A stretch of 64,000 nucleotides of DNA from IMG/VR virus record IMGVR_UViG_3300032322_001107, positions 1 through 64,000 of that record; one strand, given 5' to 3'. Numbering within the stretch: the first letter of the stretch is position 1; every line of letters begins with the position of its first letter. Made by a program: the position numbers and the translations under genes. Below are positions 1 through 64,000 of this stretch, piece by piece. Under the pieces are notes generated by a model, which was given only the letters and a program-made list of their open reading frames with translations, was not told the origin of the DNA and made no database searches. This DNA comes from a virus.

Positions 1-2
1 AG

Positions 3-380
3 TTGGTTCTTCTTCCCAAGTGGGAAAAATCCAAGGGAGCCAGAGCGGAGGTCGCCGTGGCCCAATGGCTAGAAAAACCCTTGCGTCTCTACCCATCTAT
101 GGTTAGATTAGACAAAGAAGATGTGTGCGACATTGCCAAGCGTCTTACTTCCTATGATCGCCAGACCGACTACGGAAGCCCGATTGAAGACTTTACCAAA
201 CAGGCCAAGATGTGGGGAGCCATCCTTGGAACCAATGTGACCCCGCAACAAATCGCCATGTGCATGATTGCGGTCAAGCTTTCCAGACTCACCAACTCAC
301 CCCGTCATCGCGACAGCGTGGCCGATATCTGTGGCTACGCACGGTGTTTAGATCTTTGCAACCAAGCAACCTCTTTATGA
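3..380 (+). CDS. 5'-truncated DUF4406-like / DUF6378-like fusion (nucleotide metabolism-associated phage protein)
   Basis: LLPKWEKSKGARAE resembles the DUF4406 C-terminus. RQTDYGSPIEDF...CMIAVKLSR...DSVADICGYA resembles DUF6378. The ORF runs off the window start. Confidence 0.65.
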   Translation: MVLLPKWEKSKGARAEVAVAQWLEKPLRLYPSMVRLDKEDVCDIAKRLTSYDRQTDYGSPIEDFTKQAKMWGAILGTNVTPQQIAMCMIAVKLSRLTNSPRHRDSVADICGYARCLDLCNQATSL

Positions 381-1162
381 AAAAAATAGCAGTCCTCTCG
401 GACTTCCACTGTGGCCACAAAGTAGGGTTAACCCCAAAAGGCTACCTCCCAGAAGAACCAGCCGAAGAGCGGTCACGTTGGGTTAATGCCAATAAAGCCT
501 ACTACAACTGGTATAGCCAGAATATCCGCAAAAACGGCCCCTACGATATCATCTTTATCAACGGGGATCTTGTGGACGGCACAGGCAAGAAGTCGGGGGG
601 AACAGAGCAGATCACTACCGATATGGAGGAGCAGTGTGATATGGCGGTAAAAATCATCCGCGAAATCCCGAAATCCAAAAACTGCAAAATTGTTATCACT
701 AGGGGAACTCCCTACCATACAGGGGATTCGGAAGACTGGGAGAACATTATTGCAGAACGTGTAGACGCCGCAATTGGAGAGCATGAGTGGGTGGATGTGG
801 AAGGAGTTGTCTTTGATCTTAAGCACCATCCAGCGGGCTCCAGCGGCATTCCCCATGGTCGGCATAGCGGAGTGGCTAGAGATCGCCTCTGGAACCTCAT
901 ATGGTCTGAAAAAGAGCTACAGCCCAAGGGGGATGTCTTTATCCGCTCCCATGTCCATTACCACAACTTTGCAGGAGGCCCAGACTGGCTGGCCATCACC
1001 ACACCAGCCCTACAGGGGTTTGGTTCCCGTTTCGGGGCTAGACGATGCACTGGTATCGTGGACTTTGGATTCTTGATTTTTACAGTCAACAAAGGAACAT
1101 ACACATGGCAACCCATTATAGCAAAACTAGAGGAGCAAAAAGCTCCAATGATAAAATTGTAG
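377..1162 (+). CDS. Calcineurin-like metallophosphoesterase
   Basis: Motifs SDFHCG, INGDLVDG and RSHVH. The ATG at 377 overlaps the previous stop (ATGA) and is more likely than the ORF-track start at 212. Confidence 0.8.
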   Translation: MKKIAVLSDFHCGHKVGLTPKGYLPEEPAEERSRWVNANKAYYNWYSQNIRKNGPYDIIFINGDLVDGTGKKSGGTEQITTDMEEQCDMAVKIIREIPKSKNCKIVITRGTPYHTGDSEDWENIIAERVDAAIGEHEWVDVEGVVFDLKHHPAGSSGIPHGRHSGVARDRLWNLIWSEKELQPKGDVFIRSHVHYHNFAGGPDWLAITTPALQGFGSRFGARRCTGIVDFGFLIFTVNKGTYTWQPIIAKLEEQKAPMIKL

Positions 1163-1395
1163 TCCCGTCTTGGGATAGCATGTGGGAGTCGTTTGACAAC
1201 CACAATCAGAAGACCACCGTTGAGGCAATGAACGCCGAAGGATGGAGAACAATCGATCAGGTCACACAAAAGACAGGTCTATCAAGCCCACGAATCTACA
1301 ACATGGTTCGCGAGGGAAAGTTTGAGACCGTTAAGAAGAAGGTTTTTTACGGAGGAAAAACCAGAGATATTAAGTTTGTTAGGCCCAAATGTTAG
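1105..1395 (+). CDS. Small HTH DNA-binding protein (AlpA/excisionase-like)
   Basis: TIDQVTQKTGLSSPRIYNMVREGKF matches an HTH pattern. Start is uncertain. Confidence 0.55.
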   Translation: MATHYSKTRGAKSSNDKIVVPSWDSMWESFDNHNQKTTVEAMNAEGWRTIDQVTQKTGLSSPRIYNMVREGKFETVKKKVFYGGKTRDIKFVRPKC

Positions 1396-1817
1396 CTCAA
1401 ATCAAACAACTTAAAGTTAACATCGATGACCGTGGATGCTTAACGGAAATATTCCGATTAACCGATGATTCTCACGGATTTGGTCAAGCCTATGTCACAA
1501 CCTGTACACAAGGAGTTATTAAGGCTTGGCACCGCCATAAAAAACAGGTGGATCGCTGGTATTGTGTAAGTGGAGCGGCAAGGCTTGGTCTATACAATAG
1601 TGAATCGGGAGTTAGTCAAACTATCATTCTGTCATCTTCTGTTCCCATGCTTGTGACAATTCCTGCTGGTATTTGGCATGGGTTTACTCCAGCTTGGGGA
1701 TATCGTGAAGCAGCCATAATTAATATGCCATCTACTCCATACAATATTAAGAATCCCGATGAAGACAGGGTCGGCCCATATGCGTTCAATTATAACTGGA
1801 GTCCCGAATCACGATGA
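1389..1817 (+). CDS. rmlC: dTDP-4-dehydrorhamnose 3,5-epimerase-like cupin
   Basis: DDRGCLTEIFR, IKAWHRHKKQVD and IPAGIWHGF are RmlC/cupin motifs. Confidence 0.8.
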   Translation: MLAQIKQLKVNIDDRGCLTEIFRLTDDSHGFGQAYVTTCTQGVIKAWHRHKKQVDRWYCVSGAARLGLYNSESGVSQTIILSSSVPMLVTIPAGIWHGFTPAWGYREAAIINMPSTPYNIKNPDEDRVGPYAFNYNWSPESR

Positions 1818-2848
1818 TTGCTATAGCTACATACGCCACTAAAAAGTATTTCTATTGTTGGAAACAGGTATTGCGCCACATCACCGCAGCAGCCTCCCAT
1901 CACAAAGAGGCGCACTTTATCTTGGCTACCGATACCAGCAAAGAGGCCAAAGAAGCCTTGGAAATAGCCCGCCATGAACTACCAGAAGGATGGAAGGTGG
2001 CATCCATCAATATGGAGGTTGATGACTCAGAAGGAGAAAAATACAAAGAGAAAAGCCAGATTCTAATTGCTGCTCTTCAGGGTGCTGCGTTCGGCCTTGC
2101 CCGTAAAATCAGGGCCACTTCTCTATGGAGCGTGGAAAGCGACATGCTGGTTAGCGCCGAAAGCCTGAGAGTGGCGGAGTGGGTGTTACAGATGCCACAG
2201 GCAGACGGAACTCCTTATTATGATGTGGCGGCGGTGACCTATCCCAATGGATTGTTCTTGGGGGGATTTGGAAGCCCGCAATCGGCCATTAATGAAGACT
2301 TTACCATGGAAGAGCGCAAGGTTCCCGAAAGATTAAAGAATGCATTCAAAGCCTGCGAAGCCCGACTCAAAGAATGCAAAGACAAAAAAGTGGCTGAGAA
2401 GGAAATGAAACGCATGGGCAGGCTGCGAGACCGAATCAAAAAATGTCCACCAGATGGTAATATATGGGAGATTACAGCAAAATATGGGTGGAGAAGGAGA
2501 GGGTGGATGGACTTTGCCTATCCAGCTATTGGAAGAGGATCGATTGTTCCATCTGATTGGTGCGGACTTGGATGCACTTTGCTGAGTCAGAAAGCTCTCT
2601 CTTTAGCCACATTTGAGGGCTATGATGGTCGGGGCACCCAAGACCTCTATCTCTGCTGGCATAGGTGGAATCCAGCAGGAATCCGCATTGCCTGTGTCCC
2701 CCATACAGTGTGCGACCATGTGAAGCGCAAACCGTCCGAAGCCCCAGAAGGCACTCCAGACATTATTCATTATAAGGCTCACCATGAGACACAAGGAGAA
2801 TTTAGGGGCCATTTGCGGTATGATTCCAAGCCTTGGATTAGTTGTTAA
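1814..2848 (+). CDS. Putative GT-A fold glycosyltransferase
   Basis: N-terminal IAIATYAT strand, VESD (DxD-like), WCGLGCTLLS, TQDLYLC and VCDH motifs. Confidence 0.6.
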   Translation: MIAIATYATKKYFYCWKQVLRHITAAASHHKEAHFILATDTSKEAKEALEIARHELPEGWKVASINMEVDDSEGEKYKEKSQILIAALQGAAFGLARKIRATSLWSVESDMLVSAESLRVAEWVLQMPQADGTPYYDVAAVTYPNGLFLGGFGSPQSAINEDFTMEERKVPERLKNAFKACEARLKECKDKKVAEKEMKRMGRLRDRIKKCPPDGNIWEITAKYGWRRRGWMDFAYPAIGRGSIVPSDWCGLGCTLLSQKALSLATFEGYDGRGTQDLYLCWHRWNPAGIRIACVPHTVCDHVKRKPSEAPEGTPDIIHYKAHHETQGEFRGHLRYDSKPWISC

Positions 2849-4713
2849 TCATCTACAATATTTATAAAAGACAGCGGAATTGGCCAAGCTTCTGTGGAAG
2901 ATTCGCGTTGTTGATTAAGACGGGGGAATCCAATATTACCCCCGCCATGCCAATCTTCAAGAAATTTATACGCAGTAATTTCGGCTCCGTTGTTCCAAGA
3001 AATATTTTTCGGATGGCTTAAAAATTCTACTTCCTCTGATCCATGCTCATAATATTTTGTATAAAATCCATCAGCAAGTGTCGCTTCTCCTTTTTGCTTT
3101 CCCCCTAAAATATAATGTGATTCTGCAAATGTTTGCGGATTTGCTGATGATATTCTATAAAACGATGTTGACTGGCCAAATGTAGACAAAACTCCAGTTT
3201 CTATATTATTTCCAATGGTTGCGGTAAATCTTGATCCATAAAAGCTATATGTCGAATTACTAGATGACCTAGATCCAGTTAATGGTAACACAGCTTGATG
3301 TGTATGCTCCGCAAACCTTGGGGCGCGAATTGGCAAAGAATAGCTTCCACCCCCGTTGTCGGAGGAGTTTAATTTGCAGGCATATTCGACGCTATAATGT
3401 GTAGAAAGAAATTCAATAGGAAATCCTCTTATATAATCAAGACCCTTTCTTGTTATTTCTAAAAATTGTGGAAGCCTTTCTGTAAAAAGGCCAGATGCTG
3501 TTCCTATTGGGTGGTTTGGGTTTGAAAAAGATGAAGATGAAAGATAACCTCCAAATTCTATCAAATCTGTCCATTCTTGTGTTGTTAAAAAAGTTTTCGC
3601 AACTTTTGCTGGGTAAAAATTAATTGTTGTTATTTGTGTAACCCATCCTGTTGTTTCTAATGTTTCAAAAAAACCCTGATTAAATGGGGTGAATTCTCTT
3701 GTGAACGTCCTTGGAGCATTCGTTGTGTATCTTGTTTCTATCGAACCAGCATGGCTATTTCCACCAACAGAAACAACGGATGGAACAAATGGTGAATTTA
3801 CACCTCCAAAAGTAGTTGCCCCAGACGTTCCTGTTGTTGATGATATTTTTTCTGTAGATGGATTTGAGTTGGCCAAGTCCCACTGTGTTATTTCATTTTC
3901 AATAATAGTGCTTGACGTTTTTGTATAGCCAGTTAGGTTAACAAACGATAAAATATCATATGTTTCTTCAACATTAACGTAGGTTGAAGCGTTGCCAAAT
4001 GTAACTTCAGAAGTTGCTGGAGCTATGTTTCCGAATCTTGAGTACCTTCTTCTGGTTGTTTGTCCAAGAGTTAAAATTGTTTCAAAAGAAATCGTTTTCC
4101 ATGTTGGAACATTGACCCAAGAATCAGAAAAAACCGTTGTTGTTGCGGTTCCTTGAGACCACGTTGTTAGCGTTGTAATTGAATTTGCTGTTGTAACCCT
4201 GTAATTGGTGTTTGTTGTTGTGGTATTTTTTCCAAGAATTGTTTCCGTTGTTAGTTCATAAGAAAATAATTCATGCGTAGATCTTGACCAATCAGTGTCT
4301 ACTATTATATCAGAGCATGTTTCGTATCCAGCGGAATCAAAATCTCCGTCCACAATACCAGTATATTTTTCTCCACCAAAAGACACAGACTGTGTTCCGT
4401 TTGAATAATTTATAGTATGTGCAAAAGCTTGAATAAATGAAACGGTGTCTCCTATTGTTCCCTCACAGGCAAAACTAAAGTTTTCATCATCATATTTTGT
4501 GTGTCCTGAAAGAATTTCACTATTAAACCAATAGCTTTCTTTAAGATCATAAAAATTTCTTGTTATAGTTTCATAAAATGCCACCTCTGTTCCCGATGCC
4601 GTTGGAAACGCGCTGAATGTTGTTCTTGTTATTCCACCTTCGTTACTACCTCCAGCCTCTTGATATTCACCAAGAATGTCGCTTTTCTCAACAATCTCTT
4701 CCCAAGTTATCAT
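2845..4713 (-). CDS. Thr/Ser-rich hypothetical protein, probably virion-associated
   Basis: 622-aa ORF with beta-rich composition in AT-rich DNA. It is the last gene of a three-gene operon. Confidence 0.55.
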   Translation of the reverse strand: MITWEEIVEKSDILGEYQEAGGSNEGGITRTTFSAFPTASGTEVAFYETITRNFYDLKESYWFNSEILSGHTKYDDENFSFACEGTIGDTVSFIQAFAHTINYSNGTQSVSFGGEKYTGIVDGDFDSAGYETCSDIIVDTDWSRSTHELFSYELTTETILGKNTTTTNTNYRVTTANSITTLTTWSQGTATTTVFSDSWVNVPTWKTISFETILTLGQTTRRRYSRFGNIAPATSEVTFGNASTYVNVEETYDILSFVNLTGYTKTSSTIIENEITQWDLANSNPSTEKISSTTGTSGATTFGGVNSPFVPSVVSVGGNSHAGSIETRYTTNAPRTFTREFTPFNQGFFETLETTGWVTQITTINFYPAKVAKTFLTTQEWTDLIEFGGYLSSSSFSNPNHPIGTASGLFTERLPQFLEITRKGLDYIRGFPIEFLSTHYSVEYACKLNSSDNGGGSYSLPIRAPRFAEHTHQAVLPLTGSRSSSNSTYSFYGSRFTATIGNNIETGVLSTFGQSTSFYRISSANPQTFAESHYILGGKQKGEATLADGFYTKYYEHGSEEVEFLSHPKNISWNNGAEITAYKFLEDWHGGGNIGFPRLNQQRESSTEAWPIPLSFINIVDD

Positions 4714-4716
4714 TTG

Positions 4717-5589
4717 TTATCCGCTTATTTTTACCCAAGTATACCAATTATCATATGGCAAAAGACCAGCCTGTGGGTTGGCCCTATCTGTTGTTATTCT
4801 TTTGAGTGCGTTGTATGCCAAATTGTTAAAAACAATTTGAAATATGTTATTATTGATAACAATTCCAAGAAGCACCTTAAATTGGCTTGGTGTCCCCCAC
4901 TTTACGGGCGACTCTTCTCCAGCGGGTGGGGAATTTTGAACCCCAAGGACAGAAGAAACAATTCTATTAGAGACGGCATTGACTGTTAAAACTACATATA
5001 TCGTTTGAGAAAAGGAAAACAATTCATCCCAATTTCCAGCAACAACATTATTAATTGTACCCGCATTTACTGTGATCGCGTTCGGCGCGGTAAAGGAAAT
5101 TTTGAATGGATGGTTTTGTTCTGCTGCTGTTCCAGTTGATTCTTCGGCAACTTCTGGCTTTCTGTTAAGCCGTGCAACATATGGTGTGCTGGGCCAAAGA
5201 TTGACTGGAGAAAGTGGGGTTGATATAACATCGGTCACAGCCTGCCTAAATGCTGATTGTTGCGATGAGTATTGTGCGGCTTCTGCTTTTATTGTTTCAC
5301 CAGCAAGCCAGTTTGACACTCTTCCAGTTTGCTCAAATCTTTTTAATTCTCTTTCAAGCTTTCTTCCAAGAGATCCACCCTGATTGGCAATTTCTCTAAG
5401 ATTTGAATTGCCATATTGAAGCGCGTTTGTGGCAGTTTCTCTTTGTTGTTTTTTTTCTATATTGCGTAACGCTTCGGCTTCTGCCCTCTCCTTAATAGGT
5501 GTATTGCGTTCTTTTTCAGATTGTATGCGACCTTCTTCAACAATTCTCTTCCTTTCTCTAGCCGCATCTTCGTTTGTCATGTGAGTCAA
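4717..5589 (-). CDS. Hypothetical protein (coiled-coil N-terminus, beta-rich C-terminus)
   Basis: 290-aa ORF tightly packed between its neighbours. The start could be the ATG at 5580. Confidence 0.6.
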   Translation of the reverse strand: MTHMTNEDAARERKRIVEEGRIQSEKERNTPIKERAEAEALRNIEKKQQRETATNALQYGNSNLREIANQGGSLGRKLERELKRFEQTGRVSNWLAGETIKAEAAQYSSQQSAFRQAVTDVISTPLSPVNLWPSTPYVARLNRKPEVAEESTGTAAEQNHPFKISFTAPNAITVNAGTINNVVAGNWDELFSFSQTIYVVLTVNAVSNRIVSSVLGVQNSPPAGEESPVKWGTPSQFKVLLGIVINNNIFQIVFNNLAYNALKRITTDRANPQAGLLPYDNWYTWVKISG

Positions 5590-7961
5590 GAAAGTATAGA
5601 GGCGTCAAAACTAGTAGCGCGGACTAAAAACCATCCAAATTTATATGGCTCGGCAGAGGAACTAATAAGATATTTTCCACTTCTTGGTATATTATTTGGA
5701 CTTGTTCTTGGTATGCTAAAATTTACATTTACCTCTAATTCGTGTTCAAGCGGAATTTCTATATTTACTTCTGGATGAACAATGGTTGATCCGCCATCTG
5801 TTGTTGTGGTTATGGTCTCATAATTCAGTCTTATTGTTTCTGAATCGGCTTCAAGAGTTTCTGATGCGTTAACACTTATTCCCTCTGTCAAGCATGGAGG
5901 AATGTTTATTGATATTGGATTCAAAGACACGAGAGATTCTTCGGTGTTTCCTTTTGTCGGAAGATATCCATATCCAATTGGTGTATTATTTACCTGTAAT
6001 GCTCTTGAAATATATGCTCGTATTTCTTTTTTTTCTGTTTTACCAAAAACTGTGGTTATAAAACTTTTGGGTTTAAACACGGGCCAATTTGCTGATGCGC
6101 CGACCTTGCTTCTTATTGCAGATGATGTCAGGCTTTCCTTTTTTAGGAAAAATAAATGAAGTGTTGCTGGAAGATTTTTTCCCCAAATATCTTCAAATTC
6201 AACTTCTATTTTAGGAACAATAGAAAGCGTCGAAGAAACAGATCCATCATCTTGTTGTGTTAGTGATTTAAATCCACCACTACCACCAGTTGTATCAAGC
6301 TCGCTTACCAAGCTTGATTTTTGTGTTTCAAAAAGAACGCTAACATCTTTAAGAACTCTTGGCAGATCCAAGTCTATAGATGTTGGCATTGTTACGCTAA
6401 ATGCCGAAAGCGTTGCGTTAAGCTGTGACGAATCATACTCTCTAACAAGATGATGAATATCTCCAAGTCCCTCTCCTTCTACGGTAGATGAATTTGGGAT
6501 AGATGTGGAAATATATTCTCTAAACGGGATATTAATTCCCCAGTTTTCTTCCAGTCTTTGGCTTTGGACTTCGTTAAAAATATCTTCTCTTTCAACAACC
6601 GATTTTTGAACAGTAAAATTTGTCGTTCTTTGTTCCGTTTTTGAATATTCTGTTTCTGATAAAACTGGCTGTTGCGCTTCTTCTTGTTCTACGATCTCCT
6701 CTGTTCTGTTTATTGGGGCATTTACGCGAAATTTTTCTGGTATTGTATCTGGCTTTGTTACTGTAAGGGTTTTCGCGTCAAAAACGTCTGGAACCCTGAC
6801 TTCTGTCTTGATAGTTCTTCCGTCACCAAGCGCCTCAATAGATCCATCGATGAGCAGGGCGTCTGGCTGAATTGATTGGGTTTCGGCGGAAAGCCTAAGA
6901 GTGCGAATTGCTACTTGGCCTTGTGGCGTAATAACAGTTTCAGCAAGATCTGTAGATGCGCTAACATCTCTTGTGTTGGTGGAAACACGTTTAACAAATT
7001 GTGTAACCTGTTGTTCTGATTTGGAAAACTCTCCAGTGCCCAAGGCAATGTTAAGGTTGATGGCCCCAGCAATTGTTTCTTCAGTGGTTGTGTCCTCCTG
7101 TGCTGCGCGGAATTTTTCTGGAGTAAGATCAACCTTTGTTTTTTGAATGGATTTACCATTAAACACTTCTGGCGTATCAACAACACGCTCAACTAAAGAT
7201 TCGGCGTCATCGCGGGAAACCTCAACAGTCCTAGTTGCCGTAGGATTTGGAGGAACATAATTTAAAGCGGCCTTGCGTTGGGTGGTAACGGTGACTAGTT
7301 GGCCCTCGTTGTTGGTAGCTTTACCAACTAGTTGCGGGCCGTCCACTTTGTAGGTCTGAACAATCTTAACTGAAAGAAATTCGTTGTACGGCTCGTAGGA
7401 AGTCTGGGTGATGACTCCGTTGACGTTCTCCAGTGCCCCTTCCTCTTCGCCCGTAGGAACGAAGAGTTGGCGGCGTTCTTGAACGGCTCCGCGAGAAGCA
7501 TCATAAAAATCTCGATCTTTAATTGGGAAGAGGGAATTGCCGTCTTCATCCGTTTTAATCGACCAAGTTTCTTCAATCTCATTTGAAACAATGGCAGAAC
7601 CATCGCGTCCCTCGTATGAAATTTTCTTTTCTGTGGTCAGGTCGGCTTGTTGGCCCTCATTCTTAACTGCTCGCCGCCTTCCCTGAATTGGGCCCAGATC
7701 ATCATCATAGCGTGTAAACGGAACCCAAGGGGCAGGCAAGATTTCATAGATATGGGTAACAATCTGATCTCCACTTGCTGGCTGCGCCCCAGTGAATACA
7801 TGGTTGGGATAACGCTTGGAATCTGGATGCGGGCTAAGATCTTCAGGAACTCTATAGCCAGCGGTTCTTGGGTCACGCTTAATCCCAATTACAGGGTAGT
7901 CACGATCATTTGCCGCATAAGAAACAACATATGATCTATCGATAGGAGGATAATCGGCCAT
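5586..7961 (-). CDS. Large repeat-containing hypothetical protein, probably virion-associated
   Basis: 791 aa with an internal repeat (PEVFNGKSIQKTKVDLTPEKFR / PDVFDAKTLTVTKPDTIPEKFR) and its own promoter upstream. Confidence 0.65.
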   Translation of the reverse strand: MADYPPIDRSYVVSYAANDRDYPVIGIKRDPRTAGYRVPEDLSPHPDSKRYPNHVFTGAQPASGDQIVTHIYEILPAPWVPFTRYDDDLGPIQGRRRAVKNEGQQADLTTEKKISYEGRDGSAIVSNEIEETWSIKTDEDGNSLFPIKDRDFYDASRGAVQERRQLFVPTGEEEGALENVNGVITQTSYEPYNEFLSVKIVQTYKVDGPQLVGKATNNEGQLVTVTTQRKAALNYVPPNPTATRTVEVSRDDAESLVERVVDTPEVFNGKSIQKTKVDLTPEKFRAAQEDTTTEETIAGAINLNIALGTGEFSKSEQQVTQFVKRVSTNTRDVSASTDLAETVITPQGQVAIRTLRLSAETQSIQPDALLIDGSIEALGDGRTIKTEVRVPDVFDAKTLTVTKPDTIPEKFRVNAPINRTEEIVEQEEAQQPVLSETEYSKTEQRTTNFTVQKSVVEREDIFNEVQSQRLEENWGINIPFREYISTSIPNSSTVEGEGLGDIHHLVREYDSSQLNATLSAFSVTMPTSIDLDLPRVLKDVSVLFETQKSSLVSELDTTGGSGGFKSLTQQDDGSVSSTLSIVPKIEVEFEDIWGKNLPATLHLFFLKKESLTSSAIRSKVGASANWPVFKPKSFITTVFGKTEKKEIRAYISRALQVNNTPIGYGYLPTKGNTEESLVSLNPISINIPPCLTEGISVNASETLEADSETIRLNYETITTTTDGGSTIVHPEVNIEIPLEHELEVNVNFSIPRTSPNNIPRSGKYLISSSAEPYKFGWFLVRATSFDASILS

Positions 7962-7972
7962 GGAATCCCGAA

Positions 7973-8001
7973 AACTTACTCTAAAAAAGGATGGGCGGCA
8001 A
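7973..8001 (-). promoter_or_regulatory. Sigma70-like promoter for the 7961 operon
   Basis: TTGCCG-17 bp-TAAGTT on the minus strand, 11 nt upstream of ATG 7961. Confidence 0.5.
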
Positions 8002-8014
8002 GATGATTTTCCGC

Positions 8015-8042
8015 TTGCAATGGTTAATGATCATGCTAGATT
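8015..8042 (+). promoter_or_regulatory. Sigma70-like promoter (extended -10) driving a short RNA
   Basis: TTGCAA-16 bp-TAGATT with TG immediately upstream of the -10 (TGcTAGATT). Confidence 0.5.
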
Positions 8043-8048
8043 CCAGAT

Positions 8049-8121
8049 TGGAAGGCATTCGTCTTCCTGTTTTCATGTGTGTGGGGCGGGGTCGAGCTAA
8101 AAACTCGGCCCCGCTTTTTTT
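8049..8121 (+). ncRNA. Putative small RNA (5' hairpin, unpaired seed, intrinsic terminator)
   Basis: GGAAGGC-ATTC-GTCTTCC hairpin, then unpaired TGTTTTCATGTGTGTGG, then a terminator. Bounded by a promoter. Confidence 0.5.
8086..8121 (+). terminator. Rho-independent terminator
   Basis: GCGGGGTCGAG-loop-CTCGGCCCCGC followed by seven Ts. Confidence 0.8.
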
Positions 8122-8127
8122 GAACGC

Positions 8128-8154
8128 TTGACAAGATTGGTTGTCGGATATAAC
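8128..8154 (+). promoter_or_regulatory. Sigma70-like promoter
   Basis: Consensus TTGACA at 8128 with a TATAAC-like -10, upstream of ATG 8171. Confidence 0.5.
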
Positions 8155-8170
8155 GAACACATCTACCTAT

Positions 8171-8794
8171 ATGGCATATCAATCCAACCAACCCAAAGCA
8201 CCAGTCCTATCACATTTCACCTTGGCTAAAAACGGGCCGAAGCTCGTAGTCATTAAATCAGCCCCAAAGTGGGTCAAAAATAATTCATTGTGCGTTATCG
8301 AATTGATTGTTGATGGCGTGGCCCATGTGTATTTCACTGAAAACAAAGACATTGCGTCGAAGTTCCAGCAATATGTGGGTAAGTCCGTAGTGCTGATTGC
8401 CTCTGGCAACTCCAAGCAGAAGACCGATTCCATGGAGATTCAGCCCGCTGGGGTTCCTGCTTCCAGTCTGCCCGCAGTCCAAAGCGCCCCGCAACAAGCC
8501 CAGAAGCCCGTAGAACAGGTTATTACGGCCCCAGTCCACAGGGACAAAGAAGCTAAGCAATTCCTTTGTCAGGCGGCAAACCTGATGCGTCTGTGCGTCA
8601 AGAAGGCCAACGACATTGCGGTAGAACTAAACCTTCCCGAACAGCACCGTCAGGGAATTGCGACCACCCTTTTCATTCAGGCAGATCGCCAAGGCCATAT
8701 TTCAGCCATGCCAATTACAGCTTACACCCCCGAACAATTGGGCTTCGGGTCAAGCAAGGCCGAATCCCTGAATAGTCCACAAGCGAATGACTAA
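8171..8794 (+). CDS. Hypothetical protein (possible ssDNA-binding or recombination protein)
   Basis: Beta-rich N-terminal half, P/Q linker and helical C-terminus. Lies upstream of a Cas4-like nuclease. Confidence 0.55.
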   Translation: MAYQSNQPKAPVLSHFTLAKNGPKLVVIKSAPKWVKNNSLCVIELIVDGVAHVYFTENKDIASKFQQYVGKSVVLIASGNSKQKTDSMEIQPAGVPASSLPAVQSAPQQAQKPVEQVITAPVHRDKEAKQFLCQAANLMRLCVKKANDIAVELNLPEQHRQGIATTLFIQADRQGHISAMPITAYTPEQLGFGSSKAESLNSPQAND

Positions 8795-9062
8795 CTATGG
8801 AGGATGCGGGGATTCCAGACGAAACCACGGCATCGAAATTCTGTCGCATGATAAGGGATCATTCCTCGTTCAAAGTCGGACGAATCGCGAAGACTACTAC
8901 ATGGTGGAATTCGCTACCGATGAAGTCGGGGATATCACAGGGTGTTCCTGCACTTGTCCAAGCTATCAATTCCGCAAAGGGTGCTTCCACATCCGATACC
9001 TCTGTAAACTCTTGGGCGTCGAAACGCCGAAACCAACAAACAACCAACTAATAGCAGCATAA
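8787..9062 (+). CDS. SWIM zinc-finger protein
   Basis: CTCPSYQFRKGCFH matches CxC...CxH. Confidence 0.7.
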   Translation: MTNYGGCGDSRRNHGIEILSHDKGSFLVQSRTNREDYYMVEFATDEVGDITGCSCTCPSYQFRKGCFHIRYLCKLLGVETPKPTNNQLIAA

Positions 9063-9065
9063 TAT

Positions 9066-9227
9066 ATGAAGAAGTCAGCACAACAAAAGAAGGTCAACAA
9101 AGTCATGGGGGAATACGGTAAGGGCAAACTTAAAAGTGGCTCTGGCAAAAAGGTTACCAGCCAGAAGCAGGCCGTAGCTATCGCGATGAGCGAGGCTGGT
9201 ATGAGCAAGAAGAAAAAGAAACGCTAA
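9066..9227 (+). CDS. Small Lys-rich protein (DUF6496-like), 53 aa, absent from ORF track
   Basis: Translates as MKKSAQQKKVNKVMGEYGKGKLKSGSGKKVTSQKQAVAIAMSEAGMSKKKKKR. Confidence 0.75.
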   Translation: MKKSAQQKKVNKVMGEYGKGKLKSGSGKKVTSQKQAVAIAMSEAGMSKKKKKR

Positions 9228-9249
9228 GTCTACAATCACACTGGGGTAT

Positions 9250-10119
9250 ATGCCTACTATTACTAACATATTCGGACTACCCCAGCCCTTTGTGGATTTG
9301 GTGAGCGAGTCCAGCTATTCGGCTGGCGAGGCTGATATCACAACCACCAGCCTATTCCAGCCCCCAAAGATTCGGGAGTTGATGAAGCGCCATGGAGACA
9401 AGGTTACTGAGGATGCTTCAGATCGCGTATGGACAATGCTTGGAACAGCCAACCACTACGTTCTGGAACAGATTGCCAAGCGCAACCCCGAACGCTACGT
9501 CTGCGAGGAGAGGTTCTATATGGATGTTGAAGGGGTGAAGCTTGGTGGCCAGATCGATCTCTATGACAAGCAGGAGCAAGTCCTTTATGACTATAAGGTA
9601 AGCGGCGTATACAAGGCTATGAGCGATGATCGCTTTGAGTGGACGGCGCAGGCGGCAGTCAATCGACTCCTACTGGAACACAACGGATATCCAGTAAAAC
9701 GCGCAGCCATCATCTTAGTAATGAAAGATTGGAGGATGCGGGACTCCAAGATCAAGGCCGACTATCCGAAGTGTGCAATTGTGGAAATCAAGCTGGATGC
9801 ATGGAAGCCTGAAGAAACGTTTGCATATATCAAAAGCCGCATTACACTCCATCAGCAAGCAAAAGACCTTTCCGATGACCAGATCCCGATCTGCACACCT
9901 GAAGAGCGGTGGGAAAAACCCACCATCTACGCCGTCCTCCCGAAAGAAGGAGCGAAACGTGCCGTTAATGGAGGGCTGTACGAATCTGAATCTGAGGCTA
10001 AAGAACACGCAAAAAGAATTTCTGGTGCCGTCGAGAGACGGGATGGGAGTTGTGCGCGGTGTTTGGACTACTGTCGAGTGCGCCAGTTCTGCCAATTCGG
10101 AAGAAATCTAAAAGTATGA
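9250..10119 (+). CDS. PD-(D/E)XK Cas4-like exonuclease
   Basis: GTANH, GQIDL and DYK motifs, plus a C-terminal Cys cluster (RCLDYCRVRQFC). Confidence 0.75.
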   Translation: MPTITNIFGLPQPFVDLVSESSYSAGEADITTTSLFQPPKIRELMKRHGDKVTEDASDRVWTMLGTANHYVLEQIAKRNPERYVCEERFYMDVEGVKLGGQIDLYDKQEQVLYDYKVSGVYKAMSDDRFEWTAQAAVNRLLLEHNGYPVKRAAIILVMKDWRMRDSKIKADYPKCAIVEIKLDAWKPEETFAYIKSRITLHQQAKDLSDDQIPICTPEERWEKPTIYAVLPKEGAKRAVNGGLYESESEAKEHAKRISGAVERRDGSCARCLDYCRVRQFCQFGRNLKV

Positions 10120-10817
10120 ACAAAGAAATAGTAGTCGCAGCACATAACGAAATTATTAATTGGATCCCAGAACACTGGAAAAATATAACTACCATTTATA
10201 GGTGTGGAGCCCCAGAAAACAACATCACTAATAAAATTCAAAACCGAAACAGACACCACGATCAAAATGACTTTTATGGGAAAATTGATCAACTGAGAGA
10301 ATTGTATTATTTATTTAAAGAAGTTACTGAAATATTCCAAGAAAACCCAACTTCATACGCACCCAACATTTTAACAAAAACAAAAAACACTGAAAATTGT
10401 CCTAAACTAAGGGAATCTAATCAATGGTTAAATCATATTACTTCTCGTTACAATTGTTTGGCAGATATAACATTCTTTTTACAAGGATGTCCGTTCGATC
10501 ATTGCAAAGAAATCATTGATTTGGTTGATTCAATTCAAAATGTTTCATTTTCATGTTTGCCGTATAAGGATGCTGGAAAAAACAATGAATCAATGGTTAA
10601 TAATTTTTGGGAAAAAATAAACGATGGAGTTGTTCCAGAAAAAGTTTGTTGGGCTGCTGGCGCACAATTTGTAGCACATAAAAAAACTATACTTTCAAAA
10701 CCAATAGAATGGTATAAAAAGATTCAACAAGAAGGACTTAAAACTGATAGAAGTGGGGAAATCCTTGAAAGAACTTGGTGGAATGTTTTAGGAGAACCAG
10801 AAATAACTAAACTATGA
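10116..10817 (+). CDS. DUF3431-like (glycosyltransferase-like) protein
   Basis: IVVAAHNE, RESNQWLNHI, FFLQGCPFDH, GAQFVAH and LERTW motifs. AT-rich insertion. Confidence 0.7.
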   Translation: MNKEIVVAAHNEIINWIPEHWKNITTIYRCGAPENNITNKIQNRNRHHDQNDFYGKIDQLRELYYLFKEVTEIFQENPTSYAPNILTKTKNTENCPKLRESNQWLNHITSRYNCLADITFFLQGCPFDHCKEIIDLVDSIQNVSFSCLPYKDAGKNNESMVNNFWEKINDGVVPEKVCWAAGAQFVAHKKTILSKPIEWYKKIQQEGLKTDRSGEILERTWWNVLGEPEITKL

Positions 10818-11050
10818 AAAAGAAATTCAGCAAAACAGTGACCAATCCCGATACGGGGCGTAAAAAAACTGTGAAATACGGAGAGAAGGGCAGCAAGATT
10901 GGCCCTATCGGTAGCCCCCGCGCCGATGCCTACTGCGCCCGTAGTAACAAAATCAAGGGTGATTGGCGAAGCGACCCAAACTCACCGAACAAACTTTCCC
11001 GCAAAAAATGGGGATGTAGCGGAAGCAAATCAGTTAAGAAAGGAAAATAA
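10814..11050 (+). CDS. Small basic phage protein (DUF6321-like)
   Basis: TVKYGEKG...RADAYCARS...SRKKWGC. Confidence 0.7.
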   Translation: MKKKFSKTVTNPDTGRKKTVKYGEKGSKIGPIGSPRADAYCARSNKIKGDWRSDPNSPNKLSRKKWGCSGSKSVKKGK

Positions 11051-11054
11051 TACT

Positions 11055-11192
11055 ATGAAGAAAAAAGGACTATACGATAATATCAACGCAAGAAAGAAGT
11101 CTGGCACTAGCCGCCCGAAATCCAAATCTACTATTGACCCCAAGGTCTACAAGAAGATGAAGAGCAAAAAGGGTGGGTTCAAAGAGAAATGA
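11055..11192 (+). CDS. Small Lys-rich phage protein
   Basis: Begins MKKKGLYDNINARKKSGTSRPKSKST at ATG 11055. Confidence 0.65.
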   Translation: MKKKGLYDNINARKKSGTSRPKSKSTIDPKVYKKMKSKKGGFKEK

Positions 11193-11416
11193 AACCACAC
11201 CCAGACGATAGTATCTTCAAGGTCAAAGATTTTATCAACGAACTCTCAAGGGTTCAGGATTCTTACTTTGAGTCATTGTGCTTTGAGCTTGGTTTAGATG
11301 GAGAAGATAAACTCCGAGATTATCTATTCGACTATATCTATAACGAAACGGAGATGATAACCTTCGGAGAATATCTAGACGAACTTGGTCAGGGAGATCT
11401 TTGGGACGGGCTGTGA
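11189..11416 (+). CDS. Acidic hypothetical protein
   Basis: 75 aa with an ATGA overlap to the upstream gene. Confidence 0.6.
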   Translation: MKPHPDDSIFKVKDFINELSRVQDSYFESLCFELGLDGEDKLRDYLFDYIYNETEMITFGEYLDELGQGDLWDGL

Positions 11417-12198
11417 CCCTAAACATCTTTACTATTATCCTTGATGGTTCTCCGTGGATCGGGGCGCAGTTTGCCGAACTCTGCCGATTAAAGGATACCG
11501 ACTGGCATTGGTCGATTGTTGAGGGGGCGGCGATGCCGCAGAAGGATACGGCTTGGATGGGGAACCAGACAGGGAAGGTCTCCCATGATGGCACTTATCA
11601 GTTCCTGCAAGCCTTGGCCACTCATCCCCGAATCACTGTTAATTCCAAAGCGGAATGGGGTGGGAAGACGGAGATGATCAATGCAGCGTTGACCGCATTT
11701 AAGAAAGATGGGGTTTTGCTTCAAATGGATAGTGATGAGTTGTGGACTGAGGAACAAATGCGGAGATTAATCGAGCTATTCGTCGCAAACCCCGAAGCAA
11801 ATACCGCTCAGTTTGAAATGGATTACATGCTTGGGCCCAACGTAATATCCACATCCACAGATGGTTATGGGAATAGAGCCAATGAGTGGATTCGGGCTTG
11901 GCGCTACAGTGTTGGACTCTGGATGGAGCGGCATGAACCACCGATCTTTAATGGAAATAGGGGCAAGCCACTGGATCGCAAGGCAACATCCTCAACAGTT
12001 GGCAGCATTCTCCACATGGCATGGGTGACCCCTCAACAGGTGGCTCAGAAACAACGTATATACAAAGGTGGATACGAGAACGCCTGCGAAGACTGGGACA
12101 GGTTGCAGAAGAATAGCGAGTGGCCTGTTAAGGATCTTAAACAGTTTTTGCCATGGGTAGGAATCGGGGCTTCGGCAGATTTACTTTTCAAGGAATAA
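11413..12198 (+). CDS. Glycosyltransferase family 2-like protein
   Basis: IFTIILDG, SHDGTYQFL, QMDSDELW and ILHMAW motifs. A GTG start overlaps the upstream stop. Confidence 0.7.
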   Translation: MTLNIFTIILDGSPWIGAQFAELCRLKDTDWHWSIVEGAAMPQKDTAWMGNQTGKVSHDGTYQFLQALATHPRITVNSKAEWGGKTEMINAALTAFKKDGVLLQMDSDELWTEEQMRRLIELFVANPEANTAQFEMDYMLGPNVISTSTDGYGNRANEWIRAWRYSVGLWMERHEPPIFNGNRGKPLDRKATSSTVGSILHMAWVTPQQVAQKQRIYKGGYENACEDWDRLQKNSEWPVKDLKQFLPWVGIGASADLLFKE

Positions 12199-12206
12199 TC
12201 TGCTAT

Positions 12207-12235
12207 TGACCTTCTAGAGAGAGCATGGTAACTTC
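12207..12235 (+). promoter_or_regulatory. Sigma70-like promoter for the ejection-protein operon
   Basis: TTGACC-17 bp-TAACTT with upstream TG, about 10 nt before ATG 12245. Confidence 0.5.
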
Positions 12236-12244
12236 GCGGGCAAA

Positions 12245-13219
12245 ATGTCCTCATTAAGTCTAGGTCTCGCTTGCGAGAGAATCCCCACATCAGTAAAACC
12301 AGTTGCCGATCCTCCCGATCTGGCGGGTTTTGATGCAGAGGCAGAACTCCGCAACAACATCAACCGCTTCTGTGAGCGGGTGCATTCGGAAGGGAAATGG
12401 GTCGGCACCTTGGTTCAGGCCATGATCACGGCCTACGAGGACGCCAACGACAACAAGTTTATTACATTACCCCGTCATCTGGAGACCTGTATTCGGGCTG
12501 GTAAGGCGGGATATAAGACTTCAGCAGTCCAGAGTGAGTGGTACCAGTATCTTCCTCAAGGGCGCGGCATCCGTAAGGCGGATGAGAAATACTATGGCCC
12601 GATTCAAGACATGGGCGAGGGGTTTGTAACCTTTCGGGACATTGAGACGCCGTCCCAACTTACCCTATCAAGCAGCGAAACAGAGTGTGCAGGAAGCTAT
12701 ATCTGGATTCGCGGAAAGGACTCAAATGGGAATAAAATTTATTCTACGGTGGATGGAGAACGAGTGGAGGGAATTCGTCTTGACCTTGGAGACGGAACCC
12801 AAACCACAGCCCAGACATTTGCGGAGATCTATTCTGTCGAGAAAACCCCTACAACGGGCGTTGTCTCTCTATCGGCTGGGGCAACTACCTTGGCGAAGTA
12901 TGAGGCGGGTGAGCGGGTAATTAGCTACCGCCGCTATCTGGTAGATCGCAATTGGGACGCCGTCCAAGGCATCTTCAAGCGCAAGCATTGTTGGGCTATT
13001 AGCGACAATGATCCGCTTTATCCTGATTCTCTGGAAGCTATTAAGCTGGGCCTCATGGCCCTGAACGCCGAAGAGAAGGCTGATGTTGAGCGCGGACAAT
13101 ATTACATGGACAGAGCAATTTTGCTTCTCAACGCAGAACTAAAAGAGTATAACGCAGGGCAAGAAGGGGTTATGCAAATCGCTCCTTGGCTTACCCGCCG
13201 ACTCGTAAACATGACTTAA
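12245..13219 (+). CDS. Probable virion structural protein (head-tail adaptor / tail tubular-like)
   Basis: Helical termini around a beta core. Its position before the ejection proteins supports the call by inference only. Confidence 0.45.
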   Translation: MSSLSLGLACERIPTSVKPVADPPDLAGFDAEAELRNNINRFCERVHSEGKWVGTLVQAMITAYEDANDNKFITLPRHLETCIRAGKAGYKTSAVQSEWYQYLPQGRGIRKADEKYYGPIQDMGEGFVTFRDIETPSQLTLSSSETECAGSYIWIRGKDSNGNKIYSTVDGERVEGIRLDLGDGTQTTAQTFAEIYSVEKTPTTGVVSLSAGATTLAKYEAGERVISYRRYLVDRNWDAVQGIFKRKHCWAISDNDPLYPDSLEAIKLGLMALNAEEKADVERGQYYMDRAILLLNAELKEYNAGQEGVMQIAPWLTRRLVNMT

Positions 13220-13220
13220 T

Positions 13221-14066
13221 ATGACTGAAGAAGAACGCAGGAGAATGGCCTCTAGTGCCGTTCCTAAATTTCCAGAAGGACAGCCAACCGCATCTGTTCG
13301 CGATTGGTCTCAAAACCCCGCAGTTGCGGCAGCAATGAAAACTGGAAATGTTGCTGATATTGAAAAAGCCACAATGGCCGCAAGAGATGCGTTTCGCGCT
13401 GGAGGAACGTGGGCAGAGGGTGCAAGACAGGTTCCGCTAAATCCCACACCAGCATTGCAGCAAAGAACCCCAGAACAGCAACAAGATTTGTTGGCACAAA
13501 TGAGAGAACGTGGTGCGGCTATTGGCCAACGACTTGAACAAGAATCAATTCAACGTGGATATGCATTCCGTCAGGGATTGGCAGAGTCAGAAACACAGCG
13601 AGCTTTGACTCCTTCTTTTGGATCAACTGTTGGTCGCGAAGGAATTATGCGTGGAGCGCAAGCTACGGCTGAAGCCGAGCGATGGAGGTTGGCTCAAGCT
13701 GGTCGCGCCCCCATGAGTCAGGAACCAATTTCTGCTATGGGTCTTCAGTTTCGTCGCGGATCTATGGGGCAATATACTCCAGTTCGTGGACTTGGTGGCG
13801 GGCCGCAGCCACAACAAGGCATGGCAACAGCGCCTACAACACCATCTACTCCAACTGCAAGTCTTGCTCCAATAATTCCTGAAAGATCATTGGGATTGAC
13901 GGCTGAAAGCCCGCTTGCATTTACTCCGTTTGGAAGAACTATCGGTGAGTCGGCGTTCAGGACTCCAGAAATTCCCCCAGTTGTTAGATCTCCGCTTCCT
14001 AGAAATATTGCATCATCGATTAGATCTCCTCTTGGTGTTCCTAGATTTCCTTATTTGACGGCTTAA
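13221..14066 (+). CDS. Probable internal virion (ejection) protein
   Basis: A/Q/R/P-rich low-complexity sequence, upstream of the giant gene. Confidence 0.5.
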   Translation: MTEEERRRMASSAVPKFPEGQPTASVRDWSQNPAVAAAMKTGNVADIEKATMAARDAFRAGGTWAEGARQVPLNPTPALQQRTPEQQQDLLAQMRERGAAIGQRLEQESIQRGYAFRQGLAESETQRALTPSFGSTVGREGIMRGAQATAEAERWRLAQAGRAPMSQEPISAMGLQFRRGSMGQYTPVRGLGGGPQPQQGMATAPTTPSTPTASLAPIIPERSLGLTAESPLAFTPFGRTIGESAFRTPEIPPVVRSPLPRNIASSIRSPLGVPRFPYLTA

Positions 14067-14069
14067 TTT

Positions 14070-15032
14070 ATGGCTGAACCAATTCAATTTCCGCAGTCTG
14101 GACAAGGAGCCATATTAACTCCTTCAACCTTGGTTTCTCCCGATTTGCCAGAAGAGTGGGGTGGGCGACCCGCAGGAACATCCCGTAGAGCCATCCGAAT
14201 GCAAGAAGATTGGGATAAGCGCAGAGCCGCAATGCTAGAAGAGCAGCAAACCTCACAACAGATGGATGCACAGCGCAGGCAATTAGCTCTTCAAGAGCGG
14301 GATCAATTTATTCAAGATTCAGAATACAATCGCAAACTAAAAGAATACGAAGCGGAACAAGATATCAGGGGGCAGGCAGAAATGGAATCAAACAACATCC
14401 TTGATTGGCTAGGAGGCCGCGCTGTTGATAATCAAGGAAATCCCATTGCCAAACCAGACCCCAAAACTCCAGAATTTCAAACTGAATTTCTTCGCAGGCT
14501 TTCTGAAAATCCCCTTGGTGCAGAATTGAATAAGGGAATTGTAGATCAATACATGGGCGCTAACAAAACCTATTTGGACGCCCAGCAAACCAAGCAAAGA
14601 GAAGAAGCCGCACTTCTGCGTGAAGAGAGGATGCTTGGTCGCCAATTGGCAGCAGAAGAAAGGGCCAAGGGCAGACAAATTGAAGCAGAAGAGAGGGCGC
14701 AAACACGCGCAGAAAAAAAAGCGGAAGAGTCACAAATAATTGGAATAGATAAGGATATTCGCAGAGAAGAGCTTGCATTGGAAGATGTTGCGGCAAATCT
14801 TGGATTACAACGAGATCAGTCTGGAAGATTTAATATTGGCGGGCTTTCTGATACTCAGAAAAAAACATTTAGGGCGGCTGAGAATCGCGTTAGACTTTTG
14901 GAGCAAGACAGGGCACAATTGCAGGGATTTATGTTTGATACAGAGGCAGATGCCCAAGCGGCAATTGAGGCCAAAACAGTTCCCAAGGGAGCTATTATAT
15001 TTATTAATGGCAAAAAAGCTATCAACCGATAA
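14070..15032 (+). CDS. Probable internal virion (ejection) protein, coiled-coil
   Basis: E/Q/R-rich helical protein whose stop overlaps the next start (TAATG). Confidence 0.55.
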   Translation: MAEPIQFPQSGQGAILTPSTLVSPDLPEEWGGRPAGTSRRAIRMQEDWDKRRAAMLEEQQTSQQMDAQRRQLALQERDQFIQDSEYNRKLKEYEAEQDIRGQAEMESNNILDWLGGRAVDNQGNPIAKPDPKTPEFQTEFLRRLSENPLGAELNKGIVDQYMGANKTYLDAQQTKQREEAALLREERMLGRQLAAEERAKGRQIEAEERAQTRAEKKAEESQIIGIDKDIRREELALEDVAANLGLQRDQSGRFNIGGLSDTQKKTFRAAENRVRLLEQDRAQLQGFMFDTEADAQAAIEAKTVPKGAIIFINGKKAINR

Positions 15033-18000
15033 TGCCGATAGAATATCTAGATGATATCGAAGAGGATATTACAGAAGCGGCGGACACTACTCCTGTAGAG
15101 CAACCGCCCGTGGCTGGCATTTCTGAGCCAGTCGCACCAGAACCCTCTGGAGAGTTTGGCGGAAGGATTGAATACATCGAAGAAGAGCCTCTAGAAATAG
15201 AGCCTCCAAGAGATAATAGCTGGGACACACTCCGAGGTTTTGAGGTTTCGATGCGGCAAGTTCCGCAGTTGGCTTACGGGGTTGCGGGGTTGGTCGGTGA
15301 AACCGCAGAACAGCTTACAGGTTACGGAGAAAGTCTTCGGGATTTTGGATTCAAGGGATACCAAGATTGGGCGCAAAGCATGGAGCCAATCTCCAAGGAA
15401 ACTGACGATGTTACGGTGGCTTGGCAACGCGCAAAAGAAGGAGATGTTGGGGCTTTGGTGGATTGGGCACAATATGGAATTGGCTACGCTCTTGGACAGC
15501 TTGGAGAGACGGCGGCGGTTGCTGTATTGGGCGGGGTCGCTGGTGGTGCAGCGGGTGCGGCTGGTGGCCCAACAGCCGTTCCAGCGGCGGCGGGTGGCGC
15601 AGTAGCAGCGGCGGCTGGAAAACAAGGATTCAAGGCTCTTGCCCAAAATCTTGTTGAGAAGGCCATTGCCAATCAGGCAACCAAGATTGTCACCAAACAA
15701 GCCCAAAAAGAAGGCGTTGAACTAACCGCCGAGCAATTAGCCAAACGTGCATCCCAAGAAGCCGTTAAGCGTCAGGCTGGAAAAGAGATTGGATCAAATG
15801 CCGCCATTTTTGCCAATGCTGTCGGTATGCAACTTGGTTCTATTTACGGATCTGCCGAGGAACAGGCGCGAGCAGAGGGACGGGAACTTACGGGAGTTGA
15901 CTTGGCTCGCATATGGGGAACTGGCGTTGCCACTGGCGGTATAGAAGGCGTTGTTGATAAATTTGGTTTGGATCTTTTGAAGGGCAAGCTTTCGGACAAA
16001 CTTCCTGCTGGCAGGTTGGCTGGAGCAGCGGTGGCTGGCGGTATCGGAACTGTTGGTGAGGCGGCAACCGAAGCCGTTCAAACCGTTGGAGAGCGTTTTG
16101 GTGCAGGAAAAGATATCCTTAGTGATGAGGCTATCAATGAATACATCAATGCTTCCGCCTTGGGAGGTTTGGGTGGCGGGGCTATTGGTGGAGTTGGTGG
16201 ATTTATCTCTGGCAACCCCAAGGAAAACGCCGCAGCCAAAGCCAAAGTATCCTCTGAGGCAAATAAAGAGATTGCTCCCGCAAGCGCCGAAACCGTAGCC
16301 CGACAAGCCGATGCCGTCATTGCTGAGACAGTTCAAGAAACCCCCGAACAGCGAGTGGCCCGTCTCCAAGAAGAAGCTACCGCAGCAGCAGGAATAGAAC
16401 TAGAAGAAGAAGCTCCTGTTTCGGGGTTGCCCCCACAACCCGTCACCACGCCCGTAGAACCCACAGCAGAAGGCGAGGTAGCCCCTGTAGAGCCAGTAGT
16501 TGAGCCAGCAGTAGCAGAGCCGCAGCCTGTCGCAGAAGTCGCGCCAGCAGACCAGCCATCGCCAAATCTTGCGCCCCGCGCCGAAGCAGCAGTGGAGGCA
16601 CGGCCAGTCCGCCAAGAGGGCGAACCTATTGGAGACTTTCGCAATCGGAAGGATGCATGGGATGAACAATATGGCACAGATCGTCGCGGCGGGCGAACCC
16701 ACAATGATGATGGAACTCCGTATCAGCCAACCGTTTTTGACGAAACAATATCACAGGTAAATGCGTCTGGTGTCATTGGCACAGATGAGGATGCGATGTC
16801 TGCCGCTATTGGAACAAGATCCGAACTGGAGGCTGGCAATGCCGTCAAGGATCTTGTGAATGCTGGATGGGTGTGGGATGCGGCACAAAACCGCATGGTC
16901 AACCCACAAAATCCCGAACAAAGACCCAGCGATGGACTCGTAGAAGCTAGGCAGGCACCAGCCCCTGTAACGCCAACTGCCCCCGCAGTGACTCCTCCCG
17001 CCGAGGTGGCTCCTGTTCCACAATTAGCACCAATAGAAGTAGAACCGCAAGTTGCCGCACAAAAAGCTATCGATGCCTCTAGACTTTCTGGAAGCACATT
17101 AGGCATGGACAGGGCCAATCAAGGAGTCGAACAGGCAAGAGAGGTTGCTTATGATGCGAAGAGAGAAGCATCACTTCCAAAAACACCGATTGATATTGCA
17201 ATTCAAACATGGGAGGTGGCTGGTAATGAAACAAAATATGGAGAACCAAAATTTGCTTCTGGGGAGTTGGGCTTTGCTGTTTCAGGTGGGTACGATAAAT
17301 CCACAAATGAAGTAAAACTTAGTAACAACCCAAGAGAATTTAGCTCCACTTCTGGAGACTCAGCGTTGACCCCAAGATCTGTTGTGCGCCACGAACTTGG
17401 ACATTGGGCATTGTTTAATGCGGCAGACAACGACTTGGTTCGTCGCCTGTTTGAGTGGGCTGACACCGCTGACAAAACTGGAATACTTAATCCTTGGCAT
17501 GGAGGAAAAGCTGGAGTTGCTTATCCTAAAACAAAATTCGATTCACGCGATGAATTGGTTTCTGAAGCATATTCCATATGGAAATCTGGAGGGAGTGTTC
17601 CAAATAATGTTATCCCGCTCTTACAGGATCTGGACGCACTTATTCCAACCAATCTTCAAAATGAGGCATTGCAATTTGCAGATTCTCATTCAGAAAAACT
17701 TGGTGAACGCCCATCTGCTTCTCAGGTATTAAACGCGGATCGTCTACGCCGAGTAGTAAGAGCAGAACAAGCCCCAGAAGACGTTCCTTCCTTGGTGGAT
17801 GCGGGGTTGGTCGAGGTGTATAAAGATCAACCAGTGCTTACCGAGGCAGGGATTGCCCAGTTGCCCGAAGCAGAACGCCCAAGGCTGAACCCCGAAGCCC
17901 GAAAGATCCAGATCGACACAGGATCAAACGAAGTAGTAGCCGAAGCCATCGCGAAAAATCTTCGTATCGGGGTCGATCAGGTTGGAACTGGTGTGCGTAT

Positions 18001-21000
18001 GCCCGCAGGCTGGACTCTGGTAGAGGATATCTATGTGCCGCCAGCCCCGCAGGAAGTTGTCCCAGAAGCGCCTGTTGCGCCAAAAGTTGAGCCAGAAGCC
18101 ACTGAAGAAGAGCCAGCCAAAGTAGATCCTATCGACACGTTTAAGGGTGGTATTCGGGATTCGGGATTTAAATATCTAACATATTCAGATTTCAGAAGGG
18201 AAAACAAAACCCAAGACTGGGAAAAAGAAGGTGGGGTAACAATAGACGAAAGCTACTATCCTACGGCAGTTGTTGGCGATACCAGAGTAGCATTCGGAAC
18301 CAACGGACTCTATGTATTCAAAAATCAAGTAAAAGAGCTTTACGAGTCCGATGTTGATGAAAACGGAAACACAATATTTACCATCCAGAGAATCGTTACC
18401 CCTGAAGACAAGCGTGGACAGGGGAGTGCGAGTAAGGCGCTGACCCAGATCACAGATGCGGCGGACAAGGCTGGCCTAACACTCCAGCTTCAGCCCGCAG
18501 TAATCAGCACACTTGTCGGCAAAGGCGGCAAGGCTCTCAACGCAAAGCAACTTGTGGATTGGTATAAACGAAATGGATTTGTCCAGAAGTTTGATGGCAG
18601 CGATGCCGTCCTTATCAGAAAACCAGTGACTTCAGCGGTTCCAGAGGTGATTCCGCCAAGACCAGCAGATGTGGAGCCAGAACCCGCCGCAGAACAAGAG
18701 CTTCAATCCGTTGTCGATAAGTATCAAACATCCGAACCAACCGCTAGGATGATACTTGCCAACCTTAATTTTGAAGCCAAAGAGGCTGGAGTTATTCCAG
18801 ACGGGTGGGTTGTTGAAACAATAGGTGGTATAAAGACGGCACTTTCTCCCGTGTTTCAAAAAACAAGACGGGACATTCAAGTTGCAATTAGAAAATTTAC
18901 AATACGTGAAAGAGGTGCATTGAGTGCTAGATTTTTCAAGGAAGGATGGATTAATGAAGACCAAAGCAAGGAATATCTCCGTGAAGCAATTAGCCAAAGC
19001 TCTCAAGAGCGGGTCACAGCCGCCGAAGCCGAGGCGAACGAGAGATTCGACGCTCTTGTTGAAAGAATTGTCGGAGAAAACAGAGCAAACATTTCAAGTG
19101 TTGTCGGAGAAGTATCAAAGCCGACAATTGATCTTGAGGCAGAAGAACAAGCCAGAGCAGAAAAGCCATCAGTATCTCCATCAGAAGTATTAGATCCGAA
19201 TGAAATAGAGTTCATGTCGGCAAGACAGGCTTTGAAAAAGCTTGCCGAATCCAATGTGATTAGTTTCAGCGATAGTGGAGCCAGCGGAAAAGCGCGGTGG
19301 AGATATACTGGAAAAATGGTAAAGCCTCAATATGTGAGGCTTCAAGAAGCGGCCTCTGTTCTTGCAAAAACTAATCTTCGCACCCTTGATGCCGAAAGAA
19401 TAAACATCAGTGGAGATAAAAGCGGGAGAGCAAACAGAGCCTACGCTGGAGATATATTTATACCAAGAACAGAGGGCAGTGATAGACGCACTGCATATCT
19501 TGAACCATGGGTTTTGTTGCATGAGGTTGGGCACACCCTTACGTCTGATGCATTTCAGAAATATGTTCCAGATAAGGGATTGATTGGTGCTGATTATTAC
19601 AAACAGCTTAAAGACACACTAAAGAACAAGAAGGTTCCAAGAGAAGTAAGGCGGGCTATCACGCTTTACATAGACACAATCAAAGCACTTGGATTTGAAA
19701 AAGAATATTTCAAAAAGGGAGGACTTGCCAGCAACAACGCTGATCGCGGATTGAGGAACGCAGCAGCAAGAACGTCAAATAAATTAATCAATCCGTTTAC
19801 TGGAAATGAAATAACACGGGATGACATGTATGCGCTTGCCGACATGCATGAGTTTTACGCGCAAGCTTGGAATAGCGAGTCCTTCCAAGACATTCTCAAG
19901 CAGATCAAGGTTGAGCCACAAAGAAGTGCATTCCAAAAGTTTGTAGAGATCGTCAAAGACATTTTTGGATTTGAGTCGGACACAATGGCATATGCCGTGA
20001 TCGATACCTCTCTCAGACTTGCCTCGCTTGAAGCACCAACAGACACTGGAGCTACTATTGAAAGCAGGATTAAAACGCAAAAAGAATTTCGCGCCGTCAA
20101 GGAGTTGCCGCGAACAAAAATGCGTTGGACGAATTTTGGCAACGGAAAATACGGAGGAGACCGAGTCAAAATGTCCAGAAACAAGTTTGTAAAACTTGGA
20201 TATGATATGGCCCATTTTACAATCACCAAAGGATACAAGGGTGTTTTCGGCGGTGGTGGTAATCAATGGTCTGTGCGTGTTTCCATAGAAGAGTTTTACA
20301 GCAAGGGTAAAAAAGCTAACCAGCTTTTGCCGCAGACTGAAATTTTTGTAAGGACATTTGATAGCAAGGCCACAGCCGAAGAATTTGCTGAAAGGCTTGC
20401 GTCTGATGTCAATGGGATGGTTAATGAAAAATACGGAGCCTTGAAGAAAGGGGCACCACAACCACCGACTACTCGCGGAAAGCCCGCTCCAAGACCAAGA
20501 TTTGCCCCCGCCCCCGAAGTAAGAGAATCCCGCAGAGAAGACGCCATCCCCACCTTCTCCGAGGGAAGCCCCGAAGCCACAACCCTTTCTACTATGGCAG
20601 CAGCAATGGCCAAAGTGGATGGCGCATCCGAGGCCAAGCCAAACCCCGAAAACAAACCCACCTACAAGATCAGCGAGATAGCCTCCGTCTGGATGGATCA
20701 GGGTGGAGATGTTCGCCAACTCCAAGACCTTATCTCAGAGAATACCAATCTTACCCCAACCAATGCAGCGAAGGTGGCCAATGCCATTGCCAAGCAATAC
20801 GATATCCAGCAGTCCATTGCTACGGCCTTCATCGAAACCCAAACGGGATTGTCTGTTGAGGCACTACCCGAAGGTGTAACCCTTCCCAAGGAGGTTGACC
20901 CTGATCGTCCGCGCCCCGTCATGCAACGCCTTTTTGATGTATTTATGGGTGTGCGCGTTAAACCAGTTAAGATTACTGGTGATGAAAAGGCATTGCTTAA

Positions 21001-24000
21001 AAGTCAAATTCGTCTAAAGGCCGCAGCCAATCGTGCGGCAAAACAGGAGCAGCAACGCACCGCAGACGAGGTTGTTGAGATTATCAAATCCATGGAGCTT
21101 CGCGGCCCCGTTCGTCCGAAACAAGCCCAAGCCCTTGCCAAACGTGCAGCCAAAGTCATTTGGACTAGCGAGAAGTCCATGGAGAGCTTTGTCGAATACG
21201 CTGCCAAGGTGGTAGAGAACGCCAACTATGATGCCGATCTTCGCGAGGCCAAGGCAGCACAGAAACGCGCCAAGGAACTTTCCAAACAGAAGAGAGTCGC
21301 TATGAGTCCGCAGCGCCTGATCTTGCAACAAATCGGAAATGTCGCAGTTAACAAGCTGGATGATCCGCGCATGTTTGCCGAGATGATCAACTACTACTTG
21401 CGTGGATTCAAGGATGTGCGTTCTCCTGATTATGTAGTTGTTCCTGATGAAGAAATCACGGGCTACATTTCTCAACTTGAAACAGAGTCTGTTAAGGATC
21501 AAGCCGAGGTAGAGCGCGAGACCAACGAAAGGCTTGCCCGCAAATACGACCTTGATCCAAATACTATTCCAGAGTTGATGAGCCTTATCAACATCATTGA
21601 AGAGATTGAAGGCAGGGAGAATCGCGAAGCCTTGGAGTCCATCCTTACAGACAAAGCAATCGAAACCCAAGACGGGTTGCGCGGCTACGACACAACCGCG
21701 CTTACCAACACTCAAAAGAAATTGGTCGAGTCAATGCTTGGTGTGGATCTCAAATCCATCAATAACCAAGAGAAGCAAATGTTTATTCGTATTGCCAACA
21801 ATATGATTTACAACAATCAGACCAATGGCGCGGAATACTTTGTGGCTACAGCCAAGGGTCAGCAGAACGCTCGCAAGGCGGCACAGGATTCAAAAATGAT
21901 CCAACGCAACAAGGCTTGGATTCCTCTTATTCCTTCATTCGGATCTTTGAAACTTCAGGAAACCCTTCGCAACTTCTCTTTGGAATTGCAATCGGTAGCC
22001 GACACCTTCCGCAACGTCTTCGGAAAAGACTTCATGGCCAAGGCTTACGAGATGATGGGCATGTTGGATTTGAACGAGGGATTCACCAAGGCCAATAACA
22101 CCATTGATGAAATACAAGATCTGATGGCAGAGTTCCACCAAGGCAACGAAAAGACATACGGTGACGCAGCCCGCAATCAAGACGGCATTCTTTCTGAAGG
22201 TGTGGCTGGATTCTTGATCCAAGAATTTCCGTTCAAGGATGAAGCAACTTCAATTCAGCAACGCCGAAACCTGATCAATGAATATATCGCCAATGCCCGT
22301 GAGTCGCGCCAAAAAGACCGTGTGGCTATGGCAGATCGCGTTGAGGCAATCCTAAACAAAGTTGATGGGGCTTCTGTTCAAGAGATCTTGAACAACATGA
22401 AGCGCGAATACCGCCCGAACTATGATTCTCTCATGTGGTATAAGGATGTTCTGTTCCCGAAATACAAAGACTTCCTCAAGCAGTTTGACGAGAACTTCAA
22501 CGATCAGGCCAATAACTACGATAGCCCCAACTATCTTCCGATTGCCTTCACTTCGGCTGGCCCAGCCTTGGCACTTGGCCCCGAAGACGTAAGTATTGCC
22601 AACTCAATTTCTCTCCAGCCCAAACAGTCGGTCTATACGATCAAGCGTCAGGATTACACCACGCTTCCAAAAGACAAGGACGGCAACCCTAAAGAAATTG
22701 AATTCAATCTTCGTCGCACCGCATTCAATAGCCTGTCAGACCAGATCAATAAGGCTTACACCAACCCTGCTTGGCAGCAGATTTTTGCGTTTATGAAGAC
22801 GCCAGAATCCATTGAGTTCTTTGGGGACAAAGCTAATCGTGATTTCTTTGTAGATCGCCTCAATAGGTTGCGAGCTTCCAGAGCAAGGCGTGGATCGGTA
22901 AGTGGAGGAGCTTTGGAAAAAGCACTTGATTCTTTCAGTATTATCTCCAGAAAGCTTGGCACTGGCATCGCGCTTGGTGGTGTATTCCAATGGATTAAGC
23001 AGCCCCCAGACCAGCTTCTTACGGCACTTGGAAGCGGAGGACGAGCAGATCTTCTGGCTAAAAACATTGCTCCATCTACACAGAAAGCGGCTAGAGAACT
23101 ATTAAATCAGTTTTCGATTGGAAGGCGCGGCGACTCATCTGCTGGTTATAAATACATTAACCAGATGGAGGGCCATCAAAGCCGCATGGAGCGTTATTTC
23201 TCAGAAAGTAAATGGGAGCAGGCCAAGGAACAAGGCGGAAAGATTGCTGATGTTTGGATGGTGGCTCTGAAGAAATCCGATTTCATTTCGGCCTCTGCTG
23301 CATGGATGACTTACTACGAAGGAGAGTTAAACAAGAACGACATCAAGATTGATGATTGGGCCAAGGAAGCCGAGCTTGTCAAAACCGATCCTGTCAGACG
23401 TCAAGCGGCAGCGTATGCCGAGCAGATGACCGACATCTATCAGGGTTCTAGCGACCCGACATCCATGGCAACATTTGCCCAGAGCGGTAAAACTGGATGG
23501 GAGAACTTCACCAAGGCTTTGCTTGTTCCGTTCAACTCATTTGCCATCCAGCAACGCATGAGGCTTTACTCTGATGCCAGAGACGCACTTAATGGAACCA
23601 GTGGCGGCAAGGGAGGACTAGCTGGAACCATTGGTGGCCTTATCCTTTTCCATACCACAAAACGATTTGTTCTTCCTGTTATTTCTGGAGGAACCGCAGC
23701 CATTCTTTACGGAATGCTGGGAGTTGACATGGAAGAGCCAGACGAAGAGAAGCAGAAAGAGATGGCCGACAGGAACTGGCGTCAGTTCTTGGCCGACATT
23801 ACTGGCAACTTGCTGGTTGGCGGAACCCCGCAGCTTGTTGAAAATAGGACGATTGAAGCCTTTAACTATGCTTCTTACATGGTTGGTTTACAGCTTGAGA
23901 GCGAAACTGTCATGGATGAAAACGGAGAGATTATGTCATTTGACAAGTATTCCAAAGAGCGTTCTCCATTCTATCGCTACAAGTCTTACGATAACGCCAT

Positions 24001-24265
24001 GAGTCTTGGCATGTTTGATATCGGATTTGATCAAGCAAAAGAAACAGCCCTTCAAACCAAGATGCTGATGGATCGGGACGAGATGGAAATGTATACTCCA
24101 GAAGAACAGCGACTGCTTTACTTCTCCGCCCTTTCAGAATGGCTCTATCTCATGCGCCTCAATGACACAGACTTCGCTCGCATTGTGAAAAAGGCCCGCC
24201 GCGATATGATCAAAGCAGCCGAAGAACGCGAGAAGGAATTGGCCCGTATCCGCGCTGGACGCTAG
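15032..24265 (+). CDS. Giant polyvalent ejection protein (two zincin metallopeptidase motifs, GNAT domain)
   Basis: 3077 aa with a G/A-rich hydrophobic N-terminus. HELGH near 17390, GNAT motifs RGQGSASKAL...WYKRNGF near 18370-18610, HEVGH near 19520, and a long helical C-terminus. Confidence 0.75.
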   Translation: MPIEYLDDIEEDITEAADTTPVEQPPVAGISEPVAPEPSGEFGGRIEYIEEEPLEIEPPRDNSWDTLRGFEVSMRQVPQLAYGVAGLVGETAEQLTGYGESLRDFGFKGYQDWAQSMEPISKETDDVTVAWQRAKEGDVGALVDWAQYGIGYALGQLGETAAVAVLGGVAGGAAGAAGGPTAVPAAAGGAVAAAAGKQGFKALAQNLVEKAIANQATKIVTKQAQKEGVELTAEQLAKRASQEAVKRQAGKEIGSNAAIFANAVGMQLGSIYGSAEEQARAEGRELTGVDLARIWGTGVATGGIEGVVDKFGLDLLKGKLSDKLPAGRLAGAAVAGGIGTVGEAATEAVQTVGERFGAGKDILSDEAINEYINASALGGLGGGAIGGVGGFISGNPKENAAAKAKVSSEANKEIAPASAETVARQADAVIAETVQETPEQRVARLQEEATAAAGIELEEEAPVSGLPPQPVTTPVEPTAEGEVAPVEPVVEPAVAEPQPVAEVAPADQPSPNLAPRAEAAVEARPVRQEGEPIGDFRNRKDAWDEQYGTDRRGGRTHNDDGTPYQPTVFDETISQVNASGVIGTDEDAMSAAIGTRSELEAGNAVKDLVNAGWVWDAAQNRMVNPQNPEQRPSDGLVEARQAPAPVTPTAPAVTPPAEVAPVPQLAPIEVEPQVAAQKAIDASRLSGSTLGMDRANQGVEQAREVAYDAKREASLPKTPIDIAIQTWEVAGNETKYGEPKFASGELGFAVSGGYDKSTNEVKLSNNPREFSSTSGDSALTPRSVVRHELGHWALFNAADNDLVRRLFEWADTADKTGILNPWHGGKAGVAYPKTKFDSRDELVSEAYSIWKSGGSVPNNVIPLLQDLDALIPTNLQNEALQFADSHSEKLGERPSASQVLNADRLRRVVRAEQAPEDVPSLVDAGLVEVYKDQPVLTEAGIAQLPEAERPRLNPEARKIQIDTGSNEVVAEAIAKNLRIGVDQVGTGVRMPAGWTLVEDIYVPPAPQEVVPEAPVAPKVEPEATEEEPAKVDPIDTFKGGIRDSGFKYLTYSDFRRENKTQDWEKEGGVTIDESYYPTAVVGDTRVAFGTNGLYVFKNQVKELYESDVDENGNTIFTIQRIVTPEDKRGQGSASKALTQITDAADKAGLTLQLQPAVISTLVGKGGKALNAKQLVDWYKRNGFVQKFDGSDAVLIRKPVTSAVPEVIPPRPADVEPEPAAEQELQSVVDKYQTSEPTARMILANLNFEAKEAGVIPDGWVVETIGGIKTALSPVFQKTRRDIQVAIRKFTIRERGALSARFFKEGWINEDQSKEYLREAISQSSQERVTAAEAEANERFDALVERIVGENRANISSVVGEVSKPTIDLEAEEQARAEKPSVSPSEVLDPNEIEFMSARQALKKLAESNVISFSDSGASGKARWRYTGKMVKPQYVRLQEAASVLAKTNLRTLDAERINISGDKSGRANRAYAGDIFIPRTEGSDRRTAYLEPWVLLHEVGHTLTSDAFQKYVPDKGLIGADYYKQLKDTLKNKKVPREVRRAITLYIDTIKALGFEKEYFKKGGLASNNADRGLRNAAARTSNKLINPFTGNEITRDDMYALADMHEFYAQAWNSESFQDILKQIKVEPQRSAFQKFVEIVKDIFGFESDTMAYAVIDTSLRLASLEAPTDTGATIESRIKTQKEFRAVKELPRTKMRWTNFGNGKYGGDRVKMSRNKFVKLGYDMAHFTITKGYKGVFGGGGNQWSVRVSIEEFYSKGKKANQLLPQTEIFVRTFDSKATAEEFAERLASDVNGMVNEKYGALKKGAPQPPTTRGKPAPRPRFAPAPEVRESRREDAIPTFSEGSPEATTLSTMAAAMAKVDGASEAKPNPENKPTYKISEIASVWMDQGGDVRQLQDLISENTNLTPTNAAKVANAIAKQYDIQQSIATAFIETQTGLSVEALPEGVTLPKEVDPDRPRPVMQRLFDVFMGVRVKPVKITGDEKALLKSQIRLKAAANRAAKQEQQRTADEVVEIIKSMELRGPVRPKQAQALAKRAAKVIWTSEKSMESFVEYAAKVVENANYDADLREAKAAQKRAKELSKQKRVAMSPQRLILQQIGNVAVNKLDDPRMFAEMINYYLRGFKDVRSPDYVVVPDEEITGYISQLETESVKDQAEVERETNERLARKYDLDPNTIPELMSLINIIEEIEGRENREALESILTDKAIETQDGLRGYDTTALTNTQKKLVESMLGVDLKSINNQEKQMFIRIANNMIYNNQTNGAEYFVATAKGQQNARKAAQDSKMIQRNKAWIPLIPSFGSLKLQETLRNFSLELQSVADTFRNVFGKDFMAKAYEMMGMLDLNEGFTKANNTIDEIQDLMAEFHQGNEKTYGDAARNQDGILSEGVAGFLIQEFPFKDEATSIQQRRNLINEYIANARESRQKDRVAMADRVEAILNKVDGASVQEILNNMKREYRPNYDSLMWYKDVLFPKYKDFLKQFDENFNDQANNYDSPNYLPIAFTSAGPALALGPEDVSIANSISLQPKQSVYTIKRQDYTTLPKDKDGNPKEIEFNLRRTAFNSLSDQINKAYTNPAWQQIFAFMKTPESIEFFGDKANRDFFVDRLNRLRASRARRGSVSGGALEKALDSFSIISRKLGTGIALGGVFQWIKQPPDQLLTALGSGGRADLLAKNIAPSTQKAARELLNQFSIGRRGDSSAGYKYINQMEGHQSRMERYFSESKWEQAKEQGGKIADVWMVALKKSDFISASAAWMTYYEGELNKNDIKIDDWAKEAELVKTDPVRRQAAAYAEQMTDIYQGSSDPTSMATFAQSGKTGWENFTKALLVPFNSFAIQQRMRLYSDARDALNGTSGGKGGLAGTIGGLILFHTTKRFVLPVISGGTAAILYGMLGVDMEEPDEEKQKEMADRNWRQFLADITGNLLVGGTPQLVENRTIEAFNYASYMVGLQLESETVMDENGEIMSFDKYSKERSPFYRYKSYDNAMSLGMFDIGFDQAKETALQTKMLMDRDEMEMYTPEEQRLLYFSALSEWLYLMRLNDTDFARIVKKARRDMIKAAEEREKELARIRAGR

Positions 24266-24906
24266 ATCAGTCCGCGCTTCTTAGCCTCGTCCAATTCTTC
24301 CTGAGTCCATTGCTGGGCATACCAGACTTGGCTATCCCAAGGTAGCGGTCTCATGCGGTCAACTCCGAAAGAAAGCCTTCCGTAGTTGTTGGGGCTATTC
24401 TCTTCTAGCTTCACAAACTTGTCCTCTGGTAACATATCCTTATCATGGGGGAGGAATAAGTAGCCCCGCAAGAAATCCAGAATGAAACTATGGCGGATTA
24501 GGAAGGTTGATTGGGCGCAATTCATCCAAGGCGCGGCATCCATCTTTGCCCCAAAGACCATGCCCTTGTCACCAAGATCCTCGTACATCTTTTCAGGAAC
24601 CCACCCGAACCACAGGCAATCAGCTTCTTTGTAAATGAAATCTCTACCACAGTTGTAGGCAATCATAGCCAGCGCACAGACAGAGGCCGACCAGCCACAC
24701 AACCCTTCGCGATCTTCTTTGATTAGGTCTCCGACATGGCCCACGTTATTATCCAAAAAGATATCCCCCTCCAATCCACTACTGTAGTCCGTGGACATGA
24801 TATAGTAGTTGTTGGAATACCCTTCGGTGTTAGCTTTCCAAACCCCAAGCATCATCTCGTCCCAATCGCAGCGACGATGGTAGCCCGAACCAATGATGTA
24901 ATTCAT
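24262..24906 (-). CDS. Glycosyltransferase-like protein
   Basis: YKEADCLWFG (DxD-like) and PEDKF motifs. ATG 24906 overlaps the upstream stop. Confidence 0.5.
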   Translation of the reverse strand: MNYIIGSGYHRRCDWDEMMLGVWKANTEGYSNNYYIMSTDYSSGLEGDIFLDNNVGHVGDLIKEDREGLCGWSASVCALAMIAYNCGRDFIYKEADCLWFGWVPEKMYEDLGDKGMVFGAKMDAAPWMNCAQSTFLIRHSFILDFLRGYLFLPHDKDMLPEDKFVKLEENSPNNYGRLSFGVDRMRPLPWDSQVWYAQQWTQEELDEAKKRGLI

Positions 24907-25466
24907 TTCTTGCGGTAGATAGATAGGGTGGGCTTTATCCAACGTGCCGTAGCAATAGACCTCAAATCCCGCGAGAAGTCTTCCATCCACTGGTATCCCC
25001 AAAACTCAAAGATATCATTCCAGTAGGATTGTGGCTGGCAGTTGACATGGTGGTGACCGCCCGTAGACCATTGCGGTTCCGAGTAGGTCATGGCCACGAT
25101 CTGGGCTGAGTTAAACGTAGCCATATAGTTGTTAACATACTGCTGTTCAACGTGTTCGACAAACTCGCAAGACCAAGCCAGATCAAAAGATCTATTTGGT
25201 TTGTATGGGCCTTGGGTGTAATCATGGATCATTATCTTGTCTTTGACTGGGCTATGCTCAAGAGCCTTGTAAGATCCCTCAATCCCGATGGCATCCACTC
25301 CGTTGTCCATAAACCACTTGATTGCGTGACCTTCTCCGCATCCAATATCAATCAAGTTTTTTGGTTGGAAGATATCGATTAGCTTCTGCCACACGATTGG
25401 ATCGTAAGTATCTGGGTCTCCGCCCTGAACAAACCCTCCGAGATGGCCGTCTTGCACTAAAATCAT
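24903..25466 (-). CDS. Class I SAM-dependent methyltransferase
   Basis: LIDIGCGEG, FDLAWSCEFVEHV and GHHHVNCQ, a pattern typical of glycan-associated methyltransferases. Confidence 0.85.
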   Translation of the reverse strand: MILVQDGHLGGFVQGGDPDTYDPIVWQKLIDIFQPKNLIDIGCGEGHAIKWFMDNGVDAIGIEGSYKALEHSPVKDKIMIHDYTQGPYKPNRSFDLAWSCEFVEHVEQQYVNNYMATFNSAQIVAMTYSEPQWSTGGHHHVNCQPQSYWNDIFEFWGYQWMEDFSRDLRSIATARWIKPTLSIYRKK

Positions 25467-25972
25467 TTTATTGCCTCCATAATAATGGTTTCGATTTCGT
25501 TATTGTGATCACCAATTACTTTTCCATGGCCTTCCAACTCACTAAATCCGCAGCCACAAATCTTATCTGGATCAAATCCAGCAGCAAAGAAACAAGCTTC
25601 AAGAATCGAATGATTCCAAGCCGAGAGATGGCCGTGATCCAATAGGATAGACTGAACAGCTTTTCGTTTCGATCCATCCCCGAATCCAGATTGCCCGTGC
25701 CATTTGAGATACGGCCCGTCTGCCAAATCGTAGATCTTATCTACGCTAGGAACTGCAATCCGTAGTATCCCATCTGGTTTTAGGATTCGGTAGGATTCAG
25801 TGAAAAACCTCACGGCATCAGGGGTTGTGGTATGCTCGACTACATGCTCCGCAAAGATAAAATCAATTGAATTGTCTTTATATGGAAGGGGTTTGGTAAT
25901 GTCCAGATCCGCATCATGGTTCTCCCAGCCATTCAGAATGTTTCCGCCACATCCAAGGTTTAGTTTAATCAT
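25463..25972 (-). CDS. SAM-dependent methyltransferase (type 11-like)
   Basis: KLNLGCG, FAEHVVEH and RILKPDGILRIAVP motifs. Confidence 0.85.
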   Translation of the reverse strand: MIKLNLGCGGNILNGWENHDADLDITKPLPYKDNSIDFIFAEHVVEHTTTPDAVRFFTESYRILKPDGILRIAVPSVDKIYDLADGPYLKWHGQSGFGDGSKRKAVQSILLDHGHLSAWNHSILEACFFAAGFDPDKICGCGFSELEGHGKVIGDHNNEIETIIMEAIK

Positions 25973-27282
25973 GTTAGTAGCATCTTGAATATTCTTTCAT
26001 TCCATTTTGAGGCGGGACGATCCATGGAATCTGTCCAGCTTGATGGGTGGTCTTTATGGTAAAGTATTTTTTCATTCGGGATTTCGGCAGGATAGCGGTC
26101 TTCGATCAGGTTGTCCATCGTGGAAACCCATCCAAATTGACGCCTAATCCAAGCGGCTACGGCCAAGTCAAACCAAGGAGAAGCCACGGCACAGTCAGGG
26201 AAGTTATAGATTCGGTCTGCCAACCAGTCCCAACGGAAGGCGAATAGCTCCCTGCCTATGTGGGCGGGATCTCGCCTCACCCCGACAGCCCCGAACCTAC
26301 GGCAATGCTCGACTACTTTATGGAGGTTAATTATCTGCACATCGTCATTAGTCCAGACAATGATGTCCCGACCCTTGGTAAACTTGAGAGCCTTGGCCAG
26401 CATCTCCTTCAGCATGGGCAAGGGGCGTCGATCCCCGATATTATTGGCTGTCCTATGGATATTTTCTGCTGTGAGCATATGGTCGAAGTGCGCTTTTTGG
26501 CTCTTAAAAGCCTCTCTATGGCGTTTTTCCTGCCCGAATCTATCCACAATCGCCCAGACTTCACCCACTGGAAGCAGGGTTTTCTCCACCTCATCACAGA
26601 TCTGGTCTATGTTATAGTCCCGATATCGGAAGGTGGAGGTAGCGGTAACTGGCGGAGGACTGCCTCGCCATCCATCATTGATCAAAGCAATTGTCGGACA
26701 CTTGGCAGCATTGGCCAGCCAGAGGTGGAGGGTATCGATAGTGACCAGACATGACGCCGCATCCAAAACCCCCAATAAATCAAATGGCTTTTCTGCTTGG
26801 ATGGTGGAGAGGTCTACGATTTTGTATTCGGGGAACCTTGCCTTGAGGCCGCGCACCAAATGTTCGCTATTCGCGAATGGCGAACTCACTCCATGGGTAG
26901 CCACGGCAATGAATGGGCCTTCTGGGATTAGCTTTTGTTCCCGTCTTGGGTCACGCCGATCAAAAACGTAGGGATGCTTGCGCCACTGATCCCGAAACCC
27001 ACCCAAGCGATAGCTCTCCAAGGCATAATTCTTTTCCTGTTTGGTTTCTTTCGGATGCATGAAGACCTGTGCAACTCGTAGGTCTGGCAATCCTTGGCAC
27101 AAATTTATACAGTGCTGTAACTCTACGGGATCTCCGCTATACTTCTTTGTCTGGCAGTAGCCTGTCCCCTCAAAGATCGAATAGTATTTCTCCGATGTTA
27201 CAAAGGTGGTTCCCTTGTTGGCATAGGCCACGGGCAAGAGGTTGATATTATCTCCGAGTCTCCCAAGATTCAGGATGGTCAT
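25969..27282 (-). CDS. GT9 (heptosyltransferase-like) domain fused to a second GT-like domain
   Basis: RLGDNINLLP and VTIDTLHLWLANA are GT9 motifs. The C-terminal part has IVWTNDD and PWFD (GT-A-like). Confidence 0.65.
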   Translation of the reverse strand: MTILNLGRLGDNINLLPVAYANKGTTFVTSEKYYSIFEGTGYCQTKKYSGDPVELQHCINLCQGLPDLRVAQVFMHPKETKQEKNYALESYRLGGFRDQWRKHPYVFDRRDPRREQKLIPEGPFIAVATHGVSSPFANSEHLVRGLKARFPEYKIVDLSTIQAEKPFDLLGVLDAASCLVTIDTLHLWLANAAKCPTIALINDGWRGSPPPVTATSTFRYRDYNIDQICDEVEKTLLPVGEVWAIVDRFGQEKRHREAFKSQKAHFDHMLTAENIHRTANNIGDRRPLPMLKEMLAKALKFTKGRDIIVWTNDDVQIINLHKVVEHCRRFGAVGVRRDPAHIGRELFAFRWDWLADRIYNFPDCAVASPWFDLAVAAWIRRQFGWVSTMDNLIEDRYPAEIPNEKILYHKDHPSSWTDSMDRPASKWNERIFKMLLT

Positions 27283-28871
27283 AGCTTCTTGAGCGTATCC
27301 AAAAGAGGGAGGAGGTCAACCATGGAGGTACGGCGTTTGACCTCCGCTTCCAGCATGGACTTGTATATACCATGTATATCCAGATCTGCTATATCCTGAT
27401 GGGATATACCTTGGATTGCCGCTTCCGCATTGTTGTCCAGTTGAGATATGATCTTGGCTATAGATGACGGATTCCCTGCCTCGTAGTCCGAGGCCATGAT
27501 GGTCTGAATGTCGCTGTCCGACAATAAATTCCAATTATAATTTGATGCGATGTCCTTGCCGCATAGTAGAAGGTGGGCAACCAACTGCTTCCAAGCCTCT
27601 CCCTTCTGCTCTCCATAGCGGGTTTCGGTGGGCAGGGCTATATGTCCCCCACCCATAGCCATCTTTTTTTTGAGTTGGGCAGACTTAATGCCAAGCAACT
27701 TCGCACACCGATTGGCCAACTCATCCCGCTCAATCCCGTCTTCCAAGACCGAGAGGGCTTGCCCGACTTTGCCCATGGCAATCTGTTTATCCTCAATTGA
27801 GTTTTTATCCAGCGATTCTGCCAATGCTTCAGGATAGATCTTGGCATTTGAGATCAGACTCGCAAGGTCTCCGCCCGAAACCAAGAAGGAATCGGGATCT
27901 CCATCTGGCAGCATAACGGCCCTAACCCTAACACCGAGGCTTGCCAGCCCCGCAAATGCCTTAAATGACGCCTCTCGCCCCGCTTTATCTCCGTCGAATA
28001 CCAAGACAGCCTCTTCGCATAGACGGCGAATGGTGGCCCCGTGGATGGCGGTGAACCCTGTTCCGAGTGGAGCAACAGCATTGTTGATCCCGTTCAAGTG
28101 GCATCTGATAGTATCAATCTGTCCTTCAACAATGACCGCTTGACCCGAATCAATGATAGATCGTTTGGCTTTATCTAGCCCGTAGAGAAGCTTTCCCTTG
28201 TGGAAGATGGAGGATTCGGGGGAGTTGAGATACTTGGCAGGGTGGTTGTCGGTGGTTCTGCCACTAAATCCGACCAGAGTCCCTGCTTCATCCGCTATCC
28301 CGAACATAATCCGATTGGTAAAACGTAGCGTCCCGTTGTCGTAAGTTAGACCCGATAGGGTATGATGATCTGCTGATCTCTCTGTATTACCAAAAAGGCT
28401 ATACCTGTTCGGGGCGAATCCAATCTTCCAATCCTCGCAGATCTCCTTATTGAATCCTCGTTCCTTGAGAATCCTTCGGGCCTCGACCCCCTCCTTACTT
28501 AAAAGCAAACTGAAAAATTGTTGGTGGGCCTTATAGACTACCGATACCAAGCCCCTTCGCAGCTTGTCCGCTTCAGATTCCTGCTCCTCAATAGCTATGC
28601 CAGCCTTGGCCCCAAGCTTTCTTACAGCTTCGGGGAAGTTGATCTTGTCCATCTCCATGACAAAGCGGAAGACCGACCCCCCCGCCCCGCATCCAAAGCA
28701 ATGGTAGGTGTTCTTCTCATCATTAATAAAGAAGGATGGACTCTTCTCCCGATGGAAGGGACACAAGGCAGAGAATCGCCCGCCCCTCTGTTTCACAGGG
28801 AAGTAATCCCCTGCTACTTCAGAGAGACGGACGTTCGCCGCTATCGAAGCAATGGTTGTATCAGAGATCAA
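27279..28871 (-). CDS. dnaG: DNA primase (bacterial DnaG type)
   Basis: CPFHREKSPSF...CFGC zinc finger, KYLNSPE, VEGQID, and FDGDKAG TOPRIM motif. Confidence 0.95.
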   Translation of the reverse strand: MISDTTIASIAANVRLSEVAGDYFPVKQRGGRFSALCPFHREKSPSFFINDEKNTYHCFGCGAGGSVFRFVMEMDKINFPEAVRKLGAKAGIAIEEQESEADKLRRGLVSVVYKAHQQFFSLLLSKEGVEARRILKERGFNKEICEDWKIGFAPNRYSLFGNTERSADHHTLSGLTYDNGTLRFTNRIMFGIADEAGTLVGFSGRTTDNHPAKYLNSPESSIFHKGKLLYGLDKAKRSIIDSGQAVIVEGQIDTIRCHLNGINNAVAPLGTGFTAIHGATIRRLCEEAVLVFDGDKAGREASFKAFAGLASLGVRVRAVMLPDGDPDSFLVSGGDLASLISNAKIYPEALAESLDKNSIEDKQIAMGKVGQALSVLEDGIERDELANRCAKLLGIKSAQLKKKMAMGGGHIALPTETRYGEQKGEAWKQLVAHLLLCGKDIASNYNWNLLSDSDIQTIMASDYEAGNPSSIAKIISQLDNNAEAAIQGISHQDIADLDIHGIYKSMLEAEVKRRTSMVDLLPLLDTLKKL

Positions 28872-29026
28872 AAACTAAGCGGATTAGGATTTGTTTCCAT
28901 CTCTTCAACGCGAGGCAAGACATAGATCTTGTCCTTGGTTGGTTTGCGCGGAGCCTCTACTGCCGAGATGATGGCAACAAAAACCGATAGCGAAACCATC
29001 ATTGCTATGTATTTATTCCAGTTCAT
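28868..29026 (-). CDS. Small protein with N-terminal hydrophobic segment (52 aa)
   Basis: Begins MNWNKYIAMMVSLSVFVAIISAVEAP. Stop/start overlaps on both sides. Confidence 0.5.
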   Translation of the reverse strand: MNWNKYIAMMVSLSVFVAIISAVEAPRKPTKDKIYVLPRVEEMETNPNPLSF

Positions 29027-29118
29027 TTCTTTCTGTATTTGGTTATTTGATCGATGTTGTAGTAGATGATGTATCCGAAAACGAATACAAACATGGTAAT
29101 AAAGAATGCGTCAATCAT
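29023..29118 (-). CDS. Small membrane peptide (31 aa)
   Basis: MIDAFFITMFVFVFGYIIYYNIDQITKYRKK, with ATGA overlaps. Confidence 0.5.
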   Translation of the reverse strand: MIDAFFITMFVFVFGYIIYYNIDQITKYRKK

Positions 29119-29360
29119 ACGAGGCAGAGATCTTCCTGATCGTAGAGTTGACCGAGATCGCGAAAATTCTCCAAGATTTTACCCATCAAATCATTGGATA
29201 CGATATCTTCAATGTCGATAAAGTGTTGACGTTCCAGCTTTCTGCATTCTACCACACTCATGGTTAGCTCAATGTTACTTGAGTCGTTCCAGATTGTGAC
29301 CCTTCCCCTGCAACGCTTTTCGGCGTTGAGGCCAGCCTTAGTTATGTGATGATGTGTCAT
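29115..29360 (-). CDS. Hypothetical protein
   Basis: ATGA-coupled ORF in the early block. Confidence 0.55.
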   Translation of the reverse strand: MTHHHITKAGLNAEKRCRGRVTIWNDSSNIELTMSVVECRKLERQHFIDIEDIVSNDLMGKILENFRDLGQLYDQEDLCLV

Positions 29361-29551
29361 TGGTCTCTCCCGTGCCATTGAAGCGGGGCAAGTTCATCGA
29401 CTGCCATGCTGTAAATTAGTTCCCTCTGACTGTCACTCAATGGATTTCCAACATTGACTGAGTTTCTCAGTATAGTGATGGCACTCCTGACATTGGCGAT
29501 GAGGATGTTGTTTCTTCCGAAGTCTTCACTGTGTGGATTTTTAGTTTTCAT
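29357..29551 (-). CDS. Hypothetical early protein
   Basis: ATG preceded by the A/C-rich leader AAACACACAAACC. Confidence 0.55.
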   Translation of the reverse strand: MKTKNPHSEDFGRNNILIANVRSAITILRNSVNVGNPLSDSQRELIYSMAVDELAPLQWHGRDQ

Positions 29552-29822
29552 GGTTTGTGTGTTTGATGGAGATCCAATCCTCCGTTTGTTGGTATGCGTC
29601 CAGACGGGGAACCCAAGGAACATTGCTGCACCATGAGATTCCTTCCGCCAGAAGCGAAGGTTGTTTAGGTTTGCGGACAAGCAGCATGAGGTCATGCCAC
29701 AGATCACAAACAAATCTTACTTGATTTTTAGACATAGGAATCCTCCTGACGTTGGCATTCCGCTTTAATGTCCTCCAAACTTGATGCCCTCCCAAAACTC
29801 AAAGTGGGTCTTCCCGCAGGCA

Positions 29823-30029
29823 TCAGTCCACATTGGAAACCTCCGTGTTTTTAACCATGCGATAGACCTTGATTGTGTCCCGCAAGTCATCCCTGTTCCA
29901 CTTGTTGAAGGTGGGCAAGATTGATCGATTGCGGATTCTATATCCGTTGCGGATTGCGTTGCGTAGAACGCTGTCCATCAGGATCATGTTGGGCAACGTT
30001 GGTTTGAATGATTGGATTTTAGTTTTCAT
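29823..30029 (-). CDS. Hypothetical early protein
   Basis: ATG preceded by the leader AACAAGCACACCC. Confidence 0.55.
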   Translation of the reverse strand: MKTKIQSFKPTLPNMILMDSVLRNAIRNGYRIRNRSILPTFNKWNRDDLRDTIKVYRMVKNTEVSNVD

Positions 30030-30073
30030 GGGTGTGCTTGTTATGTTAGACATTGTCCGTCACCTGACGTTCA

Positions 30074-30283
30074 ATGAAAAGTAGCTGGTCAATCCACGAT
30101 TTCCCGCCCGAAGAAGGCGAGGCTCCCGCCCCAGTGGTAGAGAAACCCTTTGTCCCTCCACCCTTGACCAGTAAAGAGAAGGAGGCAATCCGCTTTGCGG
30201 CCTTGCGGAATCGACCCGATAGAAAGGGAAGGGGAGCCAGACGGCGAGCGGGGGAAAAGAAGTGGGCAACAAAAGGCAAATAG
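30074..30283 (+). CDS. Hypothetical protein (strand ambiguous)
   Basis: Protein-like composition, but a competing minus-strand ORF covers 30046-30291. Confidence 0.35.
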   Translation: MKSSWSIHDFPPEEGEAPAPVVEKPFVPPPLTSKEKEAIRFAALRNRPDRKGRGARRRAGEKKWATKGK

Positions 30284-30287
30284 GTGT

Positions 30288-30557
30288 TCATGCGGTTCTC
30301 CAGAATCGTAGCTTCTTCTTTCCGCCCTCTGTCACCATGCGCGTAGGGTAGCACTTTCCGTTGCGGCGTCCCTGTTTTGAGGCGAGCGAGCGCAGAAAAT
30401 TCCAATCAGTTTCTAATCCAGTATCAGGCCAAGCAAAGGATTGGCCCACCTCTAGTTTTGAAAGCATAAAGGGAAGGGGATGGACGAGCGGCCCTCTCTC
30501 CCCCTTGCGGGGGAGGAGGACTTTGTCATCTATCGTGATGGTATAGGTGCGCTTCAT
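30288..30557 (-). CDS. Small DNA-binding-like phage protein
   Basis: LPFMLSKLEVGQSF...LRFWR, a pattern seen in small phage DNA-binding proteins. Confidence 0.55.
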   Translation of the reverse strand: MKRTYTITIDDKVLLPRKGERGPLVHPLPFMLSKLEVGQSFAWPDTGLETDWNFLRSLASKQGRRNGKCYPTRMVTEGGKKKLRFWRTA

Positions 30558-30576
30558 AGATCGGTGTGGAGTTGTT

Positions 30577-30774
30577 TCATTCTTCGTCCTCCGTCTGGCG
30601 AGGCTCTGGATCAACGTTTAGCGAAGCCTCATGGTTAATGATCTCGCGTTCTGTCCATCCGTAGTAGGGATTGGTGTTGAGGCCGCGACGATGCTCGTCA
30701 TCCATTGTCCTATACAGGTCGCGGCGGAAGTCATCCCGCAATTCCCGAAGGAATTCTCTGTCGAATTCAGTCAT
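30577..30774 (-). CDS. Hypothetical protein
   Basis: AAGGAG and an A/C-rich leader precede the ATG. Confidence 0.55.
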   Translation of the reverse strand: MTEFDREFLRELRDDFRRDLYRTMDDEHRRGLNTNPYYGWTEREIINHEASLNVDPEPRQTEDEE

Positions 30775-30934
30775 TGTGTTTTTCTCCTTTTGTTTTTGTT
30801 CCAGCATCGTGTCCATTCCAGTAGTCAGAATGGCGCTTTCCTAGTGGGTAGGGGTTGTTTTTTGGGAGATTGGCTTTGCCATCCCGAAATCCCTCCATCC
30901 ATGCCTTGGGAAGTTTTGGTTTTAGGCTTGTCAC
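30767..30934 (-). CDS. Rmf/CrpP-fold-like small protein
   Basis: AWMEGFRDG...NPY...YWNGHDAG. A GTG start overlaps the upstream stop. Confidence 0.5.
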   Translation of the reverse strand: MTSLKPKLPKAWMEGFRDGKANLPKNNPYPLGKRHSDYWNGHDAGTKTKGEKHND

Positions 30935-31110
30935 AGTGTCTTTCCTTTCGATGGGGCTTGGGTCACGATAGCTTTGCAAGCAGAACGTGCCGCCGCTTCG
31001 ACTCTGTCGATAGTTTCTTGTGACACTCTGGAAAACTTGTGGGCGCGATTTGCCTCTGCGAATTCCAGAATGTATTTTTTGACTTTGGATTTATTGATTA
31101 GACTGTTCAT
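30931..31110 (-). CDS. Histone-fold protein (truncated bacterial/phage type)
   Basis: LINKSKVKK...RVSQETID...GKTL follows the alpha1-L1-alpha2-L2 pattern of prokaryotic histones. Confidence 0.6.
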   Translation of the reverse strand: MNSLINKSKVKKYILEFAEANRAHKFSRVSQETIDRVEAAARSACKAIVTQAPSKGKTL

Positions 31111-31193
31111 GGTGTATTTTGTGTGGTTTATTCGGGGAAGGTTCCCCCTGCTATCCTCCCGCCCGAATTGACGGGAGGATAGACGGGACAACC

Positions 31194-32231
31194 CTAGTTG
31201 GCTAGGACTGCTTGTCTGACTGCCTCGCGGCCCCGCGAGAGCATCTTGTCACGATCTCCCGCGAGCATACCGATGAAGTTGCGCTTATGCTCTGCTGCTG
31301 AACCGAGTTGCGAGCGATAAACACGCGAGGCAAGGTTAGCTTTACGCCCCGTGCCGTTACCGCTTGTCCAGTATTCCGTTGCACCATTGGCGAGGTCATA
31401 CAGGTTGCGACCATTGTTCCCGATGCCATTAGCAAACAAATCAGCAATTTCCCGTGCCGCATTCATCGAACGGGTAGCGAGTTTGTTTTCCTTGGCATCT
31501 GTGGTCATGCAGAAATATCCCGCAGCCATTGCAAGCGCATCATTAGCGTCACACGCATGGTTTGCAAGGTATTCCATGACTTTGACAAGCTCAACACGCC
31601 CCTTGAGGATAGCGTTCAGGAGGTCACCGAGACCTTCCAAGGCAAACTCTGCATTTTTGGTATGGTAAACCTTCAAGACGTTTTCTGCCGCATCCCGTGA
31701 CCATTGGAACGTATTCATGCAGACAATACGGATTGCGGAATCGAAAGATTCCATAGCAATCGTGCCATCATGCGAGGTTACGAAATTCAAATTAGCTTTG
31801 AATTTGTCCCCATTGATGACCATGTCGGAATTCCCGATATCGCAGGAAATGGAAAACTTTTTTCCACGCTCCAACGTGCAGACCGATGTCACCTTGCAAT
31901 CAAGATCCCGAAGGGATTTTTGCATGACGTTCCAGATTTCGCGGTTGCTGATCACTTTATATCCCGCTTTGGGAATGTGCAAAGGAACCAAGGCATCCCG
32001 CCCTGAGAGATCAGGGCGAACTTTGCGATGGTCTGCAACGAGAACTTTGTAGTCTTCAAGCGTTGCCTGTTCCCCGTCCACCTGAACGTAAGCGGGGGAC
32101 TCGATGATATCGAACAGCAAAGGAGAAACTTCCTGATCTCCAATTGCTGAAACGTGTTGCGCGAGCCCGTGCCATTCGGTTCCTTGAACGGAAAGAACGA
32201 TGTCATGCGGTTGTTCGATTTTGTGACTCAT
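31194..32231 (-). CDS. DUF932 family phage/plasmid early protein
   Basis: WHGL, YKVISN, TSHDGT, IRIVCMNT, HTKN and LANGATEY motifs. Confidence 0.8.
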   Translation of the reverse strand: MSHKIEQPHDIVLSVQGTEWHGLAQHVSAIGDQEVSPLLFDIIESPAYVQVDGEQATLEDYKVLVADHRKVRPDLSGRDALVPLHIPKAGYKVISNREIWNVMQKSLRDLDCKVTSVCTLERGKKFSISCDIGNSDMVINGDKFKANLNFVTSHDGTIAMESFDSAIRIVCMNTFQWSRDAAENVLKVYHTKNAEFALEGLGDLLNAILKGRVELVKVMEYLANHACDANDALAMAAGYFCMTTDAKENKLATRSMNAAREIADLFANGIGNNGRNLYDLANGATEYWTSGNGTGRKANLASRVYRSQLGSAAEHKRNFIGMLAGDRDKMLSRGREAVRQAVLAN

Positions 32232-32319
32232 ATGTGTGGTTTTTTCTATGTGTGGTTTTGTTTTTGTTCGCCGCCCTTTGTCACCCTCAATTGAGGGGCA
32301 GAGTTTGTCGAACGAAATT

Positions 32320-32348
32320 GAATCTATTCGGGAAAGCTTTGTTGTCAA
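32320..32348 (-). promoter_or_regulatory. Sigma70 early promoter
   Basis: TTGACA-16 bp-TAGATT with an upstream A-tract. Confidence 0.6.
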
Positions 32349-32513
32349 ATGTTTTTTTTGACATGGAAAGAAAAAAGATTTTGCCCCTTGTCACCTTGTT
32401 TTTCGGGAGTGTCATCATAGCGGGGCGGGAAAGAAAATCGTTTTGCGGGGCATTTAAAGCGCGAAAATCGGGCGGGACGGGGCGGAGGATCGGACTCCGC
32501 GCACCCTGTCACC

Positions 32514-32759
32514 CTATCCGCCGAAAAGGGCAACGTTCAGGTCTCGCGCCTTTGTCTGTTGTCCCGCATGCTCTACGGCTTGCCAAGTGTCCCCGATTAG
32601 GGCGGAAACAATATCGTGCGCGTAAACGCTCCCCGTTTCGGTGTAGTCTCCCTCTACTGTCGCGAGGCGGATGTTTCCCTTGCGATTATCTGCCATAGTC
32701 GCGAACCATCCGTTACGGAGGCGGAATCGCGTCCCTTTCTTTATATCATTTGTTTTCAT
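32514..32759 (-). CDS. Hypothetical early protein
   Basis: Begins MKTNDIKKGTRFRLRNGW after an A-rich leader. Confidence 0.65.
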   Translation of the reverse strand: MKTNDIKKGTRFRLRNGWFATMADNRKGNIRLATVEGDYTETGSVYAHDIVSALIGDTWQAVEHAGQQTKARDLNVALFGG

Positions 32760-32801
32760 TTGTATTTTTTTGCTCTGTTTTTCTCTTGTCACCTTCAGGA
32801 A

Positions 32802-33053
32802 TCAAAGCGAATCCCCAGCCCGTGCAACCTTCGCTCTGACAATGGCGTTGTGCATTGCGTTTCGTTTATCAATCGCAACGTCAAATTTCAGGTTTAATTT
32901 ATCGTATTCTTTCGCGAGGTGTTGCGCTGTTTCGGACTCTCCGCCCGAATAATCGTCTGCAAGAGCAATTGCGGCCCCTGCAATCTTCATTGCTTCAAAG
33001 AATAGATCTTGCAAGGCGGAATCCCCTTGCCCGTTTTCATGGTCTTTTTTCAT
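32802..33053 (-). CDS. Hypothetical helical early protein
   Basis: A/C-rich leader before ATG 33053. Confidence 0.55.
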   Translation of the reverse strand: MKKDHENGQGDSALQDLFFEAMKIAGAAIALADDYSGGESETAQHLAKEYDKLNLKFDVAIDKRNAMHNAIVRAKVARAGDSL

Positions 33054-33131
33054 TTTGGTTTTTAGTTGGGGATTTTCCCCGTGTTGCCCCCTTGTCACAC
33101 TCAAAGGGGCAAAGGCGGGAAAGACAGCCCG

Positions 33132-33992
33132 TCAGTGAACACCGATAGCAATCGGGACGCCCCGAAACTTTTCAGAGCCACAGGCATGACCTGACGGGGT
33201 GCAATCGCCACACTTGCCAGAGCAAACAAAAACCCGTTTGCCAGCCTGTTCCCTAACGTCCCGCGCATAATCCGCGAAACCCTCATTCCGCTTTGATTGA
33301 TAGGCTCGCCCGTGATCCTTGGCGGTATTCACCGCGATGAATTCTCCCCGTGCAATGGGAAGTTTCGCCACCGCTTCTTTCTCAGCGTCTGAACCATTGC
33401 CACCGCTGGAAAGGTTCAACAGGTAGTTAGAAGGCCAGCGTCCGCCCGTTGCCTGATCATAAGACAGAAGCAAGCGCCAGCTTTTAGAGTAGCCGTAAAC
33501 CTGAAGATCAGGACGGGCGAAACAAAGGCGCATCCAGAACGCGAGGATTTCGGGGGACGCGAAGTCTCCATCAACATACAAGCGGACAATGGCATTTTGT
33601 GGAAGCTTCATCCAAGCCGCGACTATTTCATCCCGCCCCTCTTTAGTTCGGAGGCGAATACTGTTGACCAGTTGGCGCATGAAAGCCGCAGGATAGCGCC
33701 ATGCCTTGAAACTGTAGCAGAATCCCCCCATTAGCTCACCATTTGCCCCGTAAAGGCATTTACCAGCTTGGGGGCAATCAATCCCCGCGAGACTGGAGAA
33801 CGCATAGAATGGAAGCTTGGAATTTCCACCCTCCGCAAAAACGGCGGGAAGCTTCCCCGAATCGATGCGTTTAAAGCAGGATTGCCAACCGATCCCGCGA
33901 GACATAAAGAGATCGCGCAAAGGTTCAACGGATTGCGCTTCCACGCATTGCAGAGCCCCCGAATAGAGGGAAAGAGTGAATTGTTTTTTCAT
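33132..33992 (-). CDS. GP88-like phage protein
   Basis: GNSKL, CPQAGKC...CY, VRLYVDGDF, YGYSKS and C-terminal C-x3-C-x2-C motifs. Confidence 0.7.
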   Translation of the reverse strand: MKKQFTLSLYSGALQCVEAQSVEPLRDLFMSRGIGWQSCFKRIDSGKLPAVFAEGGNSKLPFYAFSSLAGIDCPQAGKCLYGANGELMGGFCYSFKAWRYPAAFMRQLVNSIRLRTKEGRDEIVAAWMKLPQNAIVRLYVDGDFASPEILAFWMRLCFARPDLQVYGYSKSWRLLLSYDQATGGRWPSNYLLNLSSGGNGSDAEKEAVAKLPIARGEFIAVNTAKDHGRAYQSKRNEGFADYARDVREQAGKRVFVCSGKCGDCTPSGHACGSEKFRGVPIAIGVH

Positions 33993-34004
33993 TAGGTGTT
34001 GGTG

Positions 34005-34208
34005 TTAGTGTTGAAAGAAACTATTGACAAGGGAAACCCCGAAAACAAACAAGACACTCCCCCCCACGCATAGCGCAAAGAAAGAAGCCTGCTTGAATTC
34101 TCGCATGATCCCGTGAACGTAGAATGACGCACGGGACGGATTTTTAATGATGGCGCGAACGTGCAAGGCGCATCGTCCGCCCGATGATGATGGATTAGTT
34201 TTTTTCAT
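34005..34208 (-). CDS. Small early protein with C-terminal hydrophobic segment
   Basis: Leader GCAACACC before the ATG, and a C-terminal FFALCVGGSVLFVFGVSLV segment. Confidence 0.5.
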   Translation of the reverse strand: MKKTNPSSSGGRCALHVRAIIKNPSRASFYVHGIMREFKQASFFALCVGGSVLFVFGVSLVNSFFQH

Positions 34209-34272
34209 GGTGTTGCGGGATTGTCTCCCCTGCTCCCCGCGAGACAGAGCCCACGGGGAGACGGGGAAGCAA

Positions 34273-34644
34273 TTAATCCATCCCCGATTCGGGTTGCAAG
34301 TAGGGAGCCGAACCGATGCCATAAGCCGCCGCTAGGCGAGCAAAGGCAAAATCCAGATCCCCGCTTTGTGCGCGATTCCTGCGCAATGCATAGACCTTCG
34401 CCGCATTAGTCCGATCAGGATGACGGCAAAGCTCATAGAAAGCTTCGCGAAGGCAATCTTGAACCTCCACGCCCCGCGCCCGAACCCGAACCACATTGCC
34501 AAAAACTTCCTTCGTAGCCTCGCCCCCGAACAAGGCAAAGTCCAAGGCATAGATGGCCGACCATCTACGCTCGCTAGTGGATTCCTGATCATTACGCACG
34601 GCGGAAAGGTTCCCCGTGCCCGTTGTGGTGCATGTGTTTTCCAT
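34273..34644 (-). CDS. First gene of the leftward early block, hypothetical
   Basis: 123 aa with a promoter directly upstream. Confidence 0.55.
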   Translation of the reverse strand: MENTCTTTGTGNLSAVRNDQESTSERRWSAIYALDFALFGGEATKEVFGNVVRVRARGVEVQDCLREAFYELCRHPDRTNAAKVYALRRNRAQSGDLDFAFARLAAAYGIGSAPYLQPESGMD

Positions 34645-34652
34645 ACGGGGAC

Positions 34653-34681
34653 AATATCGGGCGGGACTAACTAAAACGCAA
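34653..34681 (-). promoter_or_regulatory. Sigma70-like promoter, probably leaderless
   Basis: TTGCGT-17 bp-GATATT, with the ATG 8 nt downstream. Confidence 0.5.
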
Positions 34682-34827
34682 CTAGTTTTTTCAAACGAAT
34701 TGATAGAGCCTAATTAGAATTATTACAAATAATACTTGGCAATGTGCGGGAGGGGGGTAGGACACGAATGTCCGAGGGGGTAAGACATCGATGTCCTATG
34801 CCCCAGAAAATCAATTGAAAATAAAAC

Positions 34828-34856
34828 TTGCCTGCGGATTGATCCCGCTCTATTTT
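34828..34856 (+). promoter_or_regulatory. Sigma70-like promoter, probably leaderless
   Basis: TTGCCT-17 bp-TATTTT, with ATG 34865 8 nt downstream and an AT-rich upstream region. Confidence 0.5.
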
Positions 34857-34864
34857 TGCCCCTG

Positions 34865-35218
34865 ATGAACGCATCACCTACACACACACAAACGGGCGCG
34901 GGGGCAACTGCCGCGCAGACAGAGGCTAACTTTAAGGCCACGCTCGCGGGTCTTTTAGCGACTGGTAAAACCGAATCAGAGGCTTATGATATCCTCGCGG
35001 CAGACGGGACAGGGGTTTATTTTTATGACATCCTGCCCCCGAAAACTGTTTCTGTTTCGGAAGCGGAATTCCGCTCTATTGCCAGCACGAAGAACGCCCC
35101 CGCTGTTCGCATGCTCCAAAAGGCTGGGGGAACGGAGGATTCGTTTTCTGTAGTTTATAGGGCATGGGGGCGCGGCCCCGTCATTGACCTGATCCATGAC
35201 TTTGTCCCTATCTTCTAG
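34865..35218 (+). CDS. Monocistronic hypothetical early protein
   Basis: Has its own promoter and terminator. Confidence 0.65.
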   Translation: MNASPTHTQTGAGATAAQTEANFKATLAGLLATGKTESEAYDILAADGTGVYFYDILPPKTVSVSEAEFRSIASTKNAPAVRMLQKAGGTEDSFSVVYRAWGRGPVIDLIHDFVPIF

Positions 35219-35239
35219 GCGCGACCCAGTCTAGTCTTA

Positions 35240-35278
35240 AGACCCCGTCAGGCGAAAGCTTGGCGGGGTTTTTCTTTT
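35240..35278 (+). terminator. Rho-independent terminator
   Basis: ACCCCGTCAGGC-GAAA-GCTTGGCGGGGT followed by TTTTCTTTT. Confidence 0.85.
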
Positions 35279-35674
35279 CGGGTTTCCCCCCTAGCTTCTC
35301 CCGCTGTTCCCCCCTGCATGGTGCGCGTTCGCGTTGCCTTGCATTGTGCGCTTATTCTGTAAGCTTCCGAGGGTCATCATAGCGGACGCCTAATCAAAGC
35401 GTCTCATATGGCCGTATAAGCGGAGACTCATCTATCAGGTCAGGTGCATGGGGCAGGATGGTGCGACAACAGCGAACCAGCTATCAGTGCGGACGGGTGG
35501 ACGGGACGCGCAGGACAGCCAGCCGATAGACGCGAACCCACTCGCAGATCACAGACCCCACCACACCCGTCTCACCCCCGACCTTCTCTTGGCGCGGGCA
35601 CTGCGACTGGGAAAATACCCCCTCTCGAAAATTTTCTGTGCAAAAGTAACCCGTCAAGTAATAATTTATTAGGA

Positions 35675-35767
35675 ACGCTACTACGCTATGGGACGCTATT
35701 TGAGCGTGGTATAGCGTGGACGCTATCGCGCTATCCGCCCTTATAGAGGGGCGGTAAAGCGTAGCGT
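35675..35767. repeat. Cluster of ACGCTA/TAGCGT hexamers in non-coding DNA
   Basis: Nine exact or one-mismatch copies in both orientations within about 95 bp. Confidence 0.7.
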
Positions 35768-35883
35768 TGCTTTAATAGGGAATCGTCTTATTAAATCTTG
35801 CGCCCACTTTCTTTAATAGCCCCCACCCCCGTCTTTTCTCTTTATGGAGAACCCCCTACCACCTTGTTTGAATGAACCCCGCT

Positions 35884-36225
35884 TTAAATATTTTTCTCTG
35901 AAATGTTTTCGGAGATCTTTATGTTATGGGATGTTCCGTTGGAGAACTGGATGCATACCCGTTTTTTGACGGTGGTTGTTTCGGTGATTGAGGTGATTCC
36001 CAGCCAGTTTAGGAGTAGATTGTGTCGGCGTTTGCCCCAGATTTTGCCATTGTTGATCGCTATTTCTCCCTTTGCTAGTCCATCCAGAACACGGGCTTTG
36101 GTGATTATCCCCATTCTTCGGTGGAGGCTGACTCTACAGGTGGGAGCCAGTCCTTCTAGTTCGGGTGTAGCGTCTATTGATTCTTGTTCCCAAGGTTCTG
36201 GTTTGCGGGATTTGGTCGTGGTCAT
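35884..36225 (-). CDS. Hypothetical protein
   Basis: 113-aa ORF in the minus-strand block. Confidence 0.55.
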   Translation of the reverse strand: MTTTKSRKPEPWEQESIDATPELEGLAPTCRVSLHRRMGIITKARVLDGLAKGEIAINNGKIWGKRRHNLLLNWLGITSITETTTVKKRVCIQFSNGTSHNIKISENISEKNI

Positions 36226-36251
36226 GTGAGTGGATGGGGCGTAATTGCGTT

Positions 36252-36533
36252 CTATAGCTCTTCTGGGGCGTTTTCTGTCCAGAGACCTATCAAGTCATCG
36301 TAATGGACTACAACGTCTCCTAGGGCTTTCTGGCGCTCTATGTAGTCTGTGGCTTTGGAAAGGACGTAGAAGTAGACTGGGTTTGCCCCGCCTGACCTTC
36401 CTCTGACTGGAACCTTGAAGTTGTGCCATTGCTCTCCTGTCTCTTCGTCTTGGTATTGGGGGATGAAGATAGGGACTTCGGGGTCTTCGGTCTTTTTGAC
36501 TATCCTGTATGCTGTTCTGATGGATACTTTCAT
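36252..36533 (-). CDS. Hypothetical protein
   Basis: 93-aa ORF. Confidence 0.6.
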   Translation of the reverse strand: MKVSIRTAYRIVKKTEDPEVPIFIPQYQDEETGEQWHNFKVPVRGRSGGANPVYFYVLSKATDYIERQKALGDVVVHYDDLIGLWTENAPEEL

Positions 36534-36585
36534 GGATTCGGGGTTTGACTGTTAACTACAGGGGTTTATTCAAACCAAAATTGAA

Positions 36586-36882
36586 CTATTGTTCATTTGG
36601 TATGCAATTGTCATCTTCCAAGAAGATTGGGGTAGCGTCTCCGACATTGGCTCCAGCCACGTTGTAGTCGAAGTATTCTAGGGCTTGTTCTTCGTCCATG
36701 CCTTGGTCTATGAAGCATTGGATGGCTTTGGATTTGGAGTAGATGGCCACTGGGGAGTAGTTTAGGTAGCCTATTCCCATAAAGGCTTCTTCTAGGCCGT
36801 CTGCGAATAAGGCGCTCTCTCCCCTTTCTTTTAGGAGCTTGTCTGCTTCTACTGTGGTCATGATTTGCGGGATTAAGGACAT
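36586..36882 (-). CDS. Conserved-looking phage hypothetical protein
   Basis: ADGLEEAFMG...ALEYFDYNVAGANVGDATPIF, a pattern common in aquatic phages. Confidence 0.7.
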   Translation of the reverse strand: MSLIPQIMTTVEADKLLKERGESALFADGLEEAFMGIGYLNYSPVAIYSKSKAIQCFIDQGMDEEQALEYFDYNVAGANVGDATPIFLEDDNCIPNEQ

Positions 36883-37064
36883 GATTCGGGGTTTTGGGTA
36901 GCCGCTATGGCCAATTGGCGGAAGTCTTTGAGGAGGCGGTCTAGCTCTTCCAGTATCTTACTATCAGAGGAGGTTATCTGTAGGGGCCAGTCGGCGGTTT
37001 CCCCGCTGTTGCTTCGTATGAAGTCGTGGAGGGCTATTGCTGCTTCTAGTGCTTTGTGGTTCAT
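36873..37064 (-). CDS. Hypothetical protein
   Basis: Coupled small ORF. Confidence 0.55.
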   Translation of the reverse strand: MNHKALEAAIALHDFIRSNSGETADWPLQITSSDSKILEELDRLLKDFRQLAIAATQNPESCP

Positions 37065-37408
37065 TCTGATTCGGGGTTGGTCTCAATCGGGCCCAAGGAT
37101 ACAGGTTGTTTGAGCATAAAAGGCCTCTGGTGGGACTTTCTGCTGCTTGGCTTGCGACGATAGCCAACGAGGCACAAAGTCTCTCCTATGGCGTTGTAGA
37201 TGGGAAGTAGCCTACCGTCTTTGAGCAGCTTATTGATCTTTGGGTTCACGTTTCGGGGTTTTGGGGTATGGATTGCTGGGTTGCGGTCTTGCTTGACACC
37301 TATTTGTTTTGCTCGCATAAATAAAATCGTAGTTGTCCCGATACTTCGGCCCATCCACTTTCCTTGGTTTATCTCCCTTACCAGCCATCTAAAACTCCAG
37401 TGGGTCAA
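37061..37408 (-). CDS. Basic hypothetical protein (start uncertain)
   Basis: ORF in the operon; internal ATGs are possible starts. Confidence 0.45.
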   Translation of the reverse strand: MTHWSFRWLVREINQGKWMGRSIGTTTILFMRAKQIGVKQDRNPAIHTPKPRNVNPKINKLLKDGRLLPIYNAIGETLCLVGYRRKPSSRKSHQRPFMLKQPVSLGPIETNPESE

Positions 37409-37586
37409 TAACCCAGCCTAGTTGGGGATGGCGGTCTATGATTCGGCGTTGTAGCCCCTTAACGAAGTCTTCTCCTGACTCCTTGATGTCGCTATCCAGC
37501 CAGTCGCGAGTGGATTCCAACAGTGTTCTTAACGTGGATTCGGCGTGGGCTAGATCGTCGTTAAGCTGTGTAATTGTATTATTCAT
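37389..37586 (-). CDS. Hypothetical protein
   Basis: Helical 65-aa ORF. Confidence 0.55.
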   Translation of the reverse strand: MNNTITQLNDDLAHAESTLRTLLESTRDWLDSDIKESGEDFVKGLQRRIIDRHPQLGWVIDPLEF

Positions 37587-37657
37587 GTGAGAGGTTGGGG
37601 CGGGAGATAGGTCGAATTACCCCCCACCCCGTTGTCGGCGCAAACCAAACGACAAAT

Positions 37658-37870
37658 TTAGAATGCCTCGTCTACTTCCTCTTCCTTCTTGTAAGGAGGA
37701 GAGAACTTAAGGCTGACGTAGTCCACTCCCTTTTGGGACTTCTGTTTCCAGCCCGCAACGTCGAGGAGGACTCCATTGACCATCACCTTACCCTTGTGGG
37801 TCGGGGCTTTGGGGTTATCACTTTTGTTCGGGAACAATGCTCCCGAATTATCTTTTTGTTGGTTATTCAT
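37658..37870 (-). CDS. DUF736-like small protein with acidic tail (possible SSB)
   Basis: GALFPN...PTHKG...AGW...YVSLKF with a C-terminal EEVDEAF tail. Confidence 0.65.
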   Translation of the reverse strand: MNNQQKDNSGALFPNKSDNPKAPTHKGKVMVNGVLLDVAGWKQKSQKGVDYVSLKFSPPYKKEEEVDEAF

Positions 37871-37877
37871 AGTTATT

Positions 37878-38375
37878 TTATTTCTTTATTATCTCTTCAC
37901 TAATGGCCAGTAGGTCTACTGTAGGTACTACGGTCATCAGATCTTGTCTACCAGTTCTCTGGTAAAGTTTATAGACCTCTGGTTCGGCGCTGCGTTCATC
38001 TTTTTCTGTCAGCCCTTCGATGTAGGGCATGAGGGAACGTCTGTTAACGACGATCCAGTAGCGTCTGGTTTCAAAGACGATATAGTCGGCCTCTCCATAG
38101 AGCCATCCCAGTTCTCCGTGGACGTTGCGGAGTTCGACGTAATGCATGCGGTCTGTGGGTTCGGGATTTTCCCGCTTCCACTTCTTCATCGCCTTAACAT
38201 CGTAACGCTTACCGTCTGACTCCACATCCCAATGTTCTTTCATGTCCTGTTCAGGAGTTGAGAATGTAGGATTGTTTAGCAGTTCGGCAAAGCGTTGTTC
38301 GGCTTTTTGCCCGATTTCATAGCATGATTGGGTTGTTTCATAGCATGACGGGGTTGTTTCGCAGTATGTATTCAT
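37878..38375 (-). CDS. PD-(D/E)XK-like nuclease
   Basis: GQKAE, HWD, YDVKA and GWLYGEADYIVFE motifs. Confidence 0.55.
   Translation of the reverse strand: MNTYCETTPSCYETTQSCYEIGQKAEQRFAELLNNPTFSTPEQDMKEHWDVESDGKRYDVKAMKKWKRENPEPTDRMHYVELRNVHGELGWLYGEADYIVFETRRYWIVVNRRSLMPYIEGLTEKDERSAEPEVYKLYQRTGRQDLMTVVPTVDLLAISEEIIKK
38315..38356. repeat. 21-bp tandem repeat (2 copies plus a degenerate partial)
   Basis: TTTCATAGCATGATTGGGTTG followed by TTTCATAGCATGACGGGGTTG. Confidence 0.8.
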
Positions 38376-38382
38376 AGAAGGT

Positions 38383-38580
38383 TTAGACGCTGTAGTTTTG
38401 GAAACGTTCAAAGTTTATTGCCATACACCGCATGGCCTTTCCATCATTCCCCACATCCTTGGCCCAGACAGCATTATCGCTCACCACCCCGTATTCTTGG
38501 AGGAAGTTCATTACTTTAACTTCGTCCTCAGATCGGGTTTTGATCCACCTCTCTAGCTTATTCCCAGTATAGGAGGGCAT
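38383..38580 (-). CDS. Hypothetical protein
   Basis: Contains EVKVMNFLQEYGVVSDNAV. Confidence 0.55.
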   Translation of the reverse strand: MPSYTGNKLERWIKTRSEDEVKVMNFLQEYGVVSDNAVWAKDVGNDGKAMRCMAINFERFQNYSV

Positions 38581-38842
38581 AGATACCATAGGAGAATGTT
38601 CCCCAAAAGATAATGGCTAGGACGGATGCTGCGACTATTGTGGTTAGCTTCATTGTGGTTTGATTCGGTCTTTGATGACCTTGAGGGCTACAATAAGCAT
38701 AGCCCCCCAGAAAACAATAGCTACAAATGAGTCAACCATTGAGATAATTAGTCAACCATCAGTCAAGATGCTTGCCTGTGATTTTCCACCAGCCGATAAA
38801 CAAACAGGCCAGCATTGCGTAGATAGATCCTATAGCTTCCAT
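38558..38842 (-). CDS. Three tiny hydrophobic ORFs (38759-38842, 38650-38739, 38558-38653)
   Basis: Peptides of 27, 29 and 31 aa, each with one hydrophobic stretch. The last two are ATGA-coupled. Confidence 0.45.
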
Positions 38843-38884
38843 AAAATAAATAGGGAGGAGGCTAATTGCCCCCTCCCTTTGTTT
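38843..38884. terminator. Probably bidirectional intrinsic terminator
   Basis: GGGAGGAGGC-TAATT-GCCCCCTCCC flanked by A-rich and T-rich tracts. Confidence 0.65.
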
Positions 38885-38904
38885 CTGTAGTTTGAACCCG
38901 TTGT

Positions 38905-39045
38905 CTACAGAAAGAGATACGCAAACCAGCGGCACAACCCGAAACAGTTGGGTTTATCCTGCTTCGTTTTGAGTCGCGGGGCGTAGCCAATCCCCCCATA
39001 AGGGCCGTAGACAATACCGAATTCATTAGTGTAGTAGTTATTCAA
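38905..39045 (-). CDS. 46-aa peptide with a very strong Shine-Dalgarno
   Basis: AGAAAGGAGGTG lies 8 nt before a TTG start. Product is MNNYYTNEFGIVYGPYGGIGYAPRLKTKQDKPNCFGLCRWFAYLFL. Confidence 0.5.
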   Translation of the reverse strand: MNNYYTNEFGIVYGPYGGIGYAPRLKTKQDKPNCFGLCRWFAYLFL

Positions 39046-39084
39046 TTCCTTTCCACCTCCTTTCTGTAAAAGAACGAAGCTGGA

Positions 39085-39113
39085 ATTATGCCAGAATTAC
39101 TTGGTTCCGTAAA
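39085..39113 (-). promoter_or_regulatory. Sigma70-like promoter (extended -10)
   Basis: TTTACG-17 bp-CATAAT with TG upstream of the -10. Confidence 0.55.
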
Positions 39114-39255
39114 GCGTTACCCAAAGCAATCCCCATTGGGAGAAACAATATCCTCCCCAGACAACTGACAGGGCGTAGTTTCCGCGCACAGCTTGCTCTA
39201 GAGAGACAATACCATAGCAGATACCTACCGCCCCAATCAGCCAGATGCTAGTCAT
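39097..39255 (-). CDS. Small membrane protein (52 aa)
   Basis: MTSIWLIGAVGICYGIVSLEQAVRGNYALSVVWGGYCFSQWGLLWVTLYGTK, with an ATGA overlap. Confidence 0.55.
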   Translation of the reverse strand: MTSIWLIGAVGICYGIVSLEQAVRGNYALSVVWGGYCFSQWGLLWVTLYGTK

Positions 39256-39503
39256 TCAGAAGACTCTTCTTTGACTTCTTCTTGTTTCGTCGTGGTGGAT
39301 TCCTTGAGAGACTTGAGGACTTCTTCCATGCCATCATAGGTAAGAAGAACGTCCACAGGATCAGAGTCTTTGCGCTCTCCTTGGATCATCACGATGTTAT
39401 CGGTGCCGCCGTTAAGCAGTGTGTAGTCCTTGGCCACATAGGCGCTGTTCACGCGATTAGTAAGCACTTCGGACGGGTCTTGTTGTTTGGTTTCTTCACT
39501 CAT
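39252..39503 (-). CDS. Acidic hypothetical protein
   Basis: 83-aa coupled ORF. Confidence 0.6.
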   Translation of the reverse strand: MSEETKQQDPSEVLTNRVNSAYVAKDYTLLNGGTDNIVMIQGERKDSDPVDVLLTYDGMEEVLKSLKESTTTKQEEVKEESSE

Positions 39504-39721
39504 AGATTTATTTGGTAGTCTTCGCTGAATCGGACGAATAGATTTCCGTCCATGTACATATGGTCGAGGTGGACTGGCTCTTTGTCAACCCGCCAAAGAA
39601 ACATTGCCTTTCCTTCTCCGACTCGTTCGGTTGTGATGTAGCCTTCGTAGTCATGTTCAAACTGCGAACACTCTTTCCAGCCACTGACCATTTCAAAGAC
39701 TTTGGATAGTCCTTCGCTCAT
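39500..39721 (-). CDS. Hypothetical protein
   Basis: ATG 39721 lies downstream of a TTGACA promoter element. Confidence 0.55.
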   Translation of the reverse strand: MSEGLSKVFEMVSGWKECSQFEHDYEGYITTERVGEGKAMFLWRVDKEPVHLDHMYMDGNLFVRFSEDYQINL

Positions 39722-39755
39722 AATTTGGTTAATAGAGACGAGGATTCGGGGGATG

Positions 39756-40205
39756 TCAAGAGAAAATAACGCGAACCTCAGCTTCGTCAAACATCTGGAG
39801 AGCGGCTTTGAAGGAGTCGGCCCAACGCTCGTAGCTATCAAGATGGGCGTTGAATGGGCAATACACATCTTTAATTCCAGACTGAATAATAGACGCCGCA
39901 CAATGGGCACATGGCTGGAATGGCCAGACAAAGAGAGAGTAGCCTTTAAGTGGTTCTTTAGCAGACAAGATGGCGTTCATCTCGGCGTGGATTGTGTAGA
40001 GAAGTTTGATGTCCCGATTTACAATCCGCTCATGGCAATCCTCTACTCCTCTAGGAAATCCATTGAATCCCACAGATGCTATGGTTCGGTCTGGTCGGAC
40101 GATGACCGCGCCCACTCTGCTGCTGGAATCTTTGCTCCATGTGGAGACTTCTTCAGCTAACTTGATAAACCGCGCAACCCACTTGTCTTCAATTGTTTTC
40201 ATCAA
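39756..40205 (-). CDS. dCMP deaminase
   Basis: HAEMNA and PCAHC zinc-deaminase motifs, plus SKD...VGAVIV...GFNGFPRG. Confidence 0.92.
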   Translation of the reverse strand: MMKTIEDKWVARFIKLAEEVSTWSKDSSSRVGAVIVRPDRTIASVGFNGFPRGVEDCHERIVNRDIKLLYTIHAEMNAILSAKEPLKGYSLFVWPFQPCAHCAASIIQSGIKDVYCPFNAHLDSYERWADSFKAALQMFDEAEVRVIFS

Positions 40206-40452
40206 CTTGGAATCCTTTGCTTTCTAGCTTCTTAACCATAGAAGAAATCATAGTGGACTTGAGCTTGCGTTCGTAAGCTTCTTTACTTCTCCACATCTTA
40301 ACTTCCGAAATTAGTAGATCAATTGAGATAATCGGGCTTTCTCCCTCAAAGGTCTGATATTCAGCAAGTAGTTGCTTGATTTCATCAATCTGCGAGCAGG
40401 AAGGGCACGGTATGTAGTCTTTTCCATTACTTCCGTTGAGTAGGTCAATCAT
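40189..40452 (-). CDS. Hypothetical protein (CxxC)
   Basis: 87-aa coupled ORF. Confidence 0.55.
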   Translation of the reverse strand: MIDLLNGSNGKDYIPCPSCSQIDEIKQLLAEYQTFEGESPIISIDLLISEVKMWRSKEAYERKLKSTMISSMVKKLESKGFQVDENN

Positions 40453-41023
40453 AGTATGGATCTGTTAATTTGGCTGGGGGGAACAGCGCAGTCTTTAGGG
40501 GGATGATTTTTTCGGGCATCAGGCTCCAGATGCGGGTGGTTTCGTAGCTCTTCTTGCACCACTTGCGATTGTTGAACATCCAGTGATAGCCCAAGATGTA
40601 GGCGTTAGCCATCTGGGCATAGCGTTTAAGATCTACGGGTAGTTTATTGCGGGCAAGCTTCCGCACAGACCTTTTCTCGCAATCCCACTCCAGTTCAACA
40701 ACGAGTCGGATATACTTATCCACATATTCTACTTTTTTGCCAGCAAGCCATTCATCCAACTTTCCAAGGGCGTCCTCCCTGACATCGTGCCACTTGGGTC
40801 TTTGGAGTTGCTGGTCTAGGTGACAGGTCTCATGGACAAAGACATCAAGCCATGTAGATAGCGGGCGTTTGGTGGCTATGCGTAACTCTTTGTCATCCGC
40901 CCACCCTACAGAGGTGGCTTTGCCCGTGATGAGGTATTTCTGGGGAACAAACGAAAGTTTGAACTGGCGGTATTTAAGGATGGCCCGCCCTAGAAAGTTG
41001 ATTGTCGCCTGATCCATCGTCAC
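40445..41023 (-). CDS. Putative zincin metallopeptidase
   Basis: VFVHETCH (HExxH) with a downstream ELEWDCE motif. Confidence 0.6.
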   Translation of the reverse strand: MTMDQATINFLGRAILKYRQFKLSFVPQKYLITGKATSVGWADDKELRIATKRPLSTWLDVFVHETCHLDQQLQRPKWHDVREDALGKLDEWLAGKKVEYVDKYIRLVVELEWDCEKRSVRKLARNKLPVDLKRYAQMANAYILGYHWMFNNRKWCKKSYETTRIWSLMPEKIIPLKTALFPPAKLTDPYYD

Positions 41024-41208
41024 TCTTCTTCGACATCGGTTTCATCAATTTGTTCAAATAGCTTTCTGATAGGATTGTCGCAAAAGCCTTCTTCTTGTTC
41101 TGGAAATGGCATCAGAACCCCCGTGTCATCGTAGGCGACTTTTAGATCAGCATCGAATTGGCTCTGGTTCATTTGCCCTATACTACTGGCTTCTGTCCCA
41201 AACTTCAA
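41020..41208 (-). CDS. Acidic hypothetical protein
   Basis: Small ORF; start uncertain. Confidence 0.4.
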   Translation of the reverse strand: MKFGTEASSIGQMNQSQFDADLKVAYDDTGVLMPFPEQEEGFCDNPIRKLFEQIDETDVEEE

Positions 41209-41575
41209 TTATGGTTTTCTCTTCTTCGCCTTTTTTCGCTTTCCTTTGCGTGACTTTGAGTTCGATCTGGTCTTCTGTATCGTCAGGGATTGCCCCGCAG
41301 TAGCGTAAAAAATCGCAATAAAATTTCGCACCACCATAGAGATTGTCGGTGTCGAGGAGTCGATTTTTTCGGACGCTTTCAATGCAGACAAGCAGGCGGC
41401 TTGGATCTCCTTCTTTTCCCTCAACCTCTGAAAGTGGTTCATCGAAAAGAGGCGGTTGAGTGACGGCAGGCGGTGCCTTACGTTTAGTCTTAGCACTAGC
41501 CTTTTGTTTGATGATGTCTCTTCGTTCATAGACTCCTTTACTTACTTCCACATAGCCCGCTGGTAGTTCCTTCAT
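41183..41575 (-). CDS. rusA: RusA-like Holliday junction resolvase (catalytic part)
   Basis: RLLDTDNLYGGAKFYCDFLRYCGAIPDD matches the RusA DxDN...K...D...DD motif. Confidence 0.75.
   Translation of the reverse strand: MKELPAGYVEVSKGVYERRDIIKQKASAKTKRKAPPAVTQPPLFDEPLSEVEGKEGDPSRLLVCIESVRKNRLLDTDNLYGGAKFYCDFLRYCGAIPDDTEDQIELKVTQRKAKKGEEEKTIIEVWDRSQ
41209..41529 (-). CDS. Overlapping alternative-frame ORF with a RusA-like N-terminal motif
   Basis: LVLRLNVRHRLPSLNRLFSMNHFQRLREKKEIQ, with AAGGAG just upstream of its ATG. Confidence 0.5.
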   Translation of the reverse strand: MNEETSSNKRLVLRLNVRHRLPSLNRLFSMNHFQRLREKKEIQAACLSALKASEKIDSSTPTISMVVRNFIAIFYATAGQSLTIQKTRSNSKSRKGKRKKAKKRKP

Positions 41576-41751
41576 TGCTCAAGCAATACTTCCTCTTTAA
41601 GCTTTTCGGCTTCGGGGTCGGGGGCGATGCACATCATCAGTGCTTGGCGGGCTTTTTCCAGTTGTCTTTCTTTTAGTTCCAGTAACGCCTCCATAGTCAT
41701 CATTGGAGCCTCTTGTTTGAGATAGGCTGGATAAATTCGTCCCACTGTCAT
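41572..41751 (-). CDS. Small coiled-coil protein (59 aa, absent from ORF track)
   Basis: MTVGRIYPAYLKQE...LLEQ, with ATGA overlaps at both ends. Confidence 0.55.
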   Translation of the reverse strand: MTVGRIYPAYLKQEAPMMTMEALLELKERQLEKARQALMMCIAPDPEAEKLKEEVLLEQ

Positions 41752-42077
41752 TTGATGATTCCTTCTTCACGGGCAATGGCCTCAATCTGACTCACATACT
41801 CGCGGGTACAATTGAATTGTTCGGCAACGGCAGTAAAGTTCATTTCGGGATTGGCCATGAGATGGCCCAACACCTTGAACGCCCTTCCCCCGTTGGACAG
41901 ACGCCTCTTGGTGGTTTTCTTCCGCCTCGCCCGAATGCCAGTCCGCTTCAACGCCGAAGCCATGGCATGGTAGCTTGATCCGTGTTTTACGGCCAGTTCG
42001 CCAATGGTGATTTCGGGGTTTTCTTGAATTTCAGTAGGTAGAATGGTTGTATCGATCATATGATTATATATTGACAC
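41748..42077 (-). CDS. Tandem HTH DNA-binding protein
   Basis: TIGELAVKHGSS and NFTAVAEQFNCTREYVSQI. Confidence 0.65.
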   Translation of the reverse strand: MSIYNHMIDTTILPTEIQENPEITIGELAVKHGSSYHAMASALKRTGIRARRKKTTKRRLSNGGRAFKVLGHLMANPEMNFTAVAEQFNCTREYVSQIEAIAREEGIIK

Positions 42078-42111
42078 TTAAACCTAGCTGTTGTTCAATA
42101 TACGTCAAATA

Positions 42112-42642
42112 TTATCGGCGCTTCTTTTGGGCGCGGATATTCTTTCCAGCCAAGGCTTGCTGGTAAGCTTCTTCGGTAATGACTCGGCCTCGGAGCTTAA
42201 ATACCCAATTACGTTGGCGCGTAAAACTCCAACTTAGTCCCAAGGCTTTGAGGGTTGCCGCTGTCATTCCACCTTTAATTTTGAGGCTTTCAATAATCTT
42301 GGAGTCAATAACTCTGGTAGATGTAAGCTTGTCCCGCCTGTTTGGCTCCACGGGATCAACCATGGGTTCGGGCTTTGGTCTGGAAATCTTCCGTTGAAAC
42401 TTGCGGGACTCCTCGCGTTCCACAGCGTGGAAGTTCTTGTGGCACTTTTTACAGAGACAAATCAAGTCATCAAGGTGGTTTAGCTCATCTCCCTTATGCT
42501 CGTAAGTTCGATGGTGTGCCTGCAAATCTAGGGGGCTGTTACAGAGTTGACAGCGGAATCCTGCTCGCTTTTTGACGGCCCTACTCACCTCTCGCCAGTA
42601 AGGAGTTGTAAGGTAGGCTTGGTATTGAAATTTCGTTATCAT
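42112..42642 (-). CDS. HNH endonuclease
   Basis: CQLC...LQAHH...LICLCKKCH. Confidence 0.85.
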   Translation of the reverse strand: MITKFQYQAYLTTPYWREVSRAVKKRAGFRCQLCNSPLDLQAHHRTYEHKGDELNHLDDLICLCKKCHKNFHAVEREESRKFQRKISRPKPEPMVDPVEPNRRDKLTSTRVIDSKIIESLKIKGGMTAATLKALGLSWSFTRQRNWVFKLRGRVITEEAYQQALAGKNIRAQKKRR

Positions 42643-42711
42643 CGCGGAACCCTTGCGCTGCGCGGCTTATCGGTTCGGTCAGTAACTGGATTATTTCGAG
42701 ATTTCATCCGA

Positions 42712-43233
42712 TTACCACAATCCCCGAATTTCTCCCTGATACTCTTCCTCGTCCCCATAACCTGATACAATATTCTCATCATATATTGTATTCTGTATAT
42801 TGGTATTCTCTGATATTGGTGTTATAATGTGGTCGAAGTTTCCCGTGGACGGAATTTCCCGTGCGCTAGAAACCTTGACCACGGAAAGAGGGGAACGCCA
42901 ATTTGTGCGATTGCTACGCTGATCTTCCGCAACTGGTGCATCATAAAATGTCCAAGTATTGCAGAATCCTCCCTTACCCCCGCCAGAAAGCTCATACTTT
43001 ACATAGCCAAGACTTTCCAATTCCCGAAAGTAGGTCTTGACCCTGTTGGCCCCGTCTGTGGTGTTGTTTACAAAGTAAGCCCGATTTGCCACCCACTCAT
43101 CGGCGTTGGATAGCACCATAGCCAGCAAACCTCTCGCCCCAAATGACAACTTCTTATCTCTTACGAGATCGTTTGATAGCTGGACAAATCCGCCCCTAGT
43201 TACCCGCTTATAGACTGTTTGATTCTTTTTCAT
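42712..43233 (-). CDS. Replication initiator-like winged-HTH protein
   Basis: FVQLSNDLVRDKKLSFGARGLL...ELESLGYV is typical of phage replisome organisers. Confidence 0.7.
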   Translation of the reverse strand: MKKNQTVYKRVTRGGFVQLSNDLVRDKKLSFGARGLLAMVLSNADEWVANRAYFVNNTTDGANRVKTYFRELESLGYVKYELSGGGKGGFCNTWTFYDAPVAEDQRSNRTNWRSPLSVVKVSSAREIPSTGNFDHIITPISENTNIQNTIYDENIVSGYGDEEEYQGEIRGLW

Positions 43234-43248
43234 AGCAATAAATAAAAT

Positions 43249-43395
43249 TGCCACTCAAATGACGGGGCGTGGGATGATTGAGAACCCGACAATGAAACAA
43301 GCAAGTTACTCCCTCACCCCGCCACTTGAATGGCAGATTAATATTTATTGTTATTTCTTGTTTCATACTCAATCGTCTGGGTTCTCACGTCAGAC
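43249..43395 (-). ncRNA. C4/CI-like antisense RNA element with upstream target boxes
   Basis: Long imperfect stem at 43249-43335. Its loop is complementary to two upstream boxes of 9 and 10 nt. Confidence 0.5.
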
Positions 43396-43588
43396 TGTTG
43401 TAACTTCTCACAAAGGGTCAGACATGGCAAGTTCAAAAACGCTCAAAAAAACATTGAACGCCCCGAAGGGGCCATGGTCTATGTCTATATGAATACTTTT
43501 GGAGGCGGGGAGACTCGGCATGAAAATGCGAAGGCTTCAAAGATCGGGGGGTCAATGAAGTTGCGCCACCCCGTTTCCAATCTCTTTT

Positions 43589-43942
43589 ATGAACAGACAA
43601 GAAGCAATACAACTACAGATCGATGAAATCATGGATAGTTTTGACTTCCAATCAGCCATGAGGGTATTGGAGGTCTACAAGTCCATGGAGCGGGGTTATC
43701 CCAAAGACTGGTTCCTAGACGATGAGCCGTTTGAGCCTGCTATTCGGGCAGCAGCCCGCGAGTGCATGAAGGCGGCGGTCAAGCATAGTTATGCTGGTCA
43801 TAGCTATTTTGAGTCCCGCTTTGAAGAGGGAGAAGACGATGACGGCCCATGGGTCAGGATTTTCTTCAACTTCGGAGATCATAGCCACAATGACGGAGTA
43901 TCTTATGAAAAAACTGCTACTACTACCACTGTTACTGAGTAA
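43589..43942 (+). CDS. Hypothetical phage protein
   Basis: Contains IDEIMDSFDF; 117 aa. Confidence 0.6.
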   Translation: MNRQEAIQLQIDEIMDSFDFQSAMRVLEVYKSMERGYPKDWFLDDEPFEPAIRAAARECMKAAVKHSYAGHSYFESRFEEGEDDDGPWVRIFFNFGDHSHNDGVSYEKTATTTTVTE

Positions 43943-44186
43943 TACCCTTGCCCAAGATGGATCGTTTAATGGAACGGTTTATGACTTGGATTCGGGGCGG
44001 ATACAGGTCATTAGTGGGTCTGTGGATATCAAGCCAAAGGAGGATACATATCTTTCTACCCTTCGTCGCATCAATGCGGAGTTGGCGGAATCAAACGCTC
44101 GTATGAGTGCGGAGATTACAGCCAACAATCAACTTTATGAACTGCGCGAGCAGACAAGGCTCCTGCGTAAAATTGCCGACCAATGA
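43905..44186 (+). CDS. Signal-peptide protein with coiled-coil C-terminus
   Basis: Begins MKKLLLLPLLLSNTLA-Q. Confidence 0.55.
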   Translation: MKKLLLLPLLLSNTLAQDGSFNGTVYDLDSGRIQVISGSVDIKPKEDTYLSTLRRINAELAESNARMSAEITANNQLYELREQTRLLRKIADQ

Positions 44187-44830
44187 GTAACTATCTCAAC
44201 GTCAATATCCCCACCTTCTTTGCTTTTGTAGATGAGGGATTCTTTTACGATCTTGAACCATGTGTCAGCAGGGAGAGACAACTAGTCGAGGTATTTGCCT
44301 TCACCTCCATCCCCCAACGGTGTGGGTTGTTTAGCGTGATGACAGAATACGGAAGCCAGCATGCCCGTGTCCCGATCCATTACCTTCATACTGATGAGAC
44401 TGGAGGCACATCTTACCCCTTGGACTGGATACAACTCTGGGACTCCATGAGCTACTATTGTAGTGTTACGATGCATGATTATTGCAAAAACCGTGCAGCA
44501 AACATCATGTTGAAGAACAAAATCTTTGAAAAAGGGAAATACATGTTCACGCTGGACTGGTGTTTCGGCCCCCACTATACCTCTGGCTACGGCGAGATGG
44601 CGGCTGGGCATAAGTGCGGTCATGTGTTTGCGGGCGATGGGCAATACTTTATCCAGCCCAACAATCGTGTGCTGTGGATGGACGGGGGATCGTTCATTGC
44701 CAAGAAGTTTCCACAAAAGCCCGATTGGAAGGTATTTAGCCAAGAATTTAGCTGCGAAAGCACAGGAAGCCGCTGGGTTAGCGAAAGCGAGGAGGAGCTA
44801 TGGTTTTACGACTTCAAAGAGCAGGGATAG
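44183..44830 (+). CDS. Conserved aquatic-phage hypothetical protein
   Basis: YLNVNIP, QLWD, HKCGH and QPNNR motifs. Confidence 0.7.
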   Translation: MSNYLNVNIPTFFAFVDEGFFYDLEPCVSRERQLVEVFAFTSIPQRCGLFSVMTEYGSQHARVPIHYLHTDETGGTSYPLDWIQLWDSMSYYCSVTMHDYCKNRAANIMLKNKIFEKGKYMFTLDWCFGPHYTSGYGEMAAGHKCGHVFAGDGQYFIQPNNRVLWMDGGSFIAKKFPQKPDWKVFSQEFSCESTGSRWVSESEEELWFYDFKEQG

Positions 44831-45090
44831 TAATTGCACTACTTATTACAAGTGGTTGTGTTTCCTATCCACCCCGCCCCTATCCTTGGAACTTCCCCCC
44901 AGAGCATGAGTGGAACGCTCCCTTGGAGACTAGCTGGGTTAATGCCATTGATACCTTCCGCAACTGGACGGCACCGAAAGGTAAGATTTGGAACCCGCTT
45001 ATTCGGGAGTATGAGCCTGACTTTGGCTATGAGATTGAGCTTCTGAAGGCTTTTCCGCCAGATACTGAGGAACATGAACTGTATCAATAA
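44800..45090 (+). CDS. Putative lipoprotein
   Basis: Hydrophobic IVIALLI followed by a TSG-C lipobox and a Pro-rich mature part. Confidence 0.5.
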   Translation: MVLRLQRAGIVIALLITSGCVSYPPRPYPWNFPPEHEWNAPLETSWVNAIDTFRNWTAPKGKIWNPLIREYEPDFGYEIELLKAFPPDTEEHELYQ

Positions 45091-45147
45091 TCCAACCTTG
45101 CTAACGGGCTTCGCGCCCGTTAGCGTGGCAAAAATCATGGCAGGCTA

Positions 45148-45726
45148 TTATGCGTATTTCCAAATTCTTCCCTTTGCCGTATTGCACCTTCCAGCAAGAA
45201 CATTAGATACGCCCTTTCCGTATTTTTTAATTGCAAAACTGGTTGATTCAAATTTTTCAATATTTCCATTTTCATCAATTCCAATTACTGGTTTCTTCGT
45301 TTTTTGATTTCTAGATTTTTCGATGAACAATCTTTTGACTTCTGCTGGATCTTTGGGGCGTGAATATCCATTCCGTCTAAAATATTCATTACAAGCATGG
45401 CAAATTCCCCTTCTTGATTGTCCGCGACACGGAGCGCCACAATTTTTACAATGAGTATTAACTGGTCTCAATTTTGTTTCGCTTTGTTGCTTTGGAGTTG
45501 CCCAGCGGCAATTTTTCTTTTCGTAGTTTCCGTTTGGGTCAATTCTGTCCAAAGATGTTCCAAATGGTCTTGGCCCCATATCCTTGTCAAAATTTTTAAA
45601 AATCCTCCATCGATCACAAACCTTAATGCCTCTTGCGCCATACCATTTCCAAGATTCTCTTTTTGGGTTTGTGCAGCGTTGTATCATTGCTGCCCAACAT
45701 GAATATGAAGATATTGTTTTAATCAT
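45148..45726 (-). mobile_element. Free-standing HNH-type homing endonuclease with NUMOD-like C-terminus
   Basis: WAAMIQRC...YGARGIKVCDRW...LDRIDPNGNYE...NCRWAT. AT-rich, with its own promoter TTGATT-17-TATTGT. Confidence 0.8.
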
Positions 45727-45764
45727 GTTGCCACAATACATCCTATTATGGCAGAAATCAAGAA

Positions 45765-46115
45765 CTATTTAATATTGTCTTCGTTTTCCTCTCCAAAAGT
45801 TATTTTATGAGAATCTATTATCCATCCACTTCTTCTAGCTTCTTTTGCATTTTTATGAATTTCGTTATGACACAATCGACAAAGCGCGGCAAAAAGACTG
45901 TAGTCACAAAGATAGCGACCAACCCTGCCCGCCTTATGATGGATATCTTGACTCTTCGCCTTCTTACATTTCTCGCATATGGGATGCAGTGCCAAGTAGG
46001 CTTTTTTTACCTTTGTATACTCATTGTATTCACGCTGGCGTTTGGGGGATGCGCTCCGCAACCTTCCGCTGCGCTTAAGTGGGGTTTTTGAACGAAGTGG
46101 AGTTTTTCTTGTCAT
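45765..46115 (-). CDS. Small HNH endonuclease
   Basis: CEKC...DIHHKAGR...LCRLCHNEIH. Confidence 0.8.
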   Translation of the reverse strand: MTRKTPLRSKTPLKRSGRLRSASPKRQREYNEYTKVKKAYLALHPICEKCKKAKSQDIHHKAGRVGRYLCDYSLFAALCRLCHNEIHKNAKEARRSGWIIDSHKITFGEENEDNIK

Positions 46116-46122
46116 ACCTACT

Positions 46123-46311
46123 ATGATCACTTGGAACGATTACAATAATACAAAGCCCGATGCAGAGGGAATCTACCTCATCAAAAACGATGAGTCAAAC
46201 CCTCCATTAAAGTGGGCCTGCCACTATCACCCCCACCATGGATGGAGCGGGATTGGACATATCCTTGAACGTGTGATTAAGTATTGGAGTCCATGGCCCG
46301 ATTCAAAGTAG
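46123..46311 (+). CDS. Small hypothetical protein (DUF551-like)
   Basis: W...KPDAEGIYL...IKYWSPWP. Confidence 0.55.
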   Translation: MITWNDYNNTKPDAEGIYLIKNDESNPPLKWACHYHPHHGWSGIGHILERVIKYWSPWPDSK

Positions 46312-46520
46312 TCTTAACCGTTATCAATGAGGACTCCGTTTCTCCATTCGTTGTCGGCCCAAGATTTCGTAGGGGGAGGCCCATGCCGATGGAAGCACTC
46401 CACACTGAACGTGGCGGTTACTTCTTCGACCCAGAATCAGAAATCGAGATGGCCAGAGATTGCGCTGAACAGTTTACCAAATACCTCAATCAAACAGAAA
46501 CCAAGAAAAAGAAAAAATGA
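46284..46520 (+). CDS. Hypothetical protein
   Basis: Coupled ORF. Confidence 0.5.
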   Translation: MESMARFKVVLTVINEDSVSPFVVGPRFRRGRPMPMEALHTERGGYFFDPESEIEMARDCAEQFTKYLNQTETKKKKK

Positions 46521-46705
46521 CTAAAGACAAAACATTCATTGTGTGCTACGGGGATAAAGTTGTGGAACTCCATGCCTCTGGACTAAGCAAGGAAGAAGCA
46601 ACCATTGAGTCTGAAAGGCTAACAGGCAAAGGATATAACAACGTTCGTATTCGCTTGGAAGATCCCGTCCACCCGACTTGGCCGCTCAACTTTGACGCAC
46701 AGTGA
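46517..46705 (+). CDS. Hypothetical protein
   Basis: Coupled ORF with ATGA/GTGA overlaps. Confidence 0.55.
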   Translation: MTKDKTFIVCYGDKVVELHASGLSKEEATIESERLTGKGYNNVRIRLEDPVHPTWPLNFDAQ

Positions 46706-47712
46706 ATATTGCTTTTGCTTATCACAACGGGGACGCCGAATTAGCCATGGAGTCGGCCAAGGCGATTACGGCTTTTGGCATCAACATGCGACATAAGGCG
46801 ACTTTGTGCTGTACGAAAGATACATTTGGAGCTTCTGATATCATCCATGAACTAAAGAAAAGCTTTCCCGAAGTAGACCAGCTGTTTGTTCAAGACGGAT
46901 TTGACGGCTGGCCTCTTGGCCCAAACCAGATGTTTGCCGATGTGGCTGCTGCCATGTACTCAACCAATACCCCATTCTACTTCTGGGAGCCAGATTGTGT
47001 TCCCATGAAAGAAGGATGGGCTGACGATCTCGACGCCGAATATCACAAACAGGTTGGTATCCTTGGTCATCTCTACGAAGGCGGAATGGCTTCCAATGGA
47101 AAAAACATCTACAAAATGATTGTGGGCAGTGCGGTCTACCCTCCTAATTTCTTAGACTTTTGTCCTTCAGCCCAATCTTTATCAACTTACAATTTGGCAT
47201 ATAGGGAATCGGGAAACGTTCCAGAGCCTTGGGATGTTCGTTGCCGATGGAACTTTATGGAGATTGGCCGCGACACGCCGCTCATCCGAACCTACTGGAA
47301 AAGCGTTAACTACCAATGGAAGGATGGAAAGATCGTTTTTTACGCCGAAGATCCCGAAGCCCAAGCAGTTCAAGGGGTTACTTGCCCAGATAGAATCATC
47401 TCTAGCCAAGCTGTAGTCATCCACGGATGTAAAGACGGGTCTCTCCACAAAATGGCACAAGAGGGGTTTCCAATGCCGTCAGATTCCATGGGATTAAATA
47501 CCCCATCGAATTCGATGGGATTAGAGCAAAGCGTCAAAAATGATACACAAGTGGGGACATTTTGCGATAAAGCCACAGAAGTGGTGCGAAAACCGCCCAA
47601 AAAAGCCAAGAAAAAGCGGGTAATCTCGGAAGTAGAGCGCGAACGCCGTAGGCAGTCCATGATGGAAATTTTGCAAAGAAAGCGTGAACGAAAGGCCCAA
47701 GGGGTTGTCTAA
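46702..47712 (+). CDS. Glycosyltransferase-like protein with basic tail
   Basis: GWPLGPN, FWEPDCVP (DxD-like), GSAVYP, PWD and VIHGCKD motifs. Confidence 0.55.
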   Translation: MNIAFAYHNGDAELAMESAKAITAFGINMRHKATLCCTKDTFGASDIIHELKKSFPEVDQLFVQDGFDGWPLGPNQMFADVAAAMYSTNTPFYFWEPDCVPMKEGWADDLDAEYHKQVGILGHLYEGGMASNGKNIYKMIVGSAVYPPNFLDFCPSAQSLSTYNLAYRESGNVPEPWDVRCRWNFMEIGRDTPLIRTYWKSVNYQWKDGKIVFYAEDPEAQAVQGVTCPDRIISSQAVVIHGCKDGSLHKMAQEGFPMPSDSMGLNTPSNSMGLEQSVKNDTQVGTFCDKATEVVRKPPKKAKKKRVISEVERERRRQSMMEILQRKRERKAQGVV

Positions 47713-47720
47713 CGCTTCCT

Positions 47721-49025
47721 ATGCAAGAAGTCATCTTTGAACCATCCGCCGAAACCGCCATCCTTTCCTGCCTCTGTCATGCCCCGTCAGAGGATCAGCG
47801 CGAGATCCTTTTATCTATAAAGGAAGATCATTTCTACCTTCAGGAGAACAAGATCATCTTTCGGGCGGTCATGCGCTGTATCGCCAAGGGGATGCAGGCT
47901 GACATCATCAATGTTAAAGGAGAGATCGAAGCTGCCAACGAATACGATATCGTTGGGGGTGAACAAAAGATTACAGAAGTTGCAACTTCATGTGTAGCCC
48001 ATAACAACTGGAAGCGTTACTATCCCAAGCTGGAGGAAGCCCGCTACAGAAGGTCTCTGGAATACTTAGCCAATGACATGGTTCACAAAGCCAGAGATCG
48101 CGAGCTAAAGATTGAAGAACTCAAGAACTGGTCAGAGACCACCGTCATGCGGGCTGACTACGAGATGGATGATGGTAGTAAGCTTTCCATCAACAACGCC
48201 TTGGATCGCGCTGCCCAGAACATCGAATCCACGATTGCTGGAAAACCCTGTATCGGCATTCGCACTGGCATCACTCCATTGGATGACCTTCTCATGTTTG
48301 GCTTGCGCGGCGGGGACATGGTTGTATTGGCCGCAAGACCAGCGGTTGGTAAGACGGCAAGCGCCCTTCAGATTGCAGAAAACGTGGCACTTAACCAAAA
48401 GAAGCGGGTCTTGATCTTCTCTTTGGAGATGACCAGCGTTGCCCTCATGGAGCGCATGATCCGCTCGCGGGCGAGGGTGGGTGCTGCTGATATCCTTTCT
48501 GGTCGGGTGACTCCGCATCAGAAACAGTCTCTCGGACGGGCCGTGCAGGAAATCCAAGCATCCGAAATCATCTGCGATGACAGTTCGGCCAAATCCATTG
48601 GCTATCTCAAGGCGGTAGCTCGCCGCGCCCACCAGCGCACTCCGCTAGACCTCATCATCATTGACTACCTCCAGTTGGTTAAGGGCGATAGTAAGCGCGG
48701 AAAAGACAATCGCGTGTGCGAGGTGGAAGAGATTAGCGGTGGCATCAAGGATCTAGCCAAGACCCTTAAGGTTCCAGTTTTAGTGCTGGCCCAACTCAAC
48801 CGCGACCCAGACAAGCGCGGAGGACGCCCAAGCCTTTCAGACCTTAAAGGATCTGGAGCCATCGAACAGGACTCAGATATCGTCATTTTAATTCACAACG
48901 AAGAGGCGCAGGATCATACACAGATGCCGAATATAGAATTTATTGTAGCGAAACATCGTGACGGTGGAACAGGAGTTGCTAATATGGCATTTAACAAAGC
49001 AATAACTAGATTTGAATTGCCGTGA
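47721..49025 (+). CDS. dnaB: Replicative DNA helicase
   Basis: AARPAVGKT (Walker A), FSLEM, IIDYLQL, LAQLNR and GAIEQDSD. Confidence 0.97.
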   Translation: MQEVIFEPSAETAILSCLCHAPSEDQREILLSIKEDHFYLQENKIIFRAVMRCIAKGMQADIINVKGEIEAANEYDIVGGEQKITEVATSCVAHNNWKRYYPKLEEARYRRSLEYLANDMVHKARDRELKIEELKNWSETTVMRADYEMDDGSKLSINNALDRAAQNIESTIAGKPCIGIRTGITPLDDLLMFGLRGGDMVVLAARPAVGKTASALQIAENVALNQKKRVLIFSLEMTSVALMERMIRSRARVGAADILSGRVTPHQKQSLGRAVQEIQASEIICDDSSAKSIGYLKAVARRAHQRTPLDLIIIDYLQLVKGDSKRGKDNRVCEVEEISGGIKDLAKTLKVPVLVLAQLNRDPDKRGGRPSLSDLKGSGAIEQDSDIVILIHNEEAQDHTQMPNIEFIVAKHRDGGTGVANMAFNKAITRFELP

Positions 49026-49519
49026 TAAAAAAGCATACATATCAAGAAGTTTCAAAAATATTAGATTACAACCCAAGCACTGGTCGATTTTATAGAAAAA
49101 TTAATACATCGGCCAATGGAAGAACTGGACTTGTAAAAGGATATATCAATAACGCTGGATACAGAAAAACCAGCGTTTTGGATTATCAATATTACGATCA
49201 TCATTTGGCTTGGTTGCTACATTATGGCGAATGGCCGCAAAAACAAATTGACCACATCAACAATAAAAAGTCGGATAACAGAATAAAAAATCTTCGACTT
49301 GCTACCGTTAGCCAAAACGGAATGAATCGGTCTTTTCAAAAAAATAGCATATCAAAAGAAAAGTGTATTCATTGGAAAAAAGAAAAGAAAAGGTATTTGG
49401 TCAGAATTGGCGTTAATAGAAAATATCGACATTTTGGATATTTTAAAACAGTTGAAGAAGCAATTGTGGCTAGAGACAAAGCCATCAAAAAACTTCATGG
49501 CGAATTCGCCAAAGTTTAA
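49022..49519 (+). mobile_element. Free-standing HNH homing endonuclease with AP2-like C-terminus
   Basis: IDHINNKKSDNRIKNLR and FGYFKTVEEAIVAR...HGEFA. AT-rich. Confidence 0.85.
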
Positions 49520-50122
49520 TTACTCGCTTTGAGCCTGCGTAGCCTTCCAGCAAAAGGCGGGGAAGCTCAAGCCTTCTCCACCCTGTGTGTCAACTGGAAG
49601 ATGGACTGAGACCGCATTGTAGCATCCACAAATTCCACAGGCTTTAAGCTGCTGGTCATAAGATGTTGTTTTTGCTCCCGCAATATGGGGTAGCATTCCA
49701 GCAATTCCCTTGCATCCCCAACAGCCAGAAGTGGCAATTTGATTTGGACAGGCCGCGCAAATCTTGGCCCTGCGCTCCGCCTCCTCTTGATCGACTAGCT
49801 GGAACTTGTTGTCTTTGGCAAAGTGATACATTGCCTTGACCCAACGGACAATTTGAGAAAATCCCAAAGTTTGTTTTTCTTGGGTGCATGGCACACAGTT
49901 TTCATTGCCAGCCATTCTGTCACAAAGATTGTGTTCTATTTGTGATACAAGATCCACGGGCGGGGTAATGTTTTTGGAGATCAAAAGCTTCTCGCAATTC
50001 GCAACCATATCATGCCAATCGCCTCCGCGAACGGGATCGCCAACAATCGGACAATTCACCCACCATCCTTGTGGTGGAACATTCGATTTTCTCTCGTAGC
50101 AAAATTTCGGAGCCTCACTCAT
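49520..50122 (-). CDS. Cys-rich putative zinc-binding protein
   Basis: RAKICAACP, CWGC, CGICGC and C-terminal FCW. Confidence 0.6.
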   Translation of the reverse strand: MSEAPKFCYERKSNVPPQGWWVNCPIVGDPVRGGDWHDMVANCEKLLISKNITPPVDLVSQIEHNLCDRMAGNENCVPCTQEKQTLGFSQIVRWVKAMYHFAKDNKFQLVDQEEAERRAKICAACPNQIATSGCWGCKGIAGMLPHIAGAKTTSYDQQLKACGICGCYNAVSVHLPVDTQGGEGLSFPAFCWKATQAQSE

Positions 50123-50885
50123 TGACAACTAACTCCGCTTCATAAGTGTTGTTTTCGGGAATTTTCATGGATTCCAGCTTGGTGGCAATGTTAATCTGAA
50201 TTGCATTCTGCTGATTATTGCCCTCAGAAAAGTTGATGGCAGCAGCTTCTGCCAACTGCTTGATGTTCCGCATCATGCCAAGAGCTTCCATGCCATCTAG
50301 GTCTTGCGCGGCATCCGCAGCCTTCACCAGAACCTTTCCAGTCAAAAATTTAATCGATTTCTTCATGGTTTCCAGCGATGCCGTGATTTCCGACATAACA
50401 GAAGGAACTCCGTCATCTTCCCAAGGGGCGGGAGATTGCTCGTTGACCAGACGTTCGCGGCATTGAATCCAGCGTTGGGTGTCCCGCCACAAACAAACAG
50501 TAGATTCGCTTACCTTCAGTTCCTCGGCAATATCCCGCAGGGTGCGTCCCGAACAATACATGGAGAATCCCTTAATACACTCAAGCCTACGTTTTTTATC
50601 CATCTCCTCCATTCTGGCGGGAGGAGCAACTAGAGCCACGGGACGCTCTTTATCCCAAGGGTAGAGGTTTTCTGCTTCGGGATTTTCCTGCCAGATCTTG
50701 GCATAGTCATCCCATTTCTCGCTATAGATCATCTTTTCAAGAGTGGGTTTGTGCTTAGTGTCCAAAGCCTTCATCACCTCTGGCAAATCCCTACCAGCAG
50801 CATAGAGCCGAAATGCATTCTGTTTTTTAATACGGTTTTCGGGCGCGTCCCAATCCCGCTCTCCGCTCTTGCGCTTTTTCTCCAT
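50115..50885 (-). CDS. Putative terminase small subunit (duplicated HTH)
   Basis: Two AF.LY..G..L.EIA..L-type HTH units and a C-terminal QINI. Adjacent to TerL but divergently oriented. Confidence 0.5.
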   Translation of the reverse strand: MEKKRKSGERDWDAPENRIKKQNAFRLYAAGRDLPEVMKALDTKHKPTLEKMIYSEKWDDYAKIWQENPEAENLYPWDKERPVALVAPPARMEEMDKKRRLECIKGFSMYCSGRTLRDIAEELKVSESTVCLWRDTQRWIQCRERLVNEQSPAPWEDDGVPSVMSEITASLETMKKSIKFLTGKVLVKAADAAQDLDGMEALGMMRNIKQLAEAAAINFSEGNNQQNAIQINIATKLESMKIPENNTYEAELVVNE

Positions 50886-50913
50886 CCAGATTAGTTTAGT
50901 ATAAATTTCATAA

Positions 50914-52755
50914 ATGGCAACAGTTGATCAAGGAATAGAGAAATACGGGAGGTTGTGGTTACCCAAAGACGGACAGGCGATTACGCCAATCCGCATCGAG
51001 ATGGATGCCTTCTTGCAGGGACTTACTCCCGAAGAGGGAGGACTCGGAAAGGCTCGCCATTATCGTAATATTGTCTCTGCTATATGGCCCACATTCCAGT
51101 GGCACAGGTGGGCAGAACTCAGCGCACAAGCATTCTGCAACCAAATTTACGAGGTAGATGAGGCTACGGGCAATCGATTCGTCCGAAGCGTGACAGGTCT
51201 CGCTGGCGGAACAGACTCTGGCAAATCCTACGGGATGGCGGCGTTTGCGCTGGTCAATTGGTTCTGCGACCCCATCAATACGATGACAATTGTTGTCTCT
51301 ACGTCCAAGATTGACGCCAAACAGCGTATCTGGGCGGCACTGGTCAAGATGTATCGTGAAGCCCGAAACATGGGGTTGGCATCTGGCAGGCTCATTGAGT
51401 CCATGGATATCATCAAGCTCTCAGACGAAGAGGGGGCCGTGATCGATCCCGAAACAGGAGTTAGTGATGCCTCATCTATTATGCTTTTGGCGGCGGGTGA
51501 TGAATATAAAGATGACGCCCAGAAACGACTTCAGGGTAAGAAGAATCGTCGCATCGTGTTAATCGTGGATGAGCTTCAGGATTGCGCGAATTCTGTAATT
51601 ACCCAAGCTATTTGGGGATTTAAGGGCGCACAGGAGCTTTACATTGTAGGCGCGGGAAACCCTGCCTCCATCTTCGATCCCCACGGGAAGTTTTGCGAAC
51701 CCATCAAGGGATGGATGAGCGTGGATGAGGAAACTCCGAACTGGAAGATACGGGTAGCGGGAATTGAAGGTGTTTGTATTCGATTTGACTCTGAAAAAGA
51801 CAACCCAAACCAGCAGTCCTTCGATGCTGGTAAGGGACTGCGCTATCCGTTTCTTCCAAAACCCAATGATGTGGCGTTGGCCCGAAAAGAACTCGGAGAA
51901 CTTAATCCCCAGTATTGGAGAAAGTTTCGGGGCTTCTGGCCTCCTGCTGATGCTGATGACTCCACGATTGTCTCTGATATCCTATTGGCTCGCCATGGTG
52001 CGCTAGACAAACCGATCTGGGATGGAACCCCGAAAGATATTGCTGGCATTGACCCAAGCTATACTGAGGGCGGTGATAGATTTGTGTTTACCCACCTTAA
52101 GTATGGAAAATTAATCAGTGGAAAATGGGCGATAGCTGTTGAGAAACAGTATGTCCTCAACCGAAGGGCGGGGTCTCAAGAAGACTTCCAATACGAAATG
52201 ATCCAACAAATCCACGATCTCTCTCTTAAGTTGGGAATTCCAAATCAATGGATGGGCGTAGACGCCTCGGCTGGTGGTATCTTTTGGTCGATTGGAGAAA
52301 GGGAACTGCTAAAGGGTTGGCACGCAGTAAGTTTTGCAGGAGCGGCTTCAGATCTTCCAGTAAGCGCCCAATACGCCATGAGGAACGAAGCCACGGGAAA
52401 ACCCCAAGTAGGCAAGGAATTGTTCCACAACATGGCGTCAGAACTTTGTTTCGCCGCCCGATACTTCTTGGAGTGTGAACAACTCAAGGGAATCACCCCA
52501 GATCTGGCATGGGAGATGACCCAGAGAAAGTATGTGCGCCGAACCCGCAAGATTATCATTGAATCCAAGACCGACATGAAAAAACGGATTGGAAAGTCTC
52601 CCGACTTATTTGACTCATTTGCAGTCGGATTGTTTGTCGCCCGCAAGGTATTTGGAGCCATGGCTGGTAGTGAGGCGATTGAGGAAAAGAAACGGCTCAA
52701 TAAAGAAACGTTCAAGAAGCTTAAACAAGCCTTGACTATAAGGAAGAATTGGTAG
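50914..52755 (+). CDS. terL: Terminase large subunit
   Basis: GGTDSGKS (Walker A), LIVDE (Walker B), GAGNP, nuclease GIDPS and SPDLFDS. Confidence 0.92.
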   Translation: MATVDQGIEKYGRLWLPKDGQAITPIRIEMDAFLQGLTPEEGGLGKARHYRNIVSAIWPTFQWHRWAELSAQAFCNQIYEVDEATGNRFVRSVTGLAGGTDSGKSYGMAAFALVNWFCDPINTMTIVVSTSKIDAKQRIWAALVKMYREARNMGLASGRLIESMDIIKLSDEEGAVIDPETGVSDASSIMLLAAGDEYKDDAQKRLQGKKNRRIVLIVDELQDCANSVITQAIWGFKGAQELYIVGAGNPASIFDPHGKFCEPIKGWMSVDEETPNWKIRVAGIEGVCIRFDSEKDNPNQQSFDAGKGLRYPFLPKPNDVALARKELGELNPQYWRKFRGFWPPADADDSTIVSDILLARHGALDKPIWDGTPKDIAGIDPSYTEGGDRFVFTHLKYGKLISGKWAIAVEKQYVLNRRAGSQEDFQYEMIQQIHDLSLKLGIPNQWMGVDASAGGIFWSIGERELLKGWHAVSFAGAASDLPVSAQYAMRNEATGKPQVGKELFHNMASELCFAARYFLECEQLKGITPDLAWEMTQRKYVRRTRKIIIESKTDMKKRIGKSPDLFDSFAVGLFVARKVFGAMAGSEAIEEKKRLNKETFKKLKQALTIRKNW

Positions 52756-52771
52756 ATTCTATTTGCCATTT

Positions 52772-53134
52772 ATGGCTCAACTACCGATTGCCGAAGCTGA
52801 TATCTGCATATTTCAGGGGGCAACTTTCAATCAAACATTGTTTTATGAGACGGGCGAACCCTCGGCTCCAGTTAATCTTGCGGGGTTTACGGCTAAGATG
52901 CACATTCGGTCAAAGCCCGAATCCAAAGCACTAATTCTTGAATTGTCCACAAGTAATGGTAGAATCGTATTGAATGAAGCTACGGGATCTATTAGACTGT
53001 TTATTTCGGCATCTGACACGGCATCGCTCTCGGTCTGTGATAAAGCCGTATATGACCTTGAGCTATACAACGGGGCCGTCACAACCCGAATCCTGCAAGG
53101 CAATGTTATCATTTCACCAGAGGTTACACGATAA
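52772..53134 (+). CDS. Small beta-sandwich virion adaptor protein (paralogue of 55898)
   Basis: IFQGATF...PVNLAGFTAKMHIR...YDLEL...ILQG...EVTR. Confidence 0.65.
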   Translation: MAQLPIAEADICIFQGATFNQTLFYETGEPSAPVNLAGFTAKMHIRSKPESKALILELSTSNGRIVLNEATGSIRLFISASDTASLSVCDKAVYDLELYNGAVTTRILQGNVIISPEVTR

Positions 53135-53458
53135 ATGAGCAAGATTTGTATCCCCATTCCTTCTTCAAGTGTTATAGGTGTATCCTCAACCCCGATTTCC
53201 ACACCAAGTGTTAATATCCTTCGTGTCGAACCATCAATTACAGGACTTGATGGCGGAGGAACAACCAATCTAGACAGCCTTAATACAGTCAGTGGAACCT
53301 ATGCGGTTGGTATTGTTATTTTTCTTATTCTCGATGGGCTTCCTGCCATCTATCAACTGACCAATGGCACCGATGCCCAAAATCTTCCTTTTGTAGTCCG
53401 ACCCAACGACTATGATAGCCAAACAGGAACCAAGCGGGTTTGGAAGCGACTAATGTAA
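53135..53458 (+). CDS. Small virion-associated protein
   Basis: ITGLDGGGTTNLD...VRPNDY...W; located in the fibre cluster. Confidence 0.55.
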   Translation: MSKICIPIPSSSVIGVSSTPISTPSVNILRVEPSITGLDGGGTTNLDSLNTVSGTYAVGIVIFLILDGLPAIYQLTNGTDAQNLPFVVRPNDYDSQTGTKRVWKRLM

Positions 53459-53460
53459 CA

Positions 53461-55884
53461 ATGAAATATATTCTCTCACTTATTATCAGTGGAGCCTTGG
53501 TTGTTTCGGGCTTCGGGCAAACTCGGAACGTTCTTGTCGGCACCAATAATGCCGTAGTCCAACCGACTAATTTTTGGAGCGCGGACGCTTCCAACGCTCG
53601 CACGGGACTAGGATTGGGAACCTCCGCTACCAATCCCGCATCCGCATTTCAACCTTCTTCTGCCACGCTTTCCAACTTGGCTGCGAGTAATGGCGGAAAC
53701 TTAACAAATCTTCAGTCCGCAAATTTAGTTGGCATTATTCCAGCGTCCAACATTCCGTCAACCACGTTAACCAATATTTCTGGAACTCTTTCGATTGCTT
53801 CTGGCGGAACGGGAGCCACCAACGCGGGTGGGGCAAGGACGAATTTGGGGTTGGGGTGGACGGCTCTTGCCAATACCAATAGTGCAACATCGCTTATGGG
53901 GCTTGTTGTTGATACTGGAGCAACAAACATTTTTTATGTAACTGGGGCTGGGAGTCCATCAAATTCTATTATTTTTACCAATCCCGTTGAATTGTCTGGA
54001 GGGGCACATGGATTGAGAATTGCTGATGGAACAAATGAAGCTTGGGATTTTCCAAATGACGCAGCGGCTGAGTTTTATTATTCGTTTGGGTTTTATGGGG
54101 CCAATGCTTCAAATAACGCAGCAACAGCAAGAACAAACCTTGGATTGGGAGCCACATGGCTCACAAACACTAATGCTCCAGTATTTGTGAATACCAATGG
54201 AGAAGTGGTGAGTCCGACCAACTTTTGGCAGGTAGCCCCGATATCCACAACTGTCCAATACCAAACAAATGTTACTGGAACATCAACAAATGCTGCAACA
54301 AACAGTCGCAATCTATTTCTGTTCAGTCTTTCTCCTTCGGTGTCGGGAATTACCAATACGGTGACATTGCCCACAAATCCCGCAACCACATTTGAAGGAG
54401 ATAGAGCTACTGTTACCCATCTTGCCCAGACAACCAACGCAGTGACGGCTATCAGGCAATTGGGCGCAGCAACCAATATTATTACGCTCAACCAGCTTGA
54501 TGAAACGGTTCTATTGATGTATCGCAGCGGAGCATGGATATTGGCCGACAACATTTCCTACATTGAGCCTATCTATTTTTCTGGCACTAACGCAGCAGCC
54601 AATGCGGCGGCAAGCAGAACCAATTTGGGGCTAGGAGCGACTTGGCTCACGAACACCAACGTCACAAATTTCCGCACGGCGATTGGGTTGGGGGAAGAGG
54701 ACTCTCCGCAATTTGATGATATAAGCTCATCTTCGGCAAATATTTCGCAAATTTCTGCCAATGCTATAGGCATGAATGGTGCAATTTCTTGGACTGGAAC
54801 AAACGCAACAGCAAACGCCGCCACAACCCGCACCAATTTGGGATTGGGATCAACAAATAATGTTATTTTTTTATCTTTGATAACGGCAAATACCAATGGA
54901 TCACTCATTAATTTGGATCCATCTGAAACGCTTGGGCAGTCCTTGACTGGTATTGGAAGGACTTCAAATTCAATTTATTTTACTTATGCAGCATTTACAT
55001 ATCTAGAAGCCAACACCAATGGGTGGACAGTTCATAGGCCGTTTTCATTTTCGTCAGACGGGATAAGGCTTGGAACATTAACAAACTTGCAACTTGCTTC
55101 TACTAATATTGTTACATTCGCTGGCATCACCAACAACGGCGACATCACAATCAACAGCACCACGGCCAGCAACGGCCTGCTTTACATCCGCCGCACCAAC
55201 AACGAACCCTTCCTCGGCCTTGCCAACCTCATCGCGTCGAACAATACGACGATCAGCAACGAAACTTTATTTCGCGTAGGCGTTTCAGAGGCGACCAACA
55301 AAGCCGCGCAATTCGGCTTCCGTAGCACCAACACCAACGGCAACGGCGTGGCGGTGTTCAGCGTGTTTGGTTACAACGCGCTGATGATGATCGGCCCCTC
55401 CGATCCCGAAGCAGGAACTAACCCCATCGAAGCAACGGTGTATTCCGTTAATCCAACAAACAAGGTGATGACTCTTATTAGAACCAACACTGGAGCTACG
55501 ATGTTCCATCGTCCTATTGAGTTTGAAAATACCACCAACCAAGCTGTGACTCGCACCAACCTTGGCCTTGGCCAAACCAATAGCGTCACATTTTCTTCGC
55601 TAACTCTTTCAAGTGATCTAACTTTTGGCAGTGGAGATAACATTGTTCTGTCCACAACAAATGGGACGAAGATTGGAACAGCAACAAACCAGCTTCTTGG
55701 CTTTTATAATCAAACTCCTATTGTGCAACCATCCACAACAGGAGTTACCACCAACGGATTTACTCAGGGAAGCGGAAACAATGTCCACCCAAATAGCACA
55801 TTTACTGGTGGCATAGGAACAAATGCATACACAATTTCGGATATTGTAGCGCATTTGAAATCGCTTGGGCTGATCGCTCCTTAA
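53461..55884 (+). CDS. Fibre-like protein with N-terminal signal peptide, Thr-Asn rich
   Basis: Begins MKYILSLIISGALVVSGFG-Q. Has repeated RTNLGLG units, IASGGTGATNAGGAR, and C-terminal IVAHLKSLGLI. Confidence 0.7.
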   Translation: MKYILSLIISGALVVSGFGQTRNVLVGTNNAVVQPTNFWSADASNARTGLGLGTSATNPASAFQPSSATLSNLAASNGGNLTNLQSANLVGIIPASNIPSTTLTNISGTLSIASGGTGATNAGGARTNLGLGWTALANTNSATSLMGLVVDTGATNIFYVTGAGSPSNSIIFTNPVELSGGAHGLRIADGTNEAWDFPNDAAAEFYYSFGFYGANASNNAATARTNLGLGATWLTNTNAPVFVNTNGEVVSPTNFWQVAPISTTVQYQTNVTGTSTNAATNSRNLFLFSLSPSVSGITNTVTLPTNPATTFEGDRATVTHLAQTTNAVTAIRQLGAATNIITLNQLDETVLLMYRSGAWILADNISYIEPIYFSGTNAAANAAASRTNLGLGATWLTNTNVTNFRTAIGLGEEDSPQFDDISSSSANISQISANAIGMNGAISWTGTNATANAATTRTNLGLGSTNNVIFLSLITANTNGSLINLDPSETLGQSLTGIGRTSNSIYFTYAAFTYLEANTNGWTVHRPFSFSSDGIRLGTLTNLQLASTNIVTFAGITNNGDITINSTTASNGLLYIRRTNNEPFLGLANLIASNNTTISNETLFRVGVSEATNKAAQFGFRSTNTNGNGVAVFSVFGYNALMMIGPSDPEAGTNPIEATVYSVNPTNKVMTLIRTNTGATMFHRPIEFENTTNQAVTRTNLGLGQTNSVTFSSLTLSSDLTFGSGDNIVLSTTNGTKIGTATNQLLGFYNQTPIVQPSTTGVTTNGFTQGSGNNVHPNSTFTGGIGTNAYTISDIVAHLKSLGLIAP

Positions 55885-55897
55885 ACACATTTTATAA

Positions 55898-56266
55898 ATG
55901 ACCAACTACTGGAGACTTGAGAGGGATATTGATATCGTCCAAGGAAAAACTTGGACGGCGAAGTTTCGTTATCTGACAAAATCCTGCAAGGGCAAGTCAA
56001 ATGTCCCAGTCAATCTTTCGGGCTACGGGGCGAACATGGTCATTCGGGAGTGCGCCAAGGATAGTGCTACTTTGCTCACATTGACCGCAGGAAGCGGGAT
56101 TACGCTAGGATCTGATGGGACTATCGAAATAGTAATGACGGCCACGCAGGCGTCAAATCTGACGGCGGGAGACAATGTCTACGAAATCGAACTAAGCCAA
56201 GGCTACACCTATATCGCATTTGCCACAGGTAAAGCCAAAGTCTACGAGGAGATTGCCCGAAGCTAA
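55898..56266 (+). CDS. Small beta-sandwich virion adaptor protein (paralogue of 52772)
   Basis: IVQGKTW...[14 protein letters not shown]...YEIEL...EIAR. Confidence 0.65.
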
Positions 56267-56267
56267 A

Positions 56268-59200
56268 ATGGAAGTCATCGAAGTAGTAGAGAGGGAAGTT
56301 GAGGTCATTGAGTTGATCGAACGTGGCCCCGCTGGCCCTACAGGCCCGCAGCCCGACATCAATTACACTGTAGTCTCGTCAGCCCGCACCCTAGAGGCAG
56401 CAGATTTAATCGCAGCAGACACCTCTGGAGGGGCGTTTACTCTTACTCTTCCACTTAATCCTAGTAATGGAGATGCGGTAGACATCTTTGATTTCTCGGA
56501 AACCTTTGATACGAACAATCTGACCATCGCCCGAAACGGACAAAGAATCGAATCTATCGAAGAAGATCTTATCTGTAACGTCGAAGGAGCCTACTTCACC
56601 TTAATCTACACTGGAGCAACAAGAGGCTGGCAAGTATTACCACGATATGGAACTTCGGGCGGTGGAGGCGGGGAATCTGTTCTTACAAATACAGGAGATA
56701 TGCTTTATCGGGGTGTCGGTGTCAACGCCCGCCTCCCTATCGGAACCGCAGGACAGGTTCTGAAAGTAAACAGCGGAGCCACGGCCCCCGAATGGGGAAC
56801 CATCTCCACAGCACCCAGTGGCCCCGCAGGAGGAGACCTCACTGGAACTTACCCCAATCCCACTTTAACCACTTCAGGGGTAAGCGCGGGAACCTATACC
56901 AAGGTCACCGTTGATGCCAAGGGGCGGGCGACTGTCGGAGCTTCCGCCACAAAGTCTGATGTTGGACTCGGTAATGTCGATGACACAAGTGATGCCTCAA
57001 AACCCGTCTCAACAGCTACCCAGACTGCGCTAAATCTAAAGGCTAATCTAGACTCCCCCGCGCTCACTGGAACCCCGACAGCACCTACCGCTGCTGCTGG
57101 AACTGACACCACACAAGTCGCCACTACGGCATTTACGCTGGCAAATCGCGGAGACCGATACCTCACAACCAGCACATCTTCTCATTCGCTTACTACAGGT
57201 TCCAAAACATTTACTGTACAGTCGGGACTTAGTTATACTCCAACACAGGACGTTACCATTGTATACGATGCAGCCCGTCATATGCATGCTATTGTTACCA
57301 GCTATTCTGGAACATCATTGGTAGTTAATGTCGATACCGTAGAAGGTAGTGGCGGGCCATTTACAGCTTGGACAATCAATGTGGGTGGGCTTTTGACAGC
57401 ACAGGGGGCACTACTTGAGGTTAACAATCTCAGTGATGTCAGCAACCCCGCAACCGCATTAACCAATATCGGTGGTGTACCAACAAGCCGATCTATCAGC
57501 GCGGGAACGGGGCTTACTGGCGGTGGAGATCTTACGGCTAATAGAACGCTCACAGTTAGCTATGGATCTACAGCAGGAACTGCCTGCCAAGGCAATGATG
57601 CGCGGTTGAGTGATGCGAGGACGCCTGCGGCTCACGCCGCCAGTCACAGAGCGGCGAAGCCCGCCGTTGCCGCCAGATACACAGGCATTGGCGATAACGA
57701 AACCTTTTCCGAAGAAGTAGTAATTATAGCAAACACCGCAGGGACGGCGGGCAATAGCATCACGCTGACCTTTGATGGCGTGGATGATGTGGATACCGTG
57801 TTGGCCGCTTGGAACGCAGCCAATCCGTCAAACCAAGCCACATTAGACAGTGGCGATGGCGAACAAGTCCCCGCCGATGGCGACTTTCTTACGCTTTCGG
57901 GCGGAGTTGCGGCGATTGTTGGCGGCAGTGATCCGTTTGCCAACATCAACCAAGACCTTGGCACGACCGACCAAGTAAATTTTTCCACACTTACCCTAAC
58001 CGCTCCCCTCAATGGCGAAGTCATTCGTATCAATGGGGTTGATCCATTGGGCAGTGACACAGGCTTCGCCGTCTACAACACCACAGGCAACCAATCCAAC
58101 TCGTTCTATTTTAACAAAAACAACTCCTTTATCGGCATTGGCGTAGGAGCGAGCCGAAATTACATTCAGTCCTCGCAGCCAGTGGATGTTGGCGCGGAGC
58201 TTGCTGTGGCGGGGCCAATAAACATCACGGGGGCGAGCGCATCTACTCACAAGGCAACCACTCGCACCAACCTTGGCGCAGCCGCCTCTGGCTCCATCAC
58301 CTCCAGCGGCCTCACGCAATCCACCGCAAGAATTTTAGGCCGCACGACAGCCAGCACAGGCTCCATCGAGGAGATCCAAATCGGCTCGGGCCTTTCGCTT
58401 TCGGCGGGGGAGTTGTCTTCCACAGTCAGCGCGGGCATCCCTGCAACCCTCCTCGACGCCAAAGGCGATCTCATCGTGGCCTCGGCGGCGGATACGGCGG
58501 CGCGGCTGGCGGTGGGCGGGACGAATGGTCATGTGCTGACGGTGGACTCGACGGAGACGCTGGGGGTGAAGTGGGCGGCGGCGGCAGGAGGCGTCTCTGG
58601 CGTCGATAGCACCACCGACGATGTCTTCAGCGTATCGGGCAGCAACCTCGTTGCCGACGATGGCGGGCTAATCGACTCGGCCAATCCTTTCGTTCAGTGG
58701 AACGACACATCGGGCAAGCTCGTCTACGCCAACCCGCTCAGTCGGCCATCTGGCGCTTTCTATGTCGGGCTGGCTCCGACTACCACGGCGCTCGGAACGC
58801 GGGCGATCAACATTCAAAGCAACAGGGCGGGCGCGACAAGCGTTGCCGCCAACACTGACGCCATTGTCATTGGAGACGCCGCCACCACAGGCTCAAGCTC
58901 GGTTGCCATCGGCCTCCGCGCATCGGCGGGAGGAAGTAGTGTGGCAATCGGACTTGATGCCACCACTTTTAGCAATCCCAGTGGTGCAATCGCCATCGGT
59001 CGCTCTGCAAGCGCAAGTGGAACAAGTTGGCCTATAGCCCTTAACGGAACCGCTTCCGAATCTGACGCTATTGCCATCAACGGCACGGCCTCAAATCTTA
59101 ACAGCGTAGCCATCGGGCGCGGAATTACAGCGAACTTGATGGGCCAATTTTTCACGCGCTCCTTTGGCGTGAATTATTGGGGCGGGCAAACAACCAACAA

Positions 59201-59546
59201 CACGGCGACCATATTAAATCTGGATGCAGGCGCAGGAGGAACCGCTCGCTTCACCATCGCCGCCAACACCGCCTTGGCCGTGGACATCACCCTTGTAGCG
59301 CGGCGATCTGGAACACAAGACAAGTGGCTGGTTGCCCGCCGTTTTTTGGGCATCCGTCGAGACGCAACGAACACCGCGCTGATCGGGTCAGTTGGAAACT
59401 ACGGACTTGATCAAAGCGCAGGATCTCCGACTTGGACATTTGCGTTGACCGCCGACACGACCAACAATGCGCTTCAGTTGCAAGTTACGGGGGAGACAGG
59501 CGAGACCGTAGAATGGAGAGCAACTGCATTTTATAGAGTTGTCTAA
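56268..59546 (+). CDS. Long mosaic tail fibre
   Basis: Modules [60 protein letters not shown] and YadA-like AIG repeats. Confidence 0.85.
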
Positions 59547-59548
59547 TT

Positions 59549-60082
59549 ATGAACCCCAAAGAAATCTACAACGTATTACTTACCGAGCCGAAAGTTATCG
59601 ACGGCAAAACGTGGCACAACCTCTCTTACCAGATAACCCGCGACGAAGCGGGCAAGATCGAAGTCACCGAGTTTGGCTGGCCGACTAAGCTGACGATTTA
59701 CGAGCAGGACGGCCCCGAACTGGATGCGCTGGACGAGGCAACGGTGAAAGCCGCCGTTGAAGCCGCGCTGCCTGTGGATGAGGGTTATGTGATTCCGCCG
59801 CCGCCGACTCCGTATGTTGAGGCTTTCACGCCCGAAGCATGGGTGACGCGGCACCTTACATCCCTGCAAATTCTTTCCCTGCAACGTCTGGAAATGGCCC
59901 TGCTTCAAGCGAGCTTGCCGCTCGGCACGAACATGGCCGCGCTCAAGGGTTGGCTGGAGGCCATGATGTTGGCGAGCGTTGACCCGACTCCACGCACATT
60001 TCCTGCCCCGCCGTGTTCCTACGAGGTTGCGTCAGCGGAGGCGGTGGCTGGGTTGCAATCAGGTCAAAATCCCGAAACATAA
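59549..60082 (+). CDS. Putative tail fibre assembly protein
   Basis: Directly follows the fibre gene and shares its GC-rich codon style. Confidence 0.5.
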   Translation: MNPKEIYNVLLTEPKVIDGKTWHNLSYQITRDEAGKIEVTEFGWPTKLTIYEQDGPELDALDEATVKAAVEAALPVDEGYVIPPPPTPYVEAFTPEAWVTRHLTSLQILSLQRLEMALLQASLPLGTNMAALKGWLEAMMLASVDPTPRTFPAPPCSYEVASAEAVAGLQSGQNPET

Positions 60083-60086
60083 TCTT

Positions 60087-62330
60087 ATGGCAAACCTCTC
60101 TTCATTCTATCCCCAGCCAGTAGTACCCAATGCTATAGAAGTTACTGCTTCTGGGTCTACAACTGCAAGAACTCTATCAACGAGGTTTGCCGACATAGTA
60201 AATGTTAAAGATTTTGGTGCGGTGGGTGACGGGGTTTCCGATGATTGGTTAGCTATTCAGAGGGCAATTGCCGCAGCGGCAGATGTACCAAACGCCGCAA
60301 CATTAACAATGCCAGCAGCACTGGGTGTTTCAGATCCAATGTCTGTCAACGCCTTTGGCATATGGATTCCTAAACTTTTTTATTTTGGTGTTTCTAGACG
60401 TATTGTCTATTTCCCTTCTGGCCAATACGCAATTTCTAGGCCACTTGTTGCCAGCGGAGAACAAATTCATTTATTGGGATACAGTGGACGCATGTCTCGC
60501 ATTAATGTGAGTAAAAACGCAGCAACATCCGCTGGTCTTGCAACAATGTTTAATGGTGTTGAACCGCTTAACGAATGGGTTTATAGAGAATTAGTTGCCG
60601 TTGATGGCACAGAGCCAGTTGGATTTTGGTCTCTGTGGCCAGATTACGGTCATGGAAATCGCATTGAAGGTCTTGGAGTTGGTTTAACAGAACTTGATGA
60701 AAACAATCAAACGACAATCCGACCATTTGATACAGTGTCAGATGTTCTGGCATATTTGCCGTTTACAGAAGGCCCTCCGCCATTTGCAAAAGTTTCTGGA
60801 ACACAGGGAACAAACACTCTAACTATTAATACAGAAATTCGGTGCTGGGTTGGAATGAAAATAAAACCCAGAAATCATGCCACAACTTACACTGTTGCAT
60901 CTTTTTCTGTTGGTTCAAATAGCGTAACAATAACAACAGTCGAAACAGTTACTAGCAATATCGTTAATGAAATGGCGCTTCGTGGAAAATCGGCAGCAAA
61001 TGGAATTCTTTTAAATGGCGGAGAAAATATGGCAATTATTAGGTGCTTTGCCGATGGATTTTATTATGGTTCTGGAATTTCGCTATTAGGAGGTTCCCCA
61101 GCAGCAATTATTGATAATTGCATGGTTAATTCTAATAAAGTTGGTTACGAAATAGAATCTGGGCCATCCATACTTATAAAACCTTCTGGTGATAACAATC
61201 AAACATTTGTTCGCGCTGGATTTAAATCTCTAGCCACACTTTATATTGAAGGAATAAAAATGGAGAATTTTGGATCACCTCCATTTTTTGGTTTTGAAAC
61301 TGGAATAAAAGAGATTTTTCAACTTGGAAGTTATGGTGGTCAAGGGCGACCATCCAGCATGAAAATTGTTGGAGGATCTATCAATATTAATGTAAGCCCC
61401 AATCTTGAAGACTCCGTTATTTATGCTGAATACGCTACGGTTTACCCAGCAAATATACAAACCAGCGGACTAAACATGCAAAACCAATGCTCGATTATTC
61501 ATCAAAGGCGCAACCTTTTGAATAATGATATTTTGAAACGCATTGGAAGGTCTGATTGGCAAAGCACACAGCATGCAGAACGTTATGGTGGTAAATCTGA
61601 ACGAATGAGCGATGGATTGGTAGATTGGTATGTTTATGGAGATAGGCGCAATGCTGTTTTTGACTTGATAGATAATCGCGGAGGAATAGTGGCAGATTCT
61701 GGATCTGGAAGACCTTCAGGTAATGCAACATTTGAAAGAGACGGACAAACAGTAACGTTTACTCAGGCAAATCACGGACTACAAGTTGGAAATCAAATTT
61801 TTGTGGCACAGTATATTTCTACCGACCCACCAAATACATTTTTTACAGCAACGGGAAGCGCATCTGATGGAAGCTTTACTGGATCGTTATTTGTTAAATC
61901 TGTAAACGGAAACGATTTTACATGCACCGTAGCCAATAGCGGTCCAGATGAAGGAACCGTAAAGCTTATTTATGGAAAATATTGGGATTTTCACAGTTTT
62001 TACGACAATAGGCATATTGTTCAAATACCAAGCGATTTGGGTTCTCCGAACATTAATAGGGAAGTTTTTGTTTTTAAAGATTTACAAAATAGAAATCTGT
62101 CTGGATTGCGAGTTGCTACAGCTACTGAAGGTGATTGGTGGGCAAGTAAATCTCTAAACATAGGCGGAACCATCGATAGCCCCTCATCCCGAATCTTGAC
62201 TGGCACAGGCGCACCTAGTGCGCCCGCACCCAATGGATCTATCTATCTCAGAACAGATGGAGATGCTTCCAGCACAGTATATGTGAGAGCGGGAGATCAA
62301 TGGAGGCCACTTGGAGCTTATGAACCTTAA
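60087..62330 (+). CDS. Tailspike / depolymerase (pectate lyase 3-like beta-helix)
   Basis: VNVKDFGAVGDGVSDD, VYFPSGQY and C-terminal GTGAPSAPAPNGSIYLRTDG. Confidence 0.8.
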   Translation: MANLSSFYPQPVVPNAIEVTASGSTTARTLSTRFADIVNVKDFGAVGDGVSDDWLAIQRAIAAAADVPNAATLTMPAALGVSDPMSVNAFGIWIPKLFYFGVSRRIVYFPSGQYAISRPLVASGEQIHLLGYSGRMSRINVSKNAATSAGLATMFNGVEPLNEWVYRELVAVDGTEPVGFWSLWPDYGHGNRIEGLGVGLTELDENNQTTIRPFDTVSDVLAYLPFTEGPPPFAKVSGTQGTNTLTINTEIRCWVGMKIKPRNHATTYTVASFSVGSNSVTITTVETVTSNIVNEMALRGKSAANGILLNGGENMAIIRCFADGFYYGSGISLLGGSPAAIIDNCMVNSNKVGYEIESGPSILIKPSGDNNQTFVRAGFKSLATLYIEGIKMENFGSPPFFGFETGIKEIFQLGSYGGQGRPSSMKIVGGSININVSPNLEDSVIYAEYATVYPANIQTSGLNMQNQCSIIHQRRNLLNNDILKRIGRSDWQSTQHAERYGGKSERMSDGLVDWYVYGDRRNAVFDLIDNRGGIVADSGSGRPSGNATFERDGQTVTFTQANHGLQVGNQIFVAQYISTDPPNTFFTATGSASDGSFTGSLFVKSVNGNDFTCTVANSGPDEGTVKLIYGKYWDFHSFYDNRHIVQIPSDLGSPNINREVFVFKDLQNRNLSGLRVATATEGDWWASKSLNIGGTIDSPSSRILTGTGAPSAPAPNGSIYLRTDGDASSTVYVRAGDQWRPLGAYEP

Positions 62331-62886
62331 AAATACACTTCTAGCATTGCTGGCGATGTCTTCCTCGCTCTGGGGACAGACGATCACCACAAATACTAAT
62401 GATCTAACCACCCCTTGGTCTAATTCGTTTTCGGGATTTCAAGGTATAACCAACACAGGTCGGGCGTTTCGCGTCACGGCATCCAATCTCACGACCAACA
62501 TCACAGTGGCTCTTTCCGACTCTACAAACTGGCAAGTATCGACGAACAACACCGCCTTCACCAATACCCTGTCAATGGCGAGTAATTCCTCCAACGCTCT
62601 CTTATGGGTAAGGATGAGCGGGTCAAATGTCGGAACATTCACTAATATCATCAGCCTGACCAGCACTGGAACGAACGGAACAAATACCAACAACGTAACA
62701 AACACTACCACAATTACGGGAACGGTGGTCGCTTCGTTGGCTTCGGTCATGTATGATAAGGCCACAGCACTCATTGTCCGTCCGACCAATTTGGGACTGA
62801 ATACCAACATTACTTTCGTTGACGCCGCAACCAACACCAATACAGTATCGATCTCCAATGGTATTATTACTGGCTGGACACAATAG
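62320..62886 (+). CDS. Signal-peptide, Thr-Asn-rich Ig-like protein
   Basis: Begins MNLKNTLLALLAMSSSLWG-Q. Has 16 TN dipeptides in 188 aa and C-terminal ISNGIITG. Confidence 0.65.
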   Translation: MNLKNTLLALLAMSSSLWGQTITTNTNDLTTPWSNSFSGFQGITNTGRAFRVTASNLTTNITVALSDSTNWQVSTNNTAFTNTLSMASNSSNALLWVRMSGSNVGTFTNIISLTSTGTNGTNTNNVTNTTTITGTVVASLASVMYDKATALIVRPTNLGLNTNITFVDAATNTNTVSISNGIITGWTQ

Positions 62887-62913
62887 ACTTAACACCTTAC
62901 ACTTTCTACTTTA

Positions 62914-64000
62914 ATGGCAACAGGCAACGCAGAACTGGAAAATCTACCAGAGAGTGGTAGTCCACCGAAAAAACGCATCAAATCATCTGATAACCTTGTG
63001 GCAATCGCTAACAAGTATATCGAACAAGATGAGGATGCGGCGTATCTTAGGGCGCGGGCGCAAGCCCTAGTCAATGGCGAAGCCCCCTACGATGCCGAAG
63101 AATTGAAGAGCAAAGGACTAACCCATGTGGTCAATGCCAACTTCGGGGAGGCCAATGCCATCATGGAAGCAGCCTTGGCCCCGTATATTGAACTCCAAAA
63201 TGGGGTTCCCCGCATCGCCAACGTCATCATGGAATCTTATCAGGGGGACTCCAATGAAGACTCCGAAATCATCTCTGAGGAGTTTGATTGGATGCTTAAG
63301 GAGTGGAGTGATCATGCCTACAATATGCAACTCCTTTCCCGCGAGTTTGTGGGTGACGGGGTCGGGGTGGCTATGTGGCCCGATGAAAGGTCAATCTTCT
63401 GGGAGCCTTGCGGACTTAAAGATTTCAAAGTAGCCCGTGACACCAAAGTATCAGATGAGTCCATTGAAGTTGCTATCGTCCAACGCTCCATGAGCGTGAG
63501 TGAACTTTACCGCTATATCCGCAATCCCAAAGCCGCGAAAGAACTTGGCTGGAATCTCAACGCAGTTAAGCAGGCAATTTGGAAGGCTTCGACCAAGCGC
63601 GACCAGTGGAAGAACTATACCGCTCACTGGGAAGACTTTGAGCGCGAAATCAAGGAGAATGACCTCTACGCTGGGGAATCGGCCTACCACCGCGCCCAAC
63701 TAATCTACGGCTACAACCGCGAATTCGATGGTAAGTTTACACAGCTTATCGGATCTCGCGATTCTTCGGATTTCCTCTACGAGCGTTATAGCCGCTATGG
63801 AAATGTGAACCAATGCTTCGTCATCTTTACCTACGGAGTCGGACAGGGAACCTTCCATACGATTCGCGGACTCAAGCAGAAGATCTACAACCAAATCCAG
63901 ATTTCCAATAGGGTTCTTTGCCAGTCAGCCCAAGCCGCCATCACTTCTGGACTTATTCAGTTGCAGGGGGACGCCGAAGCCATCCAAGACTTTCAATATA
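62914..64000 (+). CDS. Probable portal protein, 3'-truncated by window end (absent from ORF track)
   Basis: Long frame from ATG 62914 (MATGNAELENLPESGSPPKKRIK...). FVGDGVGVAMW resembles podoviral portal motifs, and the position in the structural module fits. Confidence 0.65.
   Translation, partial: MATGNAELENLPESGSPPKKRIKSSDNLVAIANKYIEQDEDAAYLRARAQALVNGEAPYDAEELKSKGLTHVVNANFGEANAIMEAALAPYIELQNGVPRIANVIMESYQGDSNEDSEIISEEFDWMLKEWSDHAYNMQLLSREFVGDGVGVAMWPDERSIFWEPCGLKDFKVARDTKVSDESIEVAIVQRSMSVSELYRYIRNPKAAKELGWNLNAVKQAIWKASTKRDQWKNYTAHWEDFEREIKENDLYAGESAYHRAQLIYGYNREFDGKFTQLIGSRDSSDFLYERYSRYGNVNQCFVIFTYGVGQGTFHTIRGLKQKIYNQIQISNRVLCQSAQAAITSGLIQLQGDAEAIQDFQY

Follow-up and report, generated by a model that had tools for sequence, protein, structure and literature searches.

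The phage small RNAs that have been studied come mostly from temperate phages of enterobacteria. Lambda OOP, P22 sar and DicF are phage or prophage small RNAs with their own promoter and terminator, OOP and sar being cis-antisense to an opposite-strand gene; in the lambda PR'-6S RNA-tR' late gate a constitutive promoter makes a short terminated RNA with the operon lying right downstream. Enterobacteria also carry GcvB (Rfam family RF00022). Its G/U-rich region is described as silencing ACA/CA-rich translation enhancers (PMC3879156), and GibS is described as pairing across start codons in Bacteroides thetaiotaomicron, which does without Shine-Dalgarno (SD) sequences (PMC7366714). P1/P7 c4 and AgvB are listed as further phage or prophage small RNAs (PMC12197685).

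Here we describe a phage locus that very likely holds a free-standing gene for a non-coding RNA of ~72-74 nt (8047/8050-8121, plus strand). The product is probably a regulatory RNA, and its G/U-rich middle mirrors the phage's own translation starts. The phage record is 72,849 bp long with terminal repeats, measured at 123 nt, and has a G+C content of 47.7%; the window, the whole stretch of DNA that was analysed, is bases 1-64000 of that record. Its gene content includes a primase, a DnaB-type helicase, a large terminase and tail proteins, and no tRNA was found in the 64-kb window. A search of 50,697 phage records (blastn/tblastn) returned no match for the intergenic DNA or for the 791-aa protein encoded beside it. 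Against deposited phages the terminase gave a single weak match and the helicase only generic DnaB matches at an identity of <=35%, and the 207-aa protein on the other side of the locus had zero relatives across 185,579 prokaryote genomes. Judged by these searches, the phage belongs to a lineage of uncultured ~70-kb phages, for which no cultured relative was found among deposited phages. SD usage is absent genome-wide, with an SD-like core at 11 of 100 starts against a background of 11.2%, and the lack of SD together with TTG-N19-TAnnTT promoters hints at a Bacteroidota-like or other SD-independent host, read against what is described for such bacteria (PMC7366714). A protein atlas gave a weak lead to clusters mainly of viruses or Cyanobacteriota. 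Elsewhere in the window, two neighbouring methyltransferase-domain open reading frames (ORFs; 24903-25972) resemble one split or overlapping gene.

The RNA unit occupies a divergent gap of 209 nt between the 791-aa gene (5586..7961, minus strand) and the 207-aa gene (plus strand, ATG at 8171), with the following features:

7973..8001, minus strand: divergent promoter of the 791-aa gene, -35 TTGCCG (8001-7996), 17-nt spacer, -10 TAAGTT (7978-7973)
8015..8042, plus strand: promoter of the small RNA, -35 TTGCAA (8015-8020), 16-nt spacer, TG (8034-8035), -10 TAGATT (8037-8042)
8050..8067, plus strand: 5' hairpin (H1), 7-bp stem GGAAGGC/GTCTTCC with one G-U pair, loop ATTC
8068..8084, plus strand: unpaired tract, the proposed seed, 17 nt, TGTTTTCATGTGTGTGG
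8086..8121, plus strand: intrinsic terminator, 11-bp G+C-rich stem (8086-8096 with 8104-8114), 7-nt loop, T7 at 8115-8121
8120..8145, plus strand: TTGAAC-N16-TGTC box, which bounds the RNA and lies outside it
8171..8794, plus strand: 207-aa gene, the conserved downstream neighbour, without Pfam or PHROG match

As a short phage-encoded RNA proposed to act antisense at ribosome-binding regions, the unit resembles OOP, sar, c4, DicF and AgvB. It differs from OOP and sar in that 8015-8121 overlaps no opposite-strand gene. It also differs from c4, which is described as being processed from a longer transcript, and from AgvB, which is described as mimicking the C/A-rich targets of GcvB, whereas the phage RNA is the opposite, G/U-rich (PMC12197685). 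The likeness to GcvB lies in the single-stranded G/U-rich seed (the R1 region in GcvB), in the C/A-rich, initiation-promoting targets at or just upstream of starts and in the reach of many targets by low-complexity pairing, the last two being proposed for the phage RNA. However, GcvB is ~200 nt long, chromosomal and works with Hfq in SD-using bacteria, whereas the phage RNA is ~73 nt long, phage-encoded, set in an SD-less system and equipped with a seed that would also cover the AUG; it has no sequence or model match to GcvB. GibS and FopS of B. thetaiotaomicron come close in other respects, being described as trans-acting small RNAs that pair across the start codons of SD-less mRNAs, with a conserved unstructured seed and an intrinsic terminator at the end; in the same accounts they are bacterial and longer, with extended 5'-terminal seeds (PMC7366714, PMC11697453). 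The phage RNA has no model match to them.

Inspection of the sequence placed the promoter, 5' hairpin, unpaired tract and terminator each where a preliminary description of this DNA had put them. Transcription is predicted to start at ~8047-8050, 1-3 nt upstream of H1. The fold and layout are clearly above chance: the 77-nt stretch has a minimum free energy (MFE) of -35.2 kcal/mol compared with a mean of -20.5 (sd 2.9) for shuffles (z = -5.08), none of 200 shuffles being as stable. The single-stranded, G/U-rich tract at 8068-8084, UGUUUUCAUGUGUGUGG, is open in both the MFE and the centroid structure, and across 36 homologues its core has a mean unpaired probability of 0.73 against 0.44 for the whole RNA. 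The T-run that follows the terminator stem is found on the plus strand only. A consensus scan omitted the small RNA promoter, which matched 8 of 12 hexamer positions at a threshold of 9, and also the main terminator, flagging the 5' hairpin alone. In a dedicated scan of the 72.8-kb genome, that terminator is one of only two with a perfect stem and a T tail.

The unit is widely kept among related viruses. Querying with the 207-aa protein yielded 65 related viral loci at 48-94% identity, and every one of the 66 related phage sequences (the window included) carries the RNA unit, as a single copy per genome. A pattern parse of promoter, RNA and terminator followed by TTGAAC succeeds in 61 of these, and the five that do not parse (L060, L071, L072, L073 and L080) are matched by a covariance model at E <= 0.12; the next-best model matches on either strand of the window have E >= 1.1, and paralogues were not found. 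In 64 of 66 sequences the unit is placed ~50 nt before the 207-aa gene. In the other two, insertion of an HNH endonuclease gene after the terminator has left it 660-960 nt further upstream. These HNH homing-endonuclease genes sit just after the RNA terminator in L060 (3343-3927) and L080 (3103-3960), others sit just before the RNA promoter in L030 and L042, and the RNA unit is intact in every relative with such an insertion.

Promoter geometry is retained along with the RNA. The pattern TTGCA[AT]-N16/17-(T/A)AnnnT parses in 61 of 66 sequences, with a -35 box of TTGCAA or TTGCAT in all 61 and a -10 of TAnnTT; a 16-nt spacer with TG at -15/-14 is seen in 49 of the 61, and in five more after re-parsing by eye. 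Within the clade of the window (35 distinct sequences) the promoter spacer is only 63% identical, compared with 95% for the hairpin, 97.6% for the unpaired tract and 97.4% for the terminator. By this measure and by a plain alignment of 34 sequences, in which three of the four invariant columns fall in it, the tract is the best-conserved part of the unit. Common to all clades is (UG)n with n = 3 to 8; in front of it there is usually CAU or CAUAUG, and UUUUC is often found there too.

Both hairpins covary. A covariance model built from 18 close sequences was used to align 36 homologues from all clades; in this alignment, which is fitted to the model's structure and therefore biased towards it, 97.7% of cells are paired and 17 of 18 pairs vary on both sides. 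None of 500 shuffles matches the observed value on any of five measures, and sliding the partners by 1-3 columns as a control leaves pairing at only 48-62%. Changes on both sides occur in 6 of 7 pairs of H1 (93.9% of cells paired) and in 11 of 11 pairs of the terminator (100% of cells paired). Separate folds of each sequence give the same two-hairpin layout with quite different stems, the H1 stems of other clades being GAGGG/CCCTC, GAGG/CCTC and GGAAG/CTTCC. A clear 5' hairpin is missing in L062-L064 and L075, and L065 and L067 display the tract in a hairpin loop. MAFFT alone misaligns the clades, so that a consensus fold of all of them recovers just a piece of the terminator, and the model-guided alignment was therefore used. 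Seed conservation and covariation in relatives, both named beforehand as tests of the small RNA, thus came out in its favour.

No Rfam 15 family, GcvB, C4 antisense RNA and Bacteroides small RNAs included, reached its gathering threshold on the 64-kb window. On 7900-8250 at E <= 10 only two chance-level matches appeared, with sub-threshold scores of 17.1 bits for L20_leader (threshold 58.7) and 13.3 for ncS16 (threshold 48). The exact 23-mer of seed plus terminator is shared by 23 viral and 9 metagenome contigs; none of 185,579 prokaryote genomes contains it. By comparative evidence, which is clear, this is a new RNA family in an uncultured phage lineage. Of what characterizes an independent intergenic small RNA gene of bacterial type, it has a promoter of its own, a terminator on the same strand, a covarying structure and no conserved ORF. 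Retained promoter geometry, covarying hairpins and the terminator strongly support an independent small RNA gene on the plus strand, and we regard a real RNA gene as highly probable.

Coding by the same DNA was weighed on both strands. On the plus strand, changes in the length of (GT)n shift the reading frame, so there is no conserved coding. Read on the minus strand, the DNA gives CCCACACACAUGAAAAC.., which has the form of a typical start site in this phage and might open a mini-gene for a short peptide, of 31 codons here. Under a matrix of 36 early starts the complement of the tract ranks 11 among them and in the top 6% of 2450 ATGs, so that by this score the minus-strand sequence resembles an early start, and the ORF begins MKT, as do several early genes. 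Its length is unstable, however: from the CAT of the tract, ORFs of 3, 5, 10, 12, 13, 14, 16, 17, 18, 28, 31 and 33 codons and one open frame were counted in the 46 of 66 sequences in which the pattern was found, the 31-codon form in 12. The frame traverses the variable, indel-bearing promoter spacer, and the peptide is conserved only at residues encoded by the hairpin. There is no minus-strand promoter upstream of it (on the right side), the T-run is confined to the plus strand, and the pattern of conservation matches the plus-strand promoter boxes. The preliminary description had set conservation fitting the 31-codon ORF as one of the findings that would speak against its small RNA; with 3-33 codons among relatives, no such fit is seen. 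We consider a peptide gene here extremely improbable and rejected the ORF as a gene on account of its variable length and the absence of a promoter to its right.

The surroundings of the unit bear on two further readings. The ATG of the 791-aa gene at 7961 sits 11 nt past its -10 box, so the mRNA should be nearly leaderless, and the arrangement TTGnnn-N16-18-TAnnTT with an ATG 7-13 nt on parses for this gene in 57 of 66 relatives. The -35 boxes of the two divergent promoters (8001 and 8015) stand back to back, 13 bp apart, and both promoters are conserved. This layout would suit an element that works as DNA, the plus promoter serving the back-to-back promoter of the 791-aa gene, or the site being an insulator, an origin or a Z-DNA-prone tract, to which CATG(TG)n, an alternating pyrimidine/purine sequence, would lend itself. 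Yet it is the transcribed part that is 97-98% identical, against the 63% of the promoter spacer, and the 5' hairpin covaries as RNA. We judge a DNA-level role very unlikely, and equally so the accompanying notion that the short RNA is a by-product with no function of its own. A replication origin in particular was rejected, as the region has neither an A+T-rich unwinding element (55% A+T) nor a skew turning point near 8 kb.

On the other side, the gap ends in the TTGAAC-N16-TGTC box, of which the genome has seven copies compared with ~0.14 expected (8120-8145, 46088, 42098 (minus), 41057 (minus), 30074 (minus) and 1789 (minus) in the window, and 72148 in the genome). Six of the seven stand 10-25 nt upstream of same-strand start codons; an extra variant reading CGTC lies at 38411 (minus). 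The boxes look like a second, ECF-sigma-like promoter class with very short leaders, and the copy at 8120-8145 is probably the own promoter of the 207-aa operon. No sigma factor for these boxes was recognized among 10 proteins scanned. The genes that follow the 207-aa gene encode a weakly matched SWIM zinc-finger protein and a PD-(D/E)XK/Cas4-like exonuclease (8787-9062 and 9250-10119), possibly a recombination module.

Like the lambda late gate, the unit has a promoter and a short terminated RNA directly ahead of an operon, and it could be a promoter-leader-terminator gate for that operon, from the 207-aa gene to a 3077-aa gene. The short RNA would then be the terminated product, a phage factor would later permit read-through, and the tract would be the RNA site of that factor or a pause site. 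Such a gate fits the steady distance of ~50 nt to the 207-aa gene (64 of 66 sequences), and in L060 the HNH gene starts 12 nt past the terminator on the same strand without an obvious promoter of its own, its position and the weakened T-run there suggesting read-through. What separates the locus from the lambda gate is the recurrent TTGAAC-N16-TGTC box between terminator and gene (7 against 0.14), the inferred promoter of the operon, which travels with the operon and not with the RNA unit: with the RNA unit 660-960 nt away, in L060 and L080, the box has stayed beside the 207-aa gene. No Q-like factor was recognized either, nor any other antiterminator gene, when ~35 of ~100 proteins were scanned against PHROGs or Pfam. 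Alternative pairing of the tract with a terminator arm is impossible because both are G/U-rich, and an attenuator of that kind was rejected. Overall we find a gate, the chief alternative to a free small RNA, unlikely. The 3077-aa ORF (window 15032-24265, plus strand) has no PHROG family match, and homologous giant ORFs occur in the relatives G001, G002, G004 and G005. It had also raised the idea of an N4-like hairpin promoter, which was rejected for lack of a PHROG match to the ORF and of conservation in the loop and sequence of the hairpin.

For the RNA itself, pairing of the open tract with C/A-rich start regions appears to be the most economical mechanism, one for which GcvB and GibS are precedents. 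The G/U-rich unpaired tract would act in trans by base pairing, spanning C/A-rich SD-less leaders, the AUG and the first A-rich codons (a target reading ..CACACAUGAAAAC..), and pairing at the start region would block ribosome loading. It may target mRNAs of the host, or else phage early genes with (CA)n leaders in a changing set. Since the seed is constant while the early genes are mosaic, a host mRNA or a class of leaders would be a likelier target than one fixed phage gene. To the full mechanism, a phage small RNA pairing in trans with C/A-rich start regions, we give tentative credence, a little short of an even chance. If the seed truly masks C/A-rich leaders and starts, it would show how phages control SD-independent translation and would offer a compact, testable module in which a 17-nt seed faces a few candidate start sites. 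Should the targeting prove wrong, the unit would still mark a transcription architecture that relatives conserve, and its back-to-back host-type promoters, near-leaderless gene and second promoter class should be useful in annotating these phages.

Complementarity to the phage's own gene starts is only marginally above chance. Some genes have A/C-rich leaders, a few of them A/C-only; these genes lie mostly in the minus-strand block at 24-43 kb. Six start-site pairings had been proposed beforehand, and all of them exist; anchored on the AUG over 17 positions, they agree with the proposal to within a pair:

start 30029: 14 Watson-Crick pairs of 17 positions
start 32231: 11 Watson-Crick and 2 G-U pairs, in a run of 13
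start 32759: 13 Watson-Crick pairs and 1 G-U pair
start 36225: 13 Watson-Crick pairs and 1 G-U pair
start 37586: 12 Watson-Crick pairs
start 29551: 11 Watson-Crick pairs, 9 consecutive

In the comparisons that follow, gene starts come from a simple ORF rule and duplex energies ignore target structure. Comparison with shuffled controls over all start regions, suggested in the preliminary description as a check, gave no excess for the proposed pairing: at <= -10 kcal/mol there are 25 hits among all 99 predicted starts compared with 28.4 +/- 6.9 in composition-matched shuffles. Mean energies show no excess either (-8.44 against -8.56 kcal/mol for shuffled seeds), nor does the inclusion of alternative ATGs produce one. 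With six genomes and their own seeds, five show no excess and G003 alone exceeds its controls (12 against 5.1 +/- 2.5). The early minus-strand block of 38 genes, selected after the hit positions of the preliminary description were known, has 6 starts at <= -15 kcal/mol where full shuffles give 1.06 (p 0.005), and where shuffles with the CAU held fixed give 2.42 (p 0.015-0.017, G000). Across genomes, the full-shuffle excess in this block is 6 against 0.92 in G000 (0/120) and 5 against 1.1 in the nearest relative, G005 (0/120); with the CAU fixed, G005 gives p 0.12, and at this threshold the excess is absent in G001, G004 and G002.

The best duplexes genome-wide, the antisense of the RNA itself aside, lie mostly inside genes or on the wrong strand, with start 32231 ranking ~8th and start 30029 ~18th. 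Among 42 ortholog clusters present in at least 4 of 6 genomes, a test that misses most small early genes as too poorly shared, the best mean z is -1.72, a value equalled by shuffled seeds in 33% of 60 trials. No conserved orthologous target was found over the six genomes, and the best candidate, the 345-aa gene at 32231, has no match in G005, which is 96% complete and has an identical seed. The earlier claim that the RNA represses a class of early genes in trans is thus supported only in part: the early block shows an excess over full shuffles that shrinks with the CAU held fixed, five of six genomes show no excess over all starts, and a conserved target was not seen.

The (UG)n repeat invites a different reading, in which the (UG)n/U-rich tract between the hairpins is a site for an RNA-binding protein of host or phage, which it would titrate or recruit. 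The invariant feature is the UG repeat, with n from 3 to 8, which suits a protein that reads repeats as well as it suits a duplex, and a specific pairing target was not found. Against this, the CAU or CAUAUG before the repeat in most clades and the UUUUC before that in many are an exact mirror of AUG plus AAA-type codons, a mirror that a protein site would not need, and no candidate protein is known. We hold protein binding to be improbable.

The leader of the DUF4406/DUF6378 gene (from genome position 72505 onward, across the end of the record; L136-L212) is near-pure A/C in ~75 loci. It is ~20-25 nt long, almost free of G and U, and holds up to (CA)9 in L197. Its composition is conserved and its sequence drifts, while the seed stays fixed, a pattern more in keeping with a general enhancer than with one fixed duplex, though shifts of register against such a drifting A/C leader would be tolerated by a (UG)n seed. 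Extended to its limit, pairing would make the RNA a general anti-leader that, on accumulating, shuts off a whole class of the phage's early messages, and host messages like them. Its seed would mirror the A/C-rich leader, AUG and A-rich second codon that replace the SD, and the varying length of (UG)n would let it pair in more than one register with (CA)n leaders that evolve fast. SD-independent initiation would then have an RNA-based switch from early to late translation. We think this broad form doubtful, with a low probability.

A second small RNA at 34.7-35.3 kb was considered and rejected, the (CA)5 tract and terminator there belonging to a leaderless 117-aa ORF. This ORF, at 34865 within the plus-strand stretch 34829-35268, has a host-type promoter and is near-leaderless, lying 7 nt after TATTTTTG, and no homologue of it was found in five relatives. 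It carries (CA)5 at codons 6-9, the one other perfect terminator of the genome (35243-35268) comes after it, and it is a candidate target only.

Follow-up and report, generated by a model that had tools for sequence, protein, structure and literature searches.

In the spanin genes of phage lambda, Rz and Rz1, one gene is nested in the +1 frame of the other, and their products bind to each other to form one functional unit. Programmed -1 frameshifts are known from dnaX, which yields tau and gamma, and from the tail chaperone genes G/GT of phages. The Holliday-junction resolvase RusA (PDB 1q8r, 2h8c, 2h8e; PHROG 34) is a single polypeptide that forms a homodimer. For the E. coli enzyme, PMC1636454 describes a residue set D70, D72, N73, K76 and D91 and a flexible loop of residues 15-28, and places the N-half residues S13 and R35 at the DNA backbone.

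The locus described here lies in a stretch of viral DNA of 64,000 nt (the window; positions 1 to 64,000 of IMG/VR record IMGVR_UViG_3300032322_001107), which belongs to a complete record of 72,849 nt with terminal repeats. It probably encodes a RusA-type Holliday-junction resolvase of which the one catalytic domain is divided between two polypeptides from overlapping frames; expression, assembly and activity are inferred.

Locus layout and conservation of both frames

Two open reading frames overlap, as had been claimed in an earlier interpretation made from the DNA letters and their translations (the sequence-only reading); both lie on the minus strand of the window. The ATG of the longer frame, frame A, overlaps the TGA of an upstream ORF, which suggests translational coupling from this ORF into frame A. 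The shorter frame, frame B, lies in the +1 frame of A, and the ATG with AAGGAG that had been assigned to it was confirmed. The features of the locus are:

41572..41751, minus strand: upstream ORF of 59 aa, its TGA overlapping the frame A ATG as ATGA
41183..41575, minus strand: frame A ORF, 130 aa, comprising N-peptide, spacer and RusA-like C-terminal half
41513..41575, minus strand: frame A codons 1-21, conserved N-peptide (MKELPAGYVEVSKGVYER..), selected in frame A
41399..41512, minus strand: frame A codons 22-59, spacer, without amino-acid-level selection in A yet kept open
41186..41398, minus strand: frame A codons 60-130, with beta2, D75-T-D77-N78, alpha2 (K84, D88, R91), D98-D99, beta3 and beta4
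41209..41529, minus strand: frame B ORF, 106 aa, +1 frame of A, ATG at 41529 and stop at 41209
41527..41538, minus strand: start of frame B, with ATG (41529..41527), AAGGAG (41538..41533) and a spacer of 3 nt between them, within frame A codons K13-E17
41371..41529, minus strand: frame B residues 1-53, selected part, with beta1 (about 11-17), P22-S23-L24-N25 and a helix of about F33-S53
41212..41370, minus strand: frame B residues 54-106, tail, shadowing frame A, with a K/R-rich end, without amino-acid selection and nearly always open
41371..41403, minus strand: dual-constrained stretch of about 10 codons, holding B Q43-S53 (helix end) and A R60-R69 (beta2)

The arrangement is not confined to the window. 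A sequence search with frame A gave 97 homologues (E <= 0.01), and a total of 108 loci was fetched, consisting of 65 and a further 37 viral loci and 6 bacterial ones; 80 unique loci were used in counts of start codons and heptamers. The +1 frame was open over 91-121 codons in all 65 viral loci found via frame A, while the +2 frame contained 5-17 stops. Of the loci found via distant B-type proteins, all 26 unique ones hold the RusA C-half in the -1 frame relative to B. Both frames were open in the 6 bacterial genome loci as well (5 scored by regular expression, 1 by eye). These loci were found in genome contigs with a narrower alignment of another clade, and a search of genome contigs with the single window protein yielded no loci. 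Frame A identity to the window among the two-frame loci goes down to about 35%, and stretches that vary in frame A are conserved in the +1 translation. In locus L060 frame A is open and frame B has a stop at codon 91. The family is present in cultured Verrucomicrobium isolates and is therefore experimentally testable. The sequence-only reading had named openness and conservation of both frames in homologues as a check and an assembly indel as a refuting case. Frame B was found uninterrupted in all homologous loci examined, and an indel is excluded because the layout recurs in the 108 fetched loci.

Both frames are open more often than the encoded proteins alone would require. In all 36 non-redundant loci no stop interrupts frame A where the B module is encoded, against a mean chance of 0.67 each under synonymous redraw, and 34 of these 36 keep the frame B tail free of stops for 45 codons (mean chance 0.31 per sequence). 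The sequences are related, so these counts cannot be taken as independent trials. An ATG for frame B upstream of beta1 is found in 78/80 unique loci. It is formed by the frame A codons TAT-G, and TAT occupies the site in 46 of 54 alignment rows; the remaining 8 rows have GAT or AAT, at another ATG chosen by the script. Family-wide, the tyrosine codons are TAT 154 times and TAC 75 times.

A separate observation concerns the start of frame B. The Shine-Dalgarno-like sequence stands only 3 nt from the B ATG and ribosomes translating A pass over this start, which counts against a two-chain reading.

The codon position that varies most was followed along the gene in 24 non-redundant sequences. It is the wobble position of A in A codons 1-21, the wobble position of B in the region of about codons 22-63, and again the wobble position of A from about codon 64 on. 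The same switch from A to B to A was repeated in a second clade (22 non-redundant sequences). Purifying selection is thus seen in both frames, the frame under selection switching from A to B and back to A, and with both frames open across divergent homologues the criterion for overlapping genes is met. Openness of the frames, purifying selection on the segments listed above (including about 10 codons shared by both) and the family-wide arrangement are established observations.

The sequence-only reading had also noted that a helix of B and a strand of A use the same nucleotides, and this holds: B Q43-S53 is encoded at 41403..41371 and A R60-R69 at 41398..41369. A-R60 and A-R69 are invariant in 24/24 sequences; the overlapping B codons change residue there, while their wobble C is fixed. 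Conversely, the A residues vary where they overlap B Q43, A45, F/C46, S48, A49 and L50, which are conserved in the 24 non-redundant sequences, and the wobble position of B codon 47 is restricted to A or G, giving V or I in frame A. With about 10 codons constrained in both frames, one simple frameshift cannot yield both a full helix and a full strand.

Relation of the two proposed halves to RusA

The catalytic motifs that the sequence-only reading had placed in frame A are present, in the order RLLVCIESVRKNRLLDTDN...K84...D88...D98D99. R60, R69, D75, K84, D88, R91 and D99 do not vary among the homologues, and N78 hardly does; D77 is found in the frame A of the window. The catalytic-residue criterion for RusA, acidic residues plus lysine, is met by frame A, in which D75, D77, N78, K84 and D99 are all present. 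Their equivalence to E. coli RusA D70, D72, D91 and K76 is an inference, since it is based on motif spacing and VIA-align ranges. Residues 63-128 match the RusA-like families PHROG 34 (E 7.6e-5) and PHROG 1682 (E 1.3e-4). Against canonical single-frame relatives, hhalign aligned frame A with a probability of 94% and E 1.3e-7, with P0070 left out of both sides.

Modelled alone, frame A gives a fairly confident beta-alpha-beta-beta fold (pLDDT 80-89 for residues 61-130), with strands at 61-69, 104-112 and 120-126 and a helix at 76-92. The best VIA-align match of this model is 1q8r_A (E. coli RusA 53-118; Z 4.7, rmsd 2.8, 64 aligned), tied with generic 4-OT-type folds, and Foldseek gave no match to the PDB at E <= 0.001. 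Other searches gave nothing: frame A had no Pfam match at all and frame B no RusA match in Pfam (E <= 10), the Pfam RusA profile (PF05866) matched none of 30 frame B members, 25 canonical relatives, or P0070 and its kin, comparison of PDB chain sequences with both frames and their profiles gave no meaningful match, and none of 50,697 GenBank phage records was matched by frame A in a tblastn search.

The N-terminus of frame A, described in the sequence-only reading as unstructured-looking, has two parts, and the description suits only one of them. The first 20 residues are conserved, the N-peptide being kept down to about 40% identity in the alignment, and they are modelled as a hairpin (8-18) with a short helix (19-26); only residues of about 22-59 look disordered, this spacer being variable in the alignment and poorly modelled (pLDDT 51-57).

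The N-peptide remains a conserved element of A without an explained role, which counts against a two-chain reading.

Frame B holds LVLRLNV..LPSLN..MNHFQRLREKKEIQAACLSAL. In its N-half N25, M30, R35, K39, Q43 and L50 are invariant and S23 is nearly invariant. A profile of this N-half found 232 cluster representatives (50% identity) at E <= 0.001. Among 149 B-profile matches examined there was neither a stand-alone B gene lacking the tail that shadows frame A nor a protein with a C-half in frame. Because none of these 149 stands alone, B is always found with A. An in-frame D-x-D-[NG] was absent from all 139 motif-matched B-profile matches. Beta1 and alpha1 are coded only in the +1 frame, and the RusA criterion of a single polypeptide forming a homodimer is not met.

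The sequence-only reading had matched frame B to the beta1-PSxN-helix N-terminus of RusA-family proteins. Motif order and the placement in a model of the complex (see below) speak for this match, while profile comparisons were not significant. Frame B had no Pfam or PHROG match to RusA families, and nine distant B-type proteins likewise lacked a PHROG match. Its N-half aligned with canonical N-halves at E 0.076 and 0.15 (hhalign, probability <1%), which is not significant, and with P0070 over only 7 columns (probability 4%). A feature search of the ESM Atlas with B 1-56 returned no usable match. The non-significant alignments to canonical N-halves are still in the expected register (beta1, S..N, HW, K..Q), and the motifs of B follow each other in the order and at the spacing seen in the N-half of canonical relatives. 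At the level of primary structure alone, however, identification of the B module as a RusA N-half has no statistical support.

Length arithmetic gives a further comparison. P0253, a canonical relative encoded in one frame, was modelled, and its model matches E. coli RusA 1q8r_B by Foldseek (E 2.9e-5, TM 0.63/0.69); in this model beta1 spans residues 6-12, alpha1 22 residues (26-47) and beta2 56-64, and N21 to D69 is 48 residues. In the window, B N25-S53 plus A P59-D75 make about 46 residues, encoded in only 104 nt. Taken together, the selected parts of A and B are as long as a canonical RusA-like protein encoded in one frame.

Proposed assembly of one domain and alternative readings

Modelling of the A+B complex had been proposed as a check in the sequence-only reading, and in the model the halves join as one domain. 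A(56-130) and B(1-53) were predicted to form one RusA-like domain with an ipSAE of 0.80 (0.79-0.81 between runs), compared to 0.02 for the best of 3 controls; contacts agreed for at least 92% between runs and partner pLDDT was at least 84. Of 80 solved complexes 58 pass the mark used for this score, as do 2 of 110 mismatched pairs; these counts apply only roughly here because own alignments were used. In the model B 8-25 and one face of B 38-50 contact frame A: B 11-17 pairs with A 120-126, B 21 contacts A 67 and B 46 contacts A 89. The score may stem from solved RusA structures that the model has memorised. The modelling indicates that the halves look RusA-like, and it does not demonstrate binding.

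For the preferred two-chain resolvase the following course is proposed. Translation of polypeptide A would begin at the ATGA-coupled start at 41575. The chain would comprise the conserved N-peptide (20 residues), a spacer (about 38 residues) that merely reads gene B out of frame, and a C-terminal half. This half would form beta2-alpha2-beta3-beta4 and carry all acidic and basic active-site residues (D75, D77, N78, K84, D99). Polypeptide B, with a start of its own (ATG at 41529, +1 frame), would supply beta1, the PSLN loop and helix alpha1, and its basic tail would be the shadow of A. In the predicted complex the B strand inserts between A beta2 and beta4 and the B helix packs on A alpha2, which would rebuild the four-stranded RusA sheet with its two helices. 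By analogy with RusA, the A-B unit may dimerise and cut junctions. There are no expression data, and none on the ratio of the products; that both proteins are made, that they assemble and that the assembly is an active resolvase is inferred. The claim of the sequence-only reading that the nested genes are complementary halves of one enzyme thus gains support from the openness of the frames, the selection pattern, the B ATG, the summed length and the complex model.

A could also be a working enzyme on its own, its N-peptide hairpin replacing beta1, with B a separate regulator or DNA-binding factor. All catalytic residues indeed lie on A, which was modelled with the hairpin 8-18 and a folded C-half, and B has a K/R-rich tail and no significant match to any RusA profile. 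However, the strand and helix of B take the RusA N-half position in the model, between beta2 and beta4 and on alpha2, with a score far above that of the controls (0.80 vs 0.02), and B has the motif order and spacing of canonical N-halves. A separate role of B is further countered by the absence, in 149 matches, of any B gene free of the frame A shadow tail, and by the near-invariant S23 and invariant R35, which may be compared to S13 and R35 of RusA (PMC1636454), a mapping that is inferred. This reading is regarded as unlikely.

Only a small chance is given to a programmed -1 frameshift from B into A at the A-rich K39-K40 site, which would produce a single-chain RusA-like product with a shortened alpha1. 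The heptamer A_AAA_AAG occurs at K39-K40 of B in 29 of 80 unique loci and A_AAA_AAA in one more; the loci with the heptamer belong to a clade about 40% identical to the window, and in L011 the downstream 80 nt form a somewhat more stable fold than shuffled sequences do (z -1.98; 7/200 shuffles as good). The window itself has GAA AAG AAG at the site and no X_XXY_YYZ heptamer, 46 of the 80 unique loci have no heptamer anywhere from the HW motif to the helix end, and neither the window (z -0.18) nor L021 (z -0.07) has an unusual RNA structure downstream. A conserved heptamer with a downstream stimulator, the criterion for a programmed -1 frameshift, is therefore not met. Moreover, B is selected for about 10 codons past the site (Q43, A45, F46, S48, A49, L50), residues that the fusion would leave unused, and the conserved ATGA-coupled start of A, its N-peptide and the openness of its spacer would be unexplained. 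The frameshift near GGGAAAAGAAGG that the sequence-only reading had offered as an option is unsupported for the window, for lack of a heptamer and of downstream structure and in view of selection on B beyond the site.

One polypeptide could in principle arise by two recodings, +1 after the N-peptide and -1 after the helix, joining N-peptide, beta1, alpha1 and C-half. The selected frame does run A, B, A, and the canonical relatives P0248, P0249, P0252 and P0255 have an N-terminal extension and the whole domain in one frame. There is, however, no conserved shift site at either junction; the product would leave out A R60-V68, although R60 is invariant and the wobble positions of B maintain the V/I pattern there; and it would need no B ATG (78/80), open A spacer or open B tail. 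Such double recoding is considered very unlikely. Artefact or decay, in the form of an assembly indel or a frameshifted pseudogene with a chance resemblance in B, can practically be dismissed: neither frame has a Pfam RusA match, but the layout recurs in the 65 + 37 viral and 6 bacterial loci from many independent assemblies with A identity down to about 35%, both frames carry a signature of purifying selection and the window lies within a complete record with terminal repeats.

We incline, with some reserve, to extend the preferred two-chain reading to the whole widespread phage family, as an obligate two-chain RusA-type resolvase in which about 30 nt code for the end of alpha1 and for beta2 at once. 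It is possible that the conserved E/K-rich loop of chain A is there partly to encode the basic tail of chain B, of which DNA binding is inferred.

Significance and comparison with known systems

If the products assemble, the locus would be a natural split enzyme with its halves coded in overlapping frames, and selection on part of the DNA would act on two structural elements of one fold at once. Overprinting would have divided a single small catalytic domain, and the division would have persisted through deep divergence; the locus would also be a clean system to study dual-coding constraint on protein evolution and a stoichiometry set by nested translation starts. The arrangement is apparently new to the literature; no two-frame or split RusA was found, as judged by titles and abstract openings. 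Of the two frames gene callers retain only one, and the genes are therefore annotated only as hypothetical proteins: the database entries comprise 97 of frame A type, with no Pfam domain on record, and 232 of frame B type, in a representative library without annotation. The family also serves as a warning that half-domain phage proteins may have a partner hidden in another frame.

RusA is the enzyme that the locus resembles most. Frame A matches PHROG 34 and PHROG 1682 and aligns with canonical relatives of which a model matches 1q8r (E 2.9e-5). Its D-x-D-N...K...D...DD resembles D70, D72, N73, K76 and D91 as given for RusA (PMC1636454), and the fold rebuilt from A and B in the model would consist of a sheet of four strands and two helices, both on the same side of it. 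Unlike in RusA, the domain in the window is not one chain, its N-half and C-half lying in different overlapping frames, and these frames lack a Pfam RusA match. The connection between beta1 and alpha1 is short here, compared to the flexible loop 15-28 of RusA (PMC1636454), and the C-half chain carries an extra conserved N-peptide and a spacer.

Canonical single-frame relatives such as P0253 share the homologous C-half and the same element order and have a RusA fold by Foldseek, some of them with an N-terminal extension. These relatives encode every element in the same frame and have a loop that connects alpha1 to beta2, and they do not have the E/K-rich beta3-beta4 loop of frame A in the window. 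The asparagine of the S..N motif and the first catalytic Asp are 48 residues apart in the canonical protein, whereas the window has only 34.7 codons of DNA between them. One canonical relative is a 'hypothetical protein' from a Planctomycetes MAG.

The Rz/Rz1 spanin is likewise a +1 nested gene pair with products that bind, binding of the A and B products being inferred here. Rz and Rz1, however, are two proteins of different folds, whereas A and B would each supply half of a single small enzyme domain; the present locus also has about 10 codons under selection in both frames. The likeness to dnaX and to G/GT lies in the A_AAA_AAG heptamer in frame B of 29 of the 80 unique loci; unlike these systems, the window and most clades lack it, and the data call for two separate full-length frames instead of a shift.

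Organization of the two overlapping frames

The locus is present in one copy in the source record, a complete virus of 72,849 nt with terminal repeats. The two-frame arrangement that the sequence-only reading had described was borne out, with the ORFs on the minus strand:

41751..41572, minus strand: upstream 59-aa ORF, whose TGA overlaps the frame A ATG as ATGA
41575..41183, minus strand: frame A ORF, 130 aa, its ATG shared with the upstream TGA
ATG at 41529, stop at 41211..41209, minus strand: frame B ORF, 106 aa, in the +1 frame of A

The frame B ATG is preceded by AAGGAG at 3 nt spacing. Translation of frame A gives MKELPAGYVEVSKGVYERRD, a K/P/A-rich stretch and SRLLVCIESVRKNRLLDTDNLYGGAKFYCDFLRYCGAIPDD; frame B gives MNEETSSNKRLVLRLNVRHRLPSLNRLFSMNHFQRLREKKEIQAACLSALKAS, followed by a tail with a K/R-rich end. 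Nucleotides 41403..41369 write both B Q43-S53 and A R60-R69, in agreement with the earlier claim that a frame B helix and a frame A strand use the same DNA. The frame A N-terminus had been described as unstructured-looking; this did not hold, as the first 20 residues are conserved and structured.

A 62-aa TTG ORF (41020-41208, minus) is a mere continuation of frame B beyond its stop, and the downstream gene more likely starts at the ATG ~10 nt past the frame A stop (MNQSQFDADL..) than at this TTG. Three neighbouring minus-strand ORFs (42112-42642, 45148-45741 and 45765-46130) show, by eye only, Cys/His patterns resembling HNH-type endonucleases. There is also a putative DnaB-like helicase ORF (47721-49025, plus) and a putative dCMP-deaminase-like ORF (39756-40205, minus).

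Relationship of frame A to RusA resolvases

Searches of Pfam with either frame, and of PDB sequences with either frame or their profiles, gave no match, and no relative turned up among GenBank phage records by tblastn. In PHROG, residues 63-128 of A match two families labelled RusA-like Holliday junction resolvase (E 7.6e-5 and 1.3e-4). Among 102 candidates 97 proteins were homologous to frame A at E <= 0.01 (31-100% identity), all unnamed or 'hypothetical' and none with a Pfam domain on record. Conservation is confined to the N-terminal 20 residues and to R60 onward, with about 22-59 variable; R18, R60, R69, D75, K84, D88, R91, D99 and Q110 are invariant. The frame A model (mean pLDDT 74.5) has a hairpin (8-18), a helix (19-26), a low-confidence stretch (27-60) and a C-terminal half consisting of strand 61-69, helix 76-92 and strands 104-112 and 120-126. 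Foldseek gave no match with this model. Comparison with 48,161 representative chains gave 1q8r_A as best (Z 4.7, rmsd 2.8, 64 aligned), tied with generic beta-alpha-beta-beta folds; this alignment pairs model residues 59-129 with RusA 53-118, the RusA C-terminal half.

One frame A match, P0070, which itself matches PHROG 34 (residues 64-163, E 1.3e-6), combines an ordinary in-frame N-half with a C-half 70% identical to that of the window. Its relatives form the canonical single-frame family (25 proteins). P0070 probably arose by natural recombination between the two-frame family and the single-frame one, or else as an assembly chimera, since its N-half shares 89% identity with the one in P0247, a protein with a canonical C-half, and since P0070 is encoded on a contig of only 692 nt. 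The join lies at the shared LLDTDNL motif. With P0070 excluded for this reason, comparison of the frame A profile (A6) with the canonical profile (A5) still gave a probability of 94% (E 1.3e-7, 83 columns), with beta2 and the D-x-D-N motif among the aligned columns. For P0253, a canonical member, the AlphaFold model (pLDDT 89.6; strand 6-12, helix 26-47, strand 56-64, helix 70-88, strands 98-106 and 113-120) matches E. coli RusA 1q8r_B (E 2.9e-5, TM 0.63/0.69) as well as 2h8e and 2h8c. Alignment of the N-half of B with its canonical counterpart had the expected register but did not reach significance (E 0.076 and 0.15). The E/K-rich beta3-beta4 loop of frame A (QRKAKKGEEEKT) is missing from its canonical relatives.

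Conservation and inferred translation of both frames

It had been proposed to examine whether both frames stay open and conserved in homologues. Selection of 65 viral contig loci by the frame A C-half pattern only, and thus blind to frame B, showed the +1 frame to be open for 91-121 codons in 65/65, with 5-17 stops in the +2 frame. Frame B was thus uninterrupted, and conservation of its translation falls exactly in the variable part of frame A (consensus ..PFLxxRVPxVTPSLNALFAMNHWQRxxxKKKIQxAFxSAL.., with N25, M30, R35, K39, Q43 and L50 invariant). The B N-half profile (A3) matched 232 of 1.84 billion representative proteins at E <= 0.001, 75 of them at E <= 1e-10. Of 150 listed matches 149 were inspected, the other 83 lying outside this set. 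All inspected matches were B-type ORFs, with the N-half followed by a typical shadow tail. The N-half motif pattern fits 139/149, and in none of these (0/139) does D-x-D-[NG] occur in frame within 70 residues; the remaining 10 miss the pattern, yet are alike by eye.

Two distant B-type proteins led to 37 further viral loci. In all unique loci obtained in this way (26/26) the -1 frame relative to B encodes the frame A C-half (..R.h.V.h.S.R.RLLDEDNL.EK.h.D..RY.G...D..). This distant clade (L066-L102, L057, L058 and L063) has a different conserved frame A N-peptide, ..[RK][RL]FPNAS..F[LI]..N.., found in 18/40 blocks and often containing the frame B ATG (AAT-G). The N-terminal extension (..LLA.NP..) of canonical P0248, P0249, P0252 and P0255 is loosely like this peptide. 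The two-frame layout also occurs in 6/6 bacterial assembly loci (L104-L109; five by pattern, one by eye), from two cultured Verrucomicrobium sp. isolates (BvORR034 and BvORR106), two Verrucomicrobia MAGs, one Candidatus Taylorbacteria MAG and one Caballeronia MAG. These are presumably prophages, and hint at hosts.

Wobble analysis of 24 gene sequences (<90% mutual identity) located the most variable position at the A wobble in A codons 1-21, at the B wobble over ~22-63 and again at the A wobble from ~64 to the end. This A, B, A switch was repeated in the distant clade (15 and 22 non-redundant sequences). The conserved B residues that overlap variable A residues are P22, S23, L24, N25, L27, F28, M30, H32, W/F33, R35, K39, K40 and Q43; past Q43, constraint on the two frames interleaves codon by codon. 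A-R60 is invariant (24/24) over a B codon 44 encoding A, D, N, I, G or T, whose wobble is always C, as required by the Arg codon of A. Conserved B residues here are A45, F/C46, A49 and L50. At B codon 47 the residue may be L, I, T, M, A or E, but the wobble is restricted to A or G, giving V or I in A. B-S48 is written by several TCN codons with variable wobble (entropy 1.18), the A residue there being R, C, S, L or V. A-R69 never changes, although the B codon that overlaps it does. Constraint in both frames thus extends over about 10 codons (41403..41371), which indicates, from sequence and without expression data, that both are translated across them.

Two proposed polypeptides and their inferred assembly

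In 78/80 unique loci an ATG for frame B follows the last stop upstream and precedes N25 by 11 codons or more; in the others it is cut off by the contig end (L062) or lies at -10 (L080). In the clade of the window this ATG arises from the A codons TAT-G, with TAT in 46/54 rows and, in the other 8, GAT or AAT at another, automatically chosen ATG; across the family, Tyr is written TAT 154 times and TAC 75 times. When synonymous codons were redrawn, the mean probability per sequence of remaining open was 0.67 for frame A over the B module (observed 36/36) and 0.31 for the B tail over 45 A codons (observed 34/36, L008 and L060 stopping early). These counts are not independent trials, the sequences being related.

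The programmed frameshift that the sequence-only reading had offered besides nested genes was not supported for the window, which is among the 46/80 unique loci where frame B lacks a canonical -1 slippery heptamer, and in which the 80 nt after B K39-K40 fold no better than shuffles (z -0.18; L021, z -0.07). A_AAA_AAG is present at B K39-K40 in 29/80, and folding was slightly better than shuffles in L011 (z -1.98). Loci with the heptamer include L011, L012, L014-L026 and relatives, the site lying just ahead of the doubly selected stretch. In this clade a fraction of the ribosomes might slip into frame A, yielding a fused chain with a short helix.

Nested genes encoding two polypeptides remain the best reading. 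In P0253, which has an alpha1 of 22 residues, 48 residues separate the asparagine of the S..N motif from the first catalytic Asp; in the window this span occupies only 104 nt. B N25-S53 (29 residues, a full-length helix) and A P59-D75 (17 residues, a full strand) amount to ~46 residues, so that the two chains jointly have everything the single chain has. Complex modelling, also suggested earlier, joined A(56-130) and B(1-53) with ipSAE 0.80 (0.79, 0.80, 0.81), the highest of three controls reaching 0.02; the runs had at least 92% of contacts in common and a partner pLDDT of at least 84. The ipSAE mark is met by 58/80 solved complexes and 2/110 mismatched pairs, counts that are only rough because own alignments were used. 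In the model B 11-17 is antiparallel to A 120-126, the B loop contacts A 61-69, and a face of the B helix (38, 39, 42, 43, 46, 47, 49, 50) rests on A 77-95. The high score may stem from likeness to RusA, of which structures have been solved; the predicted pieces look like two halves of the RusA fold, and binding has not been shown.

The K/R-rich C-terminus of B is the +1 reading of the E/K-rich loop of A, whichever synonymous codons are used, and frame B is open as far as this end in 34/36 non-redundant loci. The B tail covers 41212-41260 and the overlapping A loop 41213-41250 (A codons about 109-121). Part of the reason why the loop is kept may be the basic tail of B.

It is proposed that the nested genes would yield a polypeptide A carrying the active site and a polypeptide B supplying the central strand, the loop that contains the Ser and the helix that bears the conserved Arg. 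Their assembly, dimerisation and junction cleavage are all inferred and have not been shown. For E. coli RusA, the published account names D70, D72, D91, K76 and R69 and places S13, R35 and N73 at the DNA backbone (PMC1636454); mapping of these residues onto the window proteins is an inference. Judged by title and start of abstract, a full-text literature search found no paper in which RusA is split or read in two frames. Enzymes of this class are already known, and so are split proteins and overlapping genes in phages. What is new is their combination: a small catalytic domain split, family-wide, over two overlapping frames with a doubly selected shared stretch, its expression as two chains and their assembly being inferred.

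Follow-up and report, generated by a model that had tools for sequence, protein, structure and literature searches.

Our analysis of an uncultured phage genome revealed that two proteins of its tail module, here called A and B, each carry a complete predicted type-I signal peptide followed directly by glutamine, and that a strong excess of the dipeptide Thr-Asn (TN) marks exactly the part after the predicted signal. As a new finding, the same signal-bearing, TN-rich cassette occurs in many protein clusters of relatives, part of them with the signal inside a longer fibre ORF. We favour, with a probability of about 0.4 for the explanation as a whole, that A and B are tail-fibre-derived proteins of receptor-binding type which would be exported by Sec and docked onto the virion at lysis. 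The window, the whole stretch of DNA analysed, comprises 64,000 nt (positions 1 to 64,000 of IMG/VR record IMGVR_UViG_3300032322_001107) and contains the following features:

53461-55884, + strand: gene A, 807 aa, ATG at 53461; ORF confirmed.
53461-53517, + strand: predicted signal peptide of A, 19 aa, MK, hydrophobic core and SGFG, with predicted cleavage before Gln20.
53518-55884, + strand: mature part of A, TN-rich and fibre-type, with a conserved start (QTRNVLVGTNNAVVQPTNFW...), a variable remainder and 537 relatives.
56268-59546, + strand: fibre C, signal-less; matches to ten PHROG families, five of them tail families (phrog_1197, E 2.4e-20).
60087-62330, + strand: tailspike D, pectate-lyase-type, signal-less, directly upstream of B; PF12708 at E 1.1e-13 and tailspike PHROGs.
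62320-62886, + strand: gene B, 188 aa, ATG at 62320; ORF confirmed.
62320-62376, + strand: predicted signal peptide of B, 19 aa, MNLK, hydrophobic core and SLWG, with predicted cleavage before Gln20.
62377-62886, + strand: mature part of B, TN-rich and all-beta, with one domain of about 110 aa, a ..IVRPTNL.. junction and a short tail.

Gene A starts 2 nt past the stop of the preceding gene, and the first 11 nt of B lie within the end of the spike gene. A rule-based scan found at both N-termini (MKYILSLIISGALVVSGFG|Q in A and MNLKNTLLALLAMSSSLWG|Q in B) the signal peptides that a sequence-only reading had described, and AlphaFold models place a helix in this region (residues 2-15 in A and 3-13 in B). 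The hydrophobic region has the length of a signal peptide rather than of a transmembrane segment. The signals are also conserved: Lys2, no acidic residue, a hydrophobic core, small residues at -3 and -1 and Gln at +1 are found together in 116 of the 120 listed A homologues, and the other four comprise three 5′-truncated calls and one different signal, which is likewise followed by Gln. All 116 aligned A signals have Lys at position 2, no Asp or Glu, Gly, Ala or Ser at -3 and Gly, Ser, Ala or Thr at -1, and the mean hydropathy of positions 4-15 in A signals lies between 2.3 and 3.4; B begins with MNLK and has Leu at -3 and Gly at -1. Gln occupies +1 throughout the A family (116/116) and in all 12 B-family rows, which read ..G|Q and include two 5′-truncated calls. 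The homologues that keep the A signal do so in 62 distinct sequence versions, so that the signal drifts (0.84 bit per column) while the first 26 residues of the mature part are nearly fixed (0.27 bit per column). Since neither protein contains a Cys, A and B lack a lipobox and are not lipoproteins. A Pfam search gave no match at E <= 0.1 in either and hence none to a type-IX C-terminal sorting domain, although a divergent domain could escape such a search. The predicted export of A and B is well supported by these patterns.

The earlier hand counts of 50 TN in the 807 aa of A and 16 in the 188 aa of B were reproduced, and they lie far above what Thr and Asn composition accounts for. With 2000 shuffles per protein, the expectation was 14.0 +/- 3.2 for A (z 11.3) and 5.7 +/- 2.0 for B (z 5.2), corresponding to 3.6-fold and 2.8-fold excesses, and none of the shuffles reached the count of either protein. 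The signal-less fibre C (1092 aa), which had been proposed as an internal control, has 8 TN against 8.7 expected (z -0.25); tailspike D has 1 against 3.8, counted on the longer ORF 59979-62330. No other dipeptide is as over-represented as TN in either A or B, a Thr directly precedes 50 of the 95 Asn in A and 16 of the 27 in B, and the reverse dipeptide NT, with 11 occurrences in A, is not enriched. Because TN is encoded by eight different codon pairs, the excess arises at the protein level rather than from a DNA word. The V.PTN[FL] motif said to be common to both proteins is present twice in A and once in B, RTNLG occurs five times in A and once in C, and GGTGAT once in A. In the whole 72.8-kb genome, with its 101 ORFs, a signal-like start and a TN excess come together in A and B alone.

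The distribution in relatives shows the cassette, a predicted signal followed by Gln, a ..V..TNG.VV.PTN.. stretch and TN-rich beta domains, to be a mobile module. It is present in at least 86 protein clusters and always follows immediately on a signal-less fibre or spike gene or on a small tail gene (for A, a 107-aa gene); in many phages an in-frame fusion joins it to the end of the fibre, which places the signal inside the ORF. Such longer fibre ORFs make up 41 of these clusters, with 30 to about 490 residues of ordinary fibre sequence ahead of the signal. The 41 internal copies follow the same grammar as the 45 N-terminal ones (median uncharged run of 17 in both), with Ala or Ser at -1 in 41/41 and a net charge of +1.7 before and -0.3 after, and in one related locus, L042, no usable start codon precedes the internal signal. 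A Pfam search with nine fused and one stand-alone cassette protein gave nothing above threshold. The domain of about 110 aa in B is duplicated in one relative (P0121), and another (P0300) keeps the first 158 aa of B and has a different C-terminal part with repeated ..TNGVV.NPTNF.. units; P0300, with the signal at its start, was the only fused form of B found among longer proteins, a result that is weak as an absence.

Comparing signal-bearing with signal-less phage proteins, as the sequence-only reading had suggested, separated the two clearly. Among the 982 ORFs of 79 related loci, the signal-plus-Gln proteins contain 3110 TN against 839 expected (3.71-fold) and the remaining 893 ORFs 859 against 844 (1.02-fold), counts that are not independent events, as these loci share terminase identities of 90-98%. 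Within proteins, the excess sets in at the predicted cleavage site: the parts after it in 219 stored proteins have 7182 TN against 2068 (3.47-fold), and 40 parts before it have 45 against 69 (0.65-fold). All 19 TN of the L042 protein lie after residue 202 and all ten of that from a second locus, L064, after residue 234. TN positions are also better conserved than the rest of the protein (0.81 versus 0.55-0.59 in A, 0.94 versus 0.80-0.86 in B). In seven relatives with Ala|Glu/Asp in place of |Gln the signal body differs too, and the excess is equally strong (3.8-fold). One TN-rich A-like relative (P0161; 53 against 15.7 expected) is listed without a signal, and its start looks like a truncated one. 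Conversely, the protein at 43905-44186 and a 129-aa protein before the portal in L042 and L064 have a signal and Gln and are not TN-rich, so export alone does not produce the excess. The tie between signal and TN comes down to a few lineages (A, B, small proteins and the cassette family of the 86 clusters), which share one N-terminal module and may have a single origin.

This common module is one of the points for reading the hydrophobic stretch as a structural element of a fibre folded in the cytoplasm, for instance a trimeric hydrophobic neck, a docking helix or an element inserting into the membrane at infection, with TN richness only a lineage trait that common descent could explain. The location of the stretch inside the fibre ORF in 41 clusters, in L042 without a usable start codon ahead, would suit such a role, and a simple covalent fibre needs no new assembly route. 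A structural element, however, gives no reason for a basic residue ahead of an uncharged stretch (median length 17), a small residue at -3, Ala or Ser at -1 (41/41) and then Gln, nor for the replacement of |Gln by |Glu/Asp along with an altered signal body. Moreover, the sequence of the stretch drifts freely between fixed flanks, and TN enrichment begins exactly at the predicted cleavage site. We therefore regard this explanation as improbable.

The sequence-only reading had proposed that the exported proteins are modified at TN, for example by glycosylation. Its signal peptides, which proved to be conserved, and its TN excess stood up to the analysis; the modification found no support, since no known bacterial sequon is enriched in A or B. 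Among the sequons for Bacteroidetes O-glycosylation and for N-glycosylation, N-x-S/T occurs 17 times in A against 22.6 expected and 8 times in B against 8.5, D(S/T)(A/I/L/V/M/T) 0 times in A against 2.1 and once in B against 0.7, and D/E-x-N-x-S/T in neither. TN is no part of the Bacteroidetes O-glycosylation motif. A covalent modification after export would be attractive in that the TN pairs are many, directional (50 TN and 11 NT in A) and conserved, and the phage encodes a family-2 glycosyltransferase-like protein (11401-12198, E 2.8e-5) and, at 1389-1817, has a gene resembling those of sugar pathways. Furthermore, D-S/T is depleted in the exported parts (470 versus 764 expected) and not before the signal (115 versus 114 expected), which would fit avoidance of the host O-glycosylation motif and hence periplasmic exposure. 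For the full motif, however, the depletion against a simple shuffle (174 versus 360) is gone once dipeptide frequencies are kept (174 versus 183), which leaves only the deficit in the dipeptide itself; motif avoidance was not counted as evidence, the sequences being related. The 3.8-fold excess behind non-Gln signals, probably of other host phyla, indicates that TN is not tied to a Bacteroidota-specific system, and in the only confidently modelled domain of A the TN pairs flank the predicted beta-strands at their ends. Given this placement and the high conservation of the positions, TN looks structural, and we consider a modification at TN very improbable.

The surroundings of the two genes and the make-up of A bear on whether A and B may belong to the virion. 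The further features concerned are:

52763-53134, likely start ATG 52772, + strand: first LtfC-like small beta-sandwich gene, the first gene past the large terminase.
53135-53458, + strand: 107-aa gene, without a Pfam or PHROG match; position conserved in related loci.
54241-54567, + strand: XD1-like beta-sandwich domain of A, residues 261-369, pLDDT >90.
55618-55878, + strand: C-terminal tip module of A, residues 720-806; cyanophage KBS-S-2A has it too, in a fibre-like protein without a signal.
55898-56266, + strand: second LtfC-like small gene, ahead of fibre C; phrog_1084 at E 7.2e-17.
59549-60082, + strand: 177-aa gene after fibre C, without a family match; position conserved.

The first LtfC-like gene matches phrog_1084 at E 6.4e-23, a family of unknown function, and phrog_3304, annotated as L-shaped tail fiber protein assembly, matches the two LtfC-like genes at E 9.7e-9 and 1.4e-4; with 17.2 bits, the first stays under the Pfam LtfC cut-off of 27. 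It keeps its position in related loci at 67-99% identity, and the second has 77-97% identity in full-length copies and 62% in the end-truncated copy of locus L066. Where the 79 loci, many of them short fragments, extend far enough, the order terminase, LtfC-like gene, 107-aa gene, A, LtfC-like gene, C and onwards to the portal is conserved. Across loci A itself has 34-92% identity, with a hypervariable body behind its constant start, while the terminase has 90-98%. A suspected homology between the 107-aa gene and the N-terminal domain found in one group of fused proteins gained no support and was dropped (BLASTP E 0.2-0.3, hhalign probability 1.5%).

A is built of true fibre parts, namely an XD1-like domain as in T4 gp9/gp10 and a tip shared with a cyanophage. 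Its tail-fibre PHROG matches are weak (E 1e-4 and 4.9e-4). The predicted model of residues 261-369 superimposes on residues 78-179 of CBA120 TSP4, described as its XD1 domain (PMC8825819), with Z 9.7 and an rmsd of 2.6 over 94 aligned residues, and further on CpaA (6o38, Z 8.5) and StcE (4dny, Z 7.2). According to the same account, the XD1 fold is also a glycan-binding domain in the secreted bacterial proteases StcE and CpaA (PMC8825819), so an XD1-like domain is no proof of virion membership. XD2 or XD3 docking domains were not detected in A or B. The tip matches the KBS-S-2A protein by tblastn at E 3e-4 (47.5% identity) and pairwise at 45% over 87 aa (E 9e-12); its four TN align to TT, TS, a stretch other than TN and a gap, the cyanophage module having none. 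B has no family match and an unreliable fold model (pLDDT 49.8). As leads only, a protein atlas gave hints of phage-fibre clusters for A (0.86) and of Ig/BACON-like folds for B (<0.8).

In the explanation we favour, the host Sec system would export A and B, signal peptidase I would cut ahead of the Gln, and the exposed Gln would be cyclised as in other exported proteins of Bacteroidetes. The TN-rich module would then fold in the periplasm, the TN pairs acting as conserved strand-end or turn elements and not as glycosylation sites, and would wait there until lysis mixes the compartments. Its conserved mature N-terminus would dock onto the cytoplasmically built virion, with the LtfC-like and 107-aa proteins as candidate partners for A and the spike or a fibre tip for B and the fused forms, and a branched receptor-binding complex would be completed. 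Virion attachment is the weakest step. The virions of tailed phages assemble in the cytoplasm, and an exported fibre could therefore join only at or after lysis, for which we know of no precedent. A complex prediction of three copies of A residues 20-140 with the LtfC-like protein, run without controls, scored 0.02 and carries no weight either way. A further form, which we consider tentative and rather doubtful, is a two-compartment assembly: a host signal peptide, whether it opens a fibre gene or lies within a fibre polyprotein, would direct the distal, TN-rich receptor-binding module through the Sec channel, the host signal peptidase would release it, and after maturing in the periplasm it would meet the cytoplasmically built particle only once lysis opens the inner membrane. 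Cleavage in the fused ORFs, awkwardly for a virion part, would keep the upstream fibre anchored in the membrane by a hydrophobic C-terminal tail.

Exported proteins need not enter the virion, and A and B could be fibre-derived binders acting from the periplasm on the infected cell's own envelope, either masking or blocking receptors (superinfection exclusion) or keeping progeny from sticking to debris; linkage or fusion to the fibre gene would keep binder and fibre matched. The export grammar is equally strong evidence for this, the cassette, where not fused to a fibre or spike gene, always follows one directly and is hypervariable like a specificity determinant, and export parts the protein from the site where virions are built. 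Q-rule proteins of Porphyromonas phages have likewise been thought to change the cell surface (PMC10367356). On the other hand, A is built as a virion fibre, with its constant N-terminus, XD1-like domain, RTNLG repeats and a tip also present in a cyanophage structural-module protein, and is preceded by an LtfC-like gene of its own. From terminase to portal, all long distal domains of L042 and L064 sit behind a signal; with no signal-less distal fibre domain in this interval, these phages would, on an envelope-acting reading, be without fibre tips. The lack of a lipobox and of a detected type-IX C-terminal domain also means that arrival at the cell surface is not to be expected. We consider an envelope-acting role possible, if somewhat unlikely.

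In the usual view, the fibres of tailed phages are proteins of the cytoplasm. The T5 protein Llp, a small receptor-blocking lipoprotein encoded next to the receptor-binding gene, would be comparable to A and B in an envelope-acting role and resembles them as an exported phage protein linked to such a gene, but A and B have no Cys and are made of fibre modules. Virion proteins with Sec signal peptides that are cut by the host signal peptidase are found in filamentous phages (pIII and pVIII), which assemble at the membrane and are extruded, in contrast to a 72.8-kb genome with terminase, portal and tail genes. Enveloped animal viruses have polyproteins with internal signal peptides, in which a signal peptidase site splits one ORF into cytoplasmic and exported parts, as the fused fibre ORFs suggest. 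T4 antiholin RI also comes from a tailed phage, has a cleavable signal peptide and works in the periplasm, but is described as a small lysis regulator and is not of fibre type (PMC8385771). CBA120 TSP4, T4 gp9/gp10 and G7C gp66 (the last as cited in PMC8825819) share a constant N-terminus, an XD1-type beta-sandwich and variable distal parts, and their branched complexes combine several fibres and spikes from one tail block, as here; these proteins have no signal peptide, in contrast to the predicted ones of A and B, and are assembled in the cytoplasm. Full-text literature, with subscription journals mostly outside its coverage, yielded no description of exported or signal-bearing phage tail fibres or of internal signal peptides, and one study took the absence of signal peptides to indicate that diversified binding proteins stem from phages (PMC6199706). 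Here, a large family of phages without cultured members has complete signal peptides of host type on fibre-built proteins, in some cases midway through a fibre ORF. If export is true, either the adsorption apparatus would be partly matured outside the cytoplasm, a new assembly route, or fibre modules would have been recruited as periplasmic agents linked to receptor-binding genes. For annotation, the density of TN may point to the exported portion of a fibre gene.

Searches of 50,697 phage records gave no relative besides the cyanophage tip, two cassette proteins being without any match, nor in species-representative bacterial and archaeal genomes, where scans with one or two short patterns each are weak as an absence; the host is therefore inferred only. 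In the same phage records, the terminase (E limit 1e-5) and a portal fragment (E limit 1e-3) had no match, and the DnaB helicase matched 1285 records (about 35% identity), which gave no pointer to a host. The word TANNTTTG, the Bacteroidetes -7 promoter word, was uninformative (40 matches versus 39.9 expected). In keeping with a Bacteroidota host, a Shine-Dalgarno sequence, even as a loose match, precedes only 8 of 32 genes. Gln at +1 after the signal peptidase I cut has been described as the Bacteroidetes 'Q-rule' (Bochtler et al. 2018, PMC5837995), with an average of 71% in Bacteroidetes, mostly <20% in Chlamydiae and Spirochaetes and <9% in most Chlorobi. Like the substrates described there, all three signal-bearing phage proteins, the third being that at 43905-44186, have a type-I signal directly followed by Gln, and because this fits the Q-rule the host is probably a member of the Bacteroidota. 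Q-rule proteins were already noted in Porphyromonas phages, described as small, of unknown function and from prophages (PMC10367356); those found here are large and fibre-type, come from the tail module of a lytic-type genome and have signals inside ORFs too. The Ala|Glu/Asp signals in relatives from other phages fit a cleavage context imposed by the host, and the residue after the signal, Gln or Glu/Asp, may hint at the host phylum of uncultured phages.

By every sequence criterion that we applied, the N-termini of two proteins rich in the dipeptide Thr-Asn (TN), here called A and B, are predicted signal peptides. Their genes belong to a tail-fibre block that reaches from the large terminase to the probable portal gene:

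50914-52755, large terminase (phrog_2, E 2.2e-14)
53461-55884, A, 807 aa, TN-rich and signal-bearing
56268-59546, C, a signal-less fibre that serves as internal control
62320-62886, B, 188 aa, TN-rich and signal-bearing, directly downstream of a pectate-lyase-type spike, D
62914 onwards, probable portal gene, without a family match; the name comes from its place ahead of the head genes and from conservation in related loci

The sequence-only reading had called signal peptides that expose Gln at +1, and their conservation in the homologues strengthens this call. A word-indexed search returned 537 relatives of A. Among the 120 listed, 116 begin with Met-Lys and a hydrophobic core without acidic residues, followed by G, A or S at −3, G, S, A or T at −1 and Gln at +1, although these 116 are not independent because the phages are close kin (terminases 90–98% identical). 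Three of the remaining four are 5′-truncated calls, and the last has a different signal, with Gln after it too. The 19-residue signal of A occurs in 62 versions (0.84 bit per column) and the 26 residues after it in 36 (0.27 bit per column). Such a variable signal before a near-fixed mature start is the pattern of selection for hydrophobicity only, followed by selection for exact sequence, and relatives of B likewise carry a variable signal before a conserved mature start. Independent support comes from the differing signal bodies predicted in A, B and the small-protein families, as well as from a wider cassette family described below. Our signal scans were rule-based, so that weak signals are missed and related sequences are counted.

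According to PMC5837995, most signal peptidase I substrates of Bacteroidetes expose a Gln that is cyclised to pyroglutamate (the Q-rule). The mean share of Gln at +1 is 71% across 334 Bacteroidetes species, typically below 20% in Chlamydiae and Spirochaetes and below 9% in most Chlorobi, with Ignavibacterium, a few Chlorobi and a few cyanobacteria as exceptions (PMC5837995). All three signal-bearing proteins of our phage obey the Q-rule, namely A, B and a small protein with no TN and no PHROG match:

43905-44186, + strand, 93 aa, MKKLLLLPLLLSNTLA before the cleavage site and Q after it

Gln at +1 in these predicted signals points to Bacteroidota, from which we infer the host. Only 8 of 32 genes have a loose Shine-Dalgarno match, and none was found at the terminase, probable portal and head genes, which presumably also fits a Bacteroidota host. 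The signal grammar appears complete, conserved and typed to this host. Q-rule proteins of unassigned function are reported from Porphyromonas prophages (PMC10367356). A homologue of the 93-aa protein is encoded at 152-550 in one related locus (L019), and the stop of its gene in our phage overlaps the start of 44183-44830, which matches phrog_3704 ‘ferredoxin’ (E 1.7e-39).

A is made of fibre parts and is placed where a fibre sits. Gene order is kept in 79 related loci wherever a locus extends that far, many being short fragments: probable small terminase (a name resting on position alone), large terminase, LtfC-like gene, 107-aa gene and A, followed by a second LtfC-like gene, C, a 177-aa gene, a variable spike, a variable small signal-bearing gene and the portal. 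The identity of A across these loci is 34–92%, as expected for a specificity determinant. Its AlphaFold model is poor overall (mean pLDDT 54), which is expected for the monomer of a fibre, but residues 260–369 are confidently modelled (pLDDT >90). This predicted domain resembles residues 78–179 of CBA120 tailspike 4 (Z 9.7, rmsd 2.6, 94 aligned), a tailspike of Acinetobacter phage Solidus (Z 9.3), a chain in a baseplate reconstruction of Klebsiella phage KP1 (Z 8.7) and the glycan-binding domains of CpaA (Z 8.5) and StcE (Z 7.2). In PMC8825819, the matched range of tailspike 4 is its XD1 domain, with the fold of T4 gp9/gp10 XD1, and CpaA and StcE are also given as structural neighbours. Over its last 87 residues, A shares 45% identity with the C-terminal end of a 280-aa protein that is encoded in the structural module of cyanophage KBS-S-2A and begins like an ordinary fibre, without a signal; the four TN in this part of A align there to TT, TS, a stretch without TN and a gap, and by eye the cyanophage protein appears free of TN throughout. 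For B there was no family match, and its fold model is unreliable. Its alignment shows a domain of ~110 aa, duplicated in one relative, and then an ..IVRPTNL.. junction, behind which the C-terminal part of another relative differs and repeats ..TNGVV.NPTNF.. units. Since a unit of this type also opens mature A and recurs ahead of its XD1-like domain, A and B use a common set of modules. At the sequence level, fibre-module content and a fixed position in the tail module are evident.

The putative cassette of signal, Gln, ..V..TNG.VV.PTN.. unit and TN-rich domains is widespread and often internal to a fibre ORF:

L042 5129-6664, fibre ORF with an internal signal-peptide-like segment
L064 5031-6329, the same
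L005 10924-13662, the same

In these phages (L042, L064 and L005/L006) one ORF occupies the second fibre slot. It opens like an ordinary C-type fibre, with collagen-like repeats, and runs into the conserved fibre end ..KSPNG.RWR.T...G.. before continuing, uninterrupted by a stop codon, through a basic residue, a hydrophobic run, A-x-A and Gln to the ..V..TNG.VV.PTN.. unit and a TN-rich domain. Upstream of the hydrophobic run, L042 offers no ATG, GTG or TTG from which a separate protein with the whole signal could start; its only such codons fall within the run and would give a truncated signal. In L064 there is a GTG. With the L042 part as query, an exhaustive phmmer scan of 1.84 billion cluster representatives yielded 180 proteins at E ≤0.001. 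In the 149 newly listed matches, signal plus Gln is N-terminal in 45 and internal in 41; in the latter it is preceded by 30 to ~490 residues, with fibre starts of several unrelated kinds. Another 18 have a hydrophobic stretch outside the Gln rule, including seven with clear signals ending Ala-Glu or Ala-Asp across the predicted cleavage site, and 45 have none by rule, at least five of which carry signals or truncated signals on inspection. The signal grammar is the same in internal and N-terminal copies. A hydrophobic segment that is purely structural and not exported could sit within a fibre ORF, but this reading is hard to reconcile with the −3/−1/+1 grammar and its host-dependent switch, and we consider it improbable. 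Our phage represents the split version of the same plan, the ATG of A lying 2 nt after the stop of the 107-aa gene and that of B overlapping the end of spike D.

The TN richness of A and B, noted in the sequence-only reading from counts by hand, exceeds what their own composition gives: 50 versus 14.0 expected in A (z 11.3) and 16 versus 5.7 in B (z 5.2), counts reached by 0 of 2000 shuffles each, compared with 8 versus 8.7 in C. No other dipeptide is as strongly biased as TN in either protein, and TN is written with eight different codon pairs; in A the bias is directional (reverse dipeptide NT, 11), the neighbours of TN vary, and RTNLG repeats account for 5 of the 50. Cys is absent from both, and A is low in charged residues (K+R+D+E, 63 of 807). 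Mean identity of TN residues is 0.81 versus 0.55–0.59 for other residues in the alignment of A, and 0.94 versus 0.80–0.86 in that of B. In the confidently modelled domain of A, TN pairs are predicted at the starts and ends of beta-strands. No comparable combination of signal and TN excess occurs elsewhere among the 101 ORFs of the whole genome. Across the 79 loci (982 ORFs of at least 80 aa, from greedy non-overlapping calls and a rule-based signal scan), the 82 signal-plus-Gln proteins hold 3110 TN versus 839 expected (3.71x), seven proteins with other signal-like starts 1 versus 1.0, and the other 893 ORFs 859 versus 844 (1.02x). The ‘no signal’ class included four TN-rich proteins: two B homologues overlooked by the rule, a copy of A truncated where its locus ends and one that led to the internal-signal fibre ORFs.

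Within single proteins, TN appears confined to the part behind the signal. The 219 proteins with a signal segment contain 7182 TN versus 2068 expected behind the cleavage site, and 45 versus 69 in the 40 upstream parts of at least 60 aa from the same set; the seven Ala-Glu/Asp proteins contain 84 versus 22.1. The dipeptide statistics of one polypeptide thus shift exactly at the predicted signal peptidase site, whatever the +1 residue. A possible counter-example, P0161 (693 aa, A-like, TN 53 versus 15.7 expected), was listed without a signal in the phmmer search; its start, MALIANSSG before Q, resembles the end of a signal that the gene call truncated. A TN excess does not follow from export by itself, since a signal-plus-Gln protein in phages with a fused second fibre has 0 TN:

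L042 6669-7058 and L064 6334-6723, 129 aa, slot before the portal, MKKIILIAILA... ending YA or HA before Q

The suggestion that TN pairs are glycosylated or otherwise modified found no such backing. A and B show no enrichment of any of three known bacterial sequons, and covalent modification at TN seems unlikely. By simple shuffling, the host O-glycosylation motif seems depleted in the predicted exported parts of these 219 signal-bearing proteins; the effect comes down to too few D-S/T dipeptides (470 versus 764 expected, 38% rarer, a count that rests on related sequences), compared with 115 versus 114 upstream of the signal. We found nothing that links A or B to the sugar-related genes of the window:

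1389-1817, + strand, sugar-pathway-like gene (PF14667, E 1.1e-9)
1814-2848, + strand, adjoining 344-aa gene, no match
11401-12198, + strand, glycosyltransferase family 2-like gene (E 2.8e-5)

We propose that A and B would be exported by Sec and cleaved before a Gln that is then cyclised, that the exported module would fold in the periplasm, where TN would serve as an element of beta-strand ends and turns, and that its constant mature start would attach it to virions at lysis. To this whole chain we assign a probability of about 0.4. It is favoured by the virion-fibre build of A and its own LtfC-like gene, and by L042 and L064, which are without a signal-less distal fibre domain between terminase and portal. 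An envelope-directed role in receptor masking or exclusion, with no attachment to virions, appears somewhat less likely. After cleavage, the upstream fibre of a fused ORF would keep a membrane-embedded hydrophobic C-terminal tail, which is awkward for both fates. Sec signals, the Q-rule, XD1 domains and modular fibres are known already, and PMC6199706 regards phage binding proteins as typically lacking signal peptides. Our literature search, with most subscription journals outside it, returned no description of these parts in combination. If attachment of periplasmically folded modules is true, such two-compartment assembly would be a new mechanism.

The source record (72,849 bp, direct terminal repeats, rated complete), of which the window covers bases 1-64000, comes from a phage of an uncultured group. 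Neither the terminase (E limit 1e-5) nor a portal fragment (E limit 1e-3) had a match in 50,697 deposited phage genomes. A DnaB helicase, a DnaG primase and an exonuclease are encoded in the window, and a search for tRNA genes returned none. A further large gene might, by size and position, encode a virion-carried giant protein as in N4-like phages:

15032-24265, + strand, 3077-aa ORF without Pfam or PHROG match

Within the tail block (50001-64000), G+C ranges from 0.41 in spike D to 0.58 in the distal fibre C, swings that fit module exchange. Beyond the window, at 70324-71245 of the whole genome, three successive small ORFs may form a lysis cassette; they encode 94, 94 and 124 aa, and each product has a single strongly hydrophobic stretch ~22–40 residues in.
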